Shown piece by piece: positions 1-64,000 of a stretch of DNA of 64,000 nucleotides. The translations under genes were made by a program, and so were the position numbers. A model generated the notes under the pieces. It searched no databases. It had not been told where the DNA came from and worked only from the letters and a program-made list of their open reading frames with translations. The stretch lies in NCBI GenBank assembly GCA_029259745.1, contig JAJDEO010000069.1:129983-193982 (forward strand). Reading direction: 5' to 3'. Numbering within the stretch: position 1 is the stretch's first letter; every line of letters starts with the position of its first letter. The DNA is from Planctomycetota bacterium (GTDB taxonomy: Bacteria; Planctomycetota; B15-G4).

Positions 1-128
1 AAGTGGTGATACCACTCGTAGTCCATGTTCGCCGCGACGAGCGCCGCGACGACACCGAGCATCAAGGGGATCGAGAGCTCGGTGAAGAGCTGAAGGAGGC
101 GCTTGCTGTTCTTAGGGTCGGAACTCAC
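1..128 (-). CDS. partial CDS (5' end only), NhaA-like Na+/H+ antiporter N-terminus
   Basis: Minus-strand frame from GTG at 128..126 reads MSSDPKNSKRLLQLFTELSIPLMLGVVAALVAANMDYEWYHH, resembling the NhaA N-terminal TM helix. It runs off the window edge, 25 nt downstream of the GNAT stop, and is too short for the ORF track. Confidence 0.35.
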   Translation of the reverse strand, partial: MSSDPKNSKRLLQLFTELSIPLMLGVVAALVAANMDYEWYHH

Positions 129-152
129 GTCGCTCGTCCGTCGTCGGGGCGG

Positions 153-1211
153 TCAGTAGATGTCGGAATCACCCATCGTGACGGCCCAGTGCTGCTTGGC
201 CATCGCGGGGGACAGTCCCTCACCAAACGTCATGATGCAGAGGTTGAAGCGCGAGTCCTCGCGCGTCAGACCGAGGCTCGGGAGGGTACCGAAGAGAGGG
301 GTCGGAGGGGTCGTCCAGGTTTCGATCCTCGTGCCGCCGTGGGCAAGCGTGGTCCGCCCCACCGAGGCGAGGAGCGCCGCCGTGACAGCCCGATCGCTGC
401 CGTCGCCGAACCAGTCGACGATCGGAACGACGGGCTGCCCGGCCCATCCCAGACGGTAGATCGCGGCCCCGACCAACGCGCCGTCGCGCTGAGCGAGGGC
501 CGCGCGATAGGTCACATGACTCGTCGCTCGGTAGCGCCAAGCGAGGTAGTCGGGGTCTTTCCAGATCGTCAGCGCTTGCGGGTCGAGGTGTCGCTCGAAG
601 AGCGCGGCGAGCTCACCGATCACGACCTCGGGCGCGATGCCCGTGCCCGCGACGTCGGCGCTGCCGTCCCAGTCGATGACGTCGATGCCCGCGCCGGCGG
701 CCTCGTCGAGCGTCGCGATCCATCCGTCGTCCACCGTCGCCACGAGGCTCGGCATCGGGCAGTGGACGGGCTTGTAGCCGATGATGCGTGTCCCGACGGG
801 GAAGGCCTGCTCGTTGGGAAGGCCCCACATGTAGACGTCGAACGGATCGCGCCCCGGCGTGCTGTAGTACGCGATCATCTCCGTGGCAATCGTCACGAAG
901 ACACTCTTCTTGCTGAGCCGTCCGCGGTAGCGCTTGTCGACACAGGTGTCGACGGCTTGCATCGACATCTTGCGCTCGCCGCGATCGGCGCAATACGCGG
1001 GAATCGCCGAGTAGTTCGCGATCACGTCGCCGTCCGGGTCCGTGCCGACGAACGTCTGCACGCCGGCCGGATTGTCGAGGTAGATCGCGCGCCACTCCTC
1101 CACCGTGCGTCCCGCAAAGTCCGGGTTCCCCTCCGAGAACACAGCGTTGAAGAGGGACACGATCCCCTCCTCATCACCGGGTTCGTAGGGGCGGACGGTG
1201 AAGGAACTCAT
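153..1211 (-). CDS. GNAT-family N-acetyltransferase, two-domain
   Basis: ORF 153..1448 trimmed to ATG 1211 (MSSFTVRPYEPGDEEGIVSLFNAVF...). N-terminal GNAT fold motif; high GC3; trimmed start region is a low-quality frame. Confidence 0.65.
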   Translation of the reverse strand: MSSFTVRPYEPGDEEGIVSLFNAVFSEGNPDFAGRTVEEWRAIYLDNPAGVQTFVGTDPDGDVIANYSAIPAYCADRGERKMSMQAVDTCVDKRYRGRLSKKSVFVTIATEMIAYYSTPGRDPFDVYMWGLPNEQAFPVGTRIIGYKPVHCPMPSLVATVDDGWIATLDEAAGAGIDVIDWDGSADVAGTGIAPEVVIGELAALFERHLDPQALTIWKDPDYLAWRYRATSHVTYRAALAQRDGALVGAAIYRLGWAGQPVVPIVDWFGDGSDRAVTAALLASVGRTTLAHGGTRIETWTTPPTPLFGTLPSLGLTREDSRFNLCIMTFGEGLSPAMAKQHWAVTMGDSDIY

Positions 1212-1377
1212 CGGACACGGGGCTCGGACGGGCAAGATCGGGGCCGGAATCGAGCCACGAAGAATGGGAATCCAGGCCGTCGAGGGCAAGGAGATCTCTG
1301 CCGGCGACACGGCGCACATCCGTCTGGCGCCGTTCGGCGTGAACCGAAGCGCCCGATCCGAGCGAGAACTGCGCGCG

Positions 1378-1986
1378 TCAGAGCGTCTGGAGGACGAACG
1401 CGACCGTGCCGGCGGTGGCCGCCACGCCGACGAGGGCGAAGAGTCCATCGCGCCCGATCAGCGCCAGACCGAAGGTCACCACGCCCAGCGCGGGGACCGT
1501 CGATCCCCACGGAACGAGCTCCAGCGGAACCATGCACATCCCGAGAACGCTCGCCGCCACGGCGATGGCAGCCCGCTGAGGCGCTTCTCTGGTGAGGAAG
1601 TTCAGGCGTGGCTTGAGGCAGGCATCGATTCGTGCGGCCCACGGGCGGCCCTTCTCGACGGCCGACCGGAGCTTCTCTTCGTCGACCTCGCGATCCCCCA
1701 GAGCGCCGGGCAGTCGGAAGCAGCCCTTGCCCACGAGCGTGCGCAGGGACATCGCGACGATGAGCAAGCCCAACACGACCGAGATCCCGGGAATGCCGCC
1801 GACGAGGGGAAGCGCGGCGATCGCGCCGAGCACCGTGAGGAGCGCGCCGAGGGAGCGATCCGCGAACGTGTCGAGGACGTCGTTGATGGACACCGCGCCG
1901 CCGTCGCCGGCCGACTCGAGTTCGTCGAGGATGTCCTCCAGCGTGCGCAGGTCGTCGCCCCCGCCCGACTGCTCGTCGTCTGACAT
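1378..1986 (-). CDS. ExoD-family exopolysaccharide synthesis membrane protein
   Basis: ORF 1378..2025 trimmed to ATG 1986 (MSDDEQSGGGDD...). ExoD-like layout with TM helices (ALLTVLGAIAALPLVGGIPGISVVLGLLIV). Confidence 0.7.
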   Translation of the reverse strand: MSDDEQSGGGDDLRTLEDILDELESAGDGGAVSINDVLDTFADRSLGALLTVLGAIAALPLVGGIPGISVVLGLLIVAMSLRTLVGKGCFRLPGALGDREVDEEKLRSAVEKGRPWAARIDACLKPRLNFLTREAPQRAAIAVAASVLGMCMVPLELVPWGSTVPALGVVTFGLALIGRDGLFALVGVAATAGTVAFVLQTL

Positions 1987-2071
1987 CTCGCCATCTCTCT
2001 GGGGACGCGGACGGCTTCGATGCACGCCGCCCCCGCGCGTTTCAGCGCAGCGCCGGGCTGCAACGTCGCAG

Positions 2072-3865
2072 TCACGGGCGCAGGTGTTCGCGCAGGTGGT
2101 ACGTGCCCGCGCGGACGACGGCCTCGAGGCTGCGCCAATGCGTCACGGCAACCGTGGGATCGTCGCCGAGCACGAGGATGTCGGCGATCGCGCCGGGCAC
2201 GATGCGACCGAGATCGTCGCCGCGACCGATCGCGCGCGCTGCGTCGAAGGTCGCAGCACGGAGGACGTCGCTGGGCGGCAGACCCGCTGCCCCCATGGCC
2301 TCGAGTTCGGGGAACACGGACGGGCCGTGCAGCGTCAGCGGGTTGCCGGCGTCGGTGCCCATGACGATCGGAACGCCGGCGGCATGGAGCCGGCGGAGGT
2401 TCTCCGCCATCGTCCGAGCGGCGCGTTCGTCGCGTTCGGCCGAGGCAGCGCGTGCCGCGGGCGAACGCATGCGTGCGTCGATCGTGAGTTCGGTCGTCTC
2501 GCGCACGCGCGCCGCGATCGACGGATGTACGGCATCGAGCTGTGCCTGCAACTCGTCCGTAAGCTCACCGTGGCGCAGGGACGTGTAGCCGTCGCGAACG
2601 GTCAAGGTTGGGCAATAGAAGACGCCCGCGGCGGCCGCGGCCTGCACGAAGGCCTCGTCGACGAGGCGGTCCTCGACGGAGTGCACGAGCAGCCGCGCGC
2701 CGAGTTCGACGGCGACGCGCGCCGTCTCGAGCTGCGTAGCGTGAACAACGACAGGCAGCCCGACCGACGCGGCCGCATCGAAGACCTGCTCGACGAGCGG
2801 GCGGTGGCGCTCGACGTCGCCGGGCGTCCGGATGACGTACCAGATCTTGATCGCATCGCTGCCCGCAGCGAGGTGCCCGCGCACGGCTTCTTCCACGCGC
2901 AGCTCGGGCGCGAGGTACACGAACTGGCGCGCGTCAGGCAGCCAGGCACCGAGCGCCTCGCGCGTGACGTCGAACGTCGAGAAGAGCGCACCCGTGGCGA
3001 CGACGTGCGGTGCGTCGGCAGCCAGCTCGGTGCGCTCGCCGAGCCGACGCGTCCACGGGTAGCCGCCGACGTCGAACACGGCCGTGATGCCGCTGTGCAG
3101 GAACGCACGGTGGAAGCGCTCGGGGTGGGCTTCGAGCGCCGCCATGGCCTCGTGGTACGGGTAGCGGTCGCGCATGTCGCGGGCATCGGGTCGCCCGTCG
3201 GCCCAGCCCGTCTGGCTGTAGTGGACGTGCGTGTCGACGAGGCCCGGCGTGAGGTGCTTGCCCGCGACGTCGACGACGTCGACACCGTCGGGCACTTGCA
3301 CCGACGCAGCCGGTCCGACAGCCTCGATGCGCCCGTCGCGCAGCAGCACGACGGCGTCGTCGATGCGCGCCTCGCCCGTGCCGTCATGCACCGTGCCGCC
3401 GACAAGCGCGATCGGCGGCGCCAGGGTCCCGTCCCCCGCCTCGAAGGCCGTCGTGACGACGATGAACCACTCGCCGTTCGTGCGTTGGAAGAGCCGCTCG
3501 GAGAGACCGCTCGCAACCTCGCTGCCGCGCCACGTCGTGTAGCGATACGTGCCGTAGACGAGCCCCTCGCCGATCCAGCTCAACGAGACGTCGCGCGCGA
3601 TGAGCGCGTCAGGCCACGAGTCATCGCCCGTCGCCGGTGTGCCGGCCGCCAAGGGTTCGAAGCCGAGGTCGAAGCCATCCGCGCCCGCGCGCACGAGACG
3701 CGCGTCGGGCCGGTAGCAGGAGAGGTACGCCTCGCGGTCGCGCTCCTGGATCGCCGTGATGTTGCGATCGAAGACGGCGCGCGCCGCGGCGAGATCAGCA
3801 GCCTCGTCGGCGAGGAGACACGGGGCGGCGAGGGTCAACGACAACAGGATGGACAGCCACGACAT
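2072..3865 (-). CDS. secreted amidohydrolase-family protein with N-terminal NTF2/DUF4440-like domain
   Basis: ATG at 3865 gives signal peptide MSWLSILLSLTLAAPCLLA. Amidohydrolase metal-binding motifs (LTPGLVDTHVHY ... GTDAGNP). Confidence 0.75.
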   Translation of the reverse strand: MSWLSILLSLTLAAPCLLADEAADLAAARAVFDRNITAIQERDREAYLSCYRPDARLVRAGADGFDLGFEPLAAGTPATGDDSWPDALIARDVSLSWIGEGLVYGTYRYTTWRGSEVASGLSERLFQRTNGEWFIVVTTAFEAGDGTLAPPIALVGGTVHDGTGEARIDDAVVLLRDGRIEAVGPAASVQVPDGVDVVDVAGKHLTPGLVDTHVHYSQTGWADGRPDARDMRDRYPYHEAMAALEAHPERFHRAFLHSGITAVFDVGGYPWTRRLGERTELAADAPHVVATGALFSTFDVTREALGAWLPDARQFVYLAPELRVEEAVRGHLAAGSDAIKIWYVIRTPGDVERHRPLVEQVFDAAASVGLPVVVHATQLETARVAVELGARLLVHSVEDRLVDEAFVQAAAAAGVFYCPTLTVRDGYTSLRHGELTDELQAQLDAVHPSIAARVRETTELTIDARMRSPAARAASAERDERAARTMAENLRRLHAAGVPIVMGTDAGNPLTLHGPSVFPELEAMGAAGLPPSDVLRAATFDAARAIGRGDDLGRIVPGAIADILVLGDDPTVAVTHWRSLEAVVRAGTYHLREHLRP

Positions 3866-3991
3866 GATCACCTCGCTCGGGATGGAGAAGGGCGACACGA
3901 TACACGTCGCGAATGTGCCATGCCGCTGGGCGGCGCCCTCGAGGTGCGCGTGCACCCCGAACGCGCGGCGCGCGCCACCGAACTCTCGCAG

Positions 3992-6454
3992 TCAGGGAAC
4001 GCTGACTTCGACGCCGTCCGACGCGACCCAGCCCTTGGACGCCGAGGCATCGGGCAGCCATACCTGAAGCCAGAAACGCGTGTCCGCCGGAACGCCTGGC
4101 GGCCAGGGTCCGCTGGCGGACCATTGACCATTGGCGTCGGTCGCCACGCCGGGAATGAGGACATCGATGTTGGGAACGAGCACGCCGCCGGCAAGCGGCG
4201 CGTCGAGCTGCGCGAAGCCGAGCACCACAAACCCGCGCGCCAGTGCCGGGCCGCTGGTGACGACCAGCGCCGTATCGCTGCCCATCGTCAGCGAACCCTG
4301 GAGCTTCATCAGCGGCTCACCGTCGCCGCCTGCAACGCCACCGCCAACGGGCATGGTCGCAGGCTCCGCGATGAAGGGCGAAATCGTCATCTGGTTGTTC
4401 TGGCGCCCCACGGTGATGACGTCGAGGCGGCCGTCGCCAGTCATATCGGCGACTTCGAGATAGTCGGACCGAGCCGTGACGAGCCGCTCGGTCGCGCCGA
4501 AGCCCTCGCGCACGCCATAGAGCACGCGCGGCGCCTGGTACTGCCAGTCGGCGGCCACGAGGTCGAGATGTCCGTCGTTGTCCACATCGACAGCCGACAT
4601 GTCCCGCAGCCGTCCACCGACATCGAATGTCTCGCGCGCCAGTTCGCCGCGCTGCCCGTCGCCGTAGTGCACTTCGATGATCCCGTTGTCCGTGCAGACC
4701 GCGAAGTCGATGTTGCCGTCGTCGTTGAAGTCACCCGCAGCGCCACCGCGGATGTCCGCGATCGAGTCCCAGATCACGATCTCCTCGCTCGGCTCGAGGT
4801 ACACGACCCACACCTGCGCTTCGGTGGTTTTGGCGAGCATGACGTCGAGGTGGCCGTCGGCGTCGACGTCTGCCACGTCGACATCCATGCTGCTGCCGTA
4901 CTCGGTCAGCGGCGAGAACCCTCCCAGCCCATCGCCGAGTGCCGTGCGCGTGGAGCCAACGAGGTCGACATTGTCGTCACCGTCGAGATCGATGATCTTC
5001 ATGGCACCGACGCTGTCGATCGTCGGCAGCTTCTTGAAGACACCGTTGTCGGCCAACGCGATCTCCGTCTTCTCGCCCGCGATGACGACGTCTTGGTCAC
5101 CATCGCGATCGAGGTCGCCGAGGCGTAGGTAGCTGGGAAACTGCATCGTGCTCTCGATGACCCAACCGAGTTCCGTCGCACCTGTCCCGTCGTTCTCGAG
5201 CCCCATGATGAAGTCGCAGACGTACTGGTGCGGGATCATCGCATCGATGTCGCCGTCACCATCGATGTCCGCGACGTCGAAGTTCTCTGGACTCATGTCG
5301 TACGTGGTGCTGACGTGTGCCTCGGCGAACGTGGCATCGCCGAGTCCGCGCAACCACGTCACGCCGATCGACGTCTGCATGACGAGATCGAGGACTCCGT
5401 CGCTGTCGACGTCCGCCGGTTCGACAAAGAACGAGCTCAGCGTCTCGCCAGTGAACACAGTCGTGAACACACCCGTGCCGTCACCGAGCGCCACGCGCAG
5501 GACGGGCTGTGCTTGGAAGGGCAGCGCTCGCGGTTGTGAGACCACGATGAGGTCGAGCAGGCCGTCGCCATCGGCGTCGCCGAGGCTGATCTCCGTGATC
5601 ACGTCGCCGTCCCAGTCACCGGACACCGCGGCGGCCGGAAGCAACGTGCCCGACGGGTCGCCGACGAGCACGCGAACCGTCGTCAAGTCGACTTCGATCA
5701 AGACGTCGGGACGCGCATCGCCGTCGACATCACCGACCGTCAGGCAGCGGATTTGACCTCCGACGGGAAAAACCTCGGGCATCGAGAACTGTCCGGTGCC
5801 GTCGCCGAGGTGGAGGTTCAACGCATCGTTGTCTTCGTCGGTGATGAGCAGATCGTCGAACCCGTCGGCGTCGATGTCCGCGACGGCGAGGTAGGCGATA
5901 TAGCCCGTGGCAATCTGCGCGACGGGCGCGAAGGCACCGGTTCCGTCTCCGAGTAGGATTGCGCAGGTCGAGCCTTGCTGAGCCACCGCGAGGTCGGCAA
6001 AGCCGTCGAGGTTGAAGTCACTCGAGAGGAAGTCGAACGACGTCGTGACGCTCGCCGACGACACCTCGGTCCATCCGCCGGCGCCGTCGTCGAGCAGCGA
6101 GAGCAACGTGAGGCCGGAGCCGATCGTGACGACGTCGAGTCCGAACTGTCCATCGACGTCGGCGGCCACGGCCTTCACGAGCCCACTGAACGGTGGATTC
6201 GTCACTCCGACGTGCTCGACGTCGAACGCTCCCCAGCCGTCGCCATGCAGCACCGAGATCGTGCCGTCAAACGGCGACGCGACGCCGATCAAACTCGGGA
6301 TCACGACATCGAGTCGCGCATCTCCGTTGAGGTCGGCGAGCGCGAACTGCCCCGGCGTCCGACCCGATGCGAGCCGCGGGAATGCCGCAACGTCGTCAGC
6401 CTGTGCACCCAGCCCCAACGCCAGGACGGCGGCGACGATGACGTGCGCACGCAT
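3992..6454 (-). CDS. secreted FG-GAP/VCBS-repeat protein with conserved ~95-aa C-terminal module
   Basis: ATG at 6454 (MRAHVIVAAVLALGLGAQA signal peptide). Numerous D-rich FG-GAP-like repeats (DxDGDG, VADxDGDG). C-terminal domain shared with 56651..58312 and 16779..17249. Confidence 0.75.
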   Translation of the reverse strand: MRAHVIVAAVLALGLGAQADDVAAFPRLASGRTPGQFALADLNGDARLDVVIPSLIGVASPFDGTISVLHGDGWGAFDVEHVGVTNPPFSGLVKAVAADVDGQFGLDVVTIGSGLTLLSLLDDGAGGWTEVSSASVTTSFDFLSSDFNLDGFADLAVAQQGSTCAILLGDGTGAFAPVAQIATGYIAYLAVADIDADGFDDLLITDEDNDALNLHLGDGTGQFSMPEVFPVGGQIRCLTVGDVDGDARPDVLIEVDLTTVRVLVGDPSGTLLPAAAVSGDWDGDVITEISLGDADGDGLLDLIVVSQPRALPFQAQPVLRVALGDGTGVFTTVFTGETLSSFFVEPADVDSDGVLDLVMQTSIGVTWLRGLGDATFAEAHVSTTYDMSPENFDVADIDGDGDIDAMIPHQYVCDFIMGLENDGTGATELGWVIESTMQFPSYLRLGDLDRDGDQDVVIAGEKTEIALADNGVFKKLPTIDSVGAMKIIDLDGDDNVDLVGSTRTALGDGLGGFSPLTEYGSSMDVDVADVDADGHLDVMLAKTTEAQVWVVYLEPSEEIVIWDSIADIRGGAAGDFNDDGNIDFAVCTDNGIIEVHYGDGQRGELARETFDVGGRLRDMSAVDVDNDGHLDLVAADWQYQAPRVLYGVREGFGATERLVTARSDYLEVADMTGDGRLDVITVGRQNNQMTISPFIAEPATMPVGGGVAGGDGEPLMKLQGSLTMGSDTALVVTSGPALARGFVVLGFAQLDAPLAGGVLVPNIDVLIPGVATDANGQWSASGPWPPGVPADTRFWLQVWLPDASASKGWVASDGVEVSVP

Positions 6455-6540
6455 GACTCGAGCTCCCCAAGGGCTGGACGTTGCCGACCAGGATAGCACG
6501 CATGTTGCGGCCCTTGGTTGCGCTCCAAGCGCGGCGTCGC

Positions 6541-7515
6541 TCAGCCGCGCCAGACCTCGCGCACGACTTCCTTGATGCGGTCGATCGCTTCTTGCGGCTG
6601 CTCGTTCTTCTTCATCGTGCGCACTTCTTCCCAGCCGCGGATGGCCGTCATGATCTTGGCCGTCCACGTACCGCGCCACCCGTACGTCTTGCGGAAGTAC
6701 GCGAGGCGGTTCTTGTGCCAGATCGCGCCGAACTCGGGGAACTGGCTCGTGCTCTTGCCCTCGTGATGCAAGATGCGAGCCTCGGCGATGTAGGCCACTT
6801 TCCAGCCGCGCTCGTGCGCGCGACGGCAGAGGTCGACGTCATTGAAGAAGAGCCACAGCGCGGGGTCGAAGCCGCCCAGGGTTTCCCAGAGCTCGCGCCG
6901 GATGACGAGTGCGGCGCCGGGTGGCTGGTCGACATCACGACTTGTCGTGTGGTCGAAATCGGCCATGAAGTAGCGCGGGATCTCTTTGTTCTTCGGGAAC
7001 TTGCGATCGAAGATCGTGTCGAAGAAGAACGCTGTGCGCAGCGTGGGGAAGGTCTTGCAGGACAGCTGCGGCGTGCCGTCGGGGTGGTCGAGGCGCGGGG
7101 CGCAGATGCCGTGGCCGGGGTGGTCGTCGAGGAAGGTGACGAGCGTCGTGAGCGCGCCGGGCGGCACTTCGGTGTCGCTGTTGAGCGTCATCACGTAGTC
7201 GCCGATTGCTTCGCGCGCGCCGATGTTGTTGCCGATCGCGTAGCCGTCGTTCTGGCCGTTGCGGATCAGGCGGAACTCGTCGAACTCCGCAGCCACCATG
7301 TCGGCGCTGTCGTCGGCGCTGTCGTTGTCGACGACGATCACCTCGAACGGCAACTCGCCGGCAACGGCACGCAGCGAGGCCAGGCACGCACGCAGCAAAT
7401 CCACCGTGTTCCAACTGAGGACCACGATCGAGAGGCGCGGCGCGCTGGCCGGGTGGACAGTCAAAGGCAGCTCGCCGTCAGGCGTGGACGAGGCCCGCCG
7501 ACGCGATCGTCGCAT
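6541..7515 (-). CDS. family 2 glycosyltransferase
   Basis: LSIVVLSWNTVDLLRACLASL ... VVDNDSADDS ... GYAIGNNIG are GT2 (GT-A, DxD) hallmarks. Confidence 0.8.
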   Translation of the reverse strand: MRRSRRRASSTPDGELPLTVHPASAPRLSIVVLSWNTVDLLRACLASLRAVAGELPFEVIVVDNDSADDSADMVAAEFDEFRLIRNGQNDGYAIGNNIGAREAIGDYVMTLNSDTEVPPGALTTLVTFLDDHPGHGICAPRLDHPDGTPQLSCKTFPTLRTAFFFDTIFDRKFPKNKEIPRYFMADFDHTTSRDVDQPPGAALVIRRELWETLGGFDPALWLFFNDVDLCRRAHERGWKVAYIAEARILHHEGKSTSQFPEFGAIWHKNRLAYFRKTYGWRGTWTAKIMTAIRGWEEVRTMKKNEQPQEAIDRIKEVVREVWRG

Positions 7516-8668
7516 CGGTGGGCTGCGATTCGCCGACCTTCGTCATCGAGACCATGTGGATGACCTCGAAGTCCTTGCGGCGCAGGAAACGCACGTAGTA
7601 CGTGGCCGGCACGAGGCCGTCCCAGACCGACGCCGGGATCTTGAAGTTGCGCGTGATGTCGAGGCGACCGGCCGCGAAGACGAAGCCCGGATCGGCCGAG
7701 ATCTCGGCGAGGTAGGCGCCGCTGCCCGGCACGTCGAGCACGGGTGCGGTCTCGCGTTCACCGAGGTCGACGACGTCGGCGAACGAGTGGCCCGCACCGT
7801 GACCCGAGCCGGTCCAGAGCTGGTAGGCGCCGTAGCCGAGGCTGCCGAGGACGCTGTAGCGGTTCTTGAAGAAGCGTCGGCGTGACACCTCGTAGCGGGA
7901 CATCGACGCGGCCTGTGCCTGCCCCGCGCTGCGGTTGAAGAAGTGCACGGCCTCGGCGCGTGGCACGAGGTCGGTGGTGAAACCGCGACGCTGCAAGCGC
8001 AGGCAGAGGTCGGCGTCTTCGAAGTAGAAAGGGTAGTCGGCGTCGAAGGGCCCGAGATCGCGCGCGAGGTCGGCGTCCATCACCATGCAGAAGCCCGAGA
8101 TCATCGAACTCGAAAGCGGCTCCGTGGCCGTCCACGACTCGACGGCGCGACGGCTGCGCTCGCGCGCGTGGCGCTTGCCCCACGACGTCGTCGTGCGCGC
8201 AAGGCCCTCGGACGTGAGTTCGCACAGCGACGGCAACTCGACGGGCGGCAGCAGGAAGAAGCGCTGCGCATCGAGGTAGCCGCGCGGGCCCACCAGACCA
8301 CACCCGTCGGCCTCGCGCAGATGGTTCAACAGCGCCTCGACGGCACCGCGGAACAGCATCACGTCGGGGTTCGTCATCATGACGTAGCGCCCGCGCGCCG
8401 CCTCGGCCGCGAGGTTCATCGCCGCGCCGTAGCCCGCGTTCTGCGCCGAGCGGATCAGGTTCACGCCCCGGTCGGCATCGAGCGCGGCGAGGTGTTCCTC
8501 CTCGTCGGCACCCGACGCGTTGTCGACCACGATGACCTCGAGCGAGCCCGGCTCGCCGTCGTCACCGTAGAAGACCTGCTTGCGGAGGTTCTCGACGAGT
8601 GCGCGCGTCATCGCGCCACTCTTCCAGTTGACGATCAGCGCGGAGAGGACAGGAGCGGCCGTCATCAC
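7478..8668 (-). CDS. family 2 glycosyltransferase
   Basis: SALIVNWKSGAMTRALVENL ... VVDNASGADEE ... NAGYGAAMN are GT2 hallmarks. 38-nt overlap with the downstream GT2. Confidence 0.8.
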   Translation of the reverse strand: MMTAAPVLSALIVNWKSGAMTRALVENLRKQVFYGDDGEPGSLEVIVVDNASGADEEEHLAALDADRGVNLIRSAQNAGYGAAMNLAAEAARGRYVMMTNPDVMLFRGAVEALLNHLREADGCGLVGPRGYLDAQRFFLLPPVELPSLCELTSEGLARTTTSWGKRHARERSRRAVESWTATEPLSSSMISGFCMVMDADLARDLGPFDADYPFYFEDADLCLRLQRRGFTTDLVPRAEAVHFFNRSAGQAQAASMSRYEVSRRRFFKNRYSVLGSLGYGAYQLWTGSGHGAGHSFADVVDLGERETAPVLDVPGSGAYLAEISADPGFVFAAGRLDITRNFKIPASVWDGLVPATYYVRFLRRKDFEVIHMVSMTKVGESQPTDATIASAGLVHA

Positions 8669-10005
8669 GGACTCTCAGGTTCAGGGGAAGCGTCAGGGGA
8701 TTCGGAGGACTCATCGAGCGGAGGCACGAGCTCTTCATCGATCGCGAAGCGGTGATGGAGACGCACGAGCCCGGGCATGTTCACGTCGAGCGTCACGAGG
8801 ACGTTCTTCTCGACCTGCCGATGATCGTACATGTGGACGCCGTGCTCATCGAACAGGTAGCCGACAACCGTGTATTCGCCCTCGTTCAGGCGCAGATCGG
8901 GCAGCTCGACGCGGGCGGTGTGCTCGCCGACGTCCCAGAGGGTGGGAAGCCCTTCGAGCATCGAGTTGAACGTGGCCGCGAGAACGTTGTCCGTGCGGAA
9001 GATCGCCGCCCCGACGTTGACGCCGTTGCCGGCCTGGCGCACGCGGAAGGAGAGCTCGAAGACGAGGTCGGTCCCGATCGGGACGGTGTCCGGCATCGGA
9101 CGATGGGACGTCTCGTCGCGGACGTAGAGGCGACAGGAGTCGATGCAGGGCAGGTTGTCGCCCGAGGCCTGCTCGTGCCCCGCGACGTGCTCGTTGGGGT
9201 CGTTGTCGAGCGAGCGCTCGTAGTTCGCGTACTTGAGCGTGACATCCTGCGGCAGGCCGAGCATCTCGGCGCGACCGTCCTTGATCCAGATGACCTGGTC
9301 GCAGATCTGGCGCACGTCGTAGAGGCTGTGGCTGCAGAAGAGGATCGTCTTGCCGCGCTTGCGGAAGTCGAAGATGCGGTCGATGCACTTCTTCTGGAAG
9401 TACAGATCCCCCACCGCCAGGATCTCGTCGATGATCAGGACGTCGGGGTCGATCGCCGTGGCGACGCTGAACCCCAGCCGCATGATCATGCCGGAGCTGT
9501 ACGTGCGGATCGGCTGGTCGATGAACTCACCGAGCTCGGCGAAGTCGATGATCTCGTCGAGCTTGTCTTCGATCTTGGCCTTCGAGAAGCCCTGCACCTG
9601 CGCCGCGAGGTAGATGTTCGCGCGGCCCGTGAACTCGGAGTGGAAGCCCGTGCCCAGCTCGAGCAGGCTCGCGACGTTGCCCTTGATCTCGAAGGACCCC
9701 TCGGTGGGCATCGATGTGCCCGCGAGGATCTTCAGCAGCGTCGACTTGCCCGCGCCGTTCTCGCCGATGATCCCGAGGGCCTTGCCGTGCGGGACACCGA
9801 AGCTGACGTCGGAGAGCGCCACGTGCGGCTTGTGGTACTTCTTGCGCGTGAAACTCAGCGCCTCCTTCATGCGCGCCATCGAACTCGGATAGAGCCGATA
9901 CGTCTTGCCGAGGTTGCGGGCGATGATCGCGTAGTCGGTGTCGGCGTCGAGATCGAGCGCCAGACCCGGCTCCTGCGTTTCGTCGATGTTACGGATGCCG
10001 GCCAT
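8665..10005 (-). CDS. ABC transporter ATP-binding protein, Wzt/TagH-like polysaccharide exporter
   Basis: Walker A GENGAGKST and ABC signature LSGGQ-like YSSGMIMRLGF. C-terminal extra domain as in Wzt (O-antigen/teichoic acid export). Stop overlaps the next gene. Confidence 0.85.
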   Translation of the reverse strand: MAGIRNIDETQEPGLALDLDADTDYAIIARNLGKTYRLYPSSMARMKEALSFTRKKYHKPHVALSDVSFGVPHGKALGIIGENGAGKSTLLKILAGTSMPTEGSFEIKGNVASLLELGTGFHSEFTGRANIYLAAQVQGFSKAKIEDKLDEIIDFAELGEFIDQPIRTYSSGMIMRLGFSVATAIDPDVLIIDEILAVGDLYFQKKCIDRIFDFRKRGKTILFCSHSLYDVRQICDQVIWIKDGRAEMLGLPQDVTLKYANYERSLDNDPNEHVAGHEQASGDNLPCIDSCRLYVRDETSHRPMPDTVPIGTDLVFELSFRVRQAGNGVNVGAAIFRTDNVLAATFNSMLEGLPTLWDVGEHTARVELPDLRLNEGEYTVVGYLFDEHGVHMYDHRQVEKNVLVTLDVNMPGLVRLHHRFAIDEELVPPLDESSESPDASPEPESP

Positions 10006-10946
10006 CAGACTTCATCCGCGAAGCGGTGTTTGCAGCTACGGAAGTACGTGTAGCCGAGCACGAAGACGATCACCGACACGATCGACACAGTGACGAGCTT
10101 GCCGACCGGGAAGGTCATGTCGCCTTCGGGCCCGCCGTAGGTGACCATCGCGCGCCAGAGGTCGAGGATCGACGCCATGGGGTTGTACTCCATCGCCGTC
10201 ATGCCGAGCTCGACGCCGTCCAGCGAGGCCTGGGCCTCGGCGACGTCGGCCAGCGTCTTCTGACCGAGCGCCATGCGGTTCTGCACGTCGACGAGCTGGT
10301 CGGCCGCGGCCTGGCGAATCGCGCCGAGGTCGTAGAAGACGGGCGTCGTGAACATCCAGAAGGTCACCAGCACCGGCACGGCCTGGGCGATGTCGCGCAC
10401 GAACACGTTCGCCGCCGACAGGAACAACGTGATGCCGCAGATGAACATCGCCTGCACGATCAACACCACCGGCGCCCAGAGCAGCTCCGGCGGCAGGCTG
10501 CCGTTCACGTAGAGCTCGAGCGGGATCAGGATCGCGAAGCCGATCAGGAAGTAGACGTGGAAGACGATCACCTGCGCGACGACGAGCAGCTCGCTCGGGA
10601 AGGCGATCTTCTTGATCAGGTTCGCGTTCTCGAGAACGATCCCGGTGCCGCGCGACAGACACTCTGCGAGCGCCGTCCAGGGCAGGATGCCCGTGATCAG
10701 ATAGAACGTCGTGCGCCAGCCCTTGCCCGCCTCGTCGTGCGGCGCCAGCGTGTCCGTGAAGCCGATCTTGAGCAGCTTGCTGAAGATCAGGAAGTAGATC
10801 GCGAACAGGATCAACGGCTGGACGACAGGCCAGACCCGCCCGAACGCCGAGCCTTCGTAGCGCGCTTTGAGCTCACGCCAGACGAAGGCACCGACCAGCG
10901 CGCGGTGGCGCCAGATCACCATCGGCAGGGAGAATGCGGAACTCAT
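10005..10946 (-). CDS. ABC-2 type transporter permease, Wzm-like
   Basis: Six-TM ABC-2 permease layout. Immediately upstream of and coupled to the Wzt-like ATPase. Confidence 0.8.
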   Translation of the reverse strand: MSSAFSLPMVIWRHRALVGAFVWRELKARYEGSAFGRVWPVVQPLILFAIYFLIFSKLLKIGFTDTLAPHDEAGKGWRTTFYLITGILPWTALAECLSRGTGIVLENANLIKKIAFPSELLVVAQVIVFHVYFLIGFAILIPLELYVNGSLPPELLWAPVVLIVQAMFICGITLFLSAANVFVRDIAQAVPVLVTFWMFTTPVFYDLGAIRQAAADQLVDVQNRMALGQKTLADVAEAQASLDGVELGMTAMEYNPMASILDLWRAMVTYGGPEGDMTFPVGKLVTVSIVSVIVFVLGYTYFRSCKHRFADEV

Positions 10947-11034
10947 GCCGGGGAGCGGAGCCTTGCGGGAAGTGGTGACATCGGGTGCCCATGTCGAAGC
11001 GGGAGAGCATACCCCGCCATCGGCCAGGGATCAC

Positions 11035-11943
11035 TCACGACGCGAGTTCGCGGGCGAGCAACGCGGCGCCGATGATTCCCGCATCGCCGCCGAGGCGGGC
11101 GTGGTCGATCGCGATCGGTGTCAGATCCGGCGCGAGCGGATGGGGATCGGCGCGCCGCTGGGCCGCCTCGAAGAGTTCGGGACAGTTCTCGATCACCGAC
11201 CCACCGAGCACGATGCGCTCGGGATCGAAGAGGGCCGCGAGGGTGTGGACCATGCGCTCCATCCCGGCGATCGCGTCGTCGAGGATCGCCCGCGCGACGG
11301 GCTGGCCCGTGCGCGCCGCGGCGATCACGCCGGCCGTATCCACGTCGAGCCCCGCGTCACGCGCTCGGGCCGCCATCGCGTCACCGCCCATGAAAGCGCT
11401 GAAGCTACCCGGCGGACTCAGATTGGGACTCGTCTCCCCGTGGCGATAAACCACCTGCCCGCCCTCGCCGGCCATCCCGTGGAAGCCCTCGACGAGCTTG
11501 CCGTTGCAGACGAAGCCCGTCCCGATACCGGTGCCGATGAAGACGGCGAGGAGCTCGTCGCACTGCGCTGCCCGCGACTCCGACCAGGCCGCCGACGAGA
11601 CGTCGTTGACGAGGCGGATCGGGACATCAAGAGCGTCTCGCAAGGGCGCGACGAGGTCGACGTTCTCGACGAACATGCACGGCGAGCGGTGCAGCTTGCC
11701 GCGCCGACTGTCCGTGAAGCCCGCGATCGCGAGCCCGAGCGCCAGCGTCCCTCGCTGCGCTTCGTCGAGTCGTCGCAGGGCCTCGCTGCGGATCGCCTCG
11801 ACGAGCGCGTCGGGATCACCGCGCGGCGTCGGAACGGACTGCCGCCCGGCGACGGAGCCGTCGGACGCAACCCACGCCGAGCGCAGGTTCGTCGCCCCGA
11901 CATCGAAGGCGAGCACGGCAGTGGGGTCGGTCTTGGTGTCCAT
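11035..11943 (-). CDS. ROK-family sugar kinase (glucokinase / N-acetylglucosamine kinase-like)
   Basis: LAFDVGATNLRSA ... ROK/BadF-type ATPase motifs, FIGTGIGTGFVCNGKL. Confidence 0.8.
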   Translation of the reverse strand: MDTKTDPTAVLAFDVGATNLRSAWVASDGSVAGRQSVPTPRGDPDALVEAIRSEALRRLDEAQRGTLALGLAIAGFTDSRRGKLHRSPCMFVENVDLVAPLRDALDVPIRLVNDVSSAAWSESRAAQCDELLAVFIGTGIGTGFVCNGKLVEGFHGMAGEGGQVVYRHGETSPNLSPPGSFSAFMGGDAMAARARDAGLDVDTAGVIAAARTGQPVARAILDDAIAGMERMVHTLAALFDPERIVLGGSVIENCPELFEAAQRRADPHPLAPDLTPIAIDHARLGGDAGIIGAALLARELAS

Positions 11944-12054
11944 CTCAGTTCTCGATCGGCGGACGATGCCGATCCGCTTGACCCATCCCTCACCTCCGCC
12001 CCCGAAGGGCGGTCACGGTATCAGAATGAGCGTGTCGATCAGCTGCCGCGCCGA

Positions 12055-14277
12055 TCACCCGTCGCGCGGGGTCGCCCAGGGCCAGGAAGCTCCCCAGCAC
12101 GTGCGGCCCCAGCGCTGCTGAGCCTGGCGCAGCATGTCGAGCCGCAGGCGCAGCTCACCGTCCTCGGCCTCGGGCACGAGGTCGCGCAACTCGCCGGGAT
12201 CCGCGCTGAGATCGAAGAGGAGCTCGCGCCCGGTGCGCACGTCGCGGTAGTACGAGTAACCGTCGTAGCGGGCCTTCCCAAGCCACGGAACCGTCGAACC
12301 GAGCGAGGGGACGAGCACCGACGACACCACCGGCTGGCTGCCCGGAAGTGACGCGAAGGGCTCGGGCAGCCGCCCTTGGAAGGCGTTGCCGGCGCGCAGG
12401 TTCGCGAGGTAGCCGACGAGCTGCGTGATGTCGACGAGCTCCGACGGCGTGTCGACGACGATCGAGCCGGCGCGCACTCCGGGCCCGGCGACGATCGCCG
12501 GCACGCGGGTGACCTCGTCGAACAGCGAGCGGCCGTTGCCGCGTCCTCCGTGCTCGTAGAACTCCTGACCGCACGACCCCACGAACACGACGAGCGTGCG
12601 GTCGAGCGTCCCGCGGGCACGCATGTGGTCGAAGAGACGACCGAGCGCGAAGTCGACGCGCGCGACCTCGTTGGCGTACAGCGTCCCGACCTCGCCGACG
12701 AGCGCCTCGGCACCGCTCGGGCGACTGTCGACACGGCGCATGCGCTCGACGAGTTCGGGGTCGAGCTCGTTGGGCATCTCGTGACCGTCTTCGAGGACGA
12801 TCTGGTGCGGCGCCTCGGGGTCGTCGAACTGCAGCGTCAGGAACCACTCGAAGTCGCGCTGGTTCTCGAGCCAGTCGATCGCGCGGTCGACGATCGTCGA
12901 GGCCGGCAAGGACGCGGCGGCCGAGTGGACCTCGTAGCCGCGGTCGAGCCCGTGCACGCGCCCGGCCGACGGGCTCGAGCCGAAGAGCGCCGTGCTCATG
13001 CCGGCCCACTGCGCCGACTGCGCGAGCGTCACGGCGCGCTCGGAGAGGCGGATCCCGCGCACGACGCCGATGCCGTGCGAGAGCGGCGAGAGCCCCGTGA
13101 AGAGCGACGCGACCGACGGCAGCGACCAGCTCGACGGCGCATGCATGTCCGTGTAACGGATGCCACGCTCGGCGAGGGCGTCGATGTTGGGCGTGACGGC
13201 ATAGTCGTCGCCATAGACCCCGAGACGATCGGGACGCAGACCGTCGACGACGACGAGCAGCACGTTCGAGCCGAACTCGGGGTCGAAGCGCGTGCGTGGC
13301 TGGAGACGCTCGGTGGTGAGGGCGACGTCACGCAGGCCGACGAACAGGTTGTCGCCCCCTTCGCGCACGAACTGCAGCGACATCGAACCGCCCGCCTGCT
13401 CGGCGATGTCGAGCGACACCGAAATCTCGTTGTGCACGCCGCCGGGTTCGCCCAGTCCGTCGAGGTCGAGCGCCATCAACTCGCCCACCGACGGGTCGAT
13501 GATGCGGACCATGGCTGGCCGCGGGGTCGCGCCGGTGGACGCGGCGTGGATCGCGATCTCGGCCCGCGCGCCCTTCGGCACGACGTCGATGTCGATCTGC
13601 AACGGCCGGTCGCGCAGGAGTTCGACGCAGCCGGGTCCCGACTGCGAGAGGCTCGTCGCGATGGCGTTCGGCGGCGCGAGGCGACGCTCGGCCATGTGGT
13701 CGGACAGCAGATCGCGCTCGACGGCGCGCGCCTTGACGGGCACGTCCGTGCCGTCGACGCGACGCCCCTCCGATTCGAGTACGACGTCGGCGATGTAGAC
13801 GGCGCCAAGCTGGCGGCGCGCCCCACCGTCGAGACACTCGAACTCGACGTCGACCGTCTCGCCGACGTCGACGGGCAGGGGAACCCGTCGCACCGTCCAG
13901 GTGTTCTCGGTGGCCGCGTCTTCCCAGATCAGCTCGCGCTCGCCGTCGGCGCGCACGACCGTGATGGCAAGACGCGGCCGCCCTTCGAGGTAGGCCTCGT
14001 GGAAGCGCAGGACGGGGCGCTCGCCGGGCACGGTGAAGGCGAAGAGCGCCGGGCGCCGCAGGTCGATCCGCCAGCCCGAGCGGACCCCGGCGTTGAGCGG
14101 CACCGAGTGCAGGGCCTGCAGGCGCGCCGCGTTCTCGGGCACGAGCGGCAGGCGCACGTCGGTGACGAGGTCGGGCTTGTGCTGGTGTTCCCACCAGATC
14201 CAAGCTCCGGCGACGATCGCCAGCACGATGACGAGTCGCCCGAGTGCGGCCCAGGCGTCGCGCGAGGGTGGCTTCAC
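12055..14277 (-). CDS. membrane-anchored sulfatase-like hydrolase/transferase (alkaline phosphatase superfamily)
   Basis: N-terminal TM (LGRLVIVLAIVAGAWIWW), then ~300 aa of unknown domain. Sulfatase-type core NVLLVVVDGLRPDRLGVYG ... TPNIDALAERG ... SSWSLPSVASLFTG. It lacks the canonical CxPxR formylglycine motif, so it is more likely transferase-like. Confidence 0.7.
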   Translation of the reverse strand: MKPPSRDAWAALGRLVIVLAIVAGAWIWWEHQHKPDLVTDVRLPLVPENAARLQALHSVPLNAGVRSGWRIDLRRPALFAFTVPGERPVLRFHEAYLEGRPRLAITVVRADGERELIWEDAATENTWTVRRVPLPVDVGETVDVEFECLDGGARRQLGAVYIADVVLESEGRRVDGTDVPVKARAVERDLLSDHMAERRLAPPNAIATSLSQSGPGCVELLRDRPLQIDIDVVPKGARAEIAIHAASTGATPRPAMVRIIDPSVGELMALDLDGLGEPGGVHNEISVSLDIAEQAGGSMSLQFVREGGDNLFVGLRDVALTTERLQPRTRFDPEFGSNVLLVVVDGLRPDRLGVYGDDYAVTPNIDALAERGIRYTDMHAPSSWSLPSVASLFTGLSPLSHGIGVVRGIRLSERAVTLAQSAQWAGMSTALFGSSPSAGRVHGLDRGYEVHSAAASLPASTIVDRAIDWLENQRDFEWFLTLQFDDPEAPHQIVLEDGHEMPNELDPELVERMRRVDSRPSGAEALVGEVGTLYANEVARVDFALGRLFDHMRARGTLDRTLVVFVGSCGQEFYEHGGRGNGRSLFDEVTRVPAIVAGPGVRAGSIVVDTPSELVDITQLVGYLANLRAGNAFQGRLPEPFASLPGSQPVVSSVLVPSLGSTVPWLGKARYDGYSYYRDVRTGRELLFDLSADPGELRDLVPEAEDGELRLRLDMLRQAQQRWGRTCWGASWPWATPRDG

Positions 14278-14840
14278 GGCATGTCCGCGCCGGAGCCGAA
14301 CCGCTCCAAGCGGTCGTAGTAATCGTCGGACAGCTTGCGCCTCGTCGGACGCATGAGCGCCTGGAACTTCGTCATGAGGAACTCGGCGTCGGTGCGGTTG
14401 TCCGGGAAAGGCTCCCAGTCGTCACTGCGACGCACGTCGGTCGCCATGAGCCCGAGCTTGCGGATGACTTCCTCGCGCACGCGGACGCGCACGCTGTAAC
14501 CCGGCACGCCCTCCTTGCTCGGCGCGCTCTCGACCTCGGCGAGGACCTTGCGACGTGACGGCCCGCGCACCTCGCGCTGACTCGTGCCGTAGGTCCATTC
14601 GGTTTCGACGATGCCCGTTCCCGGGTCGACCTTCACGACGGCGTAGCCCTCGCCCTCCACCGTGGCGCCGATGACGGTCATGAGCGTGTTGTACTCGACG
14701 TCCTCGAAGCGACCGTGCGCCCAGAGCGGCGGCGGCTCGGTGTCCGGAAGGAGTCCGCAGGCCGAGGTGAGCGTGAGCACGACGGCGCAACAAAGCACCC
14801 GCGCGGCGCGGCGCCACTCAGCGCGTGCGCTTCTCGTCAC
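14274..14840 (-). CDS. hypothetical lipoprotein
   Basis: Real frame begins inside ORF 14274..15248. Candidate GTG at 14840 gives an R-rich n-region and lipobox LTSAC (MTRSARAEWRRAARVLCCAVVLTLTSAC). Overlaps the der 3' end by ~23 nt; high GC3 downstream. Confidence 0.5.
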   Translation of the reverse strand: MTRSARAEWRRAARVLCCAVVLTLTSACGLLPDTEPPPLWAHGRFEDVEYNTLMTVIGATVEGEGYAVVKVDPGTGIVETEWTYGTSQREVRGPSRRKVLAEVESAPSKEGVPGYSVRVRVREEVIRKLGLMATDVRRSDDWEPFPDNRTDAEFLMTKFQALMRPTRRKLSDDYYDRLERFGSGADMP

Positions 14841-16218
14841 CGCTACGCTTCTGGAACAGCATTCGGATCGGGACTTCATCGAAACCGAGCTCCTCTTGCA
14901 GCTGGTGTTGCAGGAATCGACGCCACGAGTCTTCGAACAAGCTGGGATCGTTGACGAAGATGACGAGCGTCGGCGGATAGGTGCCCACCTGTGAGCCGTA
15001 GTAGATCTTTCCGATACGGCCGCCCTGCGGGCGCGGTTTGACGCGTCGGTAGGCGCGGGCCAGCACGCGGTTGAGTTCGCCCGTGGACACACGCTTGCCG
15101 GCCGAGTCGTAGAGTTCGGCGGCCAACGCAAGGGTGGGCTCCATATTGAGCTTCTCGGTCGCGGCCATGAAGGCCAGCGGCGCATGTTCGAGACCAGCGA
15201 GTGTCTTGCGGACATACGTCTCGAAGGCTTCGGTCGACGTTTGGTCACGCGCGAGATCCCACTTGTTGATCACGACGATGCACGGCACGCAGAAAGACGT
15301 GATGATTCCGCCGATCTGTCGGTCGATTCGACCGACATCGCGCGTGGCGTCCAGCATCAGCAGGGCGACGTCGGCGCGACGCATGGCGCGCTCGGCGCGG
15401 CTCTGGCTGTAGAACTCCACCGAATCGGCGATCGTGCGCTTCTTGCGGATGCCGGCCGTGTCGATGGCGACGAAGCGTCGTCCGCGCAGCGTGAACGGTG
15501 AATCGACGGCGTCGCGGGTGGTGCCCGGGACGTCCGAGACGATCATGCGGTCGTCGCCGAGCAATGCATTCGTGAGCGTCGACTTGCCGACGTTCATGCG
15601 CCCGACGATCGCGAGGTGGATCGTGCCGCCCGGCGCGCTGGGCATCATCGGCACTTCGCCGGCCTCACCGATCTCCTCGAAGATCTTCTCGCGCAGATCG
15701 ACGATGCCGAGCACTTCCTTCGCCGAGACGCGGAAGGGTTCGCCGAAGCCGAGCGCGTAGCCCTCGGCGATGCCGGACTCGAAACGCGTCGACTCGCACT
15801 TGTTCGCGATCAGCATGATCTTGACGTCGAGCCGGCGCAGGCGACGCACGACGTCCTCGTCGAGCGGCGTGATGCCTTCGCGCGCGTCGTAGACGAAGAG
15901 CACGAGGTCGGCGAGGTTCAGCGCGAGGTCGATCTGGTTGTCGATCTCGGCCTTGAGCATCGCGTCGTCGACGAGACCGATGCCGCCCGTGTCGATGAAC
16001 TCGATCGAGCGGTTGTCCATGTCGTAGACGTAGCTGACGCGGTCGCGTGTCACGCCCGCCATCGGATCTTCGATGGCGACGCGCTGGCGAACGAGGGCGT
16101 TGAACAGCGTGCTCTTGCCGACGTTCGGGCGCCCGACGATGACCACGCGCGGAATGCCCCCGCCGCGGGCCGGAGCGGCGACGCTGTCGTCGGGAGAGGA
16201 GGGAGTGTCGGCGGACAT
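14818..16218 (-). CDS. der: ribosome biogenesis GTPase Der (EngA)
   Basis: Two tandem GTPase domains (GRPNVGKSTLFN and GRMNVGKSTLTN; DTGG / DTAG) plus a KH-like C-terminal domain. Confidence 0.9.
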   Translation of the reverse strand: MSADTPSSPDDSVAAPARGGGIPRVVIVGRPNVGKSTLFNALVRQRVAIEDPMAGVTRDRVSYVYDMDNRSIEFIDTGGIGLVDDAMLKAEIDNQIDLALNLADLVLFVYDAREGITPLDEDVVRRLRRLDVKIMLIANKCESTRFESGIAEGYALGFGEPFRVSAKEVLGIVDLREKIFEEIGEAGEVPMMPSAPGGTIHLAIVGRMNVGKSTLTNALLGDDRMIVSDVPGTTRDAVDSPFTLRGRRFVAIDTAGIRKKRTIADSVEFYSQSRAERAMRRADVALLMLDATRDVGRIDRQIGGIITSFCVPCIVVINKWDLARDQTSTEAFETYVRKTLAGLEHAPLAFMAATEKLNMEPTLALAAELYDSAGKRVSTGELNRVLARAYRRVKPRPQGGRIGKIYYGSQVGTYPPTLVIFVNDPSLFEDSWRRFLQHQLQEELGFDEVPIRMLFQKRSGDEKRTR

Positions 16219-16328
16219 GGGAGCTGCTGCGCTGGGGGAACAGACGAGGACGACCCAAGAAGGTATCGAACTGCCCCCCTACTGCGCGCCCCCACGTTTC
16301 ACCGGACTTTCGGGCGAAATGCAGCCCT

Positions 16329-16782
16329 TCAGTGCAAGTGCAGCACGAACTCTGCCTCGTCGATGAGTTCGCTGCCCACGATGCGCACCCGCATGACCCA
16401 CTCGCCCGGCATGTGGAGCAGCACGCCCGAGAGGACGAAGACGCCGTCGTCGCGCCGCGTCATCTCGGGCGTCGTGACGAGCCCGTGCCCGTGCTGGGGC
16501 ATCCGCAGCGTGGCAGCAACCTCGGCGTCGTCACCAACGACCGCGTCGCTCTCGAGTTCCCGCACGGTGAACTCCAGCTCGAAGCGTTCGTTGAACGGCG
16601 GCGGATCGGGTGACCGGCGCCCAGGCCACGCGGAAACCGCGCTTGCGCGATGTCACCTCCCGAGGTCCATCGAGCAGCCATGGTTCGGCTTCGAGCGTGG
16701 GTGGTGCGTCGCCTCCGCCTCCGCAGGAAGCGAGCACCCACGCCAGTGCGACGGCAGCACCCGAAAGCTGTCGGGTGATCAC
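16329..16782 (-). pseudogene. frameshifted lipoprotein gene (signal peptide/lipobox frame plus C-terminal frame)
   Basis: GTG at 16782 overlaps the upstream stop (caGTGAtc) and encodes MITRQLSGAAVALAWVLASCGGGGD..., with lipobox LASC. That frame loses GC3 near 16600-16615 at a ccgccgccg run. A second frame with GC3 above 85% (listed ORF 16329..16565, extendable upstream to ...PDPPPFNERFELEFTVRELESD) continues to the stop at 16329. The HGHG / HMPGEW motifs suggest a small beta-sandwich metal-binding-like protein. Confidence 0.4.
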
Positions 16783-17249
16783 TGCACCTCGAAGGCGAGG
16801 GCCCCGGACGTCAGCCAGCCACCTTGCCCGTCGGGCCACACCCACTGGGCGTAGGCGACGGCCCCTGCGAGGTCGCGCGCATCGGGGATCGGGAGTACGC
16901 GCTCGGCCCAACCGCGTCCGTTGGCCTGCGACGGGATCGCCAGGATCAAGGCGTCGACATCGACGTCGAGCGAGGCGCCACCGACGGACGAGGGCTCGAG
17001 GTTCGTCGAGACGAGGAGCCAACCGCTTGCCCACGGCGGCACGTGCAGGCAGTAGGAACCGAAGTATCGCGCTCCCACGCGGGGTTGGCTGAGCACGCCC
17101 TGAACGAGCAGACCGTCAGGAGCCACCTCGGGTTCACTGACACGCTGGACGCCGAAGGGGAGCGGCGTGAGACGTAAGGCGGCCGCCGGGTTGCCCCACA
17201 CCCCAGTACCCGGTGCTTCAGCGGCCGCGACACGCGCGTTCCGCTGCAA
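16779..17249 (-). CDS. small protein consisting essentially of the conserved C-terminal module found on the two FG-GAP proteins
   Basis: C-terminal ~100 aa (…SLDVDVDALILAIPSQANGRGWAERVLPIPDARDLAGAVAYAQWVWPDGQGGWLTSGALAFEVQ) aligns with the last ~95 aa of 3992..6454 and 56651..58312. GC3 is high in the distal two thirds. Start is uncertain: the first ~50 codons have weaker GC3 and no signal peptide. Confidence 0.5.
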   Translation of the reverse strand: MQRNARVAAAEAPGTGVWGNPAAALRLTPLPFGVQRVSEPEVAPDGLLVQGVLSQPRVGARYFGSYCLHVPPWASGWLLVSTNLEPSSVGGASLDVDVDALILAIPSQANGRGWAERVLPIPDARDLAGAVAYAQWVWPDGQGGWLTSGALAFEVQ

Positions 17250-17270
17250 GCACCTCCGAGCCCGTCACCC

Positions 17271-18038
17271 TCACCGCACCTTCAACATCTTGTGGACCTG
17301 CGGGATCACGCGGACGTCGAGACCGGCCGCGAGGAGCACGTCGACCATCGCCTCGAGCGCCTCGGTGCCGATCGCGGGCGAGCCGCCCATCGGCGTGACG
17401 GGCTGCAAGAACACGGGCGCGTCGGGGTGGTGCGTGGACACGAGCTGCGCCGCGCGTTCGATCTCGGCGCGCGGTGTCGTGCCGTCGACGACGAGTTTGA
17501 AGACGGGTGACGACGCGGCGAGCACGCCGTCGGCGAAGACGGCTTCGTGCAGGTCGAGCGCGTCGGCGCGGCCTGTCGACGAAGGCAGCTTGATGTCGCA
17601 CGACAGCCAGCGGCAATGCGGCGCGACGAGACGCAACGCCTCGGCGTCGAGCGCCGCCGTCTCGAGCATGACGTCGCGCGGCGCGAGCGCCGCCGCGAGA
17701 GCCGCCGCGAGAGCCGCGACGAACTCGGCCTGCTCGAGCGGCTCACCGCCCGTGATCGACACGCTCGTCGTCGGCGCGCCGGGCACCATCGGATCACTCG
17801 CCTCGACGAGCGCGAGCACATCGTCGACGGTCATCGGGTTGCTGACACGCTCACCGCGCGCGTTCGGCACGGCCACGTCGGCGATGTCCGCGAAGGCCCA
17901 CTCGGTGTCGCAGTAGCGGCAGCCGACGTGACACCCGGCCAAGCGCACGAACACCTGCCGCCGCCCCATCAGCAGCCCCTCGCCCTGGATCGACCGGAAC
18001 ACCTCCGCGAGGCGCCCCGTCACGGCGGCGGTCGTCAC
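17271..18038 (-). CDS. queE: 7-carboxy-7-deazaguanine synthase QueE (radical SAM)
   Basis: AEVFRSIQGEG...VFVRLAGCHVGCRYCDT is the radical SAM CxxxCxxC motif with QueE N-terminal signature. GTG start overlaps the aminotransferase stop (GTGA). Confidence 0.8.
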   Translation of the reverse strand: MTTAAVTGRLAEVFRSIQGEGLLMGRRQVFVRLAGCHVGCRYCDTEWAFADIADVAVPNARGERVSNPMTVDDVLALVEASDPMVPGAPTTSVSITGGEPLEQAEFVAALAAALAAALAPRDVMLETAALDAEALRLVAPHCRWLSCDIKLPSSTGRADALDLHEAVFADGVLAASSPVFKLVVDGTTPRAEIERAAQLVSTHHPDAPVFLQPVTPMGGSPAIGTEALEAMVDVLLAAGLDVRVIPQVHKMLKVR

Positions 18039-19174
18039 CCGGCCAGCTCGTCGGCGATGCCGCACAGCGCCTCGATGCCGCGGTCGAGCACGGAATCGTC
18101 GGCCGCGAAGGAGAGGCGCAGGTGCGTGTCGCGCGCGCTGAAGGTCTTGCCCGGGACGACGAGGAGACGGCGCTTGAGCGCCGCGTCCATGTAGACGTCG
18201 GACGAGACGCCGTGCGGCAGCTGCGGCCACATGTAGAACGACCCGCCGGGACTCGAACACTCGTAGTGGTCGGCGATGCCGTCGAGGATGCGATCGCGCT
18301 TGCCGCGGTACTCGCCGATCTCCTTCGACATGTCGGTGCCGAGCGCCGCGAGGGCCGCCTTCTGGAACGGCGCTGGAGCGCAGACGAACGTGAACTGCTG
18401 GAAGCGTCGCATGGCGTCGATGAGGTCGTCGGGCCCGAGCGCCCAACCGAGGCGCCAACCGGGGACGCCGTAGGTCTTCGAGAACCCGCCGAGCAGCAGC
18501 AGACGCTCGGAGTCGATGCGTCCGCCAGCCGAGACGTGCGGGCCGTCGTAAACGAACGCGTCGTAGATCTCGTCCGACACGACGAACAGGTCGTGACGCC
18601 GCGCGACGTTGTTGACGGCCGTCATCTCCTCGACCGTCAGCGTGCGCCCCGTGGGATTGCTCGGCGTGTTGACGAGCAGCACGCGTGTGCGATCCGTGAT
18701 CGACGCTTCGAGCAAGGCCTCGGTGAGCGGCGTGCCCGGGTAGTGATCGAACGTCTTCAACGTCGCCCCGCACATGCCCGCGAGCACGGCGTACATCGTG
18801 AAGTAGGGGTCGGGGATGAGGACTTCGTCACCCGGGTCGAGCAGCGCCATGAAGCCGAGCAGCAGCCCGCCCGAGACACCGCTCGTGATCAGACTCGCAT
18901 CCGCCTCGTAGCCGTAGAGGTCGTCCATGCGACGCATGACGGCGTCGTTGAGCTCGGGCAGACCCTGCGTGACCGTGTAGCGGTTGAAGCCGCTGCGGAT
19001 CGCGTCGCAGGCCACCTCGGCGATGGCGTCGGGCACGTCGAAGTGGGCCTGACCGATCGAGAGATTGATCGGGTCCTTGACCGACGCGACGAGTTCGAAG
19101 ATGCGTCGGATGCCGCTCTCCGGCATCCCGCGCGCCCGCTCCGAAAGCCGCGCCCTGATCGATTCGACACCCAA
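18035..19174 (-). CDS. pyridoxal-phosphate-dependent aminotransferase, class I/II
   Basis: SGIRRIF ... SFSKTYGVPGWRLGW is the class I aminotransferase fold with lysine motif. Chosen start is TTG 19174, preceded by GAGGAGGAG; the listed GTG 19234 lies in a rare-codon stretch. Confidence 0.8.
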   Translation of the reverse strand: MGVESIRARLSERARGMPESGIRRIFELVASVKDPINLSIGQAHFDVPDAIAEVACDAIRSGFNRYTVTQGLPELNDAVMRRMDDLYGYEADASLITSGVSGGLLLGFMALLDPGDEVLIPDPYFTMYAVLAGMCGATLKTFDHYPGTPLTEALLEASITDRTRVLLVNTPSNPTGRTLTVEEMTAVNNVARRHDLFVVSDEIYDAFVYDGPHVSAGGRIDSERLLLLGGFSKTYGVPGWRLGWALGPDDLIDAMRRFQQFTFVCAPAPFQKAALAALGTDMSKEIGEYRGKRDRILDGIADHYECSSPGGSFYMWPQLPHGVSSDVYMDAALKRRLLVVPGKTFSARDTHLRLSFAADDSVLDRGIEALCGIADELAG

Positions 19175-19291
19175 CCTCAGCTCCTCCTCAGACGACAACG
19201 AGGAGCCGCGGTCGAACGACCGGACTCCTCGCACTTCGTCTGCGTCATCCAGCTGATCAGCCGAGCGACGACAGACGCGGGACGGTGCGAC

Positions 19292-19462
19292 TCAGCCCTT
19301 CGCTGCCTTGAACTTCGTGCGCACCTTCGGGAGGCCGTAGACGGACTCGCCTTCGCTCCAGGTGCCCTTGCGACGCAGCGCTTCGATCCGCTCGACGCGC
19401 GTGAGCACGCTTCTGGACCGCAGCAGGCCGGCCTTGACCTTGAGACTCCTGTGGATCGACAT
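19292..19462 (-). CDS. small basic protein (56 aa), possible ribosome/RNA-associated; not in ORF track
   Basis: Frame with ~90% GC3 reads MSIHRSLKVKAGLLRSRSVLTRVERIEALRRKGTWSEGESVYGLPKVRTKFKAAKG. The listed overlapping ORF 19257..19484 uses a different frame with poor GC3. Confidence 0.45.
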   Translation of the reverse strand: MSIHRSLKVKAGLLRSRSVLTRVERIEALRRKGTWSEGESVYGLPKVRTKFKAAKG

Positions 19463-19576
19463 CGTTCGACTCGCGGGTATTCATCGGGCCGTCGTGGCTC
19501 GGGAACTCCGAGTACGACGCGGACCAGGCATGGTGGCCAATCCTTTCCGCCCGGTCAAGCGACCAGCCAGGGGACG

Positions 19577-20578
19577 CTATTCGGCGGCCGGGTGGCCGAC
19601 GATGAAAGCCGTGTGGAAGGGGCGCTGCTCCTTGCCCAACGGCGTGGTCCGCAGCTGGGCGAGCAGCGGCTCGAGCTCGGCCTTCGTGGCGGCACGCCCC
19701 ACGATCAGCGCGACATCCGTGAATCCGCCGTCGCCGTCGGGCACGCCCGTGACGTTGACCTCGGGGAACCCCAGGCTCTCGAGCCCATCGGCAGCCGCAT
19801 TGGCCGCAGCGAGGTTCGAGCCGTAGCTGACGGCCTGGATCGTGTACTCGCTCGGCGCCGACGAGCTTCCCAGGGCGACGTCCGTGCCCGCATTCGCCAG
19901 GGCCGACTTTTGCAGCGACGGGTTGTCGCCATCGCCTGCGGCAGCGGCGTCGTCACCACCCAGCATCGCCCACAGAGCGAGCCCGACGACGAGCACACCG
20001 GCTGCGCTGAGCAGCAGATACGACAGCGAGCGCGTGCCCGAGGAGATCCCCGGCGGCAGGATCAGCCCGTCGCTCTGGGCCTTCTGCGTGAGTGGACGCG
20101 AGACGGCCGGCGCCTTGGCGGCGGATGACGACTTGACGCTTGGCGGCGTGGATGCGGCCGGGGATCCAGGCGGCTTGCCAACAGCCGGCGCGTCGAGCCC
20201 CACCGGGCGCAGCGGCGGCGGCGTCTCGAGTTCGACACGGCGCGTCGGCGGCTTCTCGTCGACAGGGGCGGCCGGCGCCTCGGAGGCTTCGAGCGCGCGG
20301 CGCTGGGCCAGGATGGCTTCGAGCGCGTTGCTCGGCCCGTCCTCGGCCTCGGTTTCGATCTCCTCGTCGTCGTCAGCCTCGCTGACGGGCTCGGGACGAT
20401 CGTCGATCGTCTCGGCAATCACGGCCGTGGTCTCGTCGCTGTCCTGAGCCTCGCGCGGCGTGCTGACGAGCACCTTGCCCGCCATCGTGCGCCGCCGCTG
20501 TCGCGGGTCACGCGTCGCCGAGTCGAACCCCGCCTTCGACGAGCGGAACAGATCGAGAGGATGCTTGTTCGCGGCCAT
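19577..20578 (-). CDS. SPOR-domain membrane protein (peptidoglycan-binding, septal)
   Basis: ATG 20578 (MAANKHPLDLF...). Acidic and Pro/Ala-rich linker, TM (YLLLSAAGVLVVGLALWAML). C-terminal SPOR-like domain YTIQAVSYGSNLAAANAAADGLESLGFPEV...ALIVGRAATKAELEPLL. Confidence 0.65.
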   Translation of the reverse strand: MAANKHPLDLFRSSKAGFDSATRDPRQRRRTMAGKVLVSTPREAQDSDETTAVIAETIDDRPEPVSEADDDEEIETEAEDGPSNALEAILAQRRALEASEAPAAPVDEKPPTRRVELETPPPLRPVGLDAPAVGKPPGSPAASTPPSVKSSSAAKAPAVSRPLTQKAQSDGLILPPGISSGTRSLSYLLLSAAGVLVVGLALWAMLGGDDAAAAGDGDNPSLQKSALANAGTDVALGSSSAPSEYTIQAVSYGSNLAAANAAADGLESLGFPEVNVTGVPDGDGGFTDVALIVGRAATKAELEPLLAQLRTTPLGKEQRPFHTAFIVGHPAAE

Positions 20579-20629
20579 GATCCGACTCCACAGCGAAGCC
20601 CCGAGCCAATCGGCCCAGGGCACCGAAGT

Positions 20630-20657
20630 CCAAAAACCCGCCCCGAGACGGAGCGGT
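20630..20657 (-). terminator. putative intrinsic terminator (GC stem plus T-run)
   Basis: Minus strand reads ccgctccgtctcggggcgg followed by gttttt. It is one of the very few 5-nt A/T runs in the window and lies between the membrane-protein gene and the SPOR gene. Confidence 0.45.
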
Positions 20658-20736
20658 TCCACCCGCAGGCTAGGCAACGGAAAGGCCCGTTTCTAGCTTG
20701 TGGATGGATCGGGGATGGTCGCGGCGCCGGGCGGCG

Positions 20737-21198
20737 TCACGAGGATGACCGCCGCAGGGTGGCGATGATGGCCCCGACGGCGCCGCCGAGGACGAACGCG
20801 CCCGCCAGCGCGGCCCCGAGCCCGATGACGAGGCCCGCCTGCGGATCGGGCGGCGAGAGCACCTCGAACGCGATCGCCAGCCCGATGAGCGTCGCCCCAC
20901 CGACGATGCCGGCGAAGGCTCGCCGAGCACCCACCACGGCGCCCGCGACAAGCAGCACGATCACGCCCGGCACGACGGAGCGCAGGTGGTCGGCCACGGC
21001 GATCGCGGCCACTCCCAACAGAAGCGCAACCAGCGCCCCGACAACACCGACACCGAGACGGGCGCTTTGTCGCGCTCGCGCAGACACGTCGGTCGAGGCG
21101 CTGTCTTCGGGTTCGTGAGACGTCACGCTGCGAGGTGTCCGTGTGAGAGTGCTGTGGCTCCGCAGCATGTCGCGCGCGAGACCGCGCGACGCCGACAC
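20737..21198 (-). CDS. hypothetical polytopic membrane protein
   Basis: High GC3; hydrophobic Gly/Ala/Val-rich TM segments. 4 nt downstream of the peptidase gene; start uncertain (21198 or 21168). Confidence 0.5.
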   Translation of the reverse strand: MSASRGLARDMLRSHSTLTRTPRSVTSHEPEDSASTDVSARARQSARLGVGVVGALVALLLGVAAIAVADHLRSVVPGVIVLLVAGAVVGARRAFAGIVGGATLIGLAIAFEVLSPPDPQAGLVIGLGAALAGAFVLGGAVGAIIATLRRSSS

Positions 21199-21201
21199 TC
21201 C

Positions 21202-22644
21202 CTACCGCTCGGTGCGGACCTGTTCGCGGAAGAGGCGCTCTTCGGCCTCGAGCGTGCGGCCGTTGGCGCGCTGGTAGGCCTCGGCGAGCGGGGCGCCGTT
21301 GAGCTCGCGCAGCCAGCCCGTGACGCCGATCGTGCCGTGCATCGTGACGACGTGGTCGATGAAGGCGTAAGAGGTCAGGTAGGCGAGCGAGACTTCGTCC
21401 TGGCTCGTGAACTGCATGAACGTGTCGGGCAGTTCGGAGATCTCGGGGATGCCGGTGCGCGGCACGCCCTTGGAGTCGAGATAGTTCGTGAGGCGCGCGA
21501 TGCCGACACCGCGTCCGTGTTGCACGTACTGGGCGATGCCTTCGTTGAGCACGGCCGGACAGCGCGGCGCGATCTCCGAGACGATGAAGTGCGCGTACTC
21601 GTGCCGGAAGGTCGACTCGATCTCGTCGCGTTGGTCTTCGAGCGGCATGTCGCGGATCGAGAGGCGGATCTTGCGATCGAACAGCCCGCCGACCCAGTCG
21701 TGCGTGCCGGTGACATCGCGGAACGTCTCGCGGTCGTAGAGAATCACCGTCGCACGCTGCTGCGGATGGGTGCCGAGCGCGTTGCCGACCTCGGCGCGGG
21801 CGCGCTCGAGCACGCCGGCGAGCTGCGGGCCCCAGAGCGGTGACGAGGGATCGTTCGGCGAGCGGATCACGAACGACGACGTCGTGTCGGTGAGGTAGTC
21901 CTGCTCGACGTCCCACTGACGCCGCGCGCGGTCGAGCAGCGTCTGGGCCACGTCGCGCTGCTTGTCGGTCGCGAAGCTGACGGCGCTCGTGTAGGCCTCG
22001 ATCGCGCCGGGCAGGTCGCCCTGGAGCGTGAGCGTGTCGGCGAAGAGCAGCCAGAGGTCTGGGTTGTCGGGGTGCAGTTCGAGCGCCGGGGCGAGGACGT
22101 CGTGAGCCTCGTCGAGTCGGTAGCGGCGCAGCGCGAGGTTGCCCAGGTGCGCCGCGTAGCCGGGCTGCTCGGGCGCGAGCTCGACGGCGCGGACGAGGTC
22201 GCCCTCGGCGTGGTCGAAGCGCAGCTCGGCGCGCAGATCCTCGGAGCGCTTGTAGAGGGCGTAGGCCAGGTTGGCCATGAGCACGGGATGCTCGGGCTCG
22301 ATCGCCAGCGCCGACTCGAGCGACATCACGGCGTCGCCGGTGCGCCCTTCGGCCAGCGCCGCCTTCGCGTCGTCGACGAGGCCGTTGACGCGCGCGCTGA
22401 CCCCCGGCGTCTGCGCTCCGTCGGGCGCGCTCAGCTGCGGTGTGCTCGGCGTGGCACCCACGACGTCGACCGTCGGCTCAACTGGTGTCGTCTCCGGTCC
22501 GTCGCTCCCCACTCCCTCGGTGAGCGCCTCGGCGAACGACTCCCACTGCGCTGCACTCTGCTCGGTGTACTGCTTCCAGCCGAGCACCGCGACCGCGAAG
22601 AGGATCGTGAGCACGGACACGCTGACGAGCACACGCGTACTCAT
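21202..22644 (-). CDS. TPR-repeat protein with C-terminal HEXXH zinc-metallopeptidase-like domain, membrane-anchored
   Basis: ATG 22644 (MSTRVLVSVSVLTILFAVAVLG TM anchor). TPR-like repeats (ESALAIEPEHPVLMANLAYALYK...). HEYAHF zincin motif. Start overlaps the YkgJ stop. Confidence 0.65.
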   Translation of the reverse strand: MSTRVLVSVSVLTILFAVAVLGWKQYTEQSAAQWESFAEALTEGVGSDGPETTPVEPTVDVVGATPSTPQLSAPDGAQTPGVSARVNGLVDDAKAALAEGRTGDAVMSLESALAIEPEHPVLMANLAYALYKRSEDLRAELRFDHAEGDLVRAVELAPEQPGYAAHLGNLALRRYRLDEAHDVLAPALELHPDNPDLWLLFADTLTLQGDLPGAIEAYTSAVSFATDKQRDVAQTLLDRARRQWDVEQDYLTDTTSSFVIRSPNDPSSPLWGPQLAGVLERARAEVGNALGTHPQQRATVILYDRETFRDVTGTHDWVGGLFDRKIRLSIRDMPLEDQRDEIESTFRHEYAHFIVSEIAPRCPAVLNEGIAQYVQHGRGVGIARLTNYLDSKGVPRTGIPEISELPDTFMQFTSQDEVSLAYLTSYAFIDHVVTMHGTIGVTGWLRELNGAPLAEAYQRANGRTLEAEERLFREQVRTER

Positions 22645-23056
22645 CGCGCTGCCTCGCGCCACTCGGCCGTGGCCTCGACGAAGCGCCGGTAGCTGTACGG
22701 CACGCCCCACCGCTCGTGCAGCGCGCGCAGCTCGCCGTGGAAGCGTTCGTAGGCGTCGGTCATGGCCTCGTCCCAATCGGGATCACAGAAGTACAGCCGG
22801 CAGCCGAGCGGGCGGCCGTCGCGGAGCTTACACAGACCGTCGACGTACCAGGGGCACTGACCTGAGGCCGCCTCGGGAACGGCGCCACCCGCGGCCGCGA
22901 CGGCGTAGTCAGTTTCCATGTCGCTGCAGAACAGCTCGTGCTCGGAGCGCGGGAAGTCGCAGCAGCGCCCGGACATCTCGCAGCGCGGCGAGTGGGACGC
23001 GACGTGCGCGTCGACCCGCTCGTAGAACTCGCGCAGCGCCTCCGTTCGCTCGGCGT

Positions 23057-23060
<4 letters not shown>
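22641..23060 (-). CDS. YkgJ-family Cys-cluster (putative Fe-S/Zn) protein
   Basis: CEMSGRCCDFPRSEHELFCS...CPWYVDGLCKLRDGRPLGCRLYFCD is a UPF0153 CxxCxxCC-type pattern. GTG start. Confidence 0.65.
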
Positions 23061-24178
<1,118 letters not shown>

Positions 24179-24200
24179 GGTGAGACGATCGTACCGCGCG

Positions 24201-25655
24201 ATGAAGGGCACCGCCACGGCAGCTCAAGCTCGCGGCGAGCACGGGACGAAGAGTTGGCTGTTCATCGCCTCCCCCCTCCGGAGCAACACGGTGCCCGGTT
24301 CCACCGACAACGTCGTGCTCAAGTACTGCGAACTCCTCGATGAGTTCATCCGCATCCGCGTCGTGCCCGAGGAAGAGTGCGCTGCGCTCCTCGCCGGGCT
24401 CGAGGTGACCAACCGAGCGGCCTACCACTCGGTCATCGTCCATCGCTGTGTCGTCGAGTACCACGAGCGCGTGCTTCCGATGTTCGAGAAGCACAACAAG
24501 GTCTACCAGACCGAAGCGCTCGTCGAACTCCTCTACCAGATCTGCATCGAGGTCAACCCGCACCTCGAGATCCACTCCGTCACGCTTCCGACGGATGGCT
24601 CGGATCTGGCTCTCGGAGGTGACGCCGAAACCGAAGGCATGCTCGAGGCGGAGCGCGAAGCTCTGCGCGAGAAGGCCGACGACATCGACGTCATCCTCGG
24701 CCAGCGCGTGATCGGCCAGGACAACGCCGTCCGCTCGATCAGCCAGGCCGTGCGCAAGGCCGCCGTCGGACTGCGCGACCCGCGCAAACCGATCGGCGTC
24801 TTCCTCATGGTCGGCCCGACAGGCACCGGCAAGACCGAGATGGCCAAGGCCGTCACGCGTCAGCTCTTCGGCACGCTCACGTCGCTCGTGCGCATCGACT
24901 GCAGCGAGTACGCGCTGCCCCACGAGTACGCCAAGCTGATCGGCGCGCCGCCCGGGTACATCGGTCACAACGAAGGCGGGCAGCTCACCGAGTCGGTCAA
25001 GCAGAAGAAGACCTGCGTGGTGCTGTTCGACGAGATCGAGAAGGCTCACGAGAAGGTCCACAACCTGCTGCTGCAGCTCATGGACGAGGGCACGCTCACG
25101 GACAACAAGGGCGAGCGCATCTCATTCCAGCGCTGCGTGGTGTTGATGACGTCCAACCTCGGCGTCGACGACCTGCGTCGCTTTCAGGACCGCGTCGGAT
25201 TCGGCGGCACGTCGAAGCCCGAACTCGCCGTCGACGCCGTGCGATCGACGGTCGGCGAGGCCGTCAAGAAGGCCTTCAAGCCCGAGTTCATCAACCGCAT
25301 CGACGAGGTCATCCAGTTCCAGCCGCTGACGGTGGAAGACTGCGAGTCGATCGCCAACCTGCAGCTCCAGGAGATGGCCGGCTACCTCTCGCGGACCGGC
25401 GTCGACCTGCGTTTCACGCCGGCGCTCATGAAGTACCTCGCGCGCCAGGGCTGGTCGCCCGAGTACGGCGCGCGCGAGCTGCGTCGCATCATCCGCGACA
25501 CGGTCGAGAACCCGCTCGCCGAGCACCTCATGAAGGGTGACTTCGCCCGCGGCGACCGCGTCACGATCTCGGCCCGCGGCAAGTCGTCGATCGTCATGAC
25601 GAAGCGCGCCAGTCGCCCCAGCACCAAGGACGACCCGCAGCGCGAAGTCGCCTGA
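24201..25655 (+). CDS. AAA+ ATPase, ClpA/ClpB D2-like single-module with novel ~140-aa N-terminal domain
   Basis: GQDNAVRSISQAVRKAAVGLRDPRKPIGVFLMVGPTGTGKTEMAKA..., sensor/arginine finger (GARELRRII) and ClpB_D2-small-like C-terminus. Divergent from the kinase gene. Start ATG 24201 is uncertain; GTG starts downstream are possible. Confidence 0.7.
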   Translation: MKGTATAAQARGEHGTKSWLFIASPLRSNTVPGSTDNVVLKYCELLDEFIRIRVVPEEECAALLAGLEVTNRAAYHSVIVHRCVVEYHERVLPMFEKHNKVYQTEALVELLYQICIEVNPHLEIHSVTLPTDGSDLALGGDAETEGMLEAEREALREKADDIDVILGQRVIGQDNAVRSISQAVRKAAVGLRDPRKPIGVFLMVGPTGTGKTEMAKAVTRQLFGTLTSLVRIDCSEYALPHEYAKLIGAPPGYIGHNEGGQLTESVKQKKTCVVLFDEIEKAHEKVHNLLLQLMDEGTLTDNKGERISFQRCVVLMTSNLGVDDLRRFQDRVGFGGTSKPELAVDAVRSTVGEAVKKAFKPEFINRIDEVIQFQPLTVEDCESIANLQLQEMAGYLSRTGVDLRFTPALMKYLARQGWSPEYGARELRRIIRDTVENPLAEHLMKGDFARGDRVTISARGKSSIVMTKRASRPSTKDDPQREVA

Positions 25656-25748
25656 CGACAACACCACCAGAGATCGCCACCACAGCGCGCGGCCCGGGAC
25701 ATCCTCGGCCGCGCGCTTGTCGTCGTGGTGGCTGGTATCCTCGGAGCC

Positions 25749-26933
25749 ATGACGAATCCCCAGCGGTTTGAAGCTCAGCGTGTCGCCGGTATCGCCCAGT
25801 CGGACATCCGTTTGATGTCGCGACGCTGTATGGAGGTGGGCGCGGTCAACCTCGGGCAGGGCATCTGCGATCAGCCGACGCCGGACCTCGTCAAGGAGGC
25901 GGCCAAGGCGGCGATCGATGCCGACCAGTCGATCTACTCGAAGTACGAGGGGATCGATCCGCTGCGCGCGGCCATCGCGCGCAAGATGAAGAGCTACAAC
26001 GGCATCGAGTGTGATCCCGACACCGACGTGATGGTGTCCGCGGGGTCGACGGGCGCGTTCGTCGCCGCCGTGCTGTCGTTCATCGAGGCCGGCGACGAGG
26101 TGATCCTCTTCTCGCCCTTCTATGGCTACCACCTCAACGTCCTCAAGCTCGCGCGCCCGACGATCAAGCACGTCACGCTGCGCGGGGACAACTGGGAGTT
26201 CGATCCCGACGAACTCGCGGCAGCCTTCACGTCGAAGACAAAAGCGATCATCGTCAACACGCCGGCCAACCCCTGCGGCAAGGTCTTCACGCGCGAGGAG
26301 CTCGCCACGATCGCGGGCCTTTGCCAAGAGCACGACGTGCTCGCGATCACGGACGAGATCTACGAGTACATCCTTTACGACGACCACGAGCACGTCTCGC
26401 TCGCGACGCTGCCCGGCATGGCCGACCGCACGATCACGATCAGCGGCTTCTCGAAAACCTACAACATGACCGGCTGGCGGCTCGGCTACTCCGTCGCGGC
26501 CCAGCCGCTCACCGCGCGCATGGGCGTGGTAGCCGACCTCGTCTACATCTGCCCGCCGACGCCGCTGCAGCACGGCGTCGTCGCGGCCTTCGACCTGCCG
26601 GCCTCGTATTACGAGCAGATGTCGGCCGACTACGCGGCCAAGCGCGCCATGACGATGGAGGCCTGCGATGCCGTGGGCCTGCGCTCGCTGGCGCCGCACG
26701 GGTCGTACTACCTCATGGTGGACGTCCGCGACGCAGGCTTCACGACCGATCGCGAGGCCGCCGACGTCCTGCTGAACCACTGCGGCGTCGCGGCCGTGCC
26801 GGGTTCGTCGTTCTACGTCGATCCGAAGGATGGGGCCACGCAGCTGCGCCTGTGCTTCGCCAAGCAGGATCACGATCTCGAACGGGCCTGCGCCGGGATT
26901 CGCTCGCTGCCCGACGTGATGGCATCTCGCTGA
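25749..26933 (+). CDS. pyridoxal-phosphate-dependent aminotransferase, class I/II (MalY/kynurenine-type)
   Basis: GQGICDQPTP ... SGFSKTYNMTGWRLGY ... class I fold. ATG 25749 (MTNPQRF) chosen over GTG 25725. Confidence 0.8.
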   Translation: MTNPQRFEAQRVAGIAQSDIRLMSRRCMEVGAVNLGQGICDQPTPDLVKEAAKAAIDADQSIYSKYEGIDPLRAAIARKMKSYNGIECDPDTDVMVSAGSTGAFVAAVLSFIEAGDEVILFSPFYGYHLNVLKLARPTIKHVTLRGDNWEFDPDELAAAFTSKTKAIIVNTPANPCGKVFTREELATIAGLCQEHDVLAITDEIYEYILYDDHEHVSLATLPGMADRTITISGFSKTYNMTGWRLGYSVAAQPLTARMGVVADLVYICPPTPLQHGVVAAFDLPASYYEQMSADYAAKRAMTMEACDAVGLRSLAPHGSYYLMVDVRDAGFTTDREAADVLLNHCGVAAVPGSSFYVDPKDGATQLRLCFAKQDHDLERACAGIRSLPDVMASR

Positions 26934-27049
26934 CGGCCGCGAACGGCGGGGCGCCGTGCTGGGACCGGCTGCACACGTAGGCTAAGTTGCGAGCCGACGC
27001 CCCGAGCGCGGGGCGTCATCCCGGCCCCACCTCCGCCCAGCCCCGGCAC

Positions 27050-27829
27050 GTGACCGACTCCCCCACCCTTCCCGACGACGACAGCGACGACGGCCACGAC
27101 AGCCTCGCGCCCGCCGACGCGCCGCCGGCCGAGGCCGTGCCCGAACCCGCGCCGGTCGACATGCCCGGCGCGGCACCGGCCGTCGTCTTCGCCGAGACGC
27201 CCGAGCCGCTCCACCCGAAAATCCGCATCGCGTGGCTCATCGAGGAACTCATCGGCGCGGTCGTCCTCGGCGGCATCGCCTGGTGCGTCGACTTCCTCTG
27301 GCTCTCGCCGCACGTCGACTGGTGGCCCTTCGCGCGCGGGGTGCTCTTCACGGTCGTGCTCGTCGGTCAGCTGGTCTGGGCCGCGATCTCGCCCAAGCTC
27401 ACGTACCGCCACTGGCGCTACGCCGTGCGCGCCCACGACGTGCTCACGATGTCGGGCATCTTCTGGCGCACGCAGCGCTCGGTGCCGCGCCTGCGCATCC
27501 AGCACGTCGAGCTCGAGACGGGCCCGATCACGCGCCGCCTCGGACTCGTCTCGGTCACCTTCTACACGGCCGGCACGGGCGCGGCCGACGCGAAGATCCC
27601 CGGCCTGCGCCCCGAGGTCGCCGAGGCGATCCGCGACCGACTCCTTGAACACGACCTGCCGTCGCTCGCGGCGCGCGAGGCCGTCGGCCACGAGAGCGAC
27701 GCGGGCAACGAAGACGCTGACGACGTCAACTCGGACAAGCCCGCACCGAGCGCCGCGTCGCGCACGGCGCGCAAGCTGCGCGACGTCGAGGGCCAGCTGA
27801 TGCTCTTCACACCCTCCGACGCGTCGTGA
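27050..27829 (+). CDS. bacterial PH-domain (bPH_2/YdbS-like) membrane protein
   Basis: LHPKIRIAWLIEELIGAVVLGGIAW ... two TM helices then a PH-like domain (IQHVELETGPITRRLGLVSVTFYTAG). Acidic Pro-rich N-tail. Start is ambiguous (TTG 26987, GTG 27050 or ATG 27161). Stop overlaps the next gene (GTGA). Confidence 0.6.
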   Translation: MTDSPTLPDDDSDDGHDSLAPADAPPAEAVPEPAPVDMPGAAPAVVFAETPEPLHPKIRIAWLIEELIGAVVLGGIAWCVDFLWLSPHVDWWPFARGVLFTVVLVGQLVWAAISPKLTYRHWRYAVRAHDVLTMSGIFWRTQRSVPRLRIQHVELETGPITRRLGLVSVTFYTAGTGAADAKIPGLRPEVAEAIRDRLLEHDLPSLAAREAVGHESDAGNEDADDVNSDKPAPSAASRTARKLRDVEGQLMLFTPSDAS

Positions 27830-29372
27830 GCGTCACCCTGCCGCCGCCCGCCGAAGCGCCGCTCGACAAGAACGCCGTCGCGCAGTTCAGCGAGCCGCGC
27901 AGGCTGCACGCGATCACGCCCGTCGTCGAGGCCCTGCGGCGCATCCCGGCGTTCATCGTGCCCGCCGGCGCCTTTGCCTTCACGCAGGACCGCGACTCGG
28001 GCGTCTGGATCATCGTCCTCGCCATCGCGGGCTTGATGTCGCTGCTGCGCCCGACGCTGCGCTACATCGCCGTGCGCTACTACGTTCACGCGGGGCACCT
28101 CGTCATCCACGAGGGGCTTTTCATGAAGGTCGACCGGTCGATCCCCGTCGAGCGCACCAGAACATCGACATCAAGCGCGCCCTCGTGCACCGGCTGACGG
28201 GCGTCGCGGAGATGCGCATCGAGACGGCCGGCGGGTCGGACGCCGAGGCCGACCTGACCGTGCTGTCGATGGCCGACGCCGTCGAGCTCCGGAAGCTCGT
28301 GCTCGAGCTGCGCCACGCCAAGCGCGGCGACACCGAGACTCCCCGCGACGAGGACGCCACGTCAGCCGACGACGAGGGCGTCGACGTCGTCGCACTTACG
28401 CTCCCCGACCTGCTCATTGCTGGCGCGACGGCAAACCGCATCGGCGTCATCATCGCAGCGTTCTTCGGCTTGCTCGAGCTCTCGAACTTCGGCGTCGACG
28501 AGCTCCGATCGCTCAGTGAACTCCGCTCGCTCAGGGAGCTCGACGTCGTCGCGCACCAAGAGATCGCGGCCGCGCTCGCCATCATCGCGCTCGTGTTGGC
28601 CGGCTGGCTCGTTTCTATCGTGCTCACCGTCATCACCTACTACGGATTCCGCCTGCGTCGCACCGGCGACGACCTGCGTTCGCGCTACGGATTACTCACG
28701 CAGCACGAGGCCACGATCCCACGCGCGCGACTCCAGGCGTTGCACATCGAGGCCAACCCGCCCCGCCGCCTCACGGGGCACGTCACGGTGACGGCCCACA
28801 CGGCGGGCTCGGGCGACGAGCAAGGCGAGGGATCGTCGCACCCGATTCTGGCGCCGATCCTGCGCGAGACGGACGTCGCGACGCTCGCCCGCGACGTCTT
28901 CCCTTCCTGCGCCCTTGACGCCACGCCCCTGCGCGCCGTCCACCCGCGCTCGCGGCGCCGCGCCTTCGTGCGCGCGTTCCTCGTCCTCGCCGTCCCGACG
29001 CTGATCGCCACGTTCGCGTGGCAGACGCGCGCCGCGTTCGGACTGATCGCCGCCCTGCCGATCGCGGCGCTCTACGGTCATCTACGCTACCGCTCGCTCG
29101 GCTACGCGCTGACGGCGCACCACGTCATCACCCGCAACGGCATCTGGACGCGGCGCATGTGGGTCGTGCCGCTCGAGAAGGTGCAGACGGTGGCCGTGCA
29201 CAGCAGCCCGTTCCAGCGCAGGCTCGGGCTCGCCAGCGTTTCGATCGACACGGCCGGCGGCCACGTGTGGAGCCGGCCGCGGATCATCGACGTCCCGACA
29301 GCCGTCGCCCACCAGATCCTCGAGGAACTCTCGGTGGCGTCCGATCGGACGGGTTCGCTGCGAGGAGTCTGA
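27826..29372 (+). pseudogene. YdbT-like triple bPH-domain membrane protein, interrupted by a 1-nt frameshift (or sequencing error)
   Basis: ORFs 27826..28197 and 28185..29372 are one gene. Frame 1 reads ...SIPVERTRTSTSS* where the family consensus is VERIQNIDIKRALVHRLTGVAEMRIETAGG; the second frame encodes this from QNIDIKR onward. The shift is at ~28155-28158 (gagcgcaCCagaac versus expected gagcgcaTCCagaac). Confidence 0.5.
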
Positions 29373-29542
29373 GCGCACGCCCGTACCGGGCGCCGTTCGG
29401 CTGCGGGACTTCAGGCAAGACGTGCGAGCCGCTCCCCAAGAGCTCGCGCGCACCTTTCTCGCACGAACTTGAAGGTCGCCGGGAGCGCACGACGCACGGG
29501 TTATCATGCGCGGCGTTTTCGACCCCGTGCGCGGAGAGTGCG

Positions 29543-30097
29543 ATGAGTGCAGGCGTGTGTGTTCTGTTGGCCGACGGCTTCGAGGAGATCGAGGCCGTGA
29601 CGATCATCGACGTGCTGAGGCGCGCCGAGCTCGACGTCACGACTGTCGGCGTGAGCGCGCGTGAGGTGCGTGGTGCGCACGGCATCGCGATCGTCGCCGA
29701 CGCGCTGCTCGAGGAGGTCGACGAGACGGCAGACTGGTCGGCCGTCATCCTGCCCGGCGGAATCCCCGGCGCGACGAATCTCCGCGACGACGTCCGCGTC
29801 CAAGCCCTCGTGAAGCGCCAGGACGCCGCCACGAAGCCCGTCGCCGCGATCTGCGCCGCACCGATCGCGCTCGAGCAAGCCGGCATCCTCGCAGGGCGCG
29901 CCGTCACGTCGTACCCGGCCTTCGCCGACCAGCTCACGAGCGCGAACTACAGCGAGGACGCCGTCGTCACCGACGGGCACATCACGACGAGCCGCGGTGT
30001 CGGTACGGCCCTCGCCTTCGCGCACCGCCTCGTCACCGAACTCAAAGACCGCACGACTGCCGACCGACTCGCCGACGCGATGCTCGTGACGCGCTGA
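29543..30097 (+). CDS. DJ-1/PfpI-family protein
   Basis: ATG 29543 preceded by ggagag. VCVLLADGFEEIEAVTIIDVLRRA ... AAICAAP (nucleophile-elbow Cys) ... GHITTSRG. Confidence 0.85.
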   Translation: MSAGVCVLLADGFEEIEAVTIIDVLRRAELDVTTVGVSAREVRGAHGIAIVADALLEEVDETADWSAVILPGGIPGATNLRDDVRVQALVKRQDAATKPVAAICAAPIALEQAGILAGRAVTSYPAFADQLTSANYSEDAVVTDGHITTSRGVGTALAFAHRLVTELKDRTTADRLADAMLVTR

Positions 30098-30123
30098 GCC
30101 CACTCCTCCCGTCGAGACCTCCG

Positions 30124-30957
30124 ATGCTCCGCTTCCTCGTCGCCCTGACTCTCACCCTCGCGATCACGCCCTCCCTCGACGCACAGAACATGCCGCCGGG
30201 CATGCACCGCTACATCTTCGGCCTCATCCGTCGCGGCCCAGCCGTGACGGAGATCACACCCGCCGAGGCGATGGACCTGCAGCGTCAGCATCTCGCGAAC
30301 ATCGAGCGGCTCGCGCGGCTGGGCAAGATCGTCGCGGCCGGGCCGTTCGAGGGTGGTGACGACTGGCGCGGGATCTTCATCTACAACGTCTCGACGAAGG
30401 CCGAGGCCCAGGCGCTCGTCGACAGCGACCCGCTCGTGAAGGCCGGACGACTCGTCGTCGACCTTGTCCCTTGGTGGGCGAGCGACGGACTGCTCGACGC
30501 CGCCGATGCGTGGATCGCGGAGAACCCAGCCGAGCCTGACGCGACGACGCCCGCGCCGACGCTGTCCGTCGAAGAGATCGCGCACACGTACCTCGATCAC
30601 TACATGGCCGGGCGCCTCGACGCGCTCGGCGAGCACCTCGCGTGGCACGCGCATTTCGAAGACCCGACGCTCGATGTCACCGGCCGCGAGGAAATCCTCG
30701 AGGCACTGCGCGGCGTCTTCGCGACGCTCACCATCGAATCCTTCGAACGCGAGCAGGTGCTCGTGTCGGCCAAGCTCGTCCTGTTCACGGGGCAGGTGCG
30801 GTTCACCCAGGCAACGGCCGACCCGAATCGATCGCTCGTCTTTGACTTGCCGATGAGCGTCGGTCTGACGATCGAGCACGGTAAAGTCGTCTCGCACGTC
30901 GACTACCTCGACGACGACGCCTACACCGCACAGCTCACGGAGCAGATGTCTCGATGA
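30124..30957 (+). CDS. secreted protein with YciI-like domain plus SnoaL/NTF2-like domain
   Basis: Signal peptide MLRFLVALTLTLAITPSLDA. YciI-like core (IERLARLGKIVAAGPF...DPLVKAGRLVVDLVPW). C-terminal NTF2-like fold. Confidence 0.6.
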   Translation: MLRFLVALTLTLAITPSLDAQNMPPGMHRYIFGLIRRGPAVTEITPAEAMDLQRQHLANIERLARLGKIVAAGPFEGGDDWRGIFIYNVSTKAEAQALVDSDPLVKAGRLVVDLVPWWASDGLLDAADAWIAENPAEPDATTPAPTLSVEEIAHTYLDHYMAGRLDALGEHLAWHAHFEDPTLDVTGREEILEALRGVFATLTIESFEREQVLVSAKLVLFTGQVRFTQATADPNRSLVFDLPMSVGLTIEHGKVVSHVDYLDDDAYTAQLTEQMSR

Positions 30958-31973
30958 ACCTCTTCCTCACCTTGGCTTCCGTGATGCTCATCACTGCGAG
31001 TCTCAGCGCTCAGACCGATCGCATCGAACTCCCCGGCGGAAATGGCGCGGCGGCGGGACTGCACGTGGTGTTCGTGTCGGGCGACGAGGAGTACCGCTCC
31101 GAGGAGGCGTTGCCGCAGCTCGCGCGGATCCTGTCGAGACACCACGGCGCGCGCAGCACGGTGCTCTTCGCGCTCGACGACGACGGCACGATCAATCCCG
31201 ACCGGCGCGACAACATCCCCGGCCTGGAAGCCCTCGAATCGGCCGACCTGATGGTGCTCTTCACGCGCTTCCGCGACCTGCCCGACGCGCAGATGAAGCA
31301 CATCGTCGACTACGTGGAATCCGGGCGGCCGATCATCGCGATCCGCACGTCCACGCACGCGTTCGCCTTCTCGAACGAGAACCCGACGTCGTATCGGCAC
31401 TGGACGTGGAACGCCGGGCAGCCCTGGTCGGGCGGCTTCGGCCGGCAGGTGCTCGGAGAAACCTGGGTGGCGCACCACGGGCATCACGGCAGCGAGGCGA
31501 CGCGCGGCGTCGTGCCGGTGGCGGCGCGGCGACATCCGATCGTGCGTGGCGTCGAAGACGTCTGGGGCCCGACGGACGTCTACGCGATCCGCGACCTCCC
31601 GCTCGACGCCACGGTGATCCTCGAAGGCTCGATCGTCGACGGCATGACGACGGACGCCGAACACGTCAACGACGCGCGCAACGCGCCCCGCATGCCCGTC
31701 GTCTGGACACGCGAGCGCGCGGTGCCGGGAATCACGGCGCCCCAGCGCGTCGTCACCTCGACGATCGGCGCCGCCACCGACTACGAGAACGAAGACCTAC
31801 GCCGCATCTTCGTCAACGCGTGCCTGTGGGCCACGAGCCGCGAGGCCAAGATCCCCGAACGCGCCAACGTCGACCTCGTCGGCACCTACGAACCCACGCA
31901 GTTCGGCTTCGGAGGCTTCGTGAAGGGCAAGCGCCCCGCGGACTACGCGCCAGCGACCAGCGGCGATCGCTGA
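30954..31973 (+). CDS. secreted ThuA-like (type-1 glutamine amidotransferase-like) protein
   Basis: ATGA start/stop overlap with the previous gene. Signal peptide MNLFLTLASVMLITASLSA. ThuA-domain pattern (LHVVFVSGDEEYRSEE...ADLMVLFTRF). Confidence 0.65.
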   Translation: MNLFLTLASVMLITASLSAQTDRIELPGGNGAAAGLHVVFVSGDEEYRSEEALPQLARILSRHHGARSTVLFALDDDGTINPDRRDNIPGLEALESADLMVLFTRFRDLPDAQMKHIVDYVESGRPIIAIRTSTHAFAFSNENPTSYRHWTWNAGQPWSGGFGRQVLGETWVAHHGHHGSEATRGVVPVAARRHPIVRGVEDVWGPTDVYAIRDLPLDATVILEGSIVDGMTTDAEHVNDARNAPRMPVVWTRERAVPGITAPQRVVTSTIGAATDYENEDLRRIFVNACLWATSREAKIPERANVDLVGTYEPTQFGFGGFVKGKRPADYAPATSGDR

Positions 31974-32075
31974 CGGCAGAGGGCAGACCCAACGTCGCCT
32001 CGGCGTTGCATGTGGCGGGCTCGGGGGCAAAACGTCGTGTCAGTTATGAACTGACCCCTCGGAGACGCTCGCATC

Positions 32076-32708
32076 ATGTGGCTCGTCCTGCTCGAAACCG
32101 GCTTTGCCATCACGCTTGTCGTGGCGGGCACCGTCCTGACCGACGTGATCCAGCCCGATGATGGTCACTGGACGTTCCGCGGGATCCTGAAGAGCGCACG
32201 TCGACGCTGGCGACGTGTCCTCATCGTCATCTCTCTGTTCCTGGCTGCCGCATGGTTCGACAGCACTCTCGCGAGTGAAGAGGCTGCGCGGGAAGAGGCT
32301 CGTGAGCGATCGCTCCTCAAGACCTTTGCAGCGCTCGCACCACCGAACGAGCCATTCGCAGCAGTATCACTCCCGGCGCTCGAAGGCGAGTGGAACGTCG
32401 ACGTCATGACCGATGGCGTCCTGGAGCAAACGGCCGACTGCAAGATCCGTCACGTGGCGGGGAGTCGCATCTTCACCCTCGAAGGCCTCGACTTTCCGTG
32501 GACGGGCACCGGCGAACTGCGTCCCGAAGGTGAGGGTGTGTCCATCCGCCTGAACTTCGATGATGGGTATGACCAGGGGACAGCGGCCACGTCCGCGCCG
32601 GTGGACAGCGGTGCCCTGTCCGTCTTCACGCTCGACTATGTCGACGCGCCGAACAGCCAAGACGTCACCCGCGGCTACCTCATGTTCACCCGACGCAACG
32701 GTGCCTGA
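32076..32708 (+). CDS. hypothetical membrane protein
   Basis: Two predicted TM helices; moderate GC3; regional GC is lower than the surroundings. Confidence 0.45.
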   Translation: MWLVLLETGFAITLVVAGTVLTDVIQPDDGHWTFRGILKSARRRWRRVLIVISLFLAAAWFDSTLASEEAAREEARERSLLKTFAALAPPNEPFAAVSLPALEGEWNVDVMTDGVLEQTADCKIRHVAGSRIFTLEGLDFPWTGTGELRPEGEGVSIRLNFDDGYDQGTAATSAPVDSGALSVFTLDYVDAPNSQDVTRGYLMFTRRNGA

Positions 32709-32730
32709 TGAGCGCCGGCTCGACGAGCGC

Positions 32731-32855
32731 GACGTTCTCGACCGTGCTCGCGTAGGGATTGATCTGGACCGAAGCCGTTGCGTCGTCTTCGGCGAGGACG
32801 CGGCCCGACACGACAGTGCCGTCAGTCAGAACGAAGATGTCGCTCGCGAAGCGTC
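32731..32855. repeat. diverged duplicate (~88% identity over ~125 nt) of the 3' coding end of the giant gene at 35899..36020
   Basis: Read by eye: cgtgctcgcgtagggattgatctg...gcgtcgtcttcggcg.ggacgcggcccgacacgac...acgaagat.tcgctcgcg occurs at both sites. On the minus strand, copy A encodes ...SDIFVLTDGTVVSGRVLAEDDATASVQINPYASTVENV, matching the giant protein's ...SEIFVLKDGSVVSGRVRAEDDATASVQINPYASTIEEV. Confidence 0.6.
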
Positions 32856-33019
32856 GTTGGTTCGACTTCGTAACGGACGAGTCAACCTTCGCACGCGCCG
32901 CTGAGCCGCGGGCATTCCTACGTCAATCGTTGTCGCGAACTTGAGGTGTGTCCGCTTCCCCTGATGAGTGGGCACCACAACGGCGCTCGCCACACACCCC
33001 CACAAGTTAGGGATACATC

Positions 33020-33580
33020 ATGCGCATCTTGACTCTGAGCCTGCTCTTGCTAATGGGCAGCGTCCCGCCGCTATCCGTTGCCGCACAAGACACCAGCGAA
33101 CAAACGTCCGCCGGGCGCGCTGCAATCGGATACGTACACCTGAACCCTCGCCGCACGACGTTTGAGGAGGATGTCCTCGGCGTCGACCACGTTGTCTATG
33201 GCGTCGTGAAGGCCGTGCATGACACCCGCCGTAACGACTTCCCATTCAAGCAGTACGACGTGCATGTCTTGCGTGACGATGAGGGTGACGGAGACCACGT
33301 CATCAGTGTCATTGTGCCGGGGTCGCGTGACGCGACACCACCGATCGTCGTCGTTGGTGCCCCGACCTTCGGAGTTGGCGACGAACTCGTCCTGCTGCTG
33401 GATGACCTCGACGAGAGTCAGCATCACATCGTGCGTTCGGCCTCGAGCGGCGCCTACCGCGCCACGGGTCCCGAACGCGCGGTTCTCGGTCGCGGTGCCG
33501 GTGCCAATGAACCCGCCTGGTCATTCTTCCTGCGCCTGACCGCGATGCGCACCCAGGCGGCCACGCAGCTCCCCCGCTGA
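33020..33580 (+). CDS. secreted hypothetical protein
   Basis: Signal peptide MRILTLSLLLLMGSVPPLSVAA. ~60% GC, lower than the window average. Confidence 0.55.
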   Translation: MRILTLSLLLLMGSVPPLSVAAQDTSEQTSAGRAAIGYVHLNPRRTTFEEDVLGVDHVVYGVVKAVHDTRRNDFPFKQYDVHVLRDDEGDGDHVISVIVPGSRDATPPIVVVGAPTFGVGDELVLLLDDLDESQHHIVRSASSGAYRATGPERAVLGRGAGANEPAWSFFLRLTAMRTQAATQLPR

Positions 33581-33608
33581 GCAGCCCAAGACAAGCCAAC
33601 CCTTCGAC

Positions 33609-35516
33609 ATGAGAACCATCATGAACACCCGAACCCCGTTCTTCGCCCTCGCCGCCGGAATCGCCCTGGGAGCGCAAGCTCTTGCGGGTGGGCCCGAGAT
33701 GCAATGTGATGGCACACCCGTGATCTGGGGCATCGCTCCCGGAACTACGATCCAGTGGAGCATCGCGCGCACGATGGTGAGCGCGACCGAGTGCACCGTC
33801 GTGCCAGGTTTCGCCTGCACGCCGTGCAGTACGGGCGCCGGCGCGCGCCCAGGAACCTGGAGCATGGTGCGGGCGGCCCGCCAATGGACGCGTGCTACGC
33901 ATCCGTGGCTGCCAGCAACAGCCGGCGCGAGCAACGTGTCATTCATGCAACTCGACGACCCGTTCACGAGTTACGTCTCGACGTCTCCGGGAAGCAACCT
34001 GGTCGTCAACGATGGTACGAACGTCGTGACGTGCTTCCAGAGTGACAGCTACTGGGACGGCCTCGGCGATCCCTTCGGCATCACGGTCACCTGGCTGGAT
34101 GCGAGCAATCAGATCATCGAAGCCGACATGGCGCTCAATGCGATCGACGATGACGACAGCGTCGTGCTGCTCGAAGAGAACAACTACACGGGCCTCACGT
34201 ACGTCAACCAGAACCCCCCGACGGGCCGATTGGTCGATCTGCGAGGACTCGTCACGCACGAACTCGGACACTTCCTCGGGCTCTCGCACTCGCTCGTCGA
34301 ATCCCAGCGCAACGCACTTGGATCCGACCAGCCCACGATGTTCCCGATCGCTGACGGCGCGCCGTTCACCGGCACTGTGACCGCACCCACGGGTAGTGGC
34401 TGTTCGACCACGACACTCAGTCTTTCCGACCGGGTGCTCTTTGCGCGCGCGTCAACGTCGGTCGAACTCGACGACATCATCGCCCTCGCGACTGCCTATC
34501 CGAAGCCGGTCTTCTCGGCGGCCCTCGGATCCATCGAAGGCACCGTATTGGACCAAGATGACAGCGGCATCGAGTCGCGCCTTCAGGCGGCACATGTCGT
34601 GGCCATCGCCGTGAACGACCCGACGACACGTGTCGGAACGTACATCACTCCGAACGATGGCACGTACACGATCCGCGGCCTCCGCGCGGGCGACTACCAC
34701 GTGATGATCGAACCGATCGAGACGGGCGCCACGCCCTATGCCGGCATCATCTCGTCCATCCCGAGCGACACCTTCGTCTACGCGCCGACGTTCCTCGATG
34801 GAGACCTTCCCACGATCTACCAAGGCCAGTCGAGCTGCCCGGACGCGAACGACCCGCCACCTGCGTTCGCCGTCTTCAACGCCGAGATGCACAGCACGGC
34901 CGACACCGGCCCGAGCGAGTGTGAAGCAGATCAGATGTATTCATCCGCCATCTCTGTGAGCAACAACAGCACGACGAACTGCCGTTTCCTGGTTGCGCGA
35001 GGCTCGACGCCAGGACTGCCGGGGACCGGCACGGCCTGCCAGACCTTCCCACTCCTCCGGACGGAGAACCCCTCTGGTCTTTGGGTCGGACTTGCTAACG
35101 AAGTCAACGGCACAACACTTCCGGGAGCCACGTTGTCTCCTCACGGCATCGGATACGGAGATCTCGCGCAAGACTTCACGACGACGTTCCTCGTCGCGGC
35201 CGGCGGCACCACGAGCAGCGGTAACGACCTCGCTCCGTACTCCGGGCCGGTGACGCTGCGCTTGTCGACAGAACTCGACCTGAACGTGCGTGCCGACGGG
35301 CGTGTCGAACTCATCGACAATGGCTTGGCCTTCACGACCACGGGGACGATCCCGTCGACGAATCCGCGGATCGCCCGCTTCGACTTCCTCTCGAGTGAGT
35401 TCCCGCCCACGCAACTCGGGGTGACGAACTTCGTCGACATCTTCGCGCAAGCCGAGTTCGGTGACATGCTGACGAACATCGTCGTCATTCGCATGAACAT
35501 CGAGAACCCGAACTGA
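33609..35516 (+). CDS. secreted metzincin-type zinc metalloprotease (HExxHxxGxxH; matrixin/M10-like) with large C-terminal domains
   Basis: Signal peptide (MNTRTPFFALAAGIALGAQALA). VTHELGHFLGLSHS zinc-binding motif. ~60% GC. Confidence 0.8.
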   Translation: MRTIMNTRTPFFALAAGIALGAQALAGGPEMQCDGTPVIWGIAPGTTIQWSIARTMVSATECTVVPGFACTPCSTGAGARPGTWSMVRAARQWTRATHPWLPATAGASNVSFMQLDDPFTSYVSTSPGSNLVVNDGTNVVTCFQSDSYWDGLGDPFGITVTWLDASNQIIEADMALNAIDDDDSVVLLEENNYTGLTYVNQNPPTGRLVDLRGLVTHELGHFLGLSHSLVESQRNALGSDQPTMFPIADGAPFTGTVTAPTGSGCSTTTLSLSDRVLFARASTSVELDDIIALATAYPKPVFSAALGSIEGTVLDQDDSGIESRLQAAHVVAIAVNDPTTRVGTYITPNDGTYTIRGLRAGDYHVMIEPIETGATPYAGIISSIPSDTFVYAPTFLDGDLPTIYQGQSSCPDANDPPPAFAVFNAEMHSTADTGPSECEADQMYSSAISVSNNSTTNCRFLVARGSTPGLPGTGTACQTFPLLRTENPSGLWVGLANEVNGTTLPGATLSPHGIGYGDLAQDFTTTFLVAAGGTTSSGNDLAPYSGPVTLRLSTELDLNVRADGRVELIDNGLAFTTTGTIPSTNPRIARFDFLSSEFPPTQLGVTNFVDIFAQAEFGDMLTNIVVIRMNIENPN

Positions 35517-35532
35517 GGCGACGCTAGCACTC

Positions 35533-35569
35533 GCGCCCCCGTCACACATCACGTGTGTGACGGGGGCGC
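35533..35569. terminator. perfect 16-bp GC-rich hairpin (5-nt loop) between convergent genes; candidate bidirectional terminator
   Basis: gcgcccccgtcacaca-tcacg-tgtgtgacgggggcgc. 17 nt after the metzincin stop and ~200 nt beyond the giant-gene stop on the other strand. No T-run. Confidence 0.45.
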
Positions 35570-35772
35570 CCACGCATCCACGCACACTTCCGGGAGTCGT
35601 CGGCATCGTCGCGGTGTCGCCTTGGGTCGGCTCGCCTCGTCGAAGGCGAACCGGAGCGTTGGTCGTTGCTGCGCCGAGCTGCATGAGCAGGTCACGAGTG
35701 ACCTGGCATGGGAAGACCACCGTGCCGCTTGCCCACGTCTCGAGTTCATTCGCACGCCTCACTCTCGCGCAC

Positions 35773-38700
35773 TCACTTCCTCTGCGCGGCGAGGTAGGCC
35801 AGCAGGTCGGCGATCTCTTCGCGGGTGAACGTCGAGAGCAGGCCTTCGGGCATCGCCGAGACCTGCGACGTCCAGCGGTCGTCGACGTCGGCCACGGCGA
35901 CCTCTTCGATCGTGCTCGCGTAGGGATTGATCTGCACGGAGGCCGTGGCGTCGTCTTCGGCGCGGACGCGGCCCGACACGACGCTGCCGTCCTTCAGGAC
36001 GAAGATCTCGCTCGCGTAGCCCGCGGCGATCTCGGCGCTCGGGTCGAGGAGCTGCGCGAGGAGGTCTTCGTTGCTCGTCCAGCGCGCGACGCCGGCTTCG
36101 ATCGCCGGGCCCGTCTCGCCGCCCGCGCCGTCGACCGCGTGACAGAGGGTGCACGAGGCATCGACGAAGACATCGCGGCCGCGCTCGACCGAACTGCTCG
36201 GCACGTCGTCGAGGATCGGACGCAACTCGTCGAGCGTCCACTCGGCGACGAAGACACGCTCGCAGTTCTCGGCCATGACGGAGGCCTCGGCCGCGGCGAC
36301 CGCATCGACGACATCGAGAGCCGCATCGCCGGGTGCGACGACACGCAACGTGCCGTTCATGCGCGTCCAGTGGCCGGGGACCGTGCAGACGAAGGGATAG
36401 TTGCCCGGCGCGCTCGGCGCATCGAAGCTGAGAGTCTGCGATTGGCCTGACGACAGCAGTCCCGTCGCGACGATCACGTCGGGGACGTCGGGGACGAAGG
36501 CCCGCTCCCAGGCGTCGGGCTCGGCCGCCATGGCTTCGGCCGCGCGCCCCACGCGCGCAAGTGCACCCGGGGCCGTGACGACGAGGTTGTGCGGCATGAT
36601 GTCCGTGTTGTCGAAGACGAGTTCGATCGGACGACCCGCGGCGACGACGAGTTCGGTGCGGTCGAAGAGCAGCGCGTCGTGCACGGGACGCACGAGGAAC
36701 ACCTGCGGTCCGAGCGTGCGACGAAGGCGCCTGAATCCGTCGACGACGCCCGATGACATGCGCGGGATCCACTCGTCGGCGAAGGCCAGCACGCTGCGGC
36801 CCGTCGGCGTCATCCAGTAGCTCTCGGGCTTCGCGACGGCGAGCGTCTCGAAGAGCCCGCGCTCGAGCTCCTCGCGGTTGGCGTCCGACCATCGCTCGGC
36901 GTCGATCCCGCGCAGAGCGGCTACGACATCGGCGCGCAGCTCGTCGTCGCGCAGGCGATCCACGAGTGTCGTGATCGTCACCGGGACGCGCACGTCGAGC
37001 GCCCCCAAGGCGCGGACGGCCGCACGACGCAGCGTGAGGCGCGGCGGCTCGAGCGTCCATGACATCGTGGGCCCGAGCTGCCCGTCGTGTTGGTACGCGG
37101 CGACAGCTCGACGCTGACCGTCGAGGACATCGATGACGACGTCGTCGAGGCGGCGACCGTATGGGCCGTCGGTGCGATTCCAGAGCGCGATGCGATCGAT
37201 GCGTTGCGTCGCGCCGAGGTCGAGCTCCCACCATGGGTTCGGCTGGTCCTCGAGCGTGTGCGTCTGCGCGCCGTCCAACCATGCGCCGCTCGTGATGCCG
37301 TCCAGTGCATTGCTCGGCACGCCGCCCCAGTTCGTCGACGACTGCGTCGCGCTTCCCGCCGGCGCGACGTTCGTGCCGGCCGCGAACACCTGCACCTCGG
37401 CCAGCGTCAGCGTGCGCTGATCGCCCGCGAGAGACACACGCACGTAGCGGCCGGCCACGGCGTTCGCGTCGCCGAGTTGCGTCGCGAGCGCGGGCGGCGG
37501 GCCGTCGAGCAACGCAGCGACGCGATCGTAGACCGTCGCTCGCGGGGACATCTTCGTCGTGTAGGCCAAGGCGTCGAGGAACTCGGTGAGGGCCCCGGCC
37601 GACGTGAGCCCCGTGCTCCAAGCCGACTCGATGTCATCACTGGCGTCGATCGCTGCCGCCGTGGCGAGGCGGCGCGTCGAGCGGCGCTGTCCCTCGCGCG
37701 CGAGGCGCGTCAGGGCAACCGCAGAAGCGCCCGCATCGACGTCACGCAGCGTCGCGAAGAGGTCGGACAGCAGGTGATCGGCGTGACTCGACGCCTCGTC
37801 CTCGCGATCCGCCGTGTCGATCGCAGCGAGCAACACCTCCACCACCGACTCGCCGCGCGCGTCGGCGAGGCGCTCTGCCGCGGCGCGATACGTCACGATG
37901 TCGAGGCCGTGGCGCGTGAGCCGCTCGGCGTCCGCGACCACGCTCGGCGCGACGCGCGCGAGTTCATCCGTCGTCAGCATCGACAGCAGGTGCGCCAGGC
38001 CCGTCGGATCGTCGGCGCAAAGCACCTCGCCGCTCGCGAGGGCCGAACGCCACGGGACGTCGAGGGTCACGAGTGTTTGGTGCAGCGCATCCTCGAGGAA
38101 GGCGTCCATCGGCTGGGACAGAACCGACACCGCGGCCTCGGCCGCCCCCGCCGTCGGCACGAAGCTCAGCCCCACCACGGCCTCGCAGCGCACGCGCGGA
38201 TCGACATCACGAGCAGCCTTCGCGAGCAGCTCCGGCGCGTCATCGATCAGGCGCCGCATGTGACGCACCGCGCGCACGGCCGCTGCGCGCGCTCGGGAGT
38301 CGCGCGCGTCGAGCAAGCGCAGCAACAGCGGACGATCGACAACCGTCTGACCCTGCTGAACCCAGAGCGCCTCGAGCAGGTGGTGCTCGTGCTCGGGGTC
38401 GTTCGCATCGAGCGACTCGACCCAACGACGGGCCGCAACCACGACGTCGACCGTCGCGCGTCCACTGAGCTCGATGCGCGTGCGGTAGCGCACGCGATCT
38501 TCCGGCGTCCTCAGGTTCTCGAACAGCACGTCGAGCGGTTGGTCGGCAATCGGCACGGGGTCGAGCAGCGGACGTCCATCGGCCACCACGCGGTAGATAC
38601 GGCCGTGCAGACGATCGCGGCTCGGGTCGCGCAAGTGATGTTGCATGTGCCCGATGATCGCGTTGTGCCAGTCGGCGACGTAGAGCGCGCCGTCGGGACC

Positions 38701-40695
38701 CACCTCGAGATCGACCGGCCGGAAGTTCAGGTCGTCGCTGAAGAGGATCGGTTCGATCTCGTCGGCGCCGAAGCCGGCCCCGTCGTCGCGCAGCTGGTAC
38801 TGGAAGATGCCGCGGAAGCCGATGACGTTCGCGATGAGGTACGTGTCGCGGAAGGCCGTCGGCATGTGTCGACTCGACAGGATCTCCGTGGCCGCGGCCG
38901 GGCGACTACGCTGCGGGAAGAACGGTCGGCCGCGCGTGCGCTTGGCCGGGAAGATCGCGTGCCCACTCAGCGGCCCGACGACGTAGTTCTGGTTGCCCGT
39001 CCCATCGGTGACGAAGTCCTGTCCCCAGCGATCGAAAACGTGACCGTGCGGGTTCGCGAAGTTGAACGGCATGTAGCGTTCGACGTGCCAGGTCCGCGGA
39101 TCGAAGCGCCACACACACGCGTTGTTGTTGCGCACGACGCCGTGGACGGTCTCGATCTGTGAGTGGTGGAAGACGCCTTCCTGGAAGTAGAGCGCGCCGT
39201 CGGGGCCGAGCACGAACGAGTTGGCGCCGTGATGCGTGTCGGCGCTGGAGAGACCGTGCAGCACGCGCGTGCGCTCTTCGATGCTCGCACGCCCATCACC
39301 GTCTTGGTCCTTCAAGAAGAACAGGTCGGGCGCCGTGGCCACGAAGACACCGCCGTTCCAGAACTCGATCCCCGTCGGGTTGTGGAGACCTTCGGCGAAC
39401 GGAATGCACGTGTCGGCGCGTCCATCGCCGTCGTGGTCTTCGAGCACGAGGATCGCGTCGAGACCCTGGCCGATCGACGCACCGCCGACGTCCGCGGGCA
39501 ATCCGTGCGGGTACGTCGACCAGACCGCCACCCAGAGTCGCCCGCGCGTGTCGAACGCCATCTGCACGGGGTTGACGAACTCGGGGAACATCGACTCGTC
39601 GGCGAACAGCTCGACACGCAGCCCGCGCGCCGGCGTCATGTCCTCGAGCGCGTCCGTGCCGTCGCGGTAGACGTGCTCGCCGTCGGGTCCGTCACCGGGG
39701 CGATTCGTCTTCACCGGGATCACCGGAGGGACCTCGACCTCGGCCAGCTCCTGGACGACGGCGATGAAGTCTTCCGCCTTGCCGGCCGCCACGAGCCACA
39801 TGTAGCGATCGGCACGCGCGACGTGGGCATCGAGCACATCGAGCTCCCGCTGAAGCACCTCGTAGTTCGTGACGCCGTCGTACTCGAGCGACGAGCGTCC
39901 GCCGTAGACGTTGTAGCCATCGGTCGCGCGATAGCGGTTGAACCACATCGCGTTCTTCAGCCGCACGGCCATGCGCAGCTCGCCATATCGGTCGGACGTC
40001 GGCTGAGGCGTGCCGGCCCCTTCGATCCGCGTGAACAGCGCCTCGGTGAGGAGGCGATGACCGCGCTCGTTGAGGTGGATGCCGTTGATCGTGGTGTGGT
40101 CGGCGGCCGCGAAGTCGTCCGCGAGAAGCGCGGCGAGATCGACGAACGGCAGGCCGCGCTCGTCGGCGAGGGTGTGCATCGCGCGGTTGAAGGGCGCGAG
40201 GCGCGTCGTGTGGTCGAGCGCCGTCGGCACCAGCGGGCTTTCAGCGTCCTCGGCGGCACAGGGGCCGACGAGCAGCACGCGACGCGTCGGAACGCCGTCG
40301 TCGTCCGCGGCCTCGAGCATCGTCAGCCACGTCGCCAAGTCACGCCGGAAGTCGGCGGGCGAGCCCTCGAAACTCTCCGCGAACCCCACGAACGCCAGCA
40401 CGACCGACGCACCGACGCGTCGCAGCCACTCCTCCTGGGAGCCGAAGCCGTCTGTGCGCTGACCGCCGCGCACGCCGTCACCCGAGAAGCCGAGATTGCG
40501 CAGCGACAGACGATGCTCGGGGAACGCCCGATGCAACGCCGTCTCGAACTGTCCGTCGTGTTGCATGCGCTCGGCGAGCGCGTTGCCGACGATCGCGATC
40601 CGATCCCCCGGCTGCAGCACGAGCCGCGCCTCGTCGGGTTCGGCAGCCACGAGCGGGACAAGACACGACAACAGCACGAGCGACAGACGAAGCAT
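35773..40695 (-). CDS. giant multidomain PVC-type protein: SGNH/GDSL-like hydrolase, putative membrane-bound dehydrogenase beta-propeller, HEAT repeats, F5/8 type C (discoidin), cupredoxin-like, C-terminal CxxCH cytochrome c domain
   Basis: Listed ORF 35773..41874 is fused upstream to an R-rich wrong-frame stretch. True start is ATG 40695 (MLRLSLVLLSCLVPLVAA signal). Motifs: IAIVGNALAE...RNLGFSGDG; NPTGIEF..HGANSF (propeller); PRVRCEAVVGLSF (HEAT); RYVRVSLAGDQRTLTLAEVQVF...WWELDL (discoidin); MPHNLVV...FVCTVPGHW (cupredoxin); CTLCHAVDG (heme c). Architecture matches Pirellula/Verrucomicrobium-type heme-binding proteins. Confidence 0.8.
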   Translation of the reverse strand: MLRLSLVLLSCLVPLVAAEPDEARLVLQPGDRIAIVGNALAERMQHDGQFETALHRAFPEHRLSLRNLGFSGDGVRGGQRTDGFGSQEEWLRRVGASVVLAFVGFAESFEGSPADFRRDLATWLTMLEAADDDGVPTRRVLLVGPCAAEDAESPLVPTALDHTTRLAPFNRAMHTLADERGLPFVDLAALLADDFAAADHTTINGIHLNERGHRLLTEALFTRIEGAGTPQPTSDRYGELRMAVRLKNAMWFNRYRATDGYNVYGGRSSLEYDGVTNYEVLQRELDVLDAHVARADRYMWLVAAGKAEDFIAVVQELAEVEVPPVIPVKTNRPGDGPDGEHVYRDGTDALEDMTPARGLRVELFADESMFPEFVNPVQMAFDTRGRLWVAVWSTYPHGLPADVGGASIGQGLDAILVLEDHDGDGRADTCIPFAEGLHNPTGIEFWNGGVFVATAPDLFFLKDQDGDGRASIEERTRVLHGLSSADTHHGANSFVLGPDGALYFQEGVFHHSQIETVHGVVRNNNACVWRFDPRTWHVERYMPFNFANPHGHVFDRWGQDFVTDGTGNQNYVVGPLSGHAIFPAKRTRGRPFFPQRSRPAAATEILSSRHMPTAFRDTYLIANVIGFRGIFQYQLRDDGAGFGADEIEPILFSDDLNFRPVDLEVGPDGALYVADWHNAIIGHMQHHLRDPSRDRLHGRIYRVVADGRPLLDPVPIADQPLDVLFENLRTPEDRVRYRTRIELSGRATVDVVVAARRWVESLDANDPEHEHHLLEALWVQQGQTVVDRPLLLRLLDARDSRARAAAVRAVRHMRRLIDDAPELLAKAARDVDPRVRCEAVVGLSFVPTAGAAEAAVSVLSQPMDAFLEDALHQTLVTLDVPWRSALASGEVLCADDPTGLAHLLSMLTTDELARVAPSVVADAERLTRHGLDIVTYRAAAERLADARGESVVEVLLAAIDTADREDEASSHADHLLSDLFATLRDVDAGASAVALTRLAREGQRRSTRRLATAAAIDASDDIESAWSTGLTSAGALTEFLDALAYTTKMSPRATVYDRVAALLDGPPPALATQLGDANAVAGRYVRVSLAGDQRTLTLAEVQVFAAGTNVAPAGSATQSSTNWGGVPSNALDGITSGAWLDGAQTHTLEDQPNPWWELDLGATQRIDRIALWNRTDGPYGRRLDDVVIDVLDGQRRAVAAYQHDGQLGPTMSWTLEPPRLTLRRAAVRALGALDVRVPVTITTLVDRLRDDELRADVVAALRGIDAERWSDANREELERGLFETLAVAKPESYWMTPTGRSVLAFADEWIPRMSSGVVDGFRRLRRTLGPQVFLVRPVHDALLFDRTELVVAAGRPIELVFDNTDIMPHNLVVTAPGALARVGRAAEAMAAEPDAWERAFVPDVPDVIVATGLLSSGQSQTLSFDAPSAPGNYPFVCTVPGHWTRMNGTLRVVAPGDAALDVVDAVAAAEASVMAENCERVFVAEWTLDELRPILDDVPSSSVERGRDVFVDASCTLCHAVDGAGGETGPAIEAGVARWTSNEDLLAQLLDPSAEIAAGYASEIFVLKDGSVVSGRVRAEDDATASVQINPYASTIEEVAVADVDDRWTSQVSAMPEGLLSTFTREEIADLLAYLAAQRK

Positions 40696-40820
40696 CGGCG
40701 CGACCTCGAGTGGAGAGGTCGACCACCTTAGCAGCCGGTTGAAGGACTGCTTCGGATGGGATGGGCGTGCCGGTTGGTTCTGGTCGTGCGCGGAAGATCG
40801 CCGCGGCTTGCCCCGACGCG

Positions 40821-41939
40821 TCAGCCGAAGCGCACGCTGTGGATCGGCGGCAGGTGCGCCGAGATGTGCGTCCAATGGTCGCCCTGGTCTTCGCTCACCC
40901 ACAGCGAACCCGTGGTGCTTCCGAAGGCGAGCACGTCGCCGCTCGCATCGATGTCGAAGGCGTGGCGGAAGACGAGATCGTAGGCGTGCTGCTGCGGCAA
41001 GCCGTTCGTGAGGACGTCGAAGCTCTTGCCGCCGTCGCGCGTGCGCGTGACGACGACCTTGCCGTCCTTCGGATAGCGGGCCTCGTCCTTGACCGCCGGG
41101 ATGAACCAGGCCGTATCGGGGTCGCGCGGATGGACGACGACGGGGAAGCCGAACGTCGACGGGCCGGCCTCGGCGACCTCGTTCCACGAAGCGCAGTCGT
41201 CGGTGGTCTTGAAGATTCCGTTGTGGTGCTGCGCCCAGAACACGTCGGGCGCCGACGGGCTCTGCACGACGCAGTGCGGGTCTTGGGTGTTCGGGTCGCC
41301 GGCGAGTTCGGGCGGCATGTACTCGGCGCGCATCCCGTCGGCGCGCAGCTCCCAGCTCGTGCCGCCGTCGCGCGTCTGCCAGACACCGCCGCACGAGACC
41401 CCCAGCGTGACACGGTCGGCGTCGTCGGGATGCACGCAGACGGAGTGGATGCCGGGCCAGTCGGCGCCGCCGCCGAACCACCCGGGACGCAGCTCGTGGT
41501 ACCAGAGCGACTGGACGAGTTGCCACGTGTCGCCGCGGTCGTCGCTGCGGAAGAGGCCACCGGGGATCGTCCCGCACCAGAGCGTGCCCGGTTGCGCGGG
41601 GCCGCCTGGCGCGAGCGCCCAGATCTTCTTCAACGACCATGGAACCGGGCGCGCGTTGTTCTCGGTTGGCTCGGGCTCGGCGTCTTCGGGCTTGGGCGGG
41701 TAGATGGGCACGCCGACCTCCTCGAACGTGGCGCCACCGTCGGACGAGCGCTGCACCTTGACGCCGAAGTGTCCGTGATCGAGGGCGGCGTAGACGTCGC
41801 GCCCTTCGGTGCGCACATCCGACATCGCGAGCGAGACGTTGTCGCCCAGCATCGCGACGTCCGACACGCCCCACCCGTCGCTCCCGCGCGTCACCGTGAA
41901 CAGGCCCTTACGCGAGCCGACGAGAATCCGTGCTGTCAT
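40821..41939 (-). CDS. BNR/Ycf48-like beta-propeller protein (sialidase-fold glycosyl-hydrolase-like)
   Basis: ATG 41939 (MTARILVGSRKGLFTVTRGSDGW...). Repeated SxDxGxTW BNR motifs (SSDGGATFE, SDDRGDTWQ, TRDGGTSWE, TRDGGKSFD, SEDQGDHWT). Confidence 0.75.
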   Translation of the reverse strand: MTARILVGSRKGLFTVTRGSDGWGVSDVAMLGDNVSLAMSDVRTEGRDVYAALDHGHFGVKVQRSSDGGATFEEVGVPIYPPKPEDAEPEPTENNARPVPWSLKKIWALAPGGPAQPGTLWCGTIPGGLFRSDDRGDTWQLVQSLWYHELRPGWFGGGADWPGIHSVCVHPDDADRVTLGVSCGGVWQTRDGGTSWELRADGMRAEYMPPELAGDPNTQDPHCVVQSPSAPDVFWAQHHNGIFKTTDDCASWNEVAEAGPSTFGFPVVVHPRDPDTAWFIPAVKDEARYPKDGKVVVTRTRDGGKSFDVLTNGLPQQHAYDLVFRHAFDIDASGDVLAFGSTTGSLWVSEDQGDHWTHISAHLPPIHSVRFG

Positions 41940-41984
41940 CCGTTCTCTCCCTGATGCGCTTGCGACGCTGGACACTGCTCCGTG

Positions 41985-42254
41985 TCAGCCGCCCGACAAC
42001 GCCTGCATGACGTCGATACGCCCGCCCACCGACACGCCGTCGCCGAGCGTCGCACGATCGCGAATCTGATGTCCATCGACGAACACGATCATGTGCTTTC
42101 GCAGAGCGCCTTGGTCGTCGAGCACGTAACTCCGTGCGCGCGGGGCGTGGCCGAAAACGGCCTCGAGACACTCGCGAACGGTGCGGCCTGTGACCTCGGT
42201 CGGCGGGCACTCCACGTGCCGCTGGATGTTCGCCGTGAACGTCACCGTCACCAT
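41985..42254 (-). CDS. MoaD/ThiS-family ubiquitin-like small protein ending in Gly-Gly
   Basis: MVTVTFTANIQRHV...GHQIRDRATLGDGVSVGGRIDVMQALSGG* is a beta-grasp sulfur-carrier-like protein with C-terminal GG. First of a three-gene minus-strand unit (MoaD-like, BNR propeller, giant heme protein). Confidence 0.65.
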   Translation of the reverse strand: MVTVTFTANIQRHVECPPTEVTGRTVRECLEAVFGHAPRARSYVLDDQGALRKHMIVFVDGHQIRDRATLGDGVSVGGRIDVMQALSGG

Positions 42255-42541
42255 CGTCACTCCTCCGCGTGGCGCTCGGCCGCCCGTCCCTCTGCATCAG
42301 ATCGAGAGCGACGTTAGATCCACTTTGCGCGGACGTCAAACGCGCTCGGTTCGACGCCTGGATCGATCACGACGGTTGCCAGTCCTCCAGCCGGCCATGC
42401 GCAGCGTTTGCCGCCAGAACTGTGTGCCCGCCACGGGTCCCACGCGCGACTCGGCCACGCACAGGTTCGTGTGTGCGGGCGCCACGCCCCTCGGCGTCCC
42501 ACGCCGGGACACCTCGTCGCGAAATCTCGTCCACAGGACAG

Positions 42542-44329
42542 ATGCGCCGAGTGCCGATGCATCAGCACGACACCCTCGATTCGACATCCATGACTTCCCG
42601 GTTCCCAGACCGCATCCGCCCCGACCCGATCACGGTCGTGCCCGCCATCCTCGCCGCCCTGGCGACGCTGGCCGCGATGCCGCTGCTGATCGCCCGCGGC
42701 TGGACGCTCAAGGTGTTCGCCATCCCGATCGCCGAGCGGTTCTTCTCGAGCGATGGCGTGATCAACCCGTCCTCAGAAGTGTTTCTCGAACGACTGCTGA
42801 GCAACCTTGGCTGGATGCTCCTCGTCGTCGCGTGCCTCGTGATGGCCTGGGGGCGACTGGGACGAAGCCTTCCCGCCCAGCTCTCCGAGCACTTGCACGG
42901 CGCCATCAGCGAGACGCGCGCACGCGGCTGGTGGCTCCCCGCGCTGGCCTCCGTGCTGCTCGCCGTCCTGTCCGCGCCATACATGACCCGCGGCTTCGGC
43001 TACGACGAGATCTTCACGACGATTCACTTCATCGACACGGCGTCGTTCTGGGAGACGCTGTCGTCGTACAAGCTCTTCAACAACCACGTGGCCTACTCGC
43101 TGCTCGCGCGCATCGCACGCATGGTCGGCGGCCCGTCGGAGGCCGTCCTGCGTGTTCCGGCGCTGCTGCTCGGCATGACGACGATCGTGGCGACGTGGCG
43201 CGTCGGGCTCGCACTCGTCGGGCGACGTGCCGCCGGGCTGGCCGTGCTGGCCCTGGCCTGCTCGCCTACCATGATCGCCTGGAGCACGTCCGCGCGCGGC
43301 TACACGGGCCTGATGGCCTGCACGTCGTGGGCGCTGCTCGCCTACCTCGAAATCCTACGCGAACGTGGACGGCCGGCGACGCTGCAGCTCACCGTCGCCC
43401 TCGCCGTCGGCGCCTGGTTCCACCTCTACGGCATCCTCGTCGGTCTTGCGATCGGCGCGCACCTCATCTGGATGACACTCACGTCGCCCTCGCACGTCTC
43501 GGCACGGGCCTTCCGCGCATCGTGGTGGTCACTCGTGGGCGCCGGACTCGCGACATTCGTGCTCTACATGCCGGTGCTCCCGCAGCTCCTCTATCACGTC
43601 GCCCAGCGCCGCGCCGGCACCTTCCAGCCCGACTTCCCGATCACCGTGCTCACCGAACTCGTCGGTGCAGTTCCGGGGCCGCTGTTCGTCCTCATCTCCG
43701 TCTTCGCCGCGATCGGCCTCGCATCCGTCCACCGCCTGCAGGGCGCACGAGCCAGCTGCCTCGTCGCGATCTCGCTCTGCCCACTGTTGGTGCTGTGGCT
43801 CGTGATCCAACCGTTCGACCTCTACGGCCGCTTCTTCGCCTACCTCCTGCCGCCCTTCCTGCTGCTCGTCGCGCGCGGCTTGCTCGACGTCACACCGCAG
43901 CGCAGCACGGTCCTCGCCGGCATCATCTTCCTCTGGCCGATGGGCGAGTGGCTGGAGCGGGCCGAGAGCACGATCGTCGAGGAGGGCTATCGCGGCGCCG
44001 CGAGCGCTGTCTCGGGAACGGCACACCACGACCTGACCGTGAAGCTCAGGCCCGCGAACGCGCAGACGACCATCGTCGCGATCGGCGGCGGTGCCGAGTT
44101 GTTCGACTACTACTGCGACAGGCCTGTCGTCGTTCCGAACGACTACATCAGCTTCCTGGAGGTCGCGGCCGGAGCGCGCGAGATGCGCTGCCTCTACCGC
44201 CCGACGTCTTGGCAGAGCGACGACCACGACGCGATCTCCCTCTGGTTCGAGACGCACGGGCGCCGGTTCGATTTCGGGAACGTGTGCGTCTACGTCTGGG
44301 CCCGGACGGACGACTTCGCGGCGCACTGA
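42542..44329 (+). CDS. GT39/PMT_2-like (ArnT/dolichyl-phosphate-mannose mannosyltransferase-like) polytopic membrane glycosyltransferase
   Basis: Real part of ORF 42269..44329. 10+ TM helices and the GT-C family pattern (RVPALLLGMTTIVATW...YTGLMACTSWALLAYL). Start uncertain; ATG 42542, 42557 and 42590 are all possible. Confidence 0.65.
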   Translation: MRRVPMHQHDTLDSTSMTSRFPDRIRPDPITVVPAILAALATLAAMPLLIARGWTLKVFAIPIAERFFSSDGVINPSSEVFLERLLSNLGWMLLVVACLVMAWGRLGRSLPAQLSEHLHGAISETRARGWWLPALASVLLAVLSAPYMTRGFGYDEIFTTIHFIDTASFWETLSSYKLFNNHVAYSLLARIARMVGGPSEAVLRVPALLLGMTTIVATWRVGLALVGRRAAGLAVLALACSPTMIAWSTSARGYTGLMACTSWALLAYLEILRERGRPATLQLTVALAVGAWFHLYGILVGLAIGAHLIWMTLTSPSHVSARAFRASWWSLVGAGLATFVLYMPVLPQLLYHVAQRRAGTFQPDFPITVLTELVGAVPGPLFVLISVFAAIGLASVHRLQGARASCLVAISLCPLLVLWLVIQPFDLYGRFFAYLLPPFLLLVARGLLDVTPQRSTVLAGIIFLWPMGEWLERAESTIVEEGYRGAASAVSGTAHHDLTVKLRPANAQTTIVAIGGGAELFDYYCDRPVVVPNDYISFLEVAAGAREMRCLYRPTSWQSDDHDAISLWFETHGRRFDFGNVCVYVWARTDDFAAH

Positions 44330-44433
44330 ACGGCGAGTCGCGCGCGCCCGCTGGCGCCCGAAGCACGCCTCGTCGCCGCCGCAGTCGGCACACAGACTTG
44401 CACGACCCGCGCGTCAGCCGACACGATGGGCCG

Positions 44434-45513
44434 ATGATCACGACGTCTCTCCACTCGCGCCTGCTCGCCCTCGCCCTGACGACCGCCACCGTCATGTCCT
44501 CGGCAACGGCCTGCACACCGCCCGACCCGGCCAGCCAGCTGCAGGACGACGGAGTCCCCGACGTCGTCCTCGCCCCATCGTCCGTCGCATCCGTCGGCGA
44601 CCAGCAGATCGGCTGGAACGAGCTCGACCGCTACATCTCGACGCTCTACGCACGTCAGCCGATCGGCGACGAGACGCTGCGCCAGATCGTCACCGAGCGC
44701 ATCGTCGAACGCGAAGCGGGACGTCTCGGCCTCGAAATCAGCAACGACGACGTGAGCCTCGGCCTCGCGCGCCTCGACGCCGAAGCCCGCGAGCGCACCG
44801 GTCAAGGCCTGCACGAGTCGCTCGACGCGGCCGTGGCCGACTCCGACCTGCGCGCCGGCATGCGCACGCTGCTCGAACTCGAAGCCATCGTCCGCGCCGA
44901 CAAGCAACTGCCCGAAGGCGAGCCCGTCGACCCGGTCGTCCTCTCGGCCTGGCTCGAGCCGTTCGTCGATTCGGCGGGGATCCAGGAGCGTCCCCTCGAC
45001 GATCCGATCGCCGCGGTGTGGTCGGGCGGCGAGATCACGCGTGAAGAAGTGGGCCGGCGCGTGCGCTCGATCCTCCAGCTCGACGAGCTGCACGGCATCG
45101 TCTCCGAGATGCTCGGCATCGTCGTCGTTCGCAACGAAGCCGCCCGCCGCGGCATCGCCCTCACGCAGACCGCGGCCACCGAGGAGATCCTCGAACGCGA
45201 CGCCCTGCTCAAGCGTCACGAGGAACTCGCCAACACGTCCTACGCCGACTTCATCCAGGCCAGCCAGAAGCGCTCCCTCGCGGAGCTGCTCGCCAGCGAG
45301 AAGTTCGCGACCGAGGTGCTGCTGCGCCTCTTCGTGGAGGATGACTACGACGACGCGGCCGTGCGCGCCTTCCACGACGCCGAGCGCGGCCTGTTCGTCC
45401 AGCGCTACGGCGACCAGCCCTTCGAGGACATCGCGCATCTGGTCCGCAAAGAGCTGCGCGAGCGCGTCTACCGCAAACTCTACGAGGCGGCGACGATCCA
45501 GCGACGCCTTTGA
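44434..45513 (+). CDS. SurA-N-domain periplasmic chaperone-like protein (lipoprotein)
   Basis: ATG 44434. Signal/lipobox MITTSLHSRLLALALTTATVMSSATAC. SurA_N-like helical domain. Lies at the 3' end of spurious ORF 42181..45513. Confidence 0.65.
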   Translation: MITTSLHSRLLALALTTATVMSSATACTPPDPASQLQDDGVPDVVLAPSSVASVGDQQIGWNELDRYISTLYARQPIGDETLRQIVTERIVEREAGRLGLEISNDDVSLGLARLDAEARERTGQGLHESLDAAVADSDLRAGMRTLLELEAIVRADKQLPEGEPVDPVVLSAWLEPFVDSAGIQERPLDDPIAAVWSGGEITREEVGRRVRSILQLDELHGIVSEMLGIVVVRNEAARRGIALTQTAATEEILERDALLKRHEELANTSYADFIQASQKRSLAELLASEKFATEVLLRLFVEDDYDDAAVRAFHDAERGLFVQRYGDQPFEDIAHLVRKELRERVYRKLYEAATIQRRL

Positions 45514-45704
45514 CGCGGCGGGTCCGCCCGGGCTCCTCGGCGCGTCTTCTGGCACCGCGTCTCGCGGTCCTGCAGGTTGGCCCGGCGACCTCGCGACGCC
45601 CCCCGTGAATCATCCGGGCCTAGTGGTCCCCGCGCCAACCGTGCATGATGCGTCTCGGCTGCCTCCCGGCAGCGCTCGCCCCTTCACACGTCCAGAGTCC
45701 AGCG

Positions 45705-46031
45705 ATGTTCATCGGCCAGGTCGTCGGCACCGTGGTGTCCACGATGAAAGACGAGAAGGTCTGCGATCTGCGGCTGCAGATCGTGCGCCAGCTCGACGAG
45801 AACAACGAGGCGCGCGGCGGGTACGTCGTGGCGGCCGATGCGATCGGCGCCGGGCACGGCGACCTCGTGCTCTACGCGCAGGGGTCGAGCGCGCGTCAAA
45901 CCGAGCTCACCGATGGCCGCCCCATCGACGCGGCGATCTTCGCTGTCGTCGACTCTTGGGACGTCGACGGGAAAGTCGTCTATCAGAAGGAAGGTCTCGA
46001 GTCGATCGGCGTCGAGCCGGCCGAGGTCTGA
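45705..46031 (+). CDS. BMC vertex protein, EutN/CcmL/PduN family (BMC-P), paralog 1
   Basis: MFIGQVVGTVVSTMKDEKVCDLRLQIVRQLDE...GAGHGDLVLYAQGSSARQ...DAAIFAVVDSWDV is the canonical PF03319 pattern. Confidence 0.85.
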   Translation: MFIGQVVGTVVSTMKDEKVCDLRLQIVRQLDENNEARGGYVVAADAIGAGHGDLVLYAQGSSARQTELTDGRPIDAAIFAVVDSWDVDGKVVYQKEGLESIGVEPAEV

Positions 46032-46035
46032 GCCC

Positions 46036-46335
46036 ATGTATCTCGCGCGAGTGATCGGGCGCGTCGTCGCCACCCATAAGCTCGAGGGCTTGGTCGGGCA
46101 GAAGTTGCTGCTCGTGCGGCCGCTCGACGAGCAGGGTGACGTGCAGGGGCCCGCCGTCGTCGCGTGCGACGTCGTGCACTCGGGGCTCGGCGACATCGTG
46201 CACGTCGCCGACGGCAAGGAAGCCGCCATGGCGCTCGACGACTCGTTCGTGCCCGTCGACGCAACGATCGTCGGGCACGTCGAACAGTTCGCGCACGACG
46301 GCCAGTTCGCGCACGACGACGAGGCGGCGTCATGA
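46036..46335 (+). CDS. BMC vertex protein, EutN/CcmL family (BMC-P), paralog 2
   Basis: MYLARVIGRVVATHKLEGLVGQKLLLVRPLDEQGD...GLGDIVHVADGKEA...DATIVGHVEQ. C-terminal tandem QFAHDG/QFAHDD repeat. Confidence 0.85.
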   Translation: MYLARVIGRVVATHKLEGLVGQKLLLVRPLDEQGDVQGPAVVACDVVHSGLGDIVHVADGKEAAMALDDSFVPVDATIVGHVEQFAHDGQFAHDDEAAS

Positions 46336-46628
46336 AGCTCGCGCGCGTCATCGGCACGGTCGTCACGCCTGTGCAACACAAGGCCTTCGACGGTCAACGC
46401 CTGCTCGCCGTGCGCCCGATCGAGCCCGACGGTACCGACGCCGCCGACCGCATGTTCGTCGCGATCGATCGCGTCGACGCCGGCGTCGGCGACACGGTGC
46501 TGCTCATGGCCGAGGGGTCGTCCACGCGCGACCTGCTGGGCATGGGCGAGGTGCCGATCCGCTGCTCGATCGTCGGCGTGATCGACGAGATCGAAGTGGC
46601 TGGCGAGACGCTCTACGGACCGGAGTGA
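46332..46628 (+). CDS. BMC vertex protein, EutN/CcmL family (BMC-P), paralog 3
   Basis: MKLARVIGTVVTPVQHKAFDGQRLLAVRPIEPDG...GVGDTVLLMAEGSSTRD...CSIVGVIDEIEV. ATGA overlap with paralog 2. Confidence 0.85.
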   Translation: MKLARVIGTVVTPVQHKAFDGQRLLAVRPIEPDGTDAADRMFVAIDRVDAGVGDTVLLMAEGSSTRDLLGMGEVPIRCSIVGVIDEIEVAGETLYGPE

Positions 46629-46637
46629 CGCCGGGCG

Positions 46638-47417
46638 TCAGCGCGTGCGCTCGAGGGGCTTCTCGACGAACCACGTGCGGCCTTCGCGCTTCAGCGACGC
46701 GCGCAGGGAGACGCCTCGTCGCGGCGAGTACGAGCGCCAGTAACGGTCGAACTCCTCGCCGAGGAAGCCGGAGCCGCCCGAGCTCCGCAGCCGTTGCGTC
46801 GGCGGCTCGACCCCCACGATCGCTGCGCGCGAGACCTCCCACGCGTCGGCGGGCGCGTCTTCATGGAGCAACGCGTCGAAGGCGTCGCGATCATCGTCGA
46901 AGGCAGCATGGATGGCGGACATCGCGACTCGGCGGATCGGGTCAGCTTGCGGAACGACGCGGAATCCACCTGGATTGCGATACGGCCGCACTCTGAGGTC
47001 GGGGACGACCCGCCGCTCTTCGGTCAGCGGGACCACGATCTCGTAGCCCTCCGTCGTGACGACGCCTGCGGCATCCTCGGAGACGTGGCCACGTGACATC
47101 GTCGACATGTCGGCGATCGAGACGACCTCGAGGCTTGCGGCGTAGGCATCGGCGCGCGCGTCGTCGACGAGCAGCTCCTCGAAGGCCGCGCGGTCCGCGT
47201 GGGCCAGGGCCGAGACCGCCGCGTGGGCCGTCTCGAAGCGCAGGTTGTCCTGACGCTCATGCCACGCCGGAAGCACGTACGTGAAGAAGAAGCCGACAAC
47301 CATGGCGGTGGTGAAGACCCGGATCGCAAGAACCGAGCGCCTCGCCGCGCGACGTTTGCGCGCACGCCGGTCGGCGCGCATCTCGGCGAGGTCCGGTCCG
47401 CGCATCTCAGTCGCCAT
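46638..47417 (-). CDS. hypothetical membrane-anchored protein
   Basis: Basic N-terminus then TM (VFTTAMVVGFFFTYVLPAW). Convergent with the BMC-P genes; its start overlaps the upstream gene's stop by 11 nt. Confidence 0.5.
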   Translation of the reverse strand: MATEMRGPDLAEMRADRRARKRRAARRSVLAIRVFTTAMVVGFFFTYVLPAWHERQDNLRFETAHAAVSALAHADRAAFEELLVDDARADAYAASLEVVSIADMSTMSRGHVSEDAAGVVTTEGYEIVVPLTEERRVVPDLRVRPYRNPGGFRVVPQADPIRRVAMSAIHAAFDDDRDAFDALLHEDAPADAWEVSRAAIVGVEPPTQRLRSSGGSGFLGEEFDRYWRSYSPRRGVSLRASLKREGRTWFVEKPLERTR

Positions 47418-48189
47418 CGCCCTGCTCTTGCAGCTCGACTCCCGCGAACACGATGTCCGTCACGTTCGCCATGAGAAGCCGATCGACGACCTTGACGACT
47501 TCGGGATAGGTCAGCCCCTCACCGACATCGAGGACGACCCTGTGGCCTTGCCATGCCTCGGAAGCAGATCGCGCGTGCTCACCGAACGCCGCCAGATCGA
47601 GCACGGCGCCGTCCGGCATGGCGACGGTCGGCCCGGGACGCAAGCCAAGCGTCAGCTTCGGTCCGACAGCCGCATTGACCCCGACATCCTTCGGGAGCTT
47701 CGTCTCGAGCTTCGCCTCAAGCTGCTTGTACTTCGTCAGCGACATGTCCGCCATCTCCAGGAGGCTGAGATCCTCCCCAGCCGCTGGCGTGACCCGCGTG
47801 GCGAGCTGCGTGCGGAGCTGCGGGACGAACGCGAGGACGCCGTCGTTCTCGACGATCGGGACGATGACGCTCCAGCCATGAGCGAAGTCCGCGATGACCG
47901 TCAGCTCGTCCTGCTCGCGGATGCTGAGCGGCGGCTCTGAGAGGTCAACGTCCTCGACGGCCTCGAGACACGTCTCGTAGACCACGTCGACATGCTCGTT
48001 GCCCACGCATGGAAGCGCCGCGAAGGCCAGACGATCCTCGTCAGCGAGTGCCTCGAGCAGCGCAGACGCGAGATCCACCCGTGGTCCCGAGCTGCTGTCG
48101 ACAGGTATGGGGGCAACCCCCGACAGGAACGCGACGAAAAGGACGGCGAGAACGCCGAGGACGCCGAGGACCACCAAGAGCGATTTCAT
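47407..48189 (-). CDS. hypothetical secreted/membrane-anchored protein
   Basis: ATG 48189 (MKSLLVVLGVLGVLAVLFVAFLSG). Listed ORF 47407..48987 is extended upstream by wrong-frame R-rich sequence antisense to the aldolase. Confidence 0.55.
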   Translation of the reverse strand: MKSLLVVLGVLGVLAVLFVAFLSGVAPIPVDSSSGPRVDLASALLEALADEDRLAFAALPCVGNEHVDVVYETCLEAVEDVDLSEPPLSIREQDELTVIADFAHGWSVIVPIVENDGVLAFVPQLRTQLATRVTPAAGEDLSLLEMADMSLTKYKQLEAKLETKLPKDVGVNAAVGPKLTLGLRPGPTVAMPDGAVLDLAAFGEHARSASEAWQGHRVVLDVGEGLTYPEVVKVVDRLLMANVTDIVFAGVELQEQGDGD

Positions 48190-48267
48190 GCGCCCCATCG
48201 TACCGCGGAGCCCCGCAGCCACACCTGCCCCCTTCCCTCGCGCGGGCTCTCGCGCAATCATGGCGGA

Positions 48268-49140
48268 ATGCAGATGTCGCACGATGATCCCACTCCCGAC
48301 GTCAACGACATCCCGGCCGTCGGCTGTGGACGTCCTGTCGTCGATCCCAAGCTCGTCGGTACGCCGATCGGTGCCACGCCCTACAGCGCGCCCGAGTCGC
48401 CGCCCGAACGCCGCGGCGTGCTCACGCAGGCCGGCATCGCCGACAAGGACGCCCTCGCGAAGCAGATCTGCGACGTGATGCGGCTCATGTATCAGAACGA
48501 GTTCGTCGTCGCGAACGACGGCAACGTCTCGTGCCGCCTGCCGAACGGCAACATCCTCATCACGGCCTCGGGCGTCCTGAAGGGTTTCATGACGCCCGAC
48601 CAGGTCATCGAATGCGACCCACAAGGACGCGCGCTCGACGGCCGTAAGGTCACCACCGAGATCCGCATGCACGTCGACGCGTACAACGTGCGGCCCGACG
48701 TGCGCGCCATCGTGCACGGGCATCCGATCTACGCCGTCGCGTTCTCGCTCGCGGGTATCTCGCTCGCGATGTGCGCGATCCCCGAGATCATCGTCACCAT
48801 GGGCACGATCCCGACGGCGCCCTACGCCACGCCGGGCACCGACGACCTGCCCGACGCCCTCGCGCCGTACCTCTCGAAGGGCGACGCGGTGATCATGGAG
48901 CGCCACGGCGTCATCTGCCTCGGCACCGACCTCTTCGACGCGTACAAGAAGATGGAGATGGTCGAGCACACGGCGAAGATCACGCATGCCGCGCGGACGA
49001 TCGGCGAGGTGCGCCCGATCGCGCCCGAAGGCGTCCAGCGTCTGCTCGAGAGTCGCAAGGAGCTCGGCTTCACGATGAAGAACAACCTCTGCGACGGCTG
49101 CGGCGCGCGCGAAGTCTGCGCGTCACCGCTCTACCCGTAG
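48268..49140 (+). CDS. class II aldolase/adducin-family protein (fuculose/rhamnulose-1-phosphate aldolase-like) with N- and C-terminal extensions
   Basis: ATG 48268 or 48274. Aldolase core (VANDGNVSCRL...ITASGV...HGHPIYAVAF...VIMERHGVICLG). ~55-aa N-terminal extension and a ~22-aa Cys-containing C-terminal tail (NNLCDGCGAREVCASPLYP). Confidence 0.8.
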   Translation: MQMSHDDPTPDVNDIPAVGCGRPVVDPKLVGTPIGATPYSAPESPPERRGVLTQAGIADKDALAKQICDVMRLMYQNEFVVANDGNVSCRLPNGNILITASGVLKGFMTPDQVIECDPQGRALDGRKVTTEIRMHVDAYNVRPDVRAIVHGHPIYAVAFSLAGISLAMCAIPEIIVTMGTIPTAPYATPGTDDLPDALAPYLSKGDAVIMERHGVICLGTDLFDAYKKMEMVEHTAKITHAARTIGEVRPIAPEGVQRLLESRKELGFTMKNNLCDGCGAREVCASPLYP

Positions 49141-49296
49141 CGCGATGGCTTGCGGCGCACAGATGGTCCACCGTAACGGCGCTGCGCCGCATGAGCCTCG
49201 GGGTGACGACAGCTCGCCGATGGGTCCGATGCGCACGCGCTTCGCGTTGCTGGCCCTCGTCGCCGCACTGATCGCGCTCGCGCGCATCGCGACGTC

Positions 49297-50037
49297 GTGA
49301 GCGGCCAGCCGGTCGGCCCCAAGCGGATCGTCATCGGCGCTGTCCTCGCGATCCTCGCGATGGTGTTTGCCTACGGCGTGAGCACCACGCGCCAGAGCGC
49401 GCGCTTGACGCACGGCACAGCACCGCCGACGGCTGACCAAGCCGTGCTGCGGGTCGTCAACGCCTACGGCCTGCCCGTGCGAATCGTCGTCACTCCCGAC
49501 AACGGCACGCCCATCGAGTTCTGGCCCGTCGGCCCGGGCAGCGATCACCTCACGCTGCCGGGCAGCGCCGCGCCGGTCGAACTCACCGTCACGACGTACG
49601 CGTTCCGCGACAGGAACGACCTCGCCCCACGAGGAACCCATCGCTTCACGGCCCGCGCCGACGCCGCCGAACGCATGACCGTCTCCATCGACGGCGAGAT
49701 GGAGCTCACGCCCTCCGACGAGGCGACGCCGGGACGTCATGCCTTCAGTGTGCGTGGTGACCCCGAGCGCACGATGCGCGCGTGGTCGTGGACAGAGGCC
49801 GAGCGCGTCAACCGGTCGATCTACACGTCCGAGCAGGGCATCGGCTTCTCGTTCGATCCGACGTTCACGCCCGGCGCAGACATCACGATCACATGGGAAG
49901 TCGCGAGCGTCCGCGCAGCGAGGTCGGCCGAGGTCGTGCTGCGCGCCGGCGACTGCGAAGAACTCATCGTCGATCGCGACGGCACGTGGACGACGCACAC
50001 GCCGGGCGCCTGGCGCGCATGGTGGATGCGCCGCTGA
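49297..50037 (+). CDS. hypothetical membrane-anchored protein
   Basis: GTG start. N-terminal TM (IVIGAVLAILAMVFAYGV). No recognisable domain. Confidence 0.45.
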   Translation: MSGQPVGPKRIVIGAVLAILAMVFAYGVSTTRQSARLTHGTAPPTADQAVLRVVNAYGLPVRIVVTPDNGTPIEFWPVGPGSDHLTLPGSAAPVELTVTTYAFRDRNDLAPRGTHRFTARADAAERMTVSIDGEMELTPSDEATPGRHAFSVRGDPERTMRAWSWTEAERVNRSIYTSEQGIGFSFDPTFTPGADITITWEVASVRAARSAEVVLRAGDCEELIVDRDGTWTTHTPGAWRAWWMRR

Positions 50038-50260
50038 CCGGCACCGGTGCTGCTGTCTCAAGGTGGGCTTTGTCGGATTCATCTCATGCCCACATGTGAT
50101 CTGCGTCGAAGCATGGCGTCCTCTGGGTTGTCCGACGTCCCCAGAGGGCACGTCGACCGATCGCCGGCGATGTCGCGCGATCACGACGCGCTCATCATCG
50201 ACTCGACACCATGACGCTGTCGGACACCGGGGCGACGGGTCGCACACGCGGCCCGTTGCC

Positions 50261-50779
50261 TCATTCGCTCGCCAGCCAAAGAAAGGCGCGCGCGTCCTCG
50301 GAATCGAGCTCCGGGTAGCGCGTCATGCCGAGCTTCTCGGCAACGCGCTGCGACGCGAGGTTTCCCGGCGCAATCGTCGCAATGACGCGCGTCAGCCCGT
50401 GTGCACGGCGGCCGTGCTGCAACATCTCCGCACCGACTTCGGTGGCCAACCCGTGGCCCCACGCCGTCATGCGGTAGGCGTACTTGATCTCGGCGTCGTC
50501 CTGACCGCCTGGATGCACGAGCCCGCAGAAGCCGATCGTCTCGCCATCGGCGCTGCGCACGACGGCCGACATCCCGTACCCGCGCGTCGCGACGTTCGTG
50601 TTCGTGACCTCGACCCAGCGCGCGCACGTCGCGCGGTCGAGCGTCTCGCCGTCACCGAGCGCGGCCATCGTCGCGGCATCGCCGTAGACGGCGTACATCG
50701 CCTCGACGTCGCGTGCCTCGAGTTCGCGGACGCGACAGCGCGCCGTCTCGAAGAGCACGGTCACCAGCCCGACTCCCAC
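50261..50779 (-). CDS. GNAT-family N-acetyltransferase (RimJ/RimL-like)
   Basis: VRELEARDVEAMYAVYGD...GFCGLVHP...EIKYAYRMTAWGHGLATE are GNAT motifs A/B. GTG start. Confidence 0.7.
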   Translation of the reverse strand: MGVGLVTVLFETARCRVRELEARDVEAMYAVYGDAATMAALGDGETLDRATCARWVEVTNTNVATRGYGMSAVVRSADGETIGFCGLVHPGGQDDAEIKYAYRMTAWGHGLATEVGAEMLQHGRRAHGLTRVIATIAPGNLASQRVAEKLGMTRYPELDSEDARAFLWLASE

Positions 50780-51399
50780 ACGACGTCAAGCGCCTCGGCC
50801 AGCGCGATGGGCGTCACCATGACGCGTTCGAGGGGAAGCGCCCCATCTTCCATGGAGCGGATGAACTCTTCGTAGTTCTGCCAGTCGAGCTCGCCGAGCG
50901 TCTCGCGCCGACCGAGCTCCTCGCCGGTGGCTTCCTCGAAGGCCTTCACGATCAGCTCCGAGCAGTAGATCGCCTCGTCGTCCCAGTCGTAGCGGATGTC
51001 GTAGGGCTTGCCGAGGTGGCTCCGCGCGCTCGCGATGACGGCGTCGATCTGGTCGTCCCAACGCTCGTCGAAACGGGCAGCTGTGAACGCACCCACCCGC
51101 CCGCGCCGCATGAAGTGCGTGAGCGGCGTCTCGCGCACCTCACCGAGCGCCTCGAGCACGACGAGTTCGTCACCGCGTCGGGCGACGAGACCGCAGTGCG
51201 AGAACGGACTGCCCGTCGTGCCCTCGATGACGTCGACGAGTTCGTTGCGCGGCAAGGCCTGGAAGATGACGTCGCCCACGCGCGGCACGTATCCCGTCGG
51301 TGCAGTTGTGCTCGTGACGGAAAGCCCCCACACGAGCGCCACGAGCATCGCCGCAGTCGCGACGGCGACGAACGTGGAGACCTGTGAGCGGCGAGCCAT
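50761..51399 (-). CDS. YiiX/YaeF-family permuted papain-like (C92) enzyme, secreted
   Basis: Signal/TM (MARRSQVSTFVAVATAAMLVALVWG). GDVIFQ...SHCGLV...YDIRYDWDDEAIYCSELI is the permuted Cys/His layout. Confidence 0.6.
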   Translation of the reverse strand: MARRSQVSTFVAVATAAMLVALVWGLSVTSTTAPTGYVPRVGDVIFQALPRNELVDVIEGTTGSPFSHCGLVARRGDELVVLEALGEVRETPLTHFMRRGRVGAFTAARFDERWDDQIDAVIASARSHLGKPYDIRYDWDDEAIYCSELIVKAFEEATGEELGRRETLGELDWQNYEEFIRSMEDGALPLERVMVTPIALAEALDVVWESGW

Positions 51400-51800
51400 C
51401 AGGCTTGCAGCGTGGCTGCGGCGTTACGGTAGGCCTTGATCTCGAGCACGTGGTGACTCGGATCTTCGAGGGACAGCTTCGCGTGCTCATCGGGCGTGCC
51501 GCCCGCGAGGACCGTCGGCTCGCGCATGAACGCCACGCCGCGCGCTCGCAGATCGGCGGCGAGCGCCTCCCACTCCTCCCACGGCAGCACGGCACCGAAG
51601 TGACGCTTGCCCTGGGCTTCGCGCGAGAGGATGTCGTCGGGTCGATGGTGCAGTGTGATCTGGTGGCCCCAGAGCAGGATGTCGAGCCACGTGTCGCGCG
51701 TGCGGCCGAGTCGCGCGCCGAGCACGTCGACGTAGAAACGGCGCGCCGCCTCGAGATCGCCGACGTGCAGTGCGAGATGGAAGATGTGTCGGTCGCTCAC
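51399..51800 (-). CDS. VOC-family (glyoxalase/bleomycin resistance/dioxygenase) protein
   Basis: MSDRHIFHLALHVGDLEAARRFYVDVLGARL...HHVLEIK is the VOC beta-alpha-beta-beta-beta pattern. Confidence 0.7.
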   Translation of the reverse strand: MSDRHIFHLALHVGDLEAARRFYVDVLGARLGRTRDTWLDILLWGHQITLHHRPDDILSREAQGKRHFGAVLPWEEWEALAADLRARGVAFMREPTVLAGGTPDEHAKLSLEDPSHHVLEIKAYRNAAATLQA

Positions 51801-51977
51801 GCTGCCGTCTCCGAGAAGACGCCCAGCCTACCCGCTCACGGGAGATCTGCGGAGCGCGCTCGTGGCAAGCTCGCGTCCCGCTCACGGGAACCGCGAGACT
51901 CTGCCCGCGCGCCGTGCGCCGCCGAGATGTCAGCACGCTGGTGGACGCCACCATCGACGCAGAGAGCAGCGCGCGGA

Positions 51978-53480
51978 TCAGGTGTCGCGCAGTCGCAGCG
52001 CACCGGTTGCGTCGGGCACGAGTTCGTAGGTGAACCACCGCTTCACGCCGTTCGCCCGTTCGTAGCGGAACGCGATCACGATCGTGTGGCCGTCCGTGCG
52101 GACATTGATCGCACCGTAGACGCCGACGTTGCGCTTGAAGATCTGGTCGAGCAGCTCCGTACGCTCTGCGTTCAAGACCTCGCGCGCCTCGTCGTCGGCG
52201 ACCTCGTCGAGCGCGGCCTCGAGCGCGTCGAGCCGCTTGCGCAGCCGCGGATCTTCACGCTCGCGCGTCGAGCGCGCCAGCTCCGTGCTGAGGATCAACG
52301 GGCGCGTGCCGCTGCCCTTGCTGCCGAGCAAGCCGAGCAGGTCGGGACGCGGATGGACGTAGCCCTCGTTGTCGCCCGACGACACGACGAACGCGGCGGC
52401 GTGCGTGGCGTCGAGGAACTCTTCGCTCACGTCTGAAGCGCCGTGATGGCAGGTTTTCATGACATCCACGGCGAAGCGTTCGCGTGCAGCCTCGATCATC
52501 GCGCGCGTCTCGGAGATCGTCTGCGGCGCCTCGCCGCCATTGCCGTAGTGCCGAACGAGGAAGTGTTCGGCTGGCGTGTTGAGGTCGCCACCGAAGAGGA
52601 TCGAGACGTCGCGGTAGCAGAGCTTGAGCAGCACCGAGTGGCCGTTCTTCGTCTTGCCGTCGTCCATGGCCGTCGACGTCAGCTTGTCGCCGAAGGGTCG
52701 CAACCCCGGCGTTCCGTTCGGCGTGCGCTCGACGACCGGCCCGAGCACCTCGATCGTGAAGTCGTTCGTGTCCGACGGCGCGAACCCCGGCATCCACGTG
52801 CGACCGTCGACCTGCTCGCCGTGCTCCGTCGAGAGCATACGCACGTCGTCGAAGCGGTCGCTGTTCAGCGCCGTCCAGAGCAACTTCGGGTAGCGCTTGC
52901 CGCCGCGCACCGCGTCATCGGAGTACAGCGCATGCGCCTCGCCCTTCGTGACACGGATGTCCGTGAGGAGCCCGTCTTCGAGCGGGCCGAGCAGGTCGTC
53001 GCCGGTGCGCTCGAGCAAGCCGTTGTGATAGACGACGTCGAACGAGACCTGCTCGTTCTCGAAGATGTCCTGAAATCCGTAGTAGTGGTCCTTGTCAGGG
53101 TGCGTGACGACTGCGGCGTGGAAGCGGAAGGCCGTCTTGAAATCGCGGAAGCGCCACTTCAGGTAGCGATCCATGTTGTCGCCGACGCCCGCGTCGATGA
53201 TGACGATCTGTTCGCTGCCCGTCGGGCGCACCGGCGTGGTCAGGATGCACCCGTCGCCCTGGCCGACGTCGAGGAAGATGAGTTCACAGAGACGCTCTTC
53301 CTGGTAGTCGGACTTCTTGATCGCCATGACCTCCTGCCCCCAGGTGATCTCCGACCACTCGGCATCGATGTCGTCCCCGATGCGCAGCCAGTCCCCCCAG
53401 AGCAGCTGGCGCGTTTTCTTGCTGAGATTCGCGCGTTCGTAGAGGTAGACCGTCGGCCCTTTGGCGTAGCGGATCTGCAT
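51978..53480 (-). CDS. standalone ComEC/Rec2-type MBL-fold metallo-hydrolase with extra N- and C-terminal regions
   Basis: LIFLDVGQGDGCILTTP...VIIDAG...VVTHPDKDHYYG is the ComEC-C-like metallo-beta-lactamase signature (HxHxDH). No ComEC channel domain. Confidence 0.65.
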   Translation of the reverse strand: MQIRYAKGPTVYLYERANLSKKTRQLLWGDWLRIGDDIDAEWSEITWGQEVMAIKKSDYQEERLCELIFLDVGQGDGCILTTPVRPTGSEQIVIIDAGVGDNMDRYLKWRFRDFKTAFRFHAAVVTHPDKDHYYGFQDIFENEQVSFDVVYHNGLLERTGDDLLGPLEDGLLTDIRVTKGEAHALYSDDAVRGGKRYPKLLWTALNSDRFDDVRMLSTEHGEQVDGRTWMPGFAPSDTNDFTIEVLGPVVERTPNGTPGLRPFGDKLTSTAMDDGKTKNGHSVLLKLCYRDVSILFGGDLNTPAEHFLVRHYGNGGEAPQTISETRAMIEAARERFAVDVMKTCHHGASDVSEEFLDATHAAAFVVSSGDNEGYVHPRPDLLGLLGSKGSGTRPLILSTELARSTREREDPRLRKRLDALEAALDEVADDEAREVLNAERTELLDQIFKRNVGVYGAINVRTDGHTIVIAFRYERANGVKRWFTYELVPDATGALRLRDT

Positions 53481-53620
53481 CGAGTGCCCCCGTCGTCGTG
53501 TCGTGTCTGGCCCTCACTCGCTAGCGGATTCGAGGTTGCGAACGAAGGTGCGGCCGTCGCGGCGTCCCTCGCATTCGACGCGCGCGTAGCACCAACCGAC
53601 TCCCGTGCCGGCGAGCATCG

Positions 53621-54529
53621 TCATCCGCCCGACGAGGTCGAAGTCGACGATGGTCGACGCGCCGTCGGTGTCATCCAGCGTTCCAGCCAGTCGCCGACGG
53701 CCCGGCGATACACCTCGCCGCCCGCGCGCTCGAGGTCTTCGTGCACGGCACCTTCGATGAGCATGACCTCGCGCGGGAGGTCCGCCGCCGCTGCCAGAGC
53801 GCGCGTCTCGGCGGCCGTCGTGTGCTCGTCGTCCGCCCCACCGATCACGAGCACGGGACAGTCCACCTCGTGGATGTGATCGATGGGACGCAGGACCTCG
53901 CGCGTGATGCCGAGCCGCGGCTCGAGCTGCACGAGCAGCAGTTCGGCGAGCGGCCGCGACCAGCCGCCGAGGCGCGCAGCGACGCGGTTGCGCACGGCCT
54001 CGTCGATGAACGGATAGACCGACTCGACGACGAGCGCATCGATGTCGAGCGGGCCCGCGAGGATCGCCGCCGCTCCGCCAAGAGAAACGCCGATCACCCC
54101 GATGGGTTCACCGGGATGCTGCGTTCGCGCGAAGTCGACGGCTGCGCGCGCGTCGTGCGCCTCGCGCGCGCCGAACATGATCGTCTCGCCGCTGCTCTCG
54201 CCATGACCCGAGAGGTCGATCAGGACCGACGAGTAGCCGAGGTCGCTCAACCAACGCGCCCGCTCGACCATCGCGAGCCGCGAGGTCCGGATCGGGTGCA
54301 GCAGCACGATGACACCCCGCGACGGCGCCGCTCGCACGTGCCAACCGACAATCGTCTCGCCGGATGCGGTTGCAACCGTGAAGGCGTTCGCGGGAAGCCC
54401 TGCGGGCGGACCACCGATCACGCGCGGCGCGGCTTCGATCAGTCGCCCTGCCACGACCCAGCTCGCGAGACCACCGAGCAACACCGCGGCAATCACACTC
54501 GCGCCGAGCCATCGCGCCGTTCGTTTCAT
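53621..54529 (-). CDS. alpha/beta-hydrolase-fold protein, membrane-anchored
   Basis: N-terminal TM (WLGASVIAAVLLGGLASWVV). HG box VIVLLHP. Nucleophile elbow GVSLGG. Catalytic D/H downstream. Confidence 0.75.
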   Translation of the reverse strand: MKRTARWLGASVIAAVLLGGLASWVVAGRLIEAAPRVIGGPPAGLPANAFTVATASGETIVGWHVRAAPSRGVIVLLHPIRTSRLAMVERARWLSDLGYSSVLIDLSGHGESSGETIMFGAREAHDARAAVDFARTQHPGEPIGVIGVSLGGAAAILAGPLDIDALVVESVYPFIDEAVRNRVAARLGGWSRPLAELLLVQLEPRLGITREVLRPIDHIHEVDCPVLVIGGADDEHTTAAETRALAAAADLPREVMLIEGAVHEDLERAGGEVYRRAVGDWLERWMTPTARRPSSTSTSSGG

Positions 54530-54603
54530 GTCCCGATCGTATCAATCGGCTCGCGTGTGTCTTCAACGGGCGCGCGCCACAGCCAGCGCGTATCCTCTCG
54601 GTC

Positions 54604-55056
54604 ATGCTCAAGATCTACATCGACGCCGACTCCTGCCCCGTCAAGGACGAGGTGTATCGCGTGGCCTACCGCCACACCCTCCGCGTGTACGTCGTCGCGA
54701 ACCAGTCGCTGATGGTCCCCGAGGCTGACGCGATCGAGCTGGTGCTCGTCGGCGATCGCTTCGACGAGGCCGACGACTGGATCGCCGAGCGCGTGACCGC
54801 CGGCGACCTCGTCATCACGGGTGACATCCTGCTCGCCGCGCGCTGCCTCGAGCAGGGCGCCCGCGTGATCGGGACGCGCGGGCGCATCTTCAAGGACGCC
54901 TCGATCGGCGACGCCCTCGCGGCCCGCGAAGCCGCCGCGACCCTGCGCGAGATGGGCATCGACGTGAAGGGTCCGGCGCCGTTCGAGCCGCGTGACCGCT
55001 CGCGCTTCCTGCAGGCCTTCGAAGAGCTCATCCAGGCCATCAAGCGCGGGCGCTGA
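54604..55056 (+). CDS. YaiI/YqgV-family UPF0178 (DUF188) protein
   Basis: MLKIYIDADSCPVKDEVYRVAYRHTLRVYVVAN...ADDWIAERVTAGDLVITGDILLAARCLEQGARVI is the characteristic family sequence. Confidence 0.75.
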   Translation: MLKIYIDADSCPVKDEVYRVAYRHTLRVYVVANQSLMVPEADAIELVLVGDRFDEADDWIAERVTAGDLVITGDILLAARCLEQGARVIGTRGRIFKDASIGDALAAREAAATLREMGIDVKGPAPFEPRDRSRFLQAFEELIQAIKRGR

Positions 55057-55104
55057 GGCGGGCTTCACGCGCAGCGAGCAGGTCGCCGTCGGGCTCCGTG
55101 GAAA

Positions 55105-55390
55105 ACATCGCATCGGATGCGCGACGTGCCACTCCAGCAGGTCGACCGTATTCGAGACATCCCGGGCACCGCCGTCGGAGTACGGCAAGGTGCTGCCGAA
55201 CGGCTGGGCGGTCACGCTCTCGAACGAGATCTACCTCGACCACGAGGGCGTCTGCTGGGAAGTCGCCGGCATTCCGCCGGAGATCGAGATCCCGATCTTC
55301 GACCCGGACGACCTCTATGTCGGACACGTCGAGGCGGTTCAACGCGTGGCCGAGATGATCCGCGCCGGCGCCGAAGACGACGCGCGTTGA
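55105..55390 (+). pseudogene. remnant of a C-terminal-processing (S41-like) peptidase C-terminus
   Basis: Frame ending at 55390 reads ...SEYGKVLPNGWAVTLSNEIYLDHEGVCWEVAGIPPEIEIPIFD..., like the C-terminal region of S41 peptidases. No upstream catalytic domain; it overlaps the YaiI 3' end in another frame. Confidence 0.3.
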
Positions 55391-55560
55391 CTCGGATTCA
55401 TGAACGATCTCCTGCGGTCGCATCCGAAGCCCTCCTGGCAGCGTCGAAGCGACCTTTCTGATCCTCCACAAGGCAGGCCGCCTCCGGTCAGAACCCTCGC
55501 TTCGCCTTGCCGGCAAGGCGAAGCTGCGACCTCGTGACGGTCGTCCATGAACAACCCGGG

Positions 55561-56565
55561 TCAACCCGGTCGTCGAGGCGCTGCCACGACACCGCCGTCA
55601 ACGAGATTGAGATCCCCGGTGCGCCAGCGCGCGCAGAGGTCTCGCGCGGCCTCGCCCCAGTCGGGCTGCTGAAACGTGAACCCCGACTCGAGTAGGCGCG
55701 TCGGCACGACTCGGCGGCTCTTCAGGATCAGCTCCGTCTCGGTGCGCAGGAAGACGGCGCCGATCTCGAGCATCCACGCCGCGGCCGGCAAGCCGAAGCG
55801 CCGGCCCCACGCCGCGCGAATCGCGCGCATGAAGGCGGCGTTCGTCAGTGGGTTCGGTGAACAGAGGTTGATGGCGCCGTCGAGCTCGGCGTGCTCGAGG
55901 ATCCAGAAGATCGCGCGCACGAAATCGGCGTCGTGGATCCAGCTGACGAACTGTCGACCGTCGCCCGACGCACCGCCGAGCCCACGCCGCACGAGCGCGA
56001 GCAAGACGTCGAACACGCCACCCTTGTCGGGACTCATGACCATCGCCGAGCGCAGCTTGACGACGCGCGTGTGGGGCAGTGTCACCGCGTCGGCGGCCGC
56101 TTCCCACGCGCGTGCGACGTCGATGCTGAAGCGCCACGTGTCGGGGACGTCGGGTTCGTCGCCGCCGAGGATGCCCGTCGCTTCGTCGTTCGGCGCGTCG
56201 TAGCGGTGGGCGTAGATCGTCGCCGTGCTCGACTGCAGCCACGTGTGCGGCGGGTGCTTGCTGGCTGCGATGACTTCGCCGAGCGCACGCGTCGTCGTGA
56301 CGCGCGAGTTCATGATCCGCGCGCGGTTGGCCGTCGAGTAGCGACAGTTCACCGTGTGGCCCGCGAGGTTGACGACGACATCCGAGCCGTCGATCTCCTC
56401 GCACCAGGGCCCAGGAACAGTCGGGTCCCAAGTCTCAGTGCGCCAGGGAACGTCGGCGTGCCCCGGCGATCGACTGAGCACGACGACGTCATGCCCGAGA
56501 CCGTGGAATGCCCGTGCGAGCACCGCACCCACCTGCCCTGATCCCCCGGGAAGAACCATCTTCAT
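55561..56565 (-). CDS. TIGR01777-family NAD-dependent epimerase/dehydratase (YfcH-like, DUF1731 C-terminus)
   Basis: ATG 56565 (MKMVLPGGSGQVGAVLARAF...). Rossmann GxxGxxG. DUF1731-like C-terminus. Confidence 0.8.
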   Translation of the reverse strand: MKMVLPGGSGQVGAVLARAFHGLGHDVVVLSRSPGHADVPWRTETWDPTVPGPWCEEIDGSDVVVNLAGHTVNCRYSTANRARIMNSRVTTTRALGEVIAASKHPPHTWLQSSTATIYAHRYDAPNDEATGILGGDEPDVPDTWRFSIDVARAWEAAADAVTLPHTRVVKLRSAMVMSPDKGGVFDVLLALVRRGLGGASGDGRQFVSWIHDADFVRAIFWILEHAELDGAINLCSPNPLTNAAFMRAIRAAWGRRFGLPAAAWMLEIGAVFLRTETELILKSRRVVPTRLLESGFTFQQPDWGEAARDLCARWRTGDLNLVDGGVVAAPRRPG

Positions 56566-56650
56566 CGCGACGCCCCATGTGCTTGAAGTGCGACAGGTCG
56601 TGGCCTGTCGAGAGGCTTCATAGCATGCCGCGACCCGCTCGCCGCCCTCG

Positions 56651-58312
56651 TCAAGGCACGGTGGCCGTGAGTCCGTTGCTGGCCGAGGCGCCGAACGGGA
56701 TCGACGCATCGATCACCCACCACTGGAAGACGAAGTCGGAGCCCGAGGGCGCGCCCGCTGGCCAGGTCCCGAGAAGTTCGAGCTTCTCGAACGCGAACAC
56801 AGTGCTGAAGATGTCCACGAAATCGGGGCTCGGCACGAGCACGCCGCCCTTGTACGGCGCGTTGATCTGCGAGCCGCCTATGACGAGCGCGGCCACACCG
56901 TTGGCGAGCGCTTCGGGAAGCGCGTTAGAGATCGAGATCCGGAAGTCGGAGCCGGGGACGAGCGTGCCGCCGCCGTCGAACACGTGCGCACCCGAGGAAC
57001 CCGGGTGACCGAGGCCGCGGTCGATCCAGAGGGCCTCGTTGAGCGACGTCACCCAGATCGATCCCGTCTGCGGTGGGTTGATGAAGTCGTTGTCGTTCGA
57101 GGCACCGATGACAAGCTCGGAGCGTCCGTCTCCGTCGAAGTCGGTCGACGCGAGGCTCGCCCCGAAGAACGCGTCTGTCGTCAGCGTGCCCTCGAACGTT
57201 CCCGCTGTGTCGCTGATCTTCTGGTGACCGTTGACCGTACCGTCAGGCTCGAGAAACAAGACCCAAGCTGCACCGTGATTCGAGCCTCCGTCATCATCGA
57301 AGACAGCCCCGACAGCGAGCTCCGCGACGCCGTTTCCGTCGCGGTCGGGAATCGCGGTCAGCGCGGACCCGAAGCGGTCGCCGGCCTTCAGCGCGCCTTC
57401 GAAGCCTCCGTCGCCGAGTGCGATGCGCTCGGCATCCCGCACCGTGCCGTTGCCGTTCAGGAAGACGATCCAGACCTCGCCGCGCAAACTGTCCGCCGTG
57501 TTCGCGCCGACAGCGATGTCGACGACGCCGTCTCCGTCGACGTCACCGATGTTGGCCACGGCGACGCCGAAGTTGAAGGCAGGCGAGACGGGCAGTCCAC
57601 CGACGCCGTCCGCGATACGCACCGAGTTCTTCACGGTGCCGTCCGCCTTCATGAACAAGATCCAGACCGCGCCCGTGCCGTCCTTCCATGCGCCGATCGC
57701 GATGTCGTTGACGCCGTCGCCATCGAGATCACCGAGCGCTGTCGCCGAACGGCCGAAGCGTCCGCCGGGGCTGAGCTGCCCCGCCATGCCGCCGCTCGAG
57801 TTCCCGATCACGACGGAACTCTTCACTGTGCCGTCAGCGTTGAGGAACAGCGTGAAGACCTCGCCCGTCGCGTTGTCACCGAAGTTGCTCCCCGCGACGA
57901 GATCGAGCACGCCGTCACCGTCGAGGTCACCGACGTCGACGACGCTGGAACCAAAGCGATCGAACGGGGCCACGGGACCGACGAAGCCACCCTCCGAGGC
58001 CGAGATCTTCTGTTCGGCGCGGACGCTGCCGTCGGCGTTCATGAACAGGATCCAGAGCGCGCCGGTGAACGTGCCGCCGTCATCATCGAGGTTCGCGCCC
58101 ACGGCCAGGTCGTGCACGCCGTCCCCGTCGAGATCACCGAGTCGCGCCGACGAGAAACCGAACGAATCGACCACATCGAGCGAGCCGCCGAAGCCGCCGA
58201 GACCCGCGCTGATCTCGACCTCGCCCGTCACGACGCTCGGCGTCTGCGCCACAGCTCCGACGCTCAGCGCCACCAGGGCAACGCCGAGAATGCACACATC
58301 TGCCGTCAGGGT
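56651..58312 (-). CDS. secreted FG-GAP/VCBS-repeat protein with the conserved ~95-aa C-terminal module
   Basis: True start MGRTLTADVCILGVALVALSVGAVAQ. Listed ORF 56651..58819 has a wrong-frame N-extension. Repeats LGDLDGDGVHDLAVGA / VGDLDGDGVLDLVAG / LGDLDGDGVNDIAIGA / IGDVDGDGVVDIAVGA. C-terminal module homologous to 3992..6454 and 16779..17249. Start coordinate is +/-1 uncertain. Confidence 0.7.
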   Translation of the reverse strand, partial: TLTADVCILGVALVALSVGAVAQTPSVVTGEVEISAGLGGFGGSLDVVDSFGFSSARLGDLDGDGVHDLAVGANLDDDGGTFTGALWILFMNADGSVRAEQKISASEGGFVGPVAPFDRFGSSVVDVGDLDGDGVLDLVAGSNFGDNATGEVFTLFLNADGTVKSSVVIGNSSGGMAGQLSPGGRFGRSATALGDLDGDGVNDIAIGAWKDGTGAVWILFMKADGTVKNSVRIADGVGGLPVSPAFNFGVAVANIGDVDGDGVVDIAVGANTADSLRGEVWIVFLNGNGTVRDAERIALGDGGFEGALKAGDRFGSALTAIPDRDGNGVAELAVGAVFDDDGGSNHGAAWVLFLEPDGTVNGHQKISDTAGTFEGTLTTDAFFGASLASTDFDGDGRSELVIGASNDNDFINPPQTGSIWVTSLNEALWIDRGLGHPGSSGAHVFDGGGTLVPGSDFRISISNALPEALANGVAALVIGGSQINAPYKGGVLVPSPDFVDIFSTVFAFEKLELLGTWPAGAPSGSDFVFQWWVIDASIPFGASASNGLTATVP

Positions 58313-58421
58313 TCTTCCCATTCTCTCTCTCCTCGTCTCGATCTCTTGGTCATGCCGCATGGGCGGAGAAAGGCTCAACGCCACCAACGCGCGAAGCGGA
58401 CGGACCCGTCTCGGAAAAGAT

Positions 58422-60665
58422 TCAAGGCAGGTGCACGGCGAGGGGCGCGCCGTCCTCGGTGATCTCGACTGAGCCGAAGGCGCGGCGCCCGGCGTCGTCG
58501 TCGAGCTGAACCTCGTACCAACCGGGCGCGAGCCACAGCTCGACACGGCGCGTGCCCTGCTGCATGGGAAGGCGACGCGAGTCGACGTTCTGCCGACGCT
58601 CGTTGAGCACCGTGACGTCGAGCACGCCGAGGCTGCGCCCGCCGTCCCCAGTGCGCACGTCAAGCGCGAGCGGGTAGCCCTTCTCGACACGCACAGCCAG
58701 CTCTTGGGCGCGGCGCGGATCGATCGTGACGGGGTACGCGGCCGAAGCCGCGCCCTTCCCACGCACGACCACCACGTGCTCGCCGGCGCCGCCCGACGCG
58801 CGGTAGATGCCGTCGTCATCGAAGACGAATCGCGAGCTGCGCGAGTTCAGGTCCGCGCGGCGCAGGGAGAGCTGGACGTCACGCTCCCGGATGCCTTCGG
58901 GGAGATCGAGCCGCACGTAGACGCCGCCCTCGCGTGGAATGACCTCGACGTCGCCGAGATCGAAGGTCTCGCCGGGTTTTACGATGAACGTGATCGCTTG
59001 GTCGGTGATGAAGCCGAACGTCTCGACCTCGACGTGATACTCGCCGGGGAGCAGCTCGACGTCGAAGCGCCCGTCGTCATCGACGGGCACACCGATCATC
59101 TTGTAGGCCCGCCGAAGGGAGATCGTCGGCCGCTCGTCACGCAGGCTGACCACTCGTCCGACCACGCGCGCGGGATCGAAACTCTCGATGTGGAGGGTGA
59201 GATCGCTACCGACCGAGACGCGCGACTGCGAAGCGACGGTGCCGAAACCGATCTTGTCGACATTCACGGTGTATAGGCCGTCGACCAGCCCGGCGAAGTG
59301 AAAGCGCCCGTCTCGCAGGCCCGCAACATCCACGTCTTGCCCGTCGAGCATCAGGTGCACGAGGACACCCGCGAGCGATTCGTCGTCTGGCGGCACGACG
59401 AGCCCCGAGATCTCACCGCCGCCTCGAAGCACGGGATTCCACTCGACGACGGGTCCTGGCACGAAGTCGACGCCTGCCCGGCCGAGCACGAAGTCGGCGC
59501 TCGACGCGGGAAGGTGTTCGCGGTGCTCGACGACGATGTCCTTCGTCGACGTGTGCCAGTCGGGCGGGAGCCGGTCGAGGCGGAAGCGTCCGTCGGCGCC
59601 GGTCGACCACTGCAAGTCGTTCCCGAACGACCAGTCACCCCAGCGTACGGTCGCGTGCTGAAGCGGCTCGCCGTCCTCATCCGTGACCGCGCCGTGCACG
59701 GTCCAGCCGTGGCGCAGCGTGATGTCCAGCTCGTGCTCGCCTGCGGACGAGAGGTCGACGACATCCGTCTTGCGCGCGAAGCCTGGTGCGCGGGCATCCA
59801 CGGTGACCGGCTTGGCCGCGAGCCCTTCGAACGCGTAGCGCCCGGCCGAATCGGTGCGCGCCACGTGCGGACTGGCGAGGTGGACGGCAAATCGGCCGTA
59901 GGTCTCCTCGTGATGAACAGCCAAGACGACCAGCGCTTCGGGGACAGGCTCACCGGTCTCCGCGTGCACGACCCCTCGGAGCCGTCGCGCGCCTTCAATG
60001 AGCGTGACCGTGACTCGTTCGGTGTTCATGACATCCACGGGAACGGCGGCCTGGTAGAGCGGATGGGTCACGTAGATGGCTTGCAGCATGTGCGCATCAC
60101 GGATCGCGAAACGCCCCTCGGCGTCGGTGACCGTGGCCTCACGCGTGCGTTCGAACAAGATCATGTCGAGCGCGATGGACGCGCCGGCAATGGGCTCGCC
60201 GCGCCGGTCGACGACGACACCGCTGATGTCGATGCCGTCGGGGATCGTGATCAGCGTTTCGGTCGGTGTGTCGGCGGCCACGTCGACGGGCTCGGTCACG
60301 ACTCGGTCGAGCAGCAACGTGTGCACGCCCGGCTCGAGCGACGCAAGGCGACATTCCCCGCGGTCGTCCGTCTTGCCTTCGACGATGTGCGCGAACGGCC
60401 CGGCGTTCCAGTGCGGCGTGACGGCGACGTTGATGCCGACGGCCGGCGTTCCGTCCGACCACTCGACACGCACGAGCAGCTCGTCGACCGCCGGCGCATC
60501 GACGGGCGTCGAGGCCACCGACTCGCCCGTGTCCTCGCGGGCTCCGGTGACCAAGGCGACACCGCGTACGGCGGGCTCCACGGCCGTCTCATCGGACGCC
60601 AGCATCGCAACGACGATGACCGCCGCGGCCAACCCAAGGACGGCGAGAACGATGCGCGGCGTCAT
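58422..60665 (-). CDS. membrane-anchored protein with multiple carboxypeptidase-regulatory-like (CarbopepD_reg/Ig-like) repeats
   Basis: N-terminal TM (IVLAVLGLAAAVIVVAML). Repeated modules of the form GVVVDRRGEPIAGASI...TDAEGRFAI / TDSAGRYAFEGL / TGADGRFRL. Paralog of the next gene. Confidence 0.7.
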   Translation of the reverse strand: MTPRIVLAVLGLAAAVIVVAMLASDETAVEPAVRGVALVTGAREDTGESVASTPVDAPAVDELLVRVEWSDGTPAVGINVAVTPHWNAGPFAHIVEGKTDDRGECRLASLEPGVHTLLLDRVVTEPVDVAADTPTETLITIPDGIDISGVVVDRRGEPIAGASIALDMILFERTREATVTDAEGRFAIRDAHMLQAIYVTHPLYQAAVPVDVMNTERVTVTLIEGARRLRGVVHAETGEPVPEALVVLAVHHEETYGRFAVHLASPHVARTDSAGRYAFEGLAAKPVTVDARAPGFARKTDVVDLSSAGEHELDITLRHGWTVHGAVTDEDGEPLQHATVRWGDWSFGNDLQWSTGADGRFRLDRLPPDWHTSTKDIVVEHREHLPASSADFVLGRAGVDFVPGPVVEWNPVLRGGGEISGLVVPPDDESLAGVLVHLMLDGQDVDVAGLRDGRFHFAGLVDGLYTVNVDKIGFGTVASQSRVSVGSDLTLHIESFDPARVVGRVVSLRDERPTISLRRAYKMIGVPVDDDGRFDVELLPGEYHVEVETFGFITDQAITFIVKPGETFDLGDVEVIPREGGVYVRLDLPEGIRERDVQLSLRRADLNSRSSRFVFDDDGIYRASGGAGEHVVVVRGKGAASAAYPVTIDPRRAQELAVRVEKGYPLALDVRTGDGGRSLGVLDVTVLNERRQNVDSRRLPMQQGTRRVELWLAPGWYEVQLDDDAGRRAFGSVEITEDGAPLAVHLP

Positions 60666-62794
60666 GGGAGGAACAGTGCCACGGTCGCCGGCTCAGCGTC
60701 CGTGACGTCGACCGTCGACGACACCGTCGGGCCGCCGTCCTCGGACACCGTCACGACGTAGCGTCCCGCGCCGACCCATGCCTCGACTCGCAGCGCGTCT
60801 CGCACGATCGCCGTCTGCTCTGACGTGACCCACACGCCCTCATCCGTTCGGACGACGACATCGACCGGCGCGCGCCTCGTCCGCGACGCAGCGCGTGCGA
60901 CCTCGATCGTCAACGGCGTCCCGCGCCGTGCGACGAGGCTCACGTCGTTGTCGGTGTCGGGCTGCACGAGGAGTGGGAAGCCCGCCGCAGCAACGCCGTC
61001 GCCGCGCACGTGGAGCGTGTAGTGCCCCATCGGGACCGTGGGCGTCGAGACACTGCCGACGCCGAACGACAGCCCGACCCAGCCACCGTGCTGCGACCAG
61101 AGCCAAACGCGCACATCCTCGGGATCGACACCGTCCTCGGCCCAGATCGTCGGCACGACGCGCCCACGCATCGCGACCTCGACGTCGCCGAGATCGTGAG
61201 GCGCTCCGTGGTCGACCTTGACGTACATCCGCTCACTCCAAGCCGTCGTTCCCGCCGACATCGAAAGCAGATATCCGCCCGGTGCCAACTCGCATTCGAA
61301 ATGCCCTTCGGCATCCAGGTCCAGCGCGATTTGGAACCCGTTGTCGAGATGCAAACGCGCACTGGAAGTCTTCAGTGCCCGTCCTGAACTGTCGACGAGC
61401 CGTCCCGTGACCGTCGCCGGTTTCTGCTTCAAGAGGACTTCTCGTCCGGGCCGAACACCTTCGGCCACAGCGATGGGCTTGGACTTCGACCCGGCCCGCA
61501 GCGTGGAGTCACCGTCAGGCACCCCGAGAAACTCGAAGCGCCCCTCGGCGTCTGTGACCGCCTTCCTGTCCCACATGCTGGGCTCTCCGAATCCGCCCTC
61601 GAGCCAGACCGACTGGCGCGGCCACGGTCGTCCATCACCGCGGAGCAGCACACCCGTGATCGGCGCGCCGACCGTGAGCACTGGGTTCCACTGGGTGTCG
61701 TGGTGAGCGTCGAGATCGCGCGCCAAGCTCGGCGCACAGTGAGCGTGGTCCGCGATCAGTTCCAGGTCGTCTTCGTTCCAGCACGGCGGCAGTCCATCGA
61801 GCACGTAGCCACCGTCGACACCTGTCCAGGCGCGCACGAGCGGCTCCCAAGGCGACTCCCCGAAGCTCACGGACGCAGCGCGGATCGGCGTGCCCGTCTC
61901 GTCCGTGACGATGCCGCGCACGGTCCAGCCTGGATCGAGGTCGACGTCGAGAACGGTGACGTCCTCCTTCCACGACGCGGGCTCCACGACTCGCCGATGC
62001 GCAGCGAGACCCTTCGCTCGCACGGTCACCTGCCAGGCTCTCGACGGCAGGCTTCCGAACTCGTAGCGCCCCTCGGCATCCGTCGTCGTCGTGAAGTTCA
62101 CGCCGAACTGCAAGAGCCGCTCACCCACGCCTGCGCTGGCAAGGACGAGCTCCACCTGGGCTCCGGCGACGGGTCCGCCACCGACACGACGCACGACGCC
62201 GCGCAACGTCAGCGGCTCGGCGCGCAACCACGTGAGCTTGACCTTTCCGTCTGGTCCCATCGCGCAGAGCGCGAACTGGTAGTTCGGATGTCGGATGCCG
62301 AGCTTCGCGACGTCGGCAACGGCGCGCAGTCGAAAGCGTCCTTCGGAGTCTGTCGTCGTGGCGGGAAACATGCCCGAGCCGACCGAGCAGGCATCGAGCA
62401 GAACCTCGGCGCCTTCAATGGGTTCGCCGAGCGCATCGACGACGCGCCCTTCGCGGTCGCGATGATCTTCGATCGCAAGCGTGACCTCCGCGGCCGCGCC
62501 GTCCACAACGTCCACTTCTTGCATGGCGAAACGCTCGGCCCCGACGATCACCCTGCCGCTCTCGACGTGGAACGCGACGCGTCCCGCGGCGTCCGTGACC
62601 TTGCGCTGCGGGACAAGCCACGACGGGCGCTGCGCCTGGGCGACGCGGACACCCACGCCCTCGGCATCGGCCCCGTCAGCCCACGTCACGTGCACGAGGA
62701 GGTTGTGCTCCACGCCGGCACGCGCACCATCCCGCGCGAATGCCGACGCGATCGCAGCCACCAGGACGAGCGCGATCCCCCTCTGCTTCGACAT
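60662..62794 (-). CDS. membrane-anchored carboxypeptidase-regulatory-like repeat protein (paralog of 58422..60665)
   Basis: ATG 62794 (MSKQRGIALVLVAAIASAFA). Repeats TDAAGRVAF / TDSEGRFRL / TDAEGRYEF / TDAEGRFEF. C-termini of both paralogs end ...VHLP / ...LFLP. Stop/start overlap with the downstream paralog. Confidence 0.7.
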   Translation of the reverse strand: MSKQRGIALVLVAAIASAFARDGARAGVEHNLLVHVTWADGADAEGVGVRVAQAQRPSWLVPQRKVTDAAGRVAFHVESGRVIVGAERFAMQEVDVVDGAAAEVTLAIEDHRDREGRVVDALGEPIEGAEVLLDACSVGSGMFPATTTDSEGRFRLRAVADVAKLGIRHPNYQFALCAMGPDGKVKLTWLRAEPLTLRGVVRRVGGGPVAGAQVELVLASAGVGERLLQFGVNFTTTTDAEGRYEFGSLPSRAWQVTVRAKGLAAHRRVVEPASWKEDVTVLDVDLDPGWTVRGIVTDETGTPIRAASVSFGESPWEPLVRAWTGVDGGYVLDGLPPCWNEDDLELIADHAHCAPSLARDLDAHHDTQWNPVLTVGAPITGVLLRGDGRPWPRQSVWLEGGFGEPSMWDRKAVTDAEGRFEFLGVPDGDSTLRAGSKSKPIAVAEGVRPGREVLLKQKPATVTGRLVDSSGRALKTSSARLHLDNGFQIALDLDAEGHFECELAPGGYLLSMSAGTTAWSERMYVKVDHGAPHDLGDVEVAMRGRVVPTIWAEDGVDPEDVRVWLWSQHGGWVGLSFGVGSVSTPTVPMGHYTLHVRGDGVAAAGFPLLVQPDTDNDVSLVARRGTPLTIEVARAASRTRRAPVDVVVRTDEGVWVTSEQTAIVRDALRVEAWVGAGRYVVTVSEDGGPTVSSTVDVTDAEPATVALFLP

Positions 62795-62927
62795 CGTCCA
62801 ACTCCCCTCTGCGACACGAACCTCGACACCCGACGCAAGCCCCATCGTAGTGGACGTACGCGAGGCGTGCCCTGGTAGCATCCGCTCTCCGCTTTCATCC
62901 CCACGAATCCATTTCCACGAGCCTTCC

Positions 62928-63224
62928 ATGAAGATGTTCCTCCGCCGCGCCGCCCTGGCCGCGCTCCTTGCCACCTCGTTCACGTCCTGCATCTACCAGA
63001 ACATCGTGATCCCGCTCGACACCGATCTCGACGTCACCGAACTCGGGACAAAGACGGGCGAATCGACGATGCGCACGTACTTCTGGGTCGTGCAGGTCGG
63101 CGATGCCGGTGTGCAGGCCGCCGCGCGCAATGGCCAGATCTCCGTGCTGCGCCATGCCGATCAGAAGCGCTTCAACGTGCTCAGCGTCTACCAAGAGTGT
63201 TCGACCATCGTTTATGGAGACTGA
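62928..63224 (+). CDS. TRL-domain-like small lipoprotein
   Basis: ATG 62928. Signal/lipobox MKMFLRRAALAALLATSFTSC. GDAGVQAAARNGQISVLRHADQ...NVLSVYQECSTIVYGD matches the TRL (tRNA-associated-locus) lipoprotein family pattern. Confidence 0.6.
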   Translation: MKMFLRRAALAALLATSFTSCIYQNIVIPLDTDLDVTELGTKTGESTMRTYFWVVQVGDAGVQAAARNGQISVLRHADQKRFNVLSVYQECSTIVYGD

Positions 63225-63573
63225 CGTGCGTGCCTCATCACTGAACCGCGCGTCACTGCACCGGGCACGTTCACTGCTCGCGTTGATGCTGCTGACGGCG
63301 TTGACGAGCTGCGGCGCCGTTTACCAGCACATCGTCGTGCCGGTGGACGTCAACCTCGACAACACGGCTGTCTATGCGGGCGAAGGCCGAGCGGCAACGC
63401 ACCACATCAGCGTCGACGCAAGCGTCGATTGGGGCGACCACTCGATCGGCGCGGCGGCACGTCGCGGTGGGCTCGATACCGTCCACTACGCTGACCTCGA
63501 AGTCTTCTCGGTGCTCAGCGTCTATCGCAAGGAAACGCTGCACCTCTACGGCACCGTCGCGCCGCAGCCCTGA
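63214..63573 (+). CDS. TRL-domain-like small lipoprotein (tandem paralog)
   Basis: ATG 63214 overlaps the previous stop; GTG 63226 is an alternative. Lipobox LTSC. GDHSIGAAARRGGLDTVHYADLEVFSVLSVYRKETLHLYG. Confidence 0.55.
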   Translation: METDVRASSLNRASLHRARSLLALMLLTALTSCGAVYQHIVVPVDVNLDNTAVYAGEGRAATHHISVDASVDWGDHSIGAAARRGGLDTVHYADLEVFSVLSVYRKETLHLYGTVAPQP

Positions 63574-63588
63574 GCGCGAGGTGCGGCC

Positions 63589-63936
63589 TCAGGAATCGTG
63601 ACGCTTCAGCGTGCGCTTCGGCGCGCGGGCACGCCACGCGACCTTCAGCGCCGCGCGCATCATCGGCATGCGCGCGGCGCCGAGGTCGACTTCCGTGCAA
63701 CCCTGCCGTCCCCACGCACCGCTCGATGGCGCGTAGACCTCCGGGTGCGACGCGAGCAGCTCCGTCTGGATGTCGGGCGGCAGGCGCACCATCGCGCGCG
63801 TGTCCGCCGGACCGAGCGTCGCGAAGATCTTGCCGCCCACGCGAAAGTCGGCCTGACCGTGGTGCGCGCCCTCTTCGGTTTCAGGCAGTTCCAGCGCGAG
63901 CTTCCGAAACTGGTCGGGCTTCACGACACGCCCCAC
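63589..63936 (-). CDS. MmcQ/YjbR-family putative DNA-binding protein
   Basis: FRKLALELPETEEGAHHGQADFRVGGKIFATL is the YjbR (PF04237) N-terminal signature. GTG start. Confidence 0.65.
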   Translation of the reverse strand: MGRVVKPDQFRKLALELPETEEGAHHGQADFRVGGKIFATLGPADTRAMVRLPPDIQTELLASHPEVYAPSSGAWGRQGCTEVDLGAARMPMMRAALKVAWRARAPKRTLKRHDS

Positions 63937-64000
63937 CCCTCGCGGCGCGCGAGCTGCTCGATGTGTGCGAGGTGGTGTCGACCGTGCCAGCGATAGGTCG
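63921..64000 (-). CDS. partial CDS (3' end only) of an upstream minus-strand gene
   Basis: Minus-strand frame ...AHIEQLARREGWGVS* has its stop at 63923..63921, overlapping the MmcQ start. Truncated by the window edge. Confidence 0.3.
   Translation of the reverse strand, partial: TYRWHGRHHLAHIEQLARREGWGVS

Follow-up and report, generated by a model that had tools for sequence, protein, structure and literature searches.

Two FG-GAP proteins with related C-termini

The window (the whole stretch of DNA analyzed here, 64,000 nucleotides in length) carries the genes for two FG-GAP proteins, which we refer to as A and B, as well as a small open reading frame, ORF C, that overlaps the gene downstream of it (Table 1). 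tRNA and Rfam scans of the 64-kb window were both empty. In Pfam, A matched FG-GAP_3 above the gathering score (E = 4.8e-50, 168 bits, 11 stretches) and also FG-GAP (E = 3.2e-16), and B matched FG-GAP, likewise above the gathering score (E = 3.6e-32, 110 bits, 5 stretches). These matches confirm that A and B belong to the FG-GAP proteins, as a sequence-only reading of the window had described them, and the N-terminal sequences of both show a Sec signal peptide; the start of B, which that reading had put at 58312, is the ATG at 58321. FG-GAP propellers are typical adhesion or ligand-binding modules. Public collections contain an identical 820-aa copy of A (P0002) and a 556-aa protein (P0001) that equals B in length.

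Table 1 Features in the window, with coordinates and strand
Feature	Position	Strand	Description
Protein A	3992..6454	-	820 aa; Sec signal peptide (MRAHVIVAAVLALGLGAQA/DD), FG-GAP/VCBS repeats, C-terminal module
Module of A	3992..4354	-	120 aa plus stop codon; predicted Ig-like beta-sandwich; ends ...GVEVSVP at the stop
Protein B	56651..58321	-	556 aa; Sec signal peptide (MGRTLTADVCILGVALVALSVGAVA/QT), FG-GAP propeller, C-terminal module
Module of B	56651..57025	-	~124 aa plus stop codon; ends ...GLTATVP at the stop
ORF C	16779..17249	-	156 aa; TTG start; without signal peptide; orphan ORF, not a demonstrable family member
Gene downstream of C	16329..16782	-	GTG at 16782; lipoprotein-type signal peptide (...AWVLAS/CGGGG); YtkA-like domain (16329-16652) in another frame

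The sequence-only reading had proposed a C-terminal module of ~95 residues common to A, B, and ORF C. For A and B this holds: in a pairwise BLASTP comparison, their C-termini are 36% identical over 121 columns (E = 5e-19), and a family HMM built from 148 members, with A and B excluded, recovers the module of A with 123 bits (E = 2.7e-37) and that of B with 118 bits (E = 1.2e-35). These comparisons show that, as judged by alignment, the C-termini of A and B are homologous over ~120 residues and that each represents one copy of the same family. The length had been underestimated, because the range 3992-4290 omits the first three strands. In both proteins the end of the domain is also the end of the protein (...SVP in A and ...TVP in B), and both carry an N-terminal signal peptide.

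Size, consensus, and position of the module family

As a lone query, the module of A returned no match in a word-indexed protein search, and the family became visible only with an exhaustive HMMER profile search. A profile of A and B searched against 1.84 billion proteins recovered 4198 cluster representatives with E<=1e-3, of which 2276 reach E<=1e-10, and by this measure the un-named domain family is very large, with thousands of members. Its consensus is W.DLG.GLAG..G.P.L.G.G.L..GS...L.L..A.P...A.LV.G.S.L.APFKGGVLVP.PD....GL.TDA.G.L.L..TWPAGVPSG...W.Q.WI.DA.AP.G..ASNGL..T.P, followed by the stop, with invariant aromatic and polar positions at W84-P85, Q97, W99, and D102. Conservation in the family is highest at the motifs that the sequence-only reading had singled out, with GGVLVPxxD equivalent to PFKGGVLVPxPD; WP.G.P, QxWxxD, and the Pro at the end are likewise conserved.

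The module occurs once per carrier protein, adjoins its passenger directly without a low-complexity linker, and lies at the extreme C-terminus: no residue follows the domain in 131 of the 150 top profile matches, and the distance from domain to stop is 0-2 residues in 119/125 genomic copies (~95%). The last residue is Pro in 127/150 family sequences and in 98/119 genomic copies (~85%). A check suggested by the sequence-only reading, whether carriers are always signal-peptide proteins, gave a signal-peptide-like N-terminus for 89 of 105 full-length carriers by a crude test; several of the other 16 are visibly cut short, or their N-terminus is hydrophobic but lacks a K/R. A non-terminal architecture was found in a single orthologue group from five MAGs (loci L002, L006, L018, L026, and L049), in which a signal peptide is followed by the module and then by a ~280-aa metallo-beta-lactamase (MBL)-fold domain. 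Therefore, the domain can work away from the C-terminus, which is more in keeping with a docking domain than with an export signal bound strictly to that end of the protein.

None of the 113 carriers with genomic context is a stand-alone module gene, the smallest complete carrier having 277 aa. The only shorter carrier in genomic context is cut by the end of its locus and was not counted as a stand-alone gene. The protein collections also yielded many apparently stand-alone matches of 130-220 aa, which we treated as fragments because they come from ~1-kb contigs or are without start and signal peptide.

Passengers, paralogy, and lineage

The passengers are diverse. Pfam matches on 82 carriers include FG-GAP, PKD, GSDH, Laminin_G_3, beta-helix, Peptidase_S8, esterases, C-type lectin, DUF7948, and DUF7453; the passengers include a PQQ dehydrogenase and an S8 subtilase. 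The NCBIfam matches are to a 'choice-of-anchor' NxxGxxAF repeat, choice_anch_Q, the HAF repeat, and an extracellular PHA depolymerase; these are passenger families that are joined to other C-terminal anchors outside this lineage. In one MAG, the median identity among 26 modules is 42%, while similarity was detectable in only 13 of 300 passenger pairs. Counted over the ~12-kb loci covered, there are at least 30 distinct module copies in MAG OFTM9, 21 in OFTM49, and 16 in HK-STAS-PLAN-21, and carrier genes often lie in tandem, in arrays of 2-5.

Of the 14 genomes listed, 10 are labelled Planctomycetota or Phycisphaerales. HK-STAS-PLAN-21 belongs to GTDB c__UBA1135, a class that groups with the Saltatorellus clade. 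All carrier genomes with a placement belong to uncultured Planctomycetota of high GC content; this apparent lineage restriction is biased to one sub-family because the genome scan, run with 7 closer sequences, was keyed on one exact peptide, PFKGGVLVP. We rejected orthology between the locus of A and locus L070 of OFTM9, whose amidohydrolase neighbor has 70% nucleotide identity, because the orientation differs and the L070 carrier has only 277 aa.

When 578 heuristically called genes of 78 loci (with up to 6 kb of flank per side) and the window were clustered, no specific partner gene emerged, and the search for a co-occurring processing enzyme or transporter that the sequence-only reading had recommended came back empty for these regions. 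The only recurrent neighbors of carriers are Ser/Thr kinases, sulfatases, ABC ATPases, and ECF sigma factors, all of which are abundant planctomycete families in general. Similarly, no gene for T9SS machinery (SprA/PorV/PorU/PorK-N) was seen in the 64-kb window and the ~12-kb loci of related MAGs, i.e. in partial genomes.

Predicted fold and search for known relatives

AlphaFold2 with an alignment of 40 sequences gave a model of the module with a pLDDT of 96.3, all-beta with 10-11 strands; the 40-sequence alignment was needed, because with A and B alone the pLDDT was 48 and the model unusable. According to this model, the module is predicted to be a compact Ig-like beta-sandwich. In fold, it resembles alpha-2-macroglobulin MG domains and adhesin repeats, at 8-17% identity over 80-94 aligned residues, and no sequence relative of the module was found in the PDB. 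These Ig-like domains are internal tandem repeats whereas the module is single and terminal.

The domain does not exist as a model in Pfam-A or NCBIfam: neither gave a match to the module of A or B, and there was none in Pfam on 40 modules or in NCBIfam on the module region of 82 carriers. As the sequence-only reading had stated, the module is not a T9SS type A CTD, a PEP-CTERM, or an LPXTG signal. For T9SS type A (TIGR04183/PF18962), there was no match on A and B (E<=1), on the 40 modules (Pfam, E<=10), or on the 82 carriers (NCBIfam, E<=0.01), and T9SS type B (TIGR04131/PF13585 CHU_C) did not match A, B, the modules, or the carriers. The PEP-CTERM model (TIGR02595) did not match the module, nor does the C-terminus show that signal's PEP motif, transmembrane helix, and Arg-rich tail: it finishes with a beta-strand and a Pro and has no hydrophobic tail. 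The combination of an LPXTG motif, a transmembrane helix, and a basic tail is absent from the C-termini of A, B, and the family. PPC (PF04151) had no Pfam match on A and B, the 82 carriers, or the 40 modules. Literature searches found nothing relevant on a described C-terminal sorting domain of planctomycetes.

ORF C and the downstream YtkA-like gene

The proposal that ORF C is a stand-alone copy of the module did not survive. A and C align with 26% identity and 14 gaps, only when BLASTP is run without composition correction, and B and C do not align by BLASTP. ORF C scores -0.5 bits against the two-sequence (A and B) HMM and -0.4 bits against a 150-sequence HMM, a value that 889 of 2000 shuffles of C (44%) also reach; it ranks 62nd of 454 scored window ORFs (683 six-frame ORFs in all), and hhalign against the 40-sequence profile gives a probability of 0.8% (E = 0.07). 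A word-indexed search of 5.8 billion proteins returned ORF C itself only. We regard it as very improbable that C is nevertheless a genuine copy after strong divergence or decay, whether as a protein of this one domain or as the remnant of a carrier gene: weak local HMMER and hhalign alignments do share the register of the original reading (DVDALILAIPSQANG versus PDLLLAGLPTDAAG; AQWVWPD versus Q.WI.D), and the codon-position GC (0.75/0.55/0.80, i.e. GC3 = 0.80) is coding-compatible but atypical, and against this stand the chance-level scores, the missing alignment to B, the lack of a signal peptide and of homologues, and the absence of stand-alone module genes in genomic context.

ORF C had also been described as a module-only gene coupled through GTGA to a lipoprotein gene. 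The GTGA overlap exists, but the downstream frame runs into a +/-1 frameshift before the YtkA-like domain, so that this gene is apparently frameshifted; it lies outside the module family. Its fused translation matches Pfam YtkA with E = 7e-5 and 23.8 bits, below the gathering score of 25.9, and the identical sequence is present in the Logan assembly of run SRR15505515. Because ORF C is not a stand-alone copy of the module, the argument from coupling to a lipoprotein lapses.

A candidate sorting or surface-anchoring domain

We infer, with confidence that is no better than balanced, that the module is a sorting or surface-anchoring domain, which is the best reading of the comparative sequence data. 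The hallmarks are the extreme C-terminal position, the conserved last residue, the occurrence once per protein, the signal peptides, the unrelated passengers including 'choice-of-anchor' families, the tens of paralogues per genome, and the narrow lineage. Thus, the sorting or anchoring role suggested in the sequence-only reading gains family-level support, but because no processing enzyme or transporter turned up, the label of a secretion tag is one that we infer. That reading had also named a generic Ig fold with no link to secretion as an outcome that would speak against it; the predicted fold is an Ig-like sandwich, yet the domain is strongly associated with secreted proteins.

The closest parallel is the T9SS CTD (TIGR04183/PF18962; TIGR04131/PF13585), also a folded Ig-like beta-sandwich present once at the extreme C-terminus of very diverse Sec-signal-peptide carriers, of which a single lineage has tens per genome. 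The resemblance is one of logic only, without sequence homology, and the module differs in being longer (~120 aa, 10-11 strands), in having one orthologue group with a non-terminal copy, and in its host phylum, the Planctomycetota, in which T9SS is not known. T9SS has been described as a system of Bacteroidota (PMC10202324, PMC10515386). With PEP-CTERM/exosortase, LPXTG/sortase, GlyGly-CTERM/rhombosortase, and MYXO-CTERM, the family has in common the many paralogous carriers, the signal peptides, the terminal position, and the lineage restriction, and it sits on 'choice-of-anchor' and HAF-repeat passengers, which bear such transmembrane-type signals elsewhere. Signals of this type comprise ~20-35 residues with a motif, a transmembrane helix, and a basic tail; the module, in contrast, is a 120-residue soluble beta-sandwich that has no hydrophobic tail and ends in ...T-P.

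In a possible mechanism, the N-terminal signal peptide would take the carriers through the inner membrane via Sec, after which the folded C-terminal domain would act as the common recognition handle for one shared partner, and this partner would either bring the cargo across the outer membrane or tether it to that membrane or to the cell surface. Such a scheme would follow the logic of the T9SS CTD by way of a non-homologous domain and in a phylum without a known T9SS. For A and B, it would place the FG-GAP propellers on or outside the cell surface.

The strongest alternative, which we consider possible but clearly less probable, is a module that binds passively and takes no part in transport or sorting, i.e. 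a lineage-specific Ig- or lectin-like domain for a common ligand outside the cell or on its surface (glycan, polymer, or another protein), added to many extracellular enzymes and adhesins much like a CBM or a substrate-binding domain. The similarity of its fold to MG domains and adhesin repeats would suit such a function, and the invariant residues W84-P85, Q97, W99, and D102 could form a putative binding site. In one carrier, the module lies C-terminal to an extracellular PHA-depolymerase catalytic domain, the position at which extracellular PHB depolymerases normally have their substrate-binding domain, and in the MBL-fold group it is at the N-terminus of the mature protein. Binding modules are usually variable in position and often in tandem, whereas this module is strictly single and flush with the stop codon in ~95% of copies, its terminal Pro is conserved, and propellers, lectins, and proteases as passengers have no obvious common substrate.

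That the module is instead an appendage for folding, stability, or oligomerization in the manner of the PPC or P-domains of secreted proteases, helping its passenger to fold or multimerize once exported by Sec and possibly being trimmed later while holding no addressing information, appears unlikely: although, like PPC, it extends secreted hydrolases, an S8 subtilase among them, by a beta-sandwich at the C-terminus and abuts its passenger without a low-complexity linker, the PPC model does not match, the passenger range is far broader and the paralogy per genome much higher than for PPC, the passengers comprise many autonomous folds that need no common chaperone, and within one genome the modules keep a median identity of 42% on passengers that are unrelated, which points to a single external constraint common to all rather than to co-folding with each particular passenger.

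Returning to the sorting or anchoring reading, its more specific form is tentative: the domain may serve as the cargo tag for an as yet undescribed system of outer-membrane secretion or surface attachment in UBA1135/Saltatorellus-related Planctomycetota, and would be an independently arisen functional analogue of the T9SS CTD in the PVC group. The planctomycete envelope is unusual, and little is understood of how enzymes and adhesins reach the surface in large numbers. If the cargo-tag reading is true, the translocon or attachment enzyme could be found by phylogenetic profiling against the domain, and the family profile provides a means to seek a partner translocase, sortase, or receptor in this way. 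Saltatorellus-clade relatives exist in culture (bioRxiv 10.1101/817700); if these strains carry the family, the sorting hypothesis would be directly testable. The domain deserves a curated model, with which thousands of C-termini of 'hypothetical proteins' would be annotated, and the family offers a candidate definition of the secretome of this lineage.

A C-terminal module is common to two FG-GAP proteins

The sequence-only reading had proposed that the two FG-GAP proteins A and B and the small ORF C carry the same module of ~95 residues, and this is partly confirmed: the module is common to A and B, in which it is longer than first marked, and is not supported in C. In a pairwise alignment, the C-terminal ~120 residues of A and B are 36% identical over 121 columns (E 5e-19), a similarity that far exceeds chance, and protein B starts at an ATG at 58321 rather than at 58312. 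A family HMM of 148 members, from which A and B were excluded, scored them at 123 and 118 bits, respectively. No Pfam-A or NCBIfam model matched either module at E<=1.

A word-indexed protein search with the module of A as the sole query gave no matches. With a profile built from A and B, exhaustive HMMER of 1.84 billion cluster representatives recovered a real family of 4198 proteins at E<=1e-3 and 2276 at E<=1e-10. The module is terminal and its last residue is conserved (among the 150 top hits, the match reaches the very end of 131 and stops at the penultimate residue of 17, and the final residue is Pro in 127, the commonest endings being TP, VP, and AP); it is also single, none of the carriers checked having two copies. 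The motifs first picked out by eye are the most conserved positions of the family consensus, W.DLG.GLAG..G.P.L.G.G.L..GS...L.L..A.P...A.LV.G.S.L.APFKGGVLVP.PD....GL.TDA.G.L.L..TWPAGVPSG...W.Q.WI.DA.AP.G..ASNGL..T.P*.

AlphaFold2 failed with just two module sequences (pLDDT 48); an alignment of 40 sequences gave a model with 10-11 beta-strands (pLDDT 96.3, pTM 0.87), and this predicted structure confirms an autonomous beta-sandwich domain, as anticipated. The fold gives no pointer to function: Foldseek matches had TM-scores of about 0.4-0.5 and none passed E<=1e-3, and a sequence-profile search of the PDB returned none.

Features in the window and, for the last row, in loci of related MAGs
Feature	Positions	Strand	Remarks
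Protein A, 820 aa	3992-6454	minus	Sec signal peptide, mainly FG-GAP repeats (Pfam)
Module of A	3992-4354	minus	C-terminal alignment with B
Family-2 glycosyltransferases, two	6541-7515, 7478-8674	minus	
Wzt-like ABC ATPase with Wzt_C domain	8665-10005	minus	
Wzm-like ABC-2 permease	10005-11030	minus	
YtkA-like gene	16329-16782	minus	Between ORF C and der; apparently frameshifted
ORF C, 156 aa	16779-17249	minus	Orphan ORF, TTG start, without signal peptide
Bacterial PH (bPH_2) membrane proteins, two adjacent genes	26981-29372	plus	One copy and three copies
Giant protein, ~2000 aa	35773-41874	minus	GDSL lipase, DUF7133, F5/8 type C (galactose-binding), plastocyanin-like copper-binding, cytochrome c
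Protein B, 556 aa	56651-58321	minus	Sec signal peptide, mainly FG-GAP repeats (Pfam)
Module of B	56651-57025	minus	C-terminal alignment with A
CarboxypepD_reg-like repeat proteins, two paralogues of ~750 aa	58422-60665, 60662-62992	minus	Directly upstream of B
Module-MBL orthologues	L002 1588-2922; L006 5842-7203; L018 5821-7212; L026 5362-7203; L049 5875-7200		

ORF C and the adjacent YtkA-like gene

ORF C does not hold up as a third copy. It scores -0.5 bits against the A+B HMM and -0.4 bits against a 150-member family HMM, a score that 889 of 2000 shuffled versions of its own sequence also reach and that ranks 62 among the 454 window ORFs with a score (683 six-frame ORFs). In BLASTP, C gave no alignment with B and only a gapped 26% alignment with A, seen only with composition correction off; hhalign against a 40-sequence profile gave a probability of 0.8% (E 0.07), and a word-indexed search of 5.8 billion proteins matched C only to itself. 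Short local alignments of C agree with the register first proposed, so C could conceivably be a decayed relic of the module, but its sequence similarity does not rise above chance. ORF C may be a spurious call; it occupies a ~490-bp gap separating a radical-SAM (QueE-like) gene from the YtkA-like gene, its TTG start lies only 3 bases beyond a GGAGG, and its codon-position GC is 0.75/0.55/0.80.

As to the proposed coupling of C to a lipoprotein gene, the GTGA overlap and a lipobox-type signal peptide are present (GTG at 16782, ...AWVLAS/CGGGG...GFRVAWAP in one frame), but the YtkA-like domain (SPDPPPFNERFELEFTV...MPQHGHG...) is out of frame. Because signal peptide and domain occupy different frames, with the switch near 16610-16630, the gene looks frameshifted. 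Its fused translation matches Pfam YtkA with an E-value of 7e-5, under the gathering score, and a Logan assembly of run SRR15505515 carries the same sequence without change.

The module is paralogous and found mainly in planctomycete genomes

A scan for the peptide PFKGGVLVP that covered a single genome of each GTDB species yielded 150 stretches that were confirmed; the 80 best of them correspond to 78 loci in 14 genomes. Ten of these 14 carry a Planctomycetota or Phycisphaerales label; the others are labelled Pseudohongiellaceae, Acidimicrobiales, and Polyangiaceae, and one is an unplaced MAG. The Pseudohongiellaceae-labelled MAG (JBLIMM01) has module genes in L002, L043, L047, L054, and L058. 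At the nucleotide level, L002 and L054 share 78-79% identity with genes of binchicken_co46_894 (GC 63-66%), a MAG labelled Phycisphaerales, so the assignment of JBLIMM01, or of its module contigs, to the Gammaproteobacteria is probably wrong.

A six-frame HMM scan of the 78 loci identified 130 modules; of the 125 whose end could be tested, 119 have a stop codon after 0-2 further residues. The family is highly paralogous: the loci examined alone hold at least 30 distinct copies in the MAG OFTM9, at least 21 in OFTM49, at least 16 in HK-STAS-PLAN-21, and at least 15 in binchicken_co46_894. Among 26 OFTM9 modules the median identity is 42%, and their passengers, i.e., the remaining parts of the carriers, have detectable similarity in only 13 of 300 pairs. 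Many of the 78 loci contain tandem arrays of 2-5 carrier genes. Arrays of 3-5 carriers inside ~12 kb occur in L001, L007, L014, L039, L053, L070, and L076, and ECF sigma factor and Ser/Thr kinase genes are sometimes interleaved with carriers (e.g., L001 6421-7008 and 11220-12365), a pattern that may reflect local expansion and perhaps expression under ECF control.

In its authors' classification, HK-STAS-PLAN-21 belongs to GTDB p__Planctomycetota; c__UBA1135 and has a GC of 72% (supplement of PMC8518188); UBA1135 clusters with the Saltatorellus clade, which is in culture (bioRxiv 10.1101/817700). The window has a GC of 68%, a few of its genes are 67-70% identical in nucleotide sequence to module-bearing MAGs, and it encodes a sulfatase, a Ser/Thr kinase, and the giant DUF7133/cytochrome-c protein, relatives of which occur in L050 and L069. 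On these three grounds, the window probably belongs to the same group. The bPH_2 gene pair is common and functionally obscure.

Carriers, neighbours, and a possible role in targeting or anchoring

Carriers have signal peptides and diverse passengers. By a crude rule, a signal-peptide-like N-terminus is present in 89 of 105 full-length carriers; of the other 16, several are clearly truncated or begin with a hydrophobic stretch that lacks a K/R. Pfam passengers of 82 carriers comprise FG-GAP families (27), PKD (7), DUF7948, Laminin_G_3, DUF7453, UnbV_ASPIC, beta-helix, SGL, GSDH, C-type lectin, Peptidase_S8, and several esterases, none of whose models extends over the module, and no low-complexity linker precedes it. 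NCBIfam adds the 'choice-of-anchor' NxxGxxAF repeat (2 carriers), choice_anch_Q, the HAF repeat (3), and an extracellular PHA depolymerase catalytic domain. The C-terminal sorting signal of 'choice-of-anchor' and HAF-repeat passengers differs from lineage to lineage, and here the module fills that slot.

The only non-C-terminal architecture observed is that of five orthologues from five MAGs, in which a signal peptide is followed by C(C)DPWTDLG..., with the module at the N-terminus of the mature protein, and then by a ~280-aa metallo-beta-lactamase (MBL)-fold domain with an HxHxDH motif; a C-terminal position is therefore not obligatory. Such an arrangement speaks for docking or anchoring wherever the module sits in the protein, and less for an export signal tied strictly to the C-terminus.

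Stand-alone module genes, previously taken as an argument for sorting, were absent among 113 carriers in genomic context (shortest complete carrier, 277 aa; a lone 133-aa call is cut by the locus end). Many protein-collection matches of 130-220 aa derive from ~1-kb contigs, and matches of this length are most likely fragments. Clustering of all genes neighbouring carriers revealed no dedicated partner gene such as the suggested processing enzyme or transporter, the recurrent neighbours being generally abundant planctomycete families (Ser/Thr kinases in 15 loci, sulfatases in 9, ABC ATPases in 7, and ECF sigma factors).

In the window, a gene cluster of the polysaccharide-export type (6541-11030, minus strand) lies directly upstream of protein A, with a ROK kinase and a sulfatase next after the Wzm-like permease; attachment of A to, e.g., a surface glycan is conceivable. 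The 4-base overlap between stop and start of the CarboxypepD_reg-like genes suggests that the pair is an operon for beta-sandwich proteins of the surface or periplasm; the first member carries a signal or transmembrane segment at its N-terminus.

The best-supported reading, to which we give about an even chance, is that the module serves for targeting or anchoring and is specific to this lineage: the pre-protein would be exported by Sec, the folded C-terminal sandwich would be recognised by one partner common to all carriers, and this partner would either carry the protein through the outer membrane or dock it on the surface. The terminal, single module with its conserved last residue, the signal peptides, the diverse passengers, and the high paralogy are established and form the signature on which this reading draws, the stand-alone gene having dropped out; function and partner are inferred. 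That the module instead serves as a passive ligand-binding module is an unlikelier account of the same carriers, and a folding or oligomerisation appendage is improbable.

In logic, a targeting or anchoring domain comes closest to the T9SS CTD, also a C-terminal sorting domain, but the two are unrelated. As the sequence-only reading had held for T9SS type A, PEP-CTERM, and LPXTG, HMMs for the T9SS type A and B CTDs, PEP-CTERM, LPXTG, and PPC did not match the module, which judged by sequence is outside every family tested; in the literature on Planctomycetota, we found no description of such a C-terminal domain. The module represents a new, large domain family without an existing Pfam-A or NCBIfam model, putatively of the C-terminal sorting type.

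Follow-up and report, generated by a model that had tools for sequence, protein, structure and literature searches.

Gene remnants and templated duplications that arise by illegitimate recombination consist of a short direct copy lying a few kilobases from the gene; such a copy has a single sharp breakpoint, and both coding potential and a recombinase are missing. In E. coli, where e14 and phage 21 occupy icd, the gene stays intact, and e14 leaves a 163-bp diverged pseudo-icd' copy (PMC6379469). Within the window analysed here (the whole stretch of 64,000 nucleotides), a diverged copy of part of a gene lies in the interval 31974-35772, between two convergent genes; this interval is probably a lineage-specific, composite, horizontally acquired insertion, in which the copy is a non-functional pseudogene relic. 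The features of the locus are as follows.

30954-31973, plus strand: ThuA-like gene (Pfam ThuA), ancestral convergent neighbour of the giant gene; orthologues 53-64% identical
31974-35772: probable lineage-specific insertion of 3,799 nt, between the stops of the convergent ThuA-like and giant genes
32076-32708, plus strand: o210, an ORFan whose N-terminal part holds two hydrophobic segments; GC3 of 0.75
32719-32852, minus strand: left repeat copy, a putative pseudogene fragment of 44 codons of the giant gene's heme-binding domain, cut at both ends
33020-33580, plus strand: o186, predicted small secreted protein, first gene of a two-gene module; homologues lie upstream of metzincin homologues
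33609-35516, plus strand: MMP-like metzincin (635 aa), predicted to be secreted and bearing a transthyretin-like (CarboxypepD_reg) domain
35533-35569: hairpin with a perfect, GC-rich stem of 16-17 bp, 17 nt past the metzincin stop
35688-35705: small palindrome, CAGGTCAC-GA-GTGACCTG, ~70-85 nt downstream of the giant-gene stop on the minus strand
35773-35886, minus strand: final 37 codons and stop of the giant gene, unduplicated and collinear with the orthologues to the last residues
35887-36020, minus strand: right repeat copy, part of the intact giant gene (codons 1542-1585) and within the TIGR02603 domain
35773-40641, minus strand: giant gene, a PVC-type heme-binding CxxCH protein of 1,622 aa (Pfam; NCBIfam TIGR02604 and TIGR02603 above cut-offs)

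The ThuA-like/giant gene junction

The giant gene combines SGNH, DUF7133, HEAT, F5/8-C, cupredoxin and cytochrome c domains; it scores 214 bits against TIGR02604 (the N-terminal region; cut-off 122) and 94 bits against TIGR02603 (the C-terminal heme-binding domain; cut-off 68), and the heme motif CTLCH is present. Its orthologues align from residues 6-9, and both it and the ThuA-like gene are intact to their last residues in the window. Its GC content is 69.4%, and its present tail has a native GC3 of at least 0.9. The palindrome at 35688-35705 may be the gene's own terminator stem.

Orthologues of the giant gene occur in eight related loci at 48-53% amino acid identity, and in seven of these a convergent ThuA orthologue (53-64%) lies beside it, with stop-to-stop spacers of 4, 9, 10, 14, 16, 67, and 336 nt, compared to 3,799 nt here. 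The two genes thus form a tightly conserved convergent pair, separated by 4-16 nt in most relatives, and this tight spacing argues for a functional link between them. The comparison with relatives that the preliminary description had proposed finds the same genes in none of the loci: homologues of o210, o186, and the metzincin are missing from all eight, as is the duplicated C-terminal fragment, so that the interval is absent from the orthologous site in these distant comparators (48-53% amino acid identity). One locus (L010) carries a different insertion at the same junction, which has been struck independently in two lineages, and another (L002) has a second, distant paralogue of the giant gene nearby. 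Loss from the other lineages, instead of gain in this one, is formally conceivable, as the polarity is read from distant comparators and composition alone. No closer relative of the giant protein, above ~54% identity, was found in genome contigs, in metagenome contigs with the C-terminus, or in a search of 5.8 billion proteins, and there are thus no intermediate states to consult; the absence of a closer paralogue is weak evidence, because the protein search missed the giant protein itself and returned no word-sharing candidates for the fragment peptide (54 aa).

The interval also stands out in composition. Its GC content is 63.5%, and no other 2.5-kb stretch of the 64 kb falls as low as 33020-35516, which has 63.3% compared to 68.0% for the window as a whole (~-2.8 sd); the lower GC of the preliminary description is therefore real, while its figures of 60% and 70% are not those measured. 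The low GC reaches left to ~32000 and therefore includes the ORF at 32076-32708 and the left copy. Among 121 windows of 3.8 kb, 31974-35772 ranks first for both dinucleotide and tetranucleotide deviation (delta* of 87 versus 43.6 +/- 13.7, and distance of 26.9 versus 13.6 +/- 2.6, respectively), and its three ORFs have a GC3 of 0.74-0.79, compared to 0.82-0.93 for most genes of the window. The GC and k-mer analysis suggested earlier thus identifies these 3.8 kb as the strongest compositional outlier of the window. The empty site, the compositional rank and the occurrence of the o186/metzincin module elsewhere all support the earlier proposal that horizontally acquired DNA was inserted close to the giant gene's 3' end; as also stated there, no integrase or transposase is encoded, none of the called genes in the 64 kb having such a Pfam domain.

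Cargo of the probable insertion

The preliminary description had recognized the two genes of the module as a secreted protein and a secreted HExxHxxGxxH metzincin, and this agrees with what is seen here: signal-peptide-like segments are apparent at the N-termini of both ORFs, and the zinc motif, HELGHFLGLSH, occupies metzincin residues 217-227 (34257-34289) and varies hardly at all among 25 family members. In the same members, a candidate Met-turn, PTMF, has an invariant proline (P242) and a methionine (M244) conserved to at least 90%, and modelling gives the gene product a metzincin catalytic fold. An alternative start at 33621 yields a protein of 631 aa, which is the recorded form and is traceable to a 7-kb Logan contig only. 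The likeness to matrixins (MMP/M10) and other bacterial metzincins lies in the zinc motif and in the conserved PTMF as a candidate Met-turn. In contrast to matrixins (MEROPS M10), the protein stays below the Pfam threshold (Peptidase_M10, PF00413; 19.4 bits, cut-off 24, over the zinc helix only, with weak M10 matches in 9 of the 25 members) and has no match by sequence in the PDB; and its build of ~600 aa with a transthyretin-like domain, a C-terminal β-rich region and, always, a secreted partner of ~190 aa is uncharacterised.

The metzincin has 302 relatives at E<=1e-3, none above 40% identity. In four loci (L025, L026, L028, and L029), o186 homologues of 184-205 aa (pairwise E-value 1e-11) lie directly upstream of metzincin homologues, in four unrelated neighbourhoods and with no flanking repeats found around the module; the pair is thus a patchy cargo that recurs in unrelated contexts. 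A useful by-product of the analysis is therefore a conserved, uncharacterised module of a ~190-aa secreted protein and a ~600-aa MMP-like metzincin, for which the representative clusters at E<=1e-10 number at least 75. The single-sequence structure model of o186 (pLDDT 38) is unusable and offers no functional hint.

The third ORF, o210, has no family match and no homologue in any fetched locus, including the four with the module; its sequence suggests an ORFan membrane protein. The hairpin beyond the metzincin, announced as a perfect 16-bp stem and found with 16-17 bp, folds over 91 nt with -47.8 kcal/mol (z -5.1) and is likely a terminator or insulator between the convergent genes. Searches for plasmid, viral-contig, phage (PHROGs) and defence (PADLOC) relatives returned no matches, Rfam has no family in the region, a promoter/terminator consensus scan gave nothing relevant, and no tRNA is present in the region.

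The direct repeat and its left copy

A repeat search pairs 32720-32852 with 35888-36020 (direct, 133 nt, 85% identity), and blastn pairs 32729-32852 with 35897-36020 (87.1% over 124 nt, ungapped, E 2.5e-38); no further significant duplicate of these 3.8 kb is present within the window. In tblastn, residues 1542-1585 of the giant gene match 32850-32719 on the minus strand (E 1e-14), with the peptide FASDIFVLTDGTVVSGRVLAEDDATASVQINPYASTVENVALVE; the tblastx self-comparison is noise, and the repeat is called from blastn. The ~125-nt repeat of ~88% identity in the preliminary description is thereby borne out, with its left coordinates ~3 nt off at the right end, and it lies above both 50 nt and 70% identity. 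The minus-strand peptide described there as near-identical is a real match, albeit with 34 of 44 residues identical, and the right copy does not lie, as placed there, at the extreme 3' end of the gene: it ends 37 codons before the stop, and 35773-35886 is not duplicated.

The repeat has one sharp edge, at 32850/32851, while the opposite edge fades across 32719-32738. The copies diverge at 13-16% of positions (dS ~0.37), and their longest identical runs, of 24, 19, and 15 nt, are those expected in any pair of 87% identity. Homology between the left copy and the gene is limited to 124-132 nt in all frames (tblastn, blastn). Given this dS and the lack of intermediates, the breakpoints are not reconstructable and no microhomology is assignable.

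The left copy covers 44 codons of a 134-residue domain; it has neither the CxxCH motif nor the C-terminal 37 residues, lacks a start codon, and reads on into 10 unrelated codons before a stop. It thus combines partial homology, truncation, missing motifs and the lack of a proper start and end, as pseudogene fragments do, and we infer that it is a non-functional pseudogene relic. It sits between o210 and the o186/metzincin module, 745 nt from the ThuA-like gene (a distance mostly taken up by o210), and hence within the insertion, not at its edge. The closest database homologues of the heme-binding domain, of at most 54% identity, show other residues at precisely those positions that both copies have in common (AEDDATASVQINPYAS versus QEGDVLLVQDDPYRD), and the fragment therefore stems from this lineage.

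A target duplication, by which the preliminary description saw the cargo flanked, does not hold, because what was duplicated comes from inside the heme-binding domain (leaving out the final 37 codons with the stop), the copies have diverged by 13-16%, and the left copy lies within an insertion that is wider (31974-35772) than the interval first noted. Target-site duplications of transposons, moreover, are usually 2-15 bp long, initially identical and abutting the element ends, whereas the repeat here measures 124-132 nt at 84-87% identity, and between its right copy and the cargo lie 114 nt of unduplicated coding tail and a further 203 nt. The two outer ends of the insertion have one 8-mer in common, against 0.8 expected by chance, and thus no short direct repeat beyond chance; the repeat search also found no terminal inverted repeats. 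The left copy is neither a transposon target-site duplication nor an attachment site, and nothing in the region is self-mobile. The order of left copy, module, gene tail and right copy does resemble a repeat-bounded cassette, which is a point against the preferred reading.

Proposed assembly of the insertion and comparison with known systems

In the preferred reading, foreign DNA would have entered a ThuA-like/giant gene junction that was ancestrally near-gapless, bringing as cargo o210, the o186/metzincin module and the hairpin, which would terminate or insulate the convergent transcripts. The module, sporadic in other bacteria, would most likely have been acquired horizontally, and at least two separate events may be envisaged, the arrival of o210 and that of the module. 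The left copy would then be the scar of the non-homologous or duplicative rearrangements that assembled the insertion. It has two candidate origins, an in-situ copy of the adjacent gene or the remainder of a second, once-complete homologue, so that the data also accommodate the alternative raised in the preliminary description, a rearranged paralogue surviving as a relic. Since only 64 kb of the genome have been seen, a closer paralogue elsewhere could also be the source of the fragment.

The second of these origins is the substance of a reading that is unlikely, but has several observations on its side: a complete second copy of the giant gene (a tandem paralogue or an allelic copy from a close relative) would have stood between the ThuA-like and the present gene and been almost entirely deleted, or overwritten by o210 on one side and the module on the other, down to 44 codons. 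The differences between the copies are biased towards third codon positions (3/5/13), and dN/dS, at 0.34, falls short of the ~0.55 that continuous neutrality of one copy would predict; however, its bootstrap interval (0.12-1.03) includes the expectation for neutral decay, and the value fits neutral decay, past constraint and function alike. The fragment retains family-consensus residues at several sites that are changed in the giant gene, such as L19 and L42 (amino acid changes polarised with 50%-identical outgroups, at few sites, number ~3 derived in the fragment and 2-3 in the giant gene), and the distant paralogue near the L002 locus shows that paralogy does occur in this family. Yet this history would take a duplication of 4.9 kb together with no fewer than two deletions and two insertions, no further trace of a second copy is found in any frame, and no relative has a close tandem paralogue at the junction.

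An integrase-type integration into the 3' part of the gene is quite improbable. As in icd, the element would have supplied a substitute 3' end and left the displaced end as a pseudo-copy, with the integrase since lost; the diverged direct repeats do bracket the module and the gene tail, the fragment edge at 32850/51 is as sharp as a crossover boundary, the copies share an identical 24-nt run, and the 163-bp pseudo-icd' copy of e14 is a direct parallel (PMC6379469). However, the displaced copy should then reach the stop and abut the ThuA-like gene, whereas it ends 37 codons short and 745 nt away, with o210 in between; the tail of the giant gene has the native GC3 (at least 0.9); the module occurs without repeats in its four other loci; and neither an integrase or recombinase in the 64 kb nor a relative among phages, plasmids or viral contigs was found.

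It is very improbable that the repeat-bounded unit, running from the left copy and promoter region through o186, the metzincin and the hairpin to the gene tail and right copy, is a non-autonomous cassette, moved in trans by a recombinase that targets the TIGR02603 coding sequence and restores the 3' end of the gene on integration, or that the retained fragment serves as an antisense regulator of 124 nt, tying the protease operon to the giant gene. More generally, one would hardly expect the fragment to have been kept for a function, be it as an antisense segment of the o210-o186 intergenic or leader RNA that couples expression of the protease operon and the giant gene or as a recombination substrate. 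It does lie antisense to the giant gene, 170 nt upstream of o186, with 87% complementarity over 124 nt to the giant-gene mRNA, and it has acquired no indels in 132 nt despite 16% substitutions; but no relative has the fragment, the RNA structure of the intergenic region is ordinary (z -1.1), there is neither an Rfam match nor a promoter-like site, and the giant gene would be left truncated if the copies recombined. An assembly chimera, in which low-GC DNA from another organism was joined at the repeat, is scarcely credible, even for a compositional outlier in a source that appears to be metagenome-derived, as copies of only 87% identity are too diverged for assembler mis-joins, both flanking genes are intact, and an independent Logan assembly of SRR15505515 spans 29584-36615 (7,032 nt) with a single mismatch, covering the two junctions as well as the two copies.

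The lineage-specific insertion with a pseudogene relic, as the preferred reading has it, resembles e14/phage 21 in icd in that DNA is inserted at the 3' part of an intact gene, with a diverged direct copy of 120-165 nt beyond the inserted DNA (PMC6379469). It differs from them in having no integrase, in a copy that ends 37 codons before the stop instead of passing through it and does not abut the ancestral flanking gene, and in a cargo that is not phage-like. Small genomic islets offer a closer set of likenesses: absence from the orthologous site in relatives, atypical composition, ORFan or patchy cargo, no integrase, tRNA or terminal repeats, and a different insertion at the same junction in another lineage; here, however, a piece of the neighbouring gene is embedded in the insertion, a feature absent from most islets. 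With remnants of illegitimate recombination the left copy shares the direct orientation a few kilobases from the gene, the single sharp breakpoint, and the lack of coding potential and of a recombinase; its age (dS ~0.37) and the lack of intermediates set it apart. The locus would thus be a small acquired insertion of textbook type, scarred by a gene remnant, of little mechanistic weight and within ordinary genome evolution; it is no new kind of mobile element, and the cue first read as a target duplication does not point to one. For scans of genomes, it cautions that a long, diverged direct repeat beside low-GC genes can be a relic within an insertion, not its boundary.

The ThuA-giant junction and its insertion

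Eight loci with orthologues of the giant gene (full-length or C-terminal, at 48-53% identity) were obtained by scanning representative genomes and JGI metagenomes. In seven of the eight, a ThuA-like orthologue, 53-64% identical to 30954-31973, is convergent with the giant gene, and the stop-to-stop spacer measures 4-16 nt in five loci (L002, 14; L005, 16; L008, 10; L009, 9; L012, 4 nt) and 67 and 336 nt in two others (L004 and L011, respectively); this conserved convergent arrangement with its close stops suggests a functional link between both proteins. In the window, the two genes are complete to their last residues, yet lie 3,799 nt apart (31974-35772), so that the insertion exceeds the roughly 3 kb of the preliminary description. 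The related giant-gene loci contain neither homologues of o210, o186 and the metzincin, the three ORFs of the insertion, nor a duplicated C-terminal fragment. The eighth locus, L010, carries a different insert at the same junction (1129-4281, 3,153 nt), read as a single ORF of 999 aa in which CarboxypepD_reg repeats come after ECF-type sigma-70 domains; at least two insertions have thus occurred independently at this junction.

Features at the junction
30954-31973, plus strand: ThuA-like gene
32076-32708: o210, with two N-terminal hydrophobic segments
32719-32852: left copy of the repeat (the fragment)
33020-33580: o186, small secreted protein
33609-35516: metzincin, HExxHxxGxxH protease
35533-35569: hairpin with a perfect stem of 16-17 bp, fold z -5.1
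35773-40641, minus strand: giant gene, 1,622 aa, PVC-type heme-binding CxxCH protein
35887-36020, minus strand: right copy, codons 1542-1585 of the giant gene, within the TIGR02603 heme-binding domain

The giant gene exceeds the cut-offs of both TIGR02604 and TIGR02603 and also contains SGNH, DUF7133, HEAT, F5/8-C and cupredoxin domains. The real initiation codon is the ATG at 40641, with which the signal peptide MLRLSLVLLSCLVPLVAAEP begins, and alignments to orthologues begin at residues 6-9; the mechanically listed 2,033-aa ORF (35773-41874, minus strand) is too long by 411 codons of arginine-rich nonsense, an extension typical in high-GC DNA. An assembly artefact is unlikely, given that an independent Logan contig (SRR15505515) spans 29584-36615 with one mismatch.

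The part of the insertion at 33020-35516 is the lowest-GC stretch in the window, although the noted contrast of about 60 versus 70% was overstated: its GC content is 63.3%, whereas the window averages 68.0% (sd 1.7, 2.5-kb windows) and the giant gene 69.4%. Among 121 overlapping windows, the whole 3.8-kb stretch deviates most in composition, with a dinucleotide relative-abundance distance of 87 (versus 43.6 +/- 13.7) and a tetranucleotide distance of 26.9 (versus 13.6 +/- 2.6). GC3 is 0.75 in o210, 0.74 in o186 and 0.79 in the metzincin, against 0.82-0.93 in most window genes, and all three show the coding pattern GC3 > GC1 > GC2.

Elsewhere in the window, CarboxypepD_reg-repeat and FG-GAP proteins are encoded at 58422-62992, 56651-58846 and 3992-6838 (all minus strand); two tandem large CarboxypepD_reg-repeat proteins adjoin an FG-GAP repeat protein, and another FG-GAP protein is encoded at 4-6.8 kb, where GC is also rather low (~64-65%). 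An EutN/CcmL pentamer-type shell protein (45624-46031, plus strand) is encoded close to a class II aldolase (47941-49140, plus strand), and the two may belong to a bacterial microcompartment locus of the planctomycete type.

The duplicated fragment

The direct repeat at the 3' part of the giant gene, reported from inspection, is real. It is recovered by a repeat search (32720-32852 against 35888-36020, 133 nt, 85%); by word-7 blastn of the inter-gene stretch against the window, where 32729-32852 and 35897-36020 (87.1% over 124 nt, ungapped, E 2.5e-38) form the sole significant duplicate; and by tblastn, in which giant residues 1542-1585 match 32850-32719 on the minus strand (34/44 identical, E 1e-14) and no similarity to the giant protein beyond these residues is found in any frame of the left copy's flanks. 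One edge is sharp, identity falling from 9/10 to 3/10 at 32850/32851, and the opposite one fades over 32719-32738.

The right copy lies 3' of CTLCH and 5' of the giant gene's final 37 codons, which together with the stop (35773-35886) are unduplicated; since the matching piece is thus internal, the left copy has no heme site, start or C-terminus. It reads on into 10 unrelated codons and then a stop, so neither of its ends is complete. Elsewhere in the TIGR02603 domain family, identity does not exceed 54%, and the sequences diverge precisely where the copies agree (AEDDATASVQINPYAS versus QEGDVLLVQDDPYRD); the fragment therefore arose within its own lineage, not from a distant donor. A word-indexed protein search with the 54-aa fragment peptide returned no word-sharing candidates; the same search missed the giant protein itself when given its own C-terminal 299 aa, and its negatives for the long proteins of this genome are weak.

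The copies differ at 21 of 132 nt (3, 5 and 13 at the successive codon positions), and the longest stretches without a difference measure 24, 19 and 15 nt. dN is 0.126 and dS 0.366; the resulting dN/dS of 0.34 has a bootstrap interval of 0.12-1.03, which spans the expectations both for neutral decay of one copy with constraint on the other (~0.55) and for constraint mostly on both (~0.1-0.2). Polarised with distant outgroups, about three amino-acid changes fall on the fragment and two to three on the giant gene, all small numbers. This divergence shows clearly that the copies are either old or from diverged sources; a recent staggered cut, which would have left identical copies, did not produce them.

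The protease module and neighbouring elements

The o210 ORF has no family match and no homologue in any locus retrieved; its stop lies 12 nt from the fading edge of the fragment. The metzincin expected in the insert is present, with the motif HELGHFLGLSH at 34257-34289. Its appearance as an orphan in the word-indexed search was overturned by a HMMER scan of 1.84 billion representatives, which yielded 302 relatives at E<=1e-3, of which 75 reach E<=1e-10. The closest share 33-40% identity with it, and the majority are ~600 aa long. In four mutually unrelated neighbourhoods, a homologue of o186 (184-205 aa, pairwise E 1e-11, common motifs GAPxFxxGE and GxYR) lies directly 5' of the metzincin homologue. 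By this recurrent pairing, o186 and the metzincin form an uncharacterised conserved two-gene module of patchy distribution, in which a secreted protein of ~185-205 aa is followed, often with overlapping genes, by an MMP-like metzincin of ~600 aa that has a transthyretin-like domain. In these four loci the module is not flanked by direct repeats.

Occurrences of the o186-metzincin module
Window: 33020-35516
L025: 4349-6935
L026: 4360-7058
L028: 4450-6800
L029: 4402-6797

The perfect hairpin said to end the low-GC stretch is likewise found, and is a probable terminator of, or insulator between, the now-convergent transcripts. A perfect palindrome, CAGGTCAC-GA-GTGACCTG, unique in the window, occurs at 35688-35705, ~70-85 nt 3' of the giant gene's stop (minus strand), and may be that gene's own terminator stem. 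A small inverted repeat spotted by eye only, GTCAGTT-ATG-AACTGAC (32039-32055), occupies part of the gap that separates the stop of ThuA from the start of o210; it is a possible terminator or operator.

Origin of the insertion and comparison with e14/icd

In line with the preliminary description, the called genes of the 64 kb include no integrase and no recombinase or transposase domain. No tRNA, no Rfam family and no plasmid, phage, viral-contig, PHROG or PADLOC relatives were found, and the outer edges of the insertion have no short direct repeat in common beyond chance. Of the proposed horizontally acquired cassette with target duplication, the acquired insertion stands; the target duplication does not, the duplicated piece being internal, the copies diverged, and the left copy located inside the insertion, with 745 nt including o210 between it and the ThuA-like gene. 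On the best-supported reading, a composite insertion specific to this lineage entered a convergent ThuA-giant junction that was ancestrally gapless. It would be composed of o210, a dead internal heme-domain fragment of the neighbouring gene, the protease module, which would have been acquired horizontally, and the strong hairpin; the fragment would be a scar from illegitimate or duplicative recombination. Whatever the model, at least two events are needed, because a fragment made from the 3' region of the gene should be followed first by the final 37 codons and next by ThuA, where o210 is found instead.

The feature is of an already known kind. In e14/icd (PMC6379469), the 3' coding end of a gene recurs as a diverged copy that brackets the insertion. 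An integrase is defining in that type, whereas the window has none; the e14-type copy runs to the stop codon and abuts the ancestral flank, whereas the left copy in the window does not reach the stop and does not abut ThuA. With these differences, e14/icd is the closest named precedent for the insertion and its fragment.

Follow-up and report, generated by a model that had tools for sequence, protein, structure and literature searches.

Three co-directional genes of a Planctomycetota bacterium encode a small protein that ends in Gly-Gly, a beta-propeller and a giant multidomain protein. Which of its neighbours belongs with the Gly-Gly (GG) protein, and what might the two do together? ThiS/MoaD-type proteins are the bacterial roots of ubiquitin, and a terminal GG is the hallmark of C-terminal activation chemistry in the ThiS, MoaD and ubiquitin-like families. 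To our knowledge, every known protein of the ThiS/MoaD type is defined by its partner enzyme, be it for thiamin, molybdopterin, cysteine, siderophores or thioamides. Here, we analysed the window, the whole 64,000-nucleotide stretch of DNA that holds the three genes, together with related loci from other genomes. Our best explanation, to which we assign a probability of about 45%, is that the GG and propeller genes are a conserved pair whose GG end would be activated and then handled in a pocket of the propeller, while the giant gene is an unlinked neighbour.

Gene layout of the locus

All three genes lie on the reverse strand, as do the features described below. The GG gene (42254..41985), the first of the conserved pair, encodes an 89-aa MoaD/ThiS-type beta-grasp protein that reads QALSGG directly before the stop codon. 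It is separated by a 45-nt spacer (41940..41984), in which a Shine-Dalgarno-like GGGAGAG run lies ahead of the ATG, from the second gene of the pair (41939..40821), which encodes a seven-bladed Asp-box (BNR) beta-propeller of 372 aa without a signal peptide. After a further 125 nt follows the giant gene (40695..35773), which encodes a PVC-type multidomain protein of 1640 aa and stands outside the pair. The positions, gaps and gene content given by an earlier sequence-only reading of this DNA were correct, and the 372-aa and 1640-aa products are both already recorded as called genes. An open reading frame of 2033 aa was ruled out as the giant gene because GC3 in this frame jumps from ~0.5 to 0.82–0.92 exactly at 40695.

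In 77 related loci, the median spacer between the GG and propeller genes is ~16 nt, and some gene pairs overlap. A GG-propeller fusion made by stop-codon read-through would be in frame in the window, but this holds for only 22 of 77 loci, which is the chance level. A scan for promoters and terminators found nothing, with no terminator-like site between the three genes; no riboswitch or other RNA regulatory element was found in the window or in nine loci, and a search for anti-phage defence gave no PADLOC matches.

The giant gene is a lineage-specific neighbour

The giant combines an N-terminal signal peptide (40695..40639) with GDSL (40542..40051), TIGR02604/DUF7133 propeller (39654..38581), HEAT (38424..38167), F5/8 type C (37371..37081), cupredoxin (36678..36340) and TIGR02603 CxxCH cytochrome c (36189..35785) domains, which bears out the domain calls made before. 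TIGR02604 is matched with 214.2 bits (cut-off 122.2), DUF7133 is matched as well, and the TIGR02603 CxxCH model reaches 94.4 bits (cut-off 68.15), with CTLCH as the CxxCH motif in the translation. With TIGR02604 and TIGR02603 both above cut-off, the architecture of a PVC-type dehydrogenase with a haem-binding domain holds, and the giant can be assigned by sequence to the known TIGR02604/TIGR02603 family. It is a secreted protein, probably carbohydrate-active with built-in copper and haem electron-transfer domains. The earlier view that giant PVC proteins have no known function is partly outdated, as a family member with TIGR02604, HEAT and CxxCH domains, Lac161_ORF7 (AGW45552), has beta-galactosidase activity and hydrolyses lactose in vitro (PMC5342196). 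Both Lac161_ORF7 and the giant have a TIGR02604 propeller, HEAT repeats and a TIGR02603 CxxCH domain at the C-terminus; the giant is ~600 aa longer and contains GDSL, F5/8 type C and cupredoxin domains in addition.

Could the three genes nevertheless be a single unit, in which the GG protein serves the giant redox protein, as a sulfur carrier for its maturation or as a tag that modifies it? Their common direction, the gaps of only 45 and 125 nt and the absence of a terminator-like site between them speak for such a unit. The giant, however, has a homologue in 0 of 80 related loci. Even beside the closest relative (77% identity, with the same divergent PMT_2 gene upstream), no giant homologue is present and the downstream gene is unrelated; other Planctomycetota have DJ-1 and GT2 genes after the pair. 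In addition, the giant is secreted, whereas neither protein of the pair carries a signal peptide. Synteny thus largely refutes the three-gene unit, which we regard as scarcely credible. What stands of this proposal is the link between the GG and propeller genes, present in 77 of 80 loci; what falls is the inclusion of the giant. Given that the giant is missing from the 80 loci and from the neighbourhood of the closest relative, nothing indicates that its cofactors depend on the GG protein for maturation. The giant is a lineage-specific neighbour that shows no conserved linkage with the pair.

The GG and propeller genes form a conserved cassette

Scanning species-representative genomes with a propeller profile yielded at least 594 loci, the best 80 of which were analysed; these come from Planctomycetota, Acidobacteriota, Gemmatimonadota, Alpha- and Betaproteobacteria, Myxococcota and Verrucomicrobiota. 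In 77 of these best 80 loci, spanning at least six phyla, the gene immediately upstream on the same strand encodes a GG homologue, and 76 of the 77 neighbouring GG homologues end in SGG. The synteny check proposed for this locus gave a divided answer: the GG gene adjoins the propeller gene widely, but the giant gene accompanies them in none of the 80 related loci. In a sister clade of 80 metagenome loci, the GG gene is fused to the propeller gene in 5, upstream of it in 18, downstream in 32 and 1–2 kb downstream in 4, with the fused proteins P0299 and P0375 carrying ThiS and BNR in a single chain. Since the two genes are adjacent across phyla, switch order in the sister clade and are fused in some organisms, the GG protein and the propeller are functionally coupled.

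All-against-all clustering of the neighbours in the 80 core and 80 sister loci revealed no conserved third gene, and no other gene family is common to more than 9 of the 80 core loci. The GG gene and the propeller gene are a conserved, self-contained two-gene cassette. The best candidates for a third gene were a tandem-YCII protein plus DUF427, seen in 4–6 sister loci. E1, rhodanese, cysteine desulfurase and JAMM genes are all missing from the conserved neighbours in the 80 core and 80 sister loci, and the window ORFs scanned contained no ThiF/MoeB, JAMM, MoaE or rhodanese, which agrees with the earlier observation that no E1 or JAMM partner is close by. A regular expression for E1 motifs, a weak test of low sensitivity, had no match in the loci or the window.

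Overall, the pair occurs in hundreds of bacterial species, Pseudomonas aeruginosa among them, and in the genera Ralstonia, Burkholderia and Cupriavidus. Annotated or otherwise detectable examples come from R. solanacearum, Burkholderia, P. aeruginosa, a Bacteroidota plasmid, C. metallidurans CH34 and B. cenocepacia; the P. aeruginosa pair may be PA1355/PA1356, a guess from gene order. No paper on the pair turned up in the library searched, and no dedicated family model for it was found.

Family and C-terminus of the GG protein

Among HMMs, the GG protein matches NCBIfam SAMP1 best (NF041918; 4e-9, 36.9 bits, cut-off 60), and it also matches moaD_arch (5e-5, 23.6 bits, cut-off 49.5), so that the model for MoaD proper is not passed, and Pfam ThiS (PF02597; 0.005, 17.8 bits, cut-off 22.5). 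Clear homologues exceed the ThiS cut-off with 27.4 and 38.6 bits, and PF02597 is already precomputed on many of them. Size (89 aa) and terminal Gly-Gly agree with what defines the ThiS/MoaD superfamily (~70–100 aa). The QALSGG end, the sub-cut-off matches and the homologues above the ThiS cut-off together uphold the earlier assignment to the MoaD/ThiS type. Narrower identities were rejected: for MoaD proper, moaD_arch stays below cut-off and a MoaE gene is close to the pair in just 2 of 93 core-clade loci; for a SAMP1-type modifier, NF041918 stays below cut-off and no JAMM or E1 gene is linked. The C-terminus itself is nearly uniform, with 108 of 120 database homologues stopping exactly at GG and the other 12 carrying 1–16 extra residues past it.

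A related proposal is that the GG protein is a MoaD variant of the molybdopterin pathway and that the propeller takes part in handling the molybdenum cofactor (Moco), for example in sulfuration or insertion for enzymes of the xanthine-oxidase family. Apart from moaD_arch being among the matches, several gene neighbourhoods fit this idea: the Chondrinema pair adjoins cysteine desulfurase-SufU-MoaE and XdhC, the fused gene P0299 comes immediately after an XDH-type Fer2/MoCoBD/FAD operon, and two Xanthobacteraceae loci have XDH-type genes close to the pair. Yet XDH or MoaE is near the pair in only ~4 of 93 core-clade and 2 of 80 sister-clade loci, which is not above expectation for such abundant families. 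As the MoaD models also remain below cut-off and no Moco riboswitch was found in the window or the nine loci, we consider a role in Moco handling quite improbable.

The propeller and its predicted pocket

Although no curated model covers it, the propeller is a member of the 3b7f-type cytoplasmic Asp-box family by full-length homology and fold. Its AlphaFold2 (AF2) model (pLDDT 88, pTM 0.90) has PDB 3b7f as best structural match (Foldseek E 2e-34, TM 0.88, 34% identity), the family profile and 3b7f match over residues 5–369 (E 1e-74), and both homology to 3b7f and the AF2 strand count give seven blades. A Pfam Sortilin-Vps10/BNR match confirms the earlier call of a BNR-type propeller. Homologues are 55–66% identical across phyla. 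The structure 3b7f itself is a structural genomics entry from Ralstonia eutropha JMP134 (Reut_B4987 / YP_299179.1), whose family was entered as 'Not known' (PMC2716378). The two proteins share the propeller family and the residues His57, His165, Asp220, His222, His239 and His270, but are only 34% identical and fall into different subclades, with QNHCG in 3b7f and QHHNG in the window protein.

Structural neighbours of the propeller also include GH74 xyloglucanases, sortilin, Ycf48 and DAIP. Identity with Ycf48/HCF136 was rejected (no PF14870 match, TM ~0.5 at 12–15% identity, no signal peptide). Database names such as exo-alpha-sialidase and glycosyl hydrolase, together with the GH74 neighbours, would suggest a glycosidase, with the GG protein assisting as a non-catalytic subunit, chaperone or regulator and no chemistry taking place at its Gly-Gly end. 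However, the protein is cytoplasmic and seven-bladed, while GH33 sialidases are six-bladed (PMC2716378), BNR_2 stays below threshold and gives no Pfam match for the window protein, and the genomic contexts are not CAZy-like. Despite its database name, the propeller is therefore probably not an exo-alpha-sialidase. A near-universal stop exactly at GG would moreover be hard to explain without C-terminal chemistry, and we give a glycosidase with a passive GG subunit only a slim chance.

What the propeller conserves is a set of residues that may line a pocket. His165, Asp220, His222, Gln237 and His239 (codons within 41223..41447), Lys11 (41909..41907) and Arg325 (40967..40965) are common to the core (80 sequences) and sister (68 sequences) clades, with position 220 being Asp in 80/80 core and Cys in 68/68 sister sequences and the three pocket His conserved in both. 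Among the candidates for such a residue switch, only Asp220/Cys220 is strict; a 'migrating cysteine' was discarded, as Cys183, which had no exception in a sample of 17 sequences, is kept as Cys by only 55 of the 80 core sequences. Judging from the blade topology of the AF2 secondary structure, all pocket residues sit at strand-A starts or B-C turns and would hence share one (top) face. This predicted pocket is possibly a metal site.

A proposed mechanism

How could the pair work? We propose that a MoeB/ThiF-type E1, whose gene would lie elsewhere in the genome, adenylates the Gly-Gly end in trans and probably also thiocarboxylates it. The propeller would be the cognate partner enzyme of the GG protein, as MoaE, ThiG, CysM and TfuA are for their carriers, and the flexible GG tail would be held in the central pocket of the top face by His165, His222, His239, Asp220 (Cys in the sister clade), Gln237, Lys11 and Arg325. 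The chemistry would take place on the C-terminal (thio)carboxylate, most likely as a sulfur transfer to a probably anionic substrate. Activation of the GG end is assumed rather than seen, since none of the E1, rhodanese, cysteine desulfurase or JAMM genes is a conserved neighbour. Docking of the tail was likewise not predicted: in the AF2 model of a natural fusion, GG tail and linker are disordered (pLDDT <50, residues 83–93) and pTM drops to 0.80, with only two aligned sequences for the N-terminal domain. In some fusions, GG is only 3–4 residues away from the first propeller strand. As this strand begins on the other face of the propeller than the one with the proposed pocket, access of the GG tail to the pocket in cis would require cleavage.

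An alternative, which we consider unlikely, sees the propeller as a (metallo)hydrolase or transferase with Gly-Gly specificity in a ubiquitin-like tagging system, where it would expose or remove the GG end or conjugate the GG protein to targets. JAMM proteases process GG proteins, as Mec does for CysO and QbsD for QbsE, and no JAMM gene is close by. A GG-specific endopeptidase would be needed because GG is extended in 12 of 120 homologues and buried inside the chain in natural fusions; the propeller is the only conserved partner of the GG protein, its site of three His and Asp/Cys is typical of metal hydrolases, and SAMP1, the best HMM match, is a protein modifier. On the other hand, 90% of the GG proteins have no need for processing, E1/E2-like genes are not linked, and the propeller has no sequence or fold kinship to any known peptidase. 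Fusions of carrier and partner are known for ThiS-ThiG and MoaD-MoaE (PMC1779556), and fusion of this type does not make the partner the protease.

Returning to the partner-enzyme mechanism, its most far-reaching form is that the propeller represents a new class of partner enzyme for ubiquitin-like/sulfur-carrier proteins: a (metal-dependent) enzyme that would act on the Gly-Gly (thio)carboxylate in an undescribed, widespread bacterial pathway without JAMM or E2. We put this forward tentatively and with some doubt. If true, P. aeruginosa, Ralstonia, Burkholderia and Cupriavidus would contain a bacterial pathway that has escaped description. As the pair is present in genetically tractable pathogens and the crystal structure of a relative exists, the question is directly testable. 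Two likely annotation errors are also corrected here, namely the propeller as an exo-alpha-sialidase and the giant PVC-type gene as an operon partner.

Comparison with known systems

Finally, we would like to place the pair among known systems. Like the dual sulfur carriers and protein modifiers SAMP1 and Urm1, the GG protein has this size and the same GG end, and SAMP1 is its best match; it differs in scoring 36.9 bits against a cut-off of 60, in having no linked UbaA-type E1 or JAMM, and in belonging to a bacterial pair found in many phyla. For the binding of a GG tail, propellers of the same type offer a model: Ycf48/HCF136, the sortilin Vps10 domain and DAIP bind the C-terminal ends of peptides, or carboxylates, on the propeller or within it. 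These proteins are distant, however (TM 0.3–0.5, 12–17% identity), they are extracytoplasmic or lumenal, and they have no beta-grasp partner. Close parallels are also MoaD-MoaE (molybdopterin synthase), ThiS-ThiG, CysO-CysM and ThiS-TfuA. Here, the partner is an Asp-box beta-propeller, a fold that we do not know from any carrier partner, the MoaD, SAMP1 and ThiS cut-offs are not reached by the GG protein, and the thiocarboxylate is a proposed one. The pair thereby adds a partner with an unprecedented fold to the ThiS/MoaD-type proteins, while following the same plan as these systems: a small beta-grasp GG protein next to, and sometimes fused with, one dedicated partner, with an E1 that may be shared and encoded elsewhere.

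Results

On the minus strand, the gene for the 89-aa GG protein (42254..41985), whose chain reads QALSGG before the stop, precedes the 372-aa propeller gene (41939..40821) by 45 nt, and after a further 125 nt comes the gene of a 1640-aa giant protein (40695..35773), all three being present as originally read from the sequence. A PMT_2 glycosyltransferase gene (42269..44329) diverges upstream of the GG gene, and a gene for a secreted M10-like protein (33609..35516) converges on the giant gene from downstream. The GG protein matches SAMP1 (4e-9), moaD_arch and ThiS, all under their cut-offs; its close homologues exceed the ThiS cut-off and carry the NCBI name MoaD/ThiS family proteins, in keeping with the proposed MoaD/ThiS-like identity. 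The nearest solved sequences, SAMP1 and a MoaD-related protein, are both weak matches. The homologues are uniformly ~89 aa long, and the chain ends exactly at GG in 108 of 120, the other 12 carrying 1-16 extra residues.

A profile of the propeller, run against one genome per species, returned at least 594 propeller loci. Of the best 80, the core clade, 77 have a GG homologue immediately upstream in the same orientation (of the other three, one leaves no space before the match), with a median spacer of ~16 nt, overlapping genes in some loci and an SGG ending in 76 of the 77. These 80 loci span Planctomycetota, Acidobacteriota, Gemmatimonadota, Alpha- and Betaproteobacteria, Myxococcota and Verrucomicrobiota. 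Clustering of all neighbouring ORFs yielded no third conserved neighbour, no other family occurring in more than 9 of the 80 loci, and no E1 (ThiF/MoeB) or JAMM gene was found near the GG gene, in line with the sequence-only reading. Cultured bacteria also carry the pair: it occurs in R. solanacearum OE1-1, where it is annotated as 'ThiS' and 'sialidase', in Burkholderia, in C. metallidurans CH34 and B. cenocepacia, in P. aeruginosa near pmpM, and, at 38% identity, on a Bacteroidota plasmid. In P. aeruginosa (L086), YciI-family genes flank the pair and may belong to the neighbouring sigma-factor gene. We found no dedicated Pfam, NCBIfam or PADLOC model for either partner, and no mention of their association in the literature searched, including a 2006 survey of prokaryotic ubiquitin-like proteins.

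A second propeller group, the sister clade (35-45% identical to the window protein), was used to scan metagenomes, and in the resulting 80 loci the arrangement varies: the GG gene is directly downstream in 32 loci, directly upstream in 18, fused to the propeller in 5, 1-2 kb downstream in 4, absent in 15 and not evaluable in 6. An exhaustive profile search (830 representative clusters at E <= 1e-30) had among its hits two proteins of 453 and 454 aa, each called as a single gene with ThiS and BNR matches, in which a MoaD-like domain ending in SGG is joined by a short linker to a propeller. Because adjacency survives these changes of order, and because fusions occur, there is strong evidence that the GG protein and the propeller are direct functional, probably physical, partners. 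Fusions, together with the C-terminal extensions after GG, would also suit a propeller that acts as a Gly-Gly-specific hydrolase, or a tagging role for the pair, a reading that we consider unlikely.

Several sister-clade loci have further features. A tandem-YCII (YciI-like) gene directly follows the propeller gene in six (L127, L128, L130, L131, L132 and L148), and in four of these it sits between propeller and GG gene, with a DUF427 protein next. In a 704-aa protein from the representative search (P0334), a sister-clade propeller carries an N-terminal Ser/Thr protein kinase domain, a hint that part of the family may be controlled by signalling or take part in it. For two distant members (32-33% identical), from Marivivens (L084) and Fuscovulum (L091), no gene for a GG protein lies within 4-5 kb; the genes nearby are either deoC/aldehyde dehydrogenase or a glutamine-synthetase-like gene together with those for an SCO protein and a multicopper oxidase. 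Part of the family thus functions with no GG protein linked to it.

The giant gene does not belong to this conserved pair. No ORF of the best 80 propeller loci matches its product, and in the closest relative (L087, propeller 77% identical), which retains the divergent PMT_2 gene, what comes after the pair is an unrelated FG-GAP-like gene. Thus, of the three-gene unit that had been proposed, the widespread partnership of ubiquitin-like protein and propeller stands and the membership of the giant gene falls. In other Planctomycetota, DJ-1 and GT2 genes come after the pair, and beyond them aminotransferase, ClpB-like ATPase and kinase genes. The window has these same genes at 23-30 kb, so that in this lineage the giant gene, together with the lower-GC block at 32-36 kb, has been placed between them and the pair. 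GC in this block (32000-36000) is ~0.637 versus ~0.68 elsewhere (range across the window, 64-71%), and its M10-like/CarboxypepD_reg product (33609-35516) weakly matches a myxosortase-dependent metalloprotease model.

The giant ORF is a single gene starting at 40695, since GC3 in its frame jumps there from ~0.5 upstream to 0.82-0.92 downstream and the 1640-aa product is on record as a called gene; on the same grounds, a mechanically listed 2033-aa ORF in this frame was rejected. All domains first read from the sequence were matched in the domain search: GDSL (residues 52-215), DUF7133/TIGR02604 (214 bits, cut-off 122), HEAT, F5/8 type C, a cupredoxin with an apparent His...Cys-x-x-Pro-Gly-His-x-x-x-Met ligand pattern in the translation, and the C-terminal TIGR02603 CxxCH domain (94 bits versus 68). 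The protein thus belongs to the PVC-type TIGR02604/TIGR02603 family. For one member with TIGR02604, HEAT and CxxCH, lactose hydrolysis has been measured (Km 1.8 mM; PMC5342196), and planctomycete genomics treats the family as putative propeller-type glycoside hydrolases (PMC7397252). With a signal peptide (MLRLSLVLLSCLVPLVAAEP), a GDSL esterase and a discoidin-type binding domain, a putative secreted carbohydrate-active enzyme is the simplest reading of the giant protein.

Other clusters share the window. A EutN/CcmL vertex protein gene (45624-46031, plus strand) and a class II aldolase gene (47941-49140, plus strand) form a microcompartment-type cluster a few kb from the pair; four further loci from Planctomycetota (L081, L087, L088, L089) likewise have a cluster of three EutN genes and aldolase beside the pair, which suggests synteny within the lineage rather than a link across phyla. 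At 6541-11030 (minus strand), two GT2 glycosyltransferase genes precede a Wzt/Wzm-type ABC exporter (an ATPase with Wzt C-terminal domain and an ABC-2 permease), a polysaccharide export cluster without relation to the pair. Two large secreted repeat proteins are encoded at 56651-60692 (minus strand), one with FG-GAP repeats and the other with at least four CarboxypepD_reg domains.

The window propeller matches Sortilin-Vps10 and BNR repeats, and its AF2 model (pLDDT 88, pTM 0.90) has as best solved relative 3b7f (Reut_B4987), a seven-bladed Asp-box propeller solved by structural genomics, its family given as 'Not known'; GH74 enzymes, DAIP, Ycf48 and sortilin come next. That the propeller is a glycosidase, with the GG protein as a passive subunit, seems improbable to us. 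There is no signal peptide, the N terminus forming part of the closing blade in the model. Polar residues conserved outside the Asp-boxes in both clades (80 core and 68 sister sequences) include Lys11, His165, His222, Gln237, His239 and Arg325. Blade topology would place them at innermost-strand starts or B-C turns, close to the axis on the face away from the Asp-boxes. Residue 220 (41282-41280), two positions before the invariant His222, is Asp in 80/80 core and Cys in 68/68 sister propellers (loci L001-L173); the three histidines together with this Asp/Cys ligand swap suggest a candidate metal site. Cysteines near the predicted site (183, 223, 240) vary in presence between subclades.

Discussion

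The GG protein and the propeller form a module with a terminal GG. By analogy, the GG end may be activated in trans by a MoeB/ThiF-type E1, and the propeller, as cognate enzyme, would bind the GG tail and act on its (thio)carboxylate; we put this at somewhat below even odds (about 0.45). In the AF2 model of a natural fusion, the GG tail is disordered. But could the pair serve molybdenum-cofactor handling? One fused gene (P0299, L092) comes after a DUF1326 gene and an operon of xanthine-dehydrogenase type (Fer2/MoCoBD/FAD), and the Chondrinema plasmid pair (L085) adjoins cysteine desulfurase-SufU-MoaE and XdhC, contexts suggestive of molybdenum-cofactor sulfur chemistry. However, such neighbours are missing from most loci and the locus statistics give no support, and we accord this role little probability.

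What interests us most is that a ubiquitin-like protein is widely paired with a propeller, in an uncharacterised variant of the carrier-plus-partner theme. MoaD-MoaE and ThiS-ThiG are carrier-partner pairs known also as fusions (PMC1779556), and the GG-propeller pair resembles them in joining a putative carrier to a partner and in likewise occurring as fusions.
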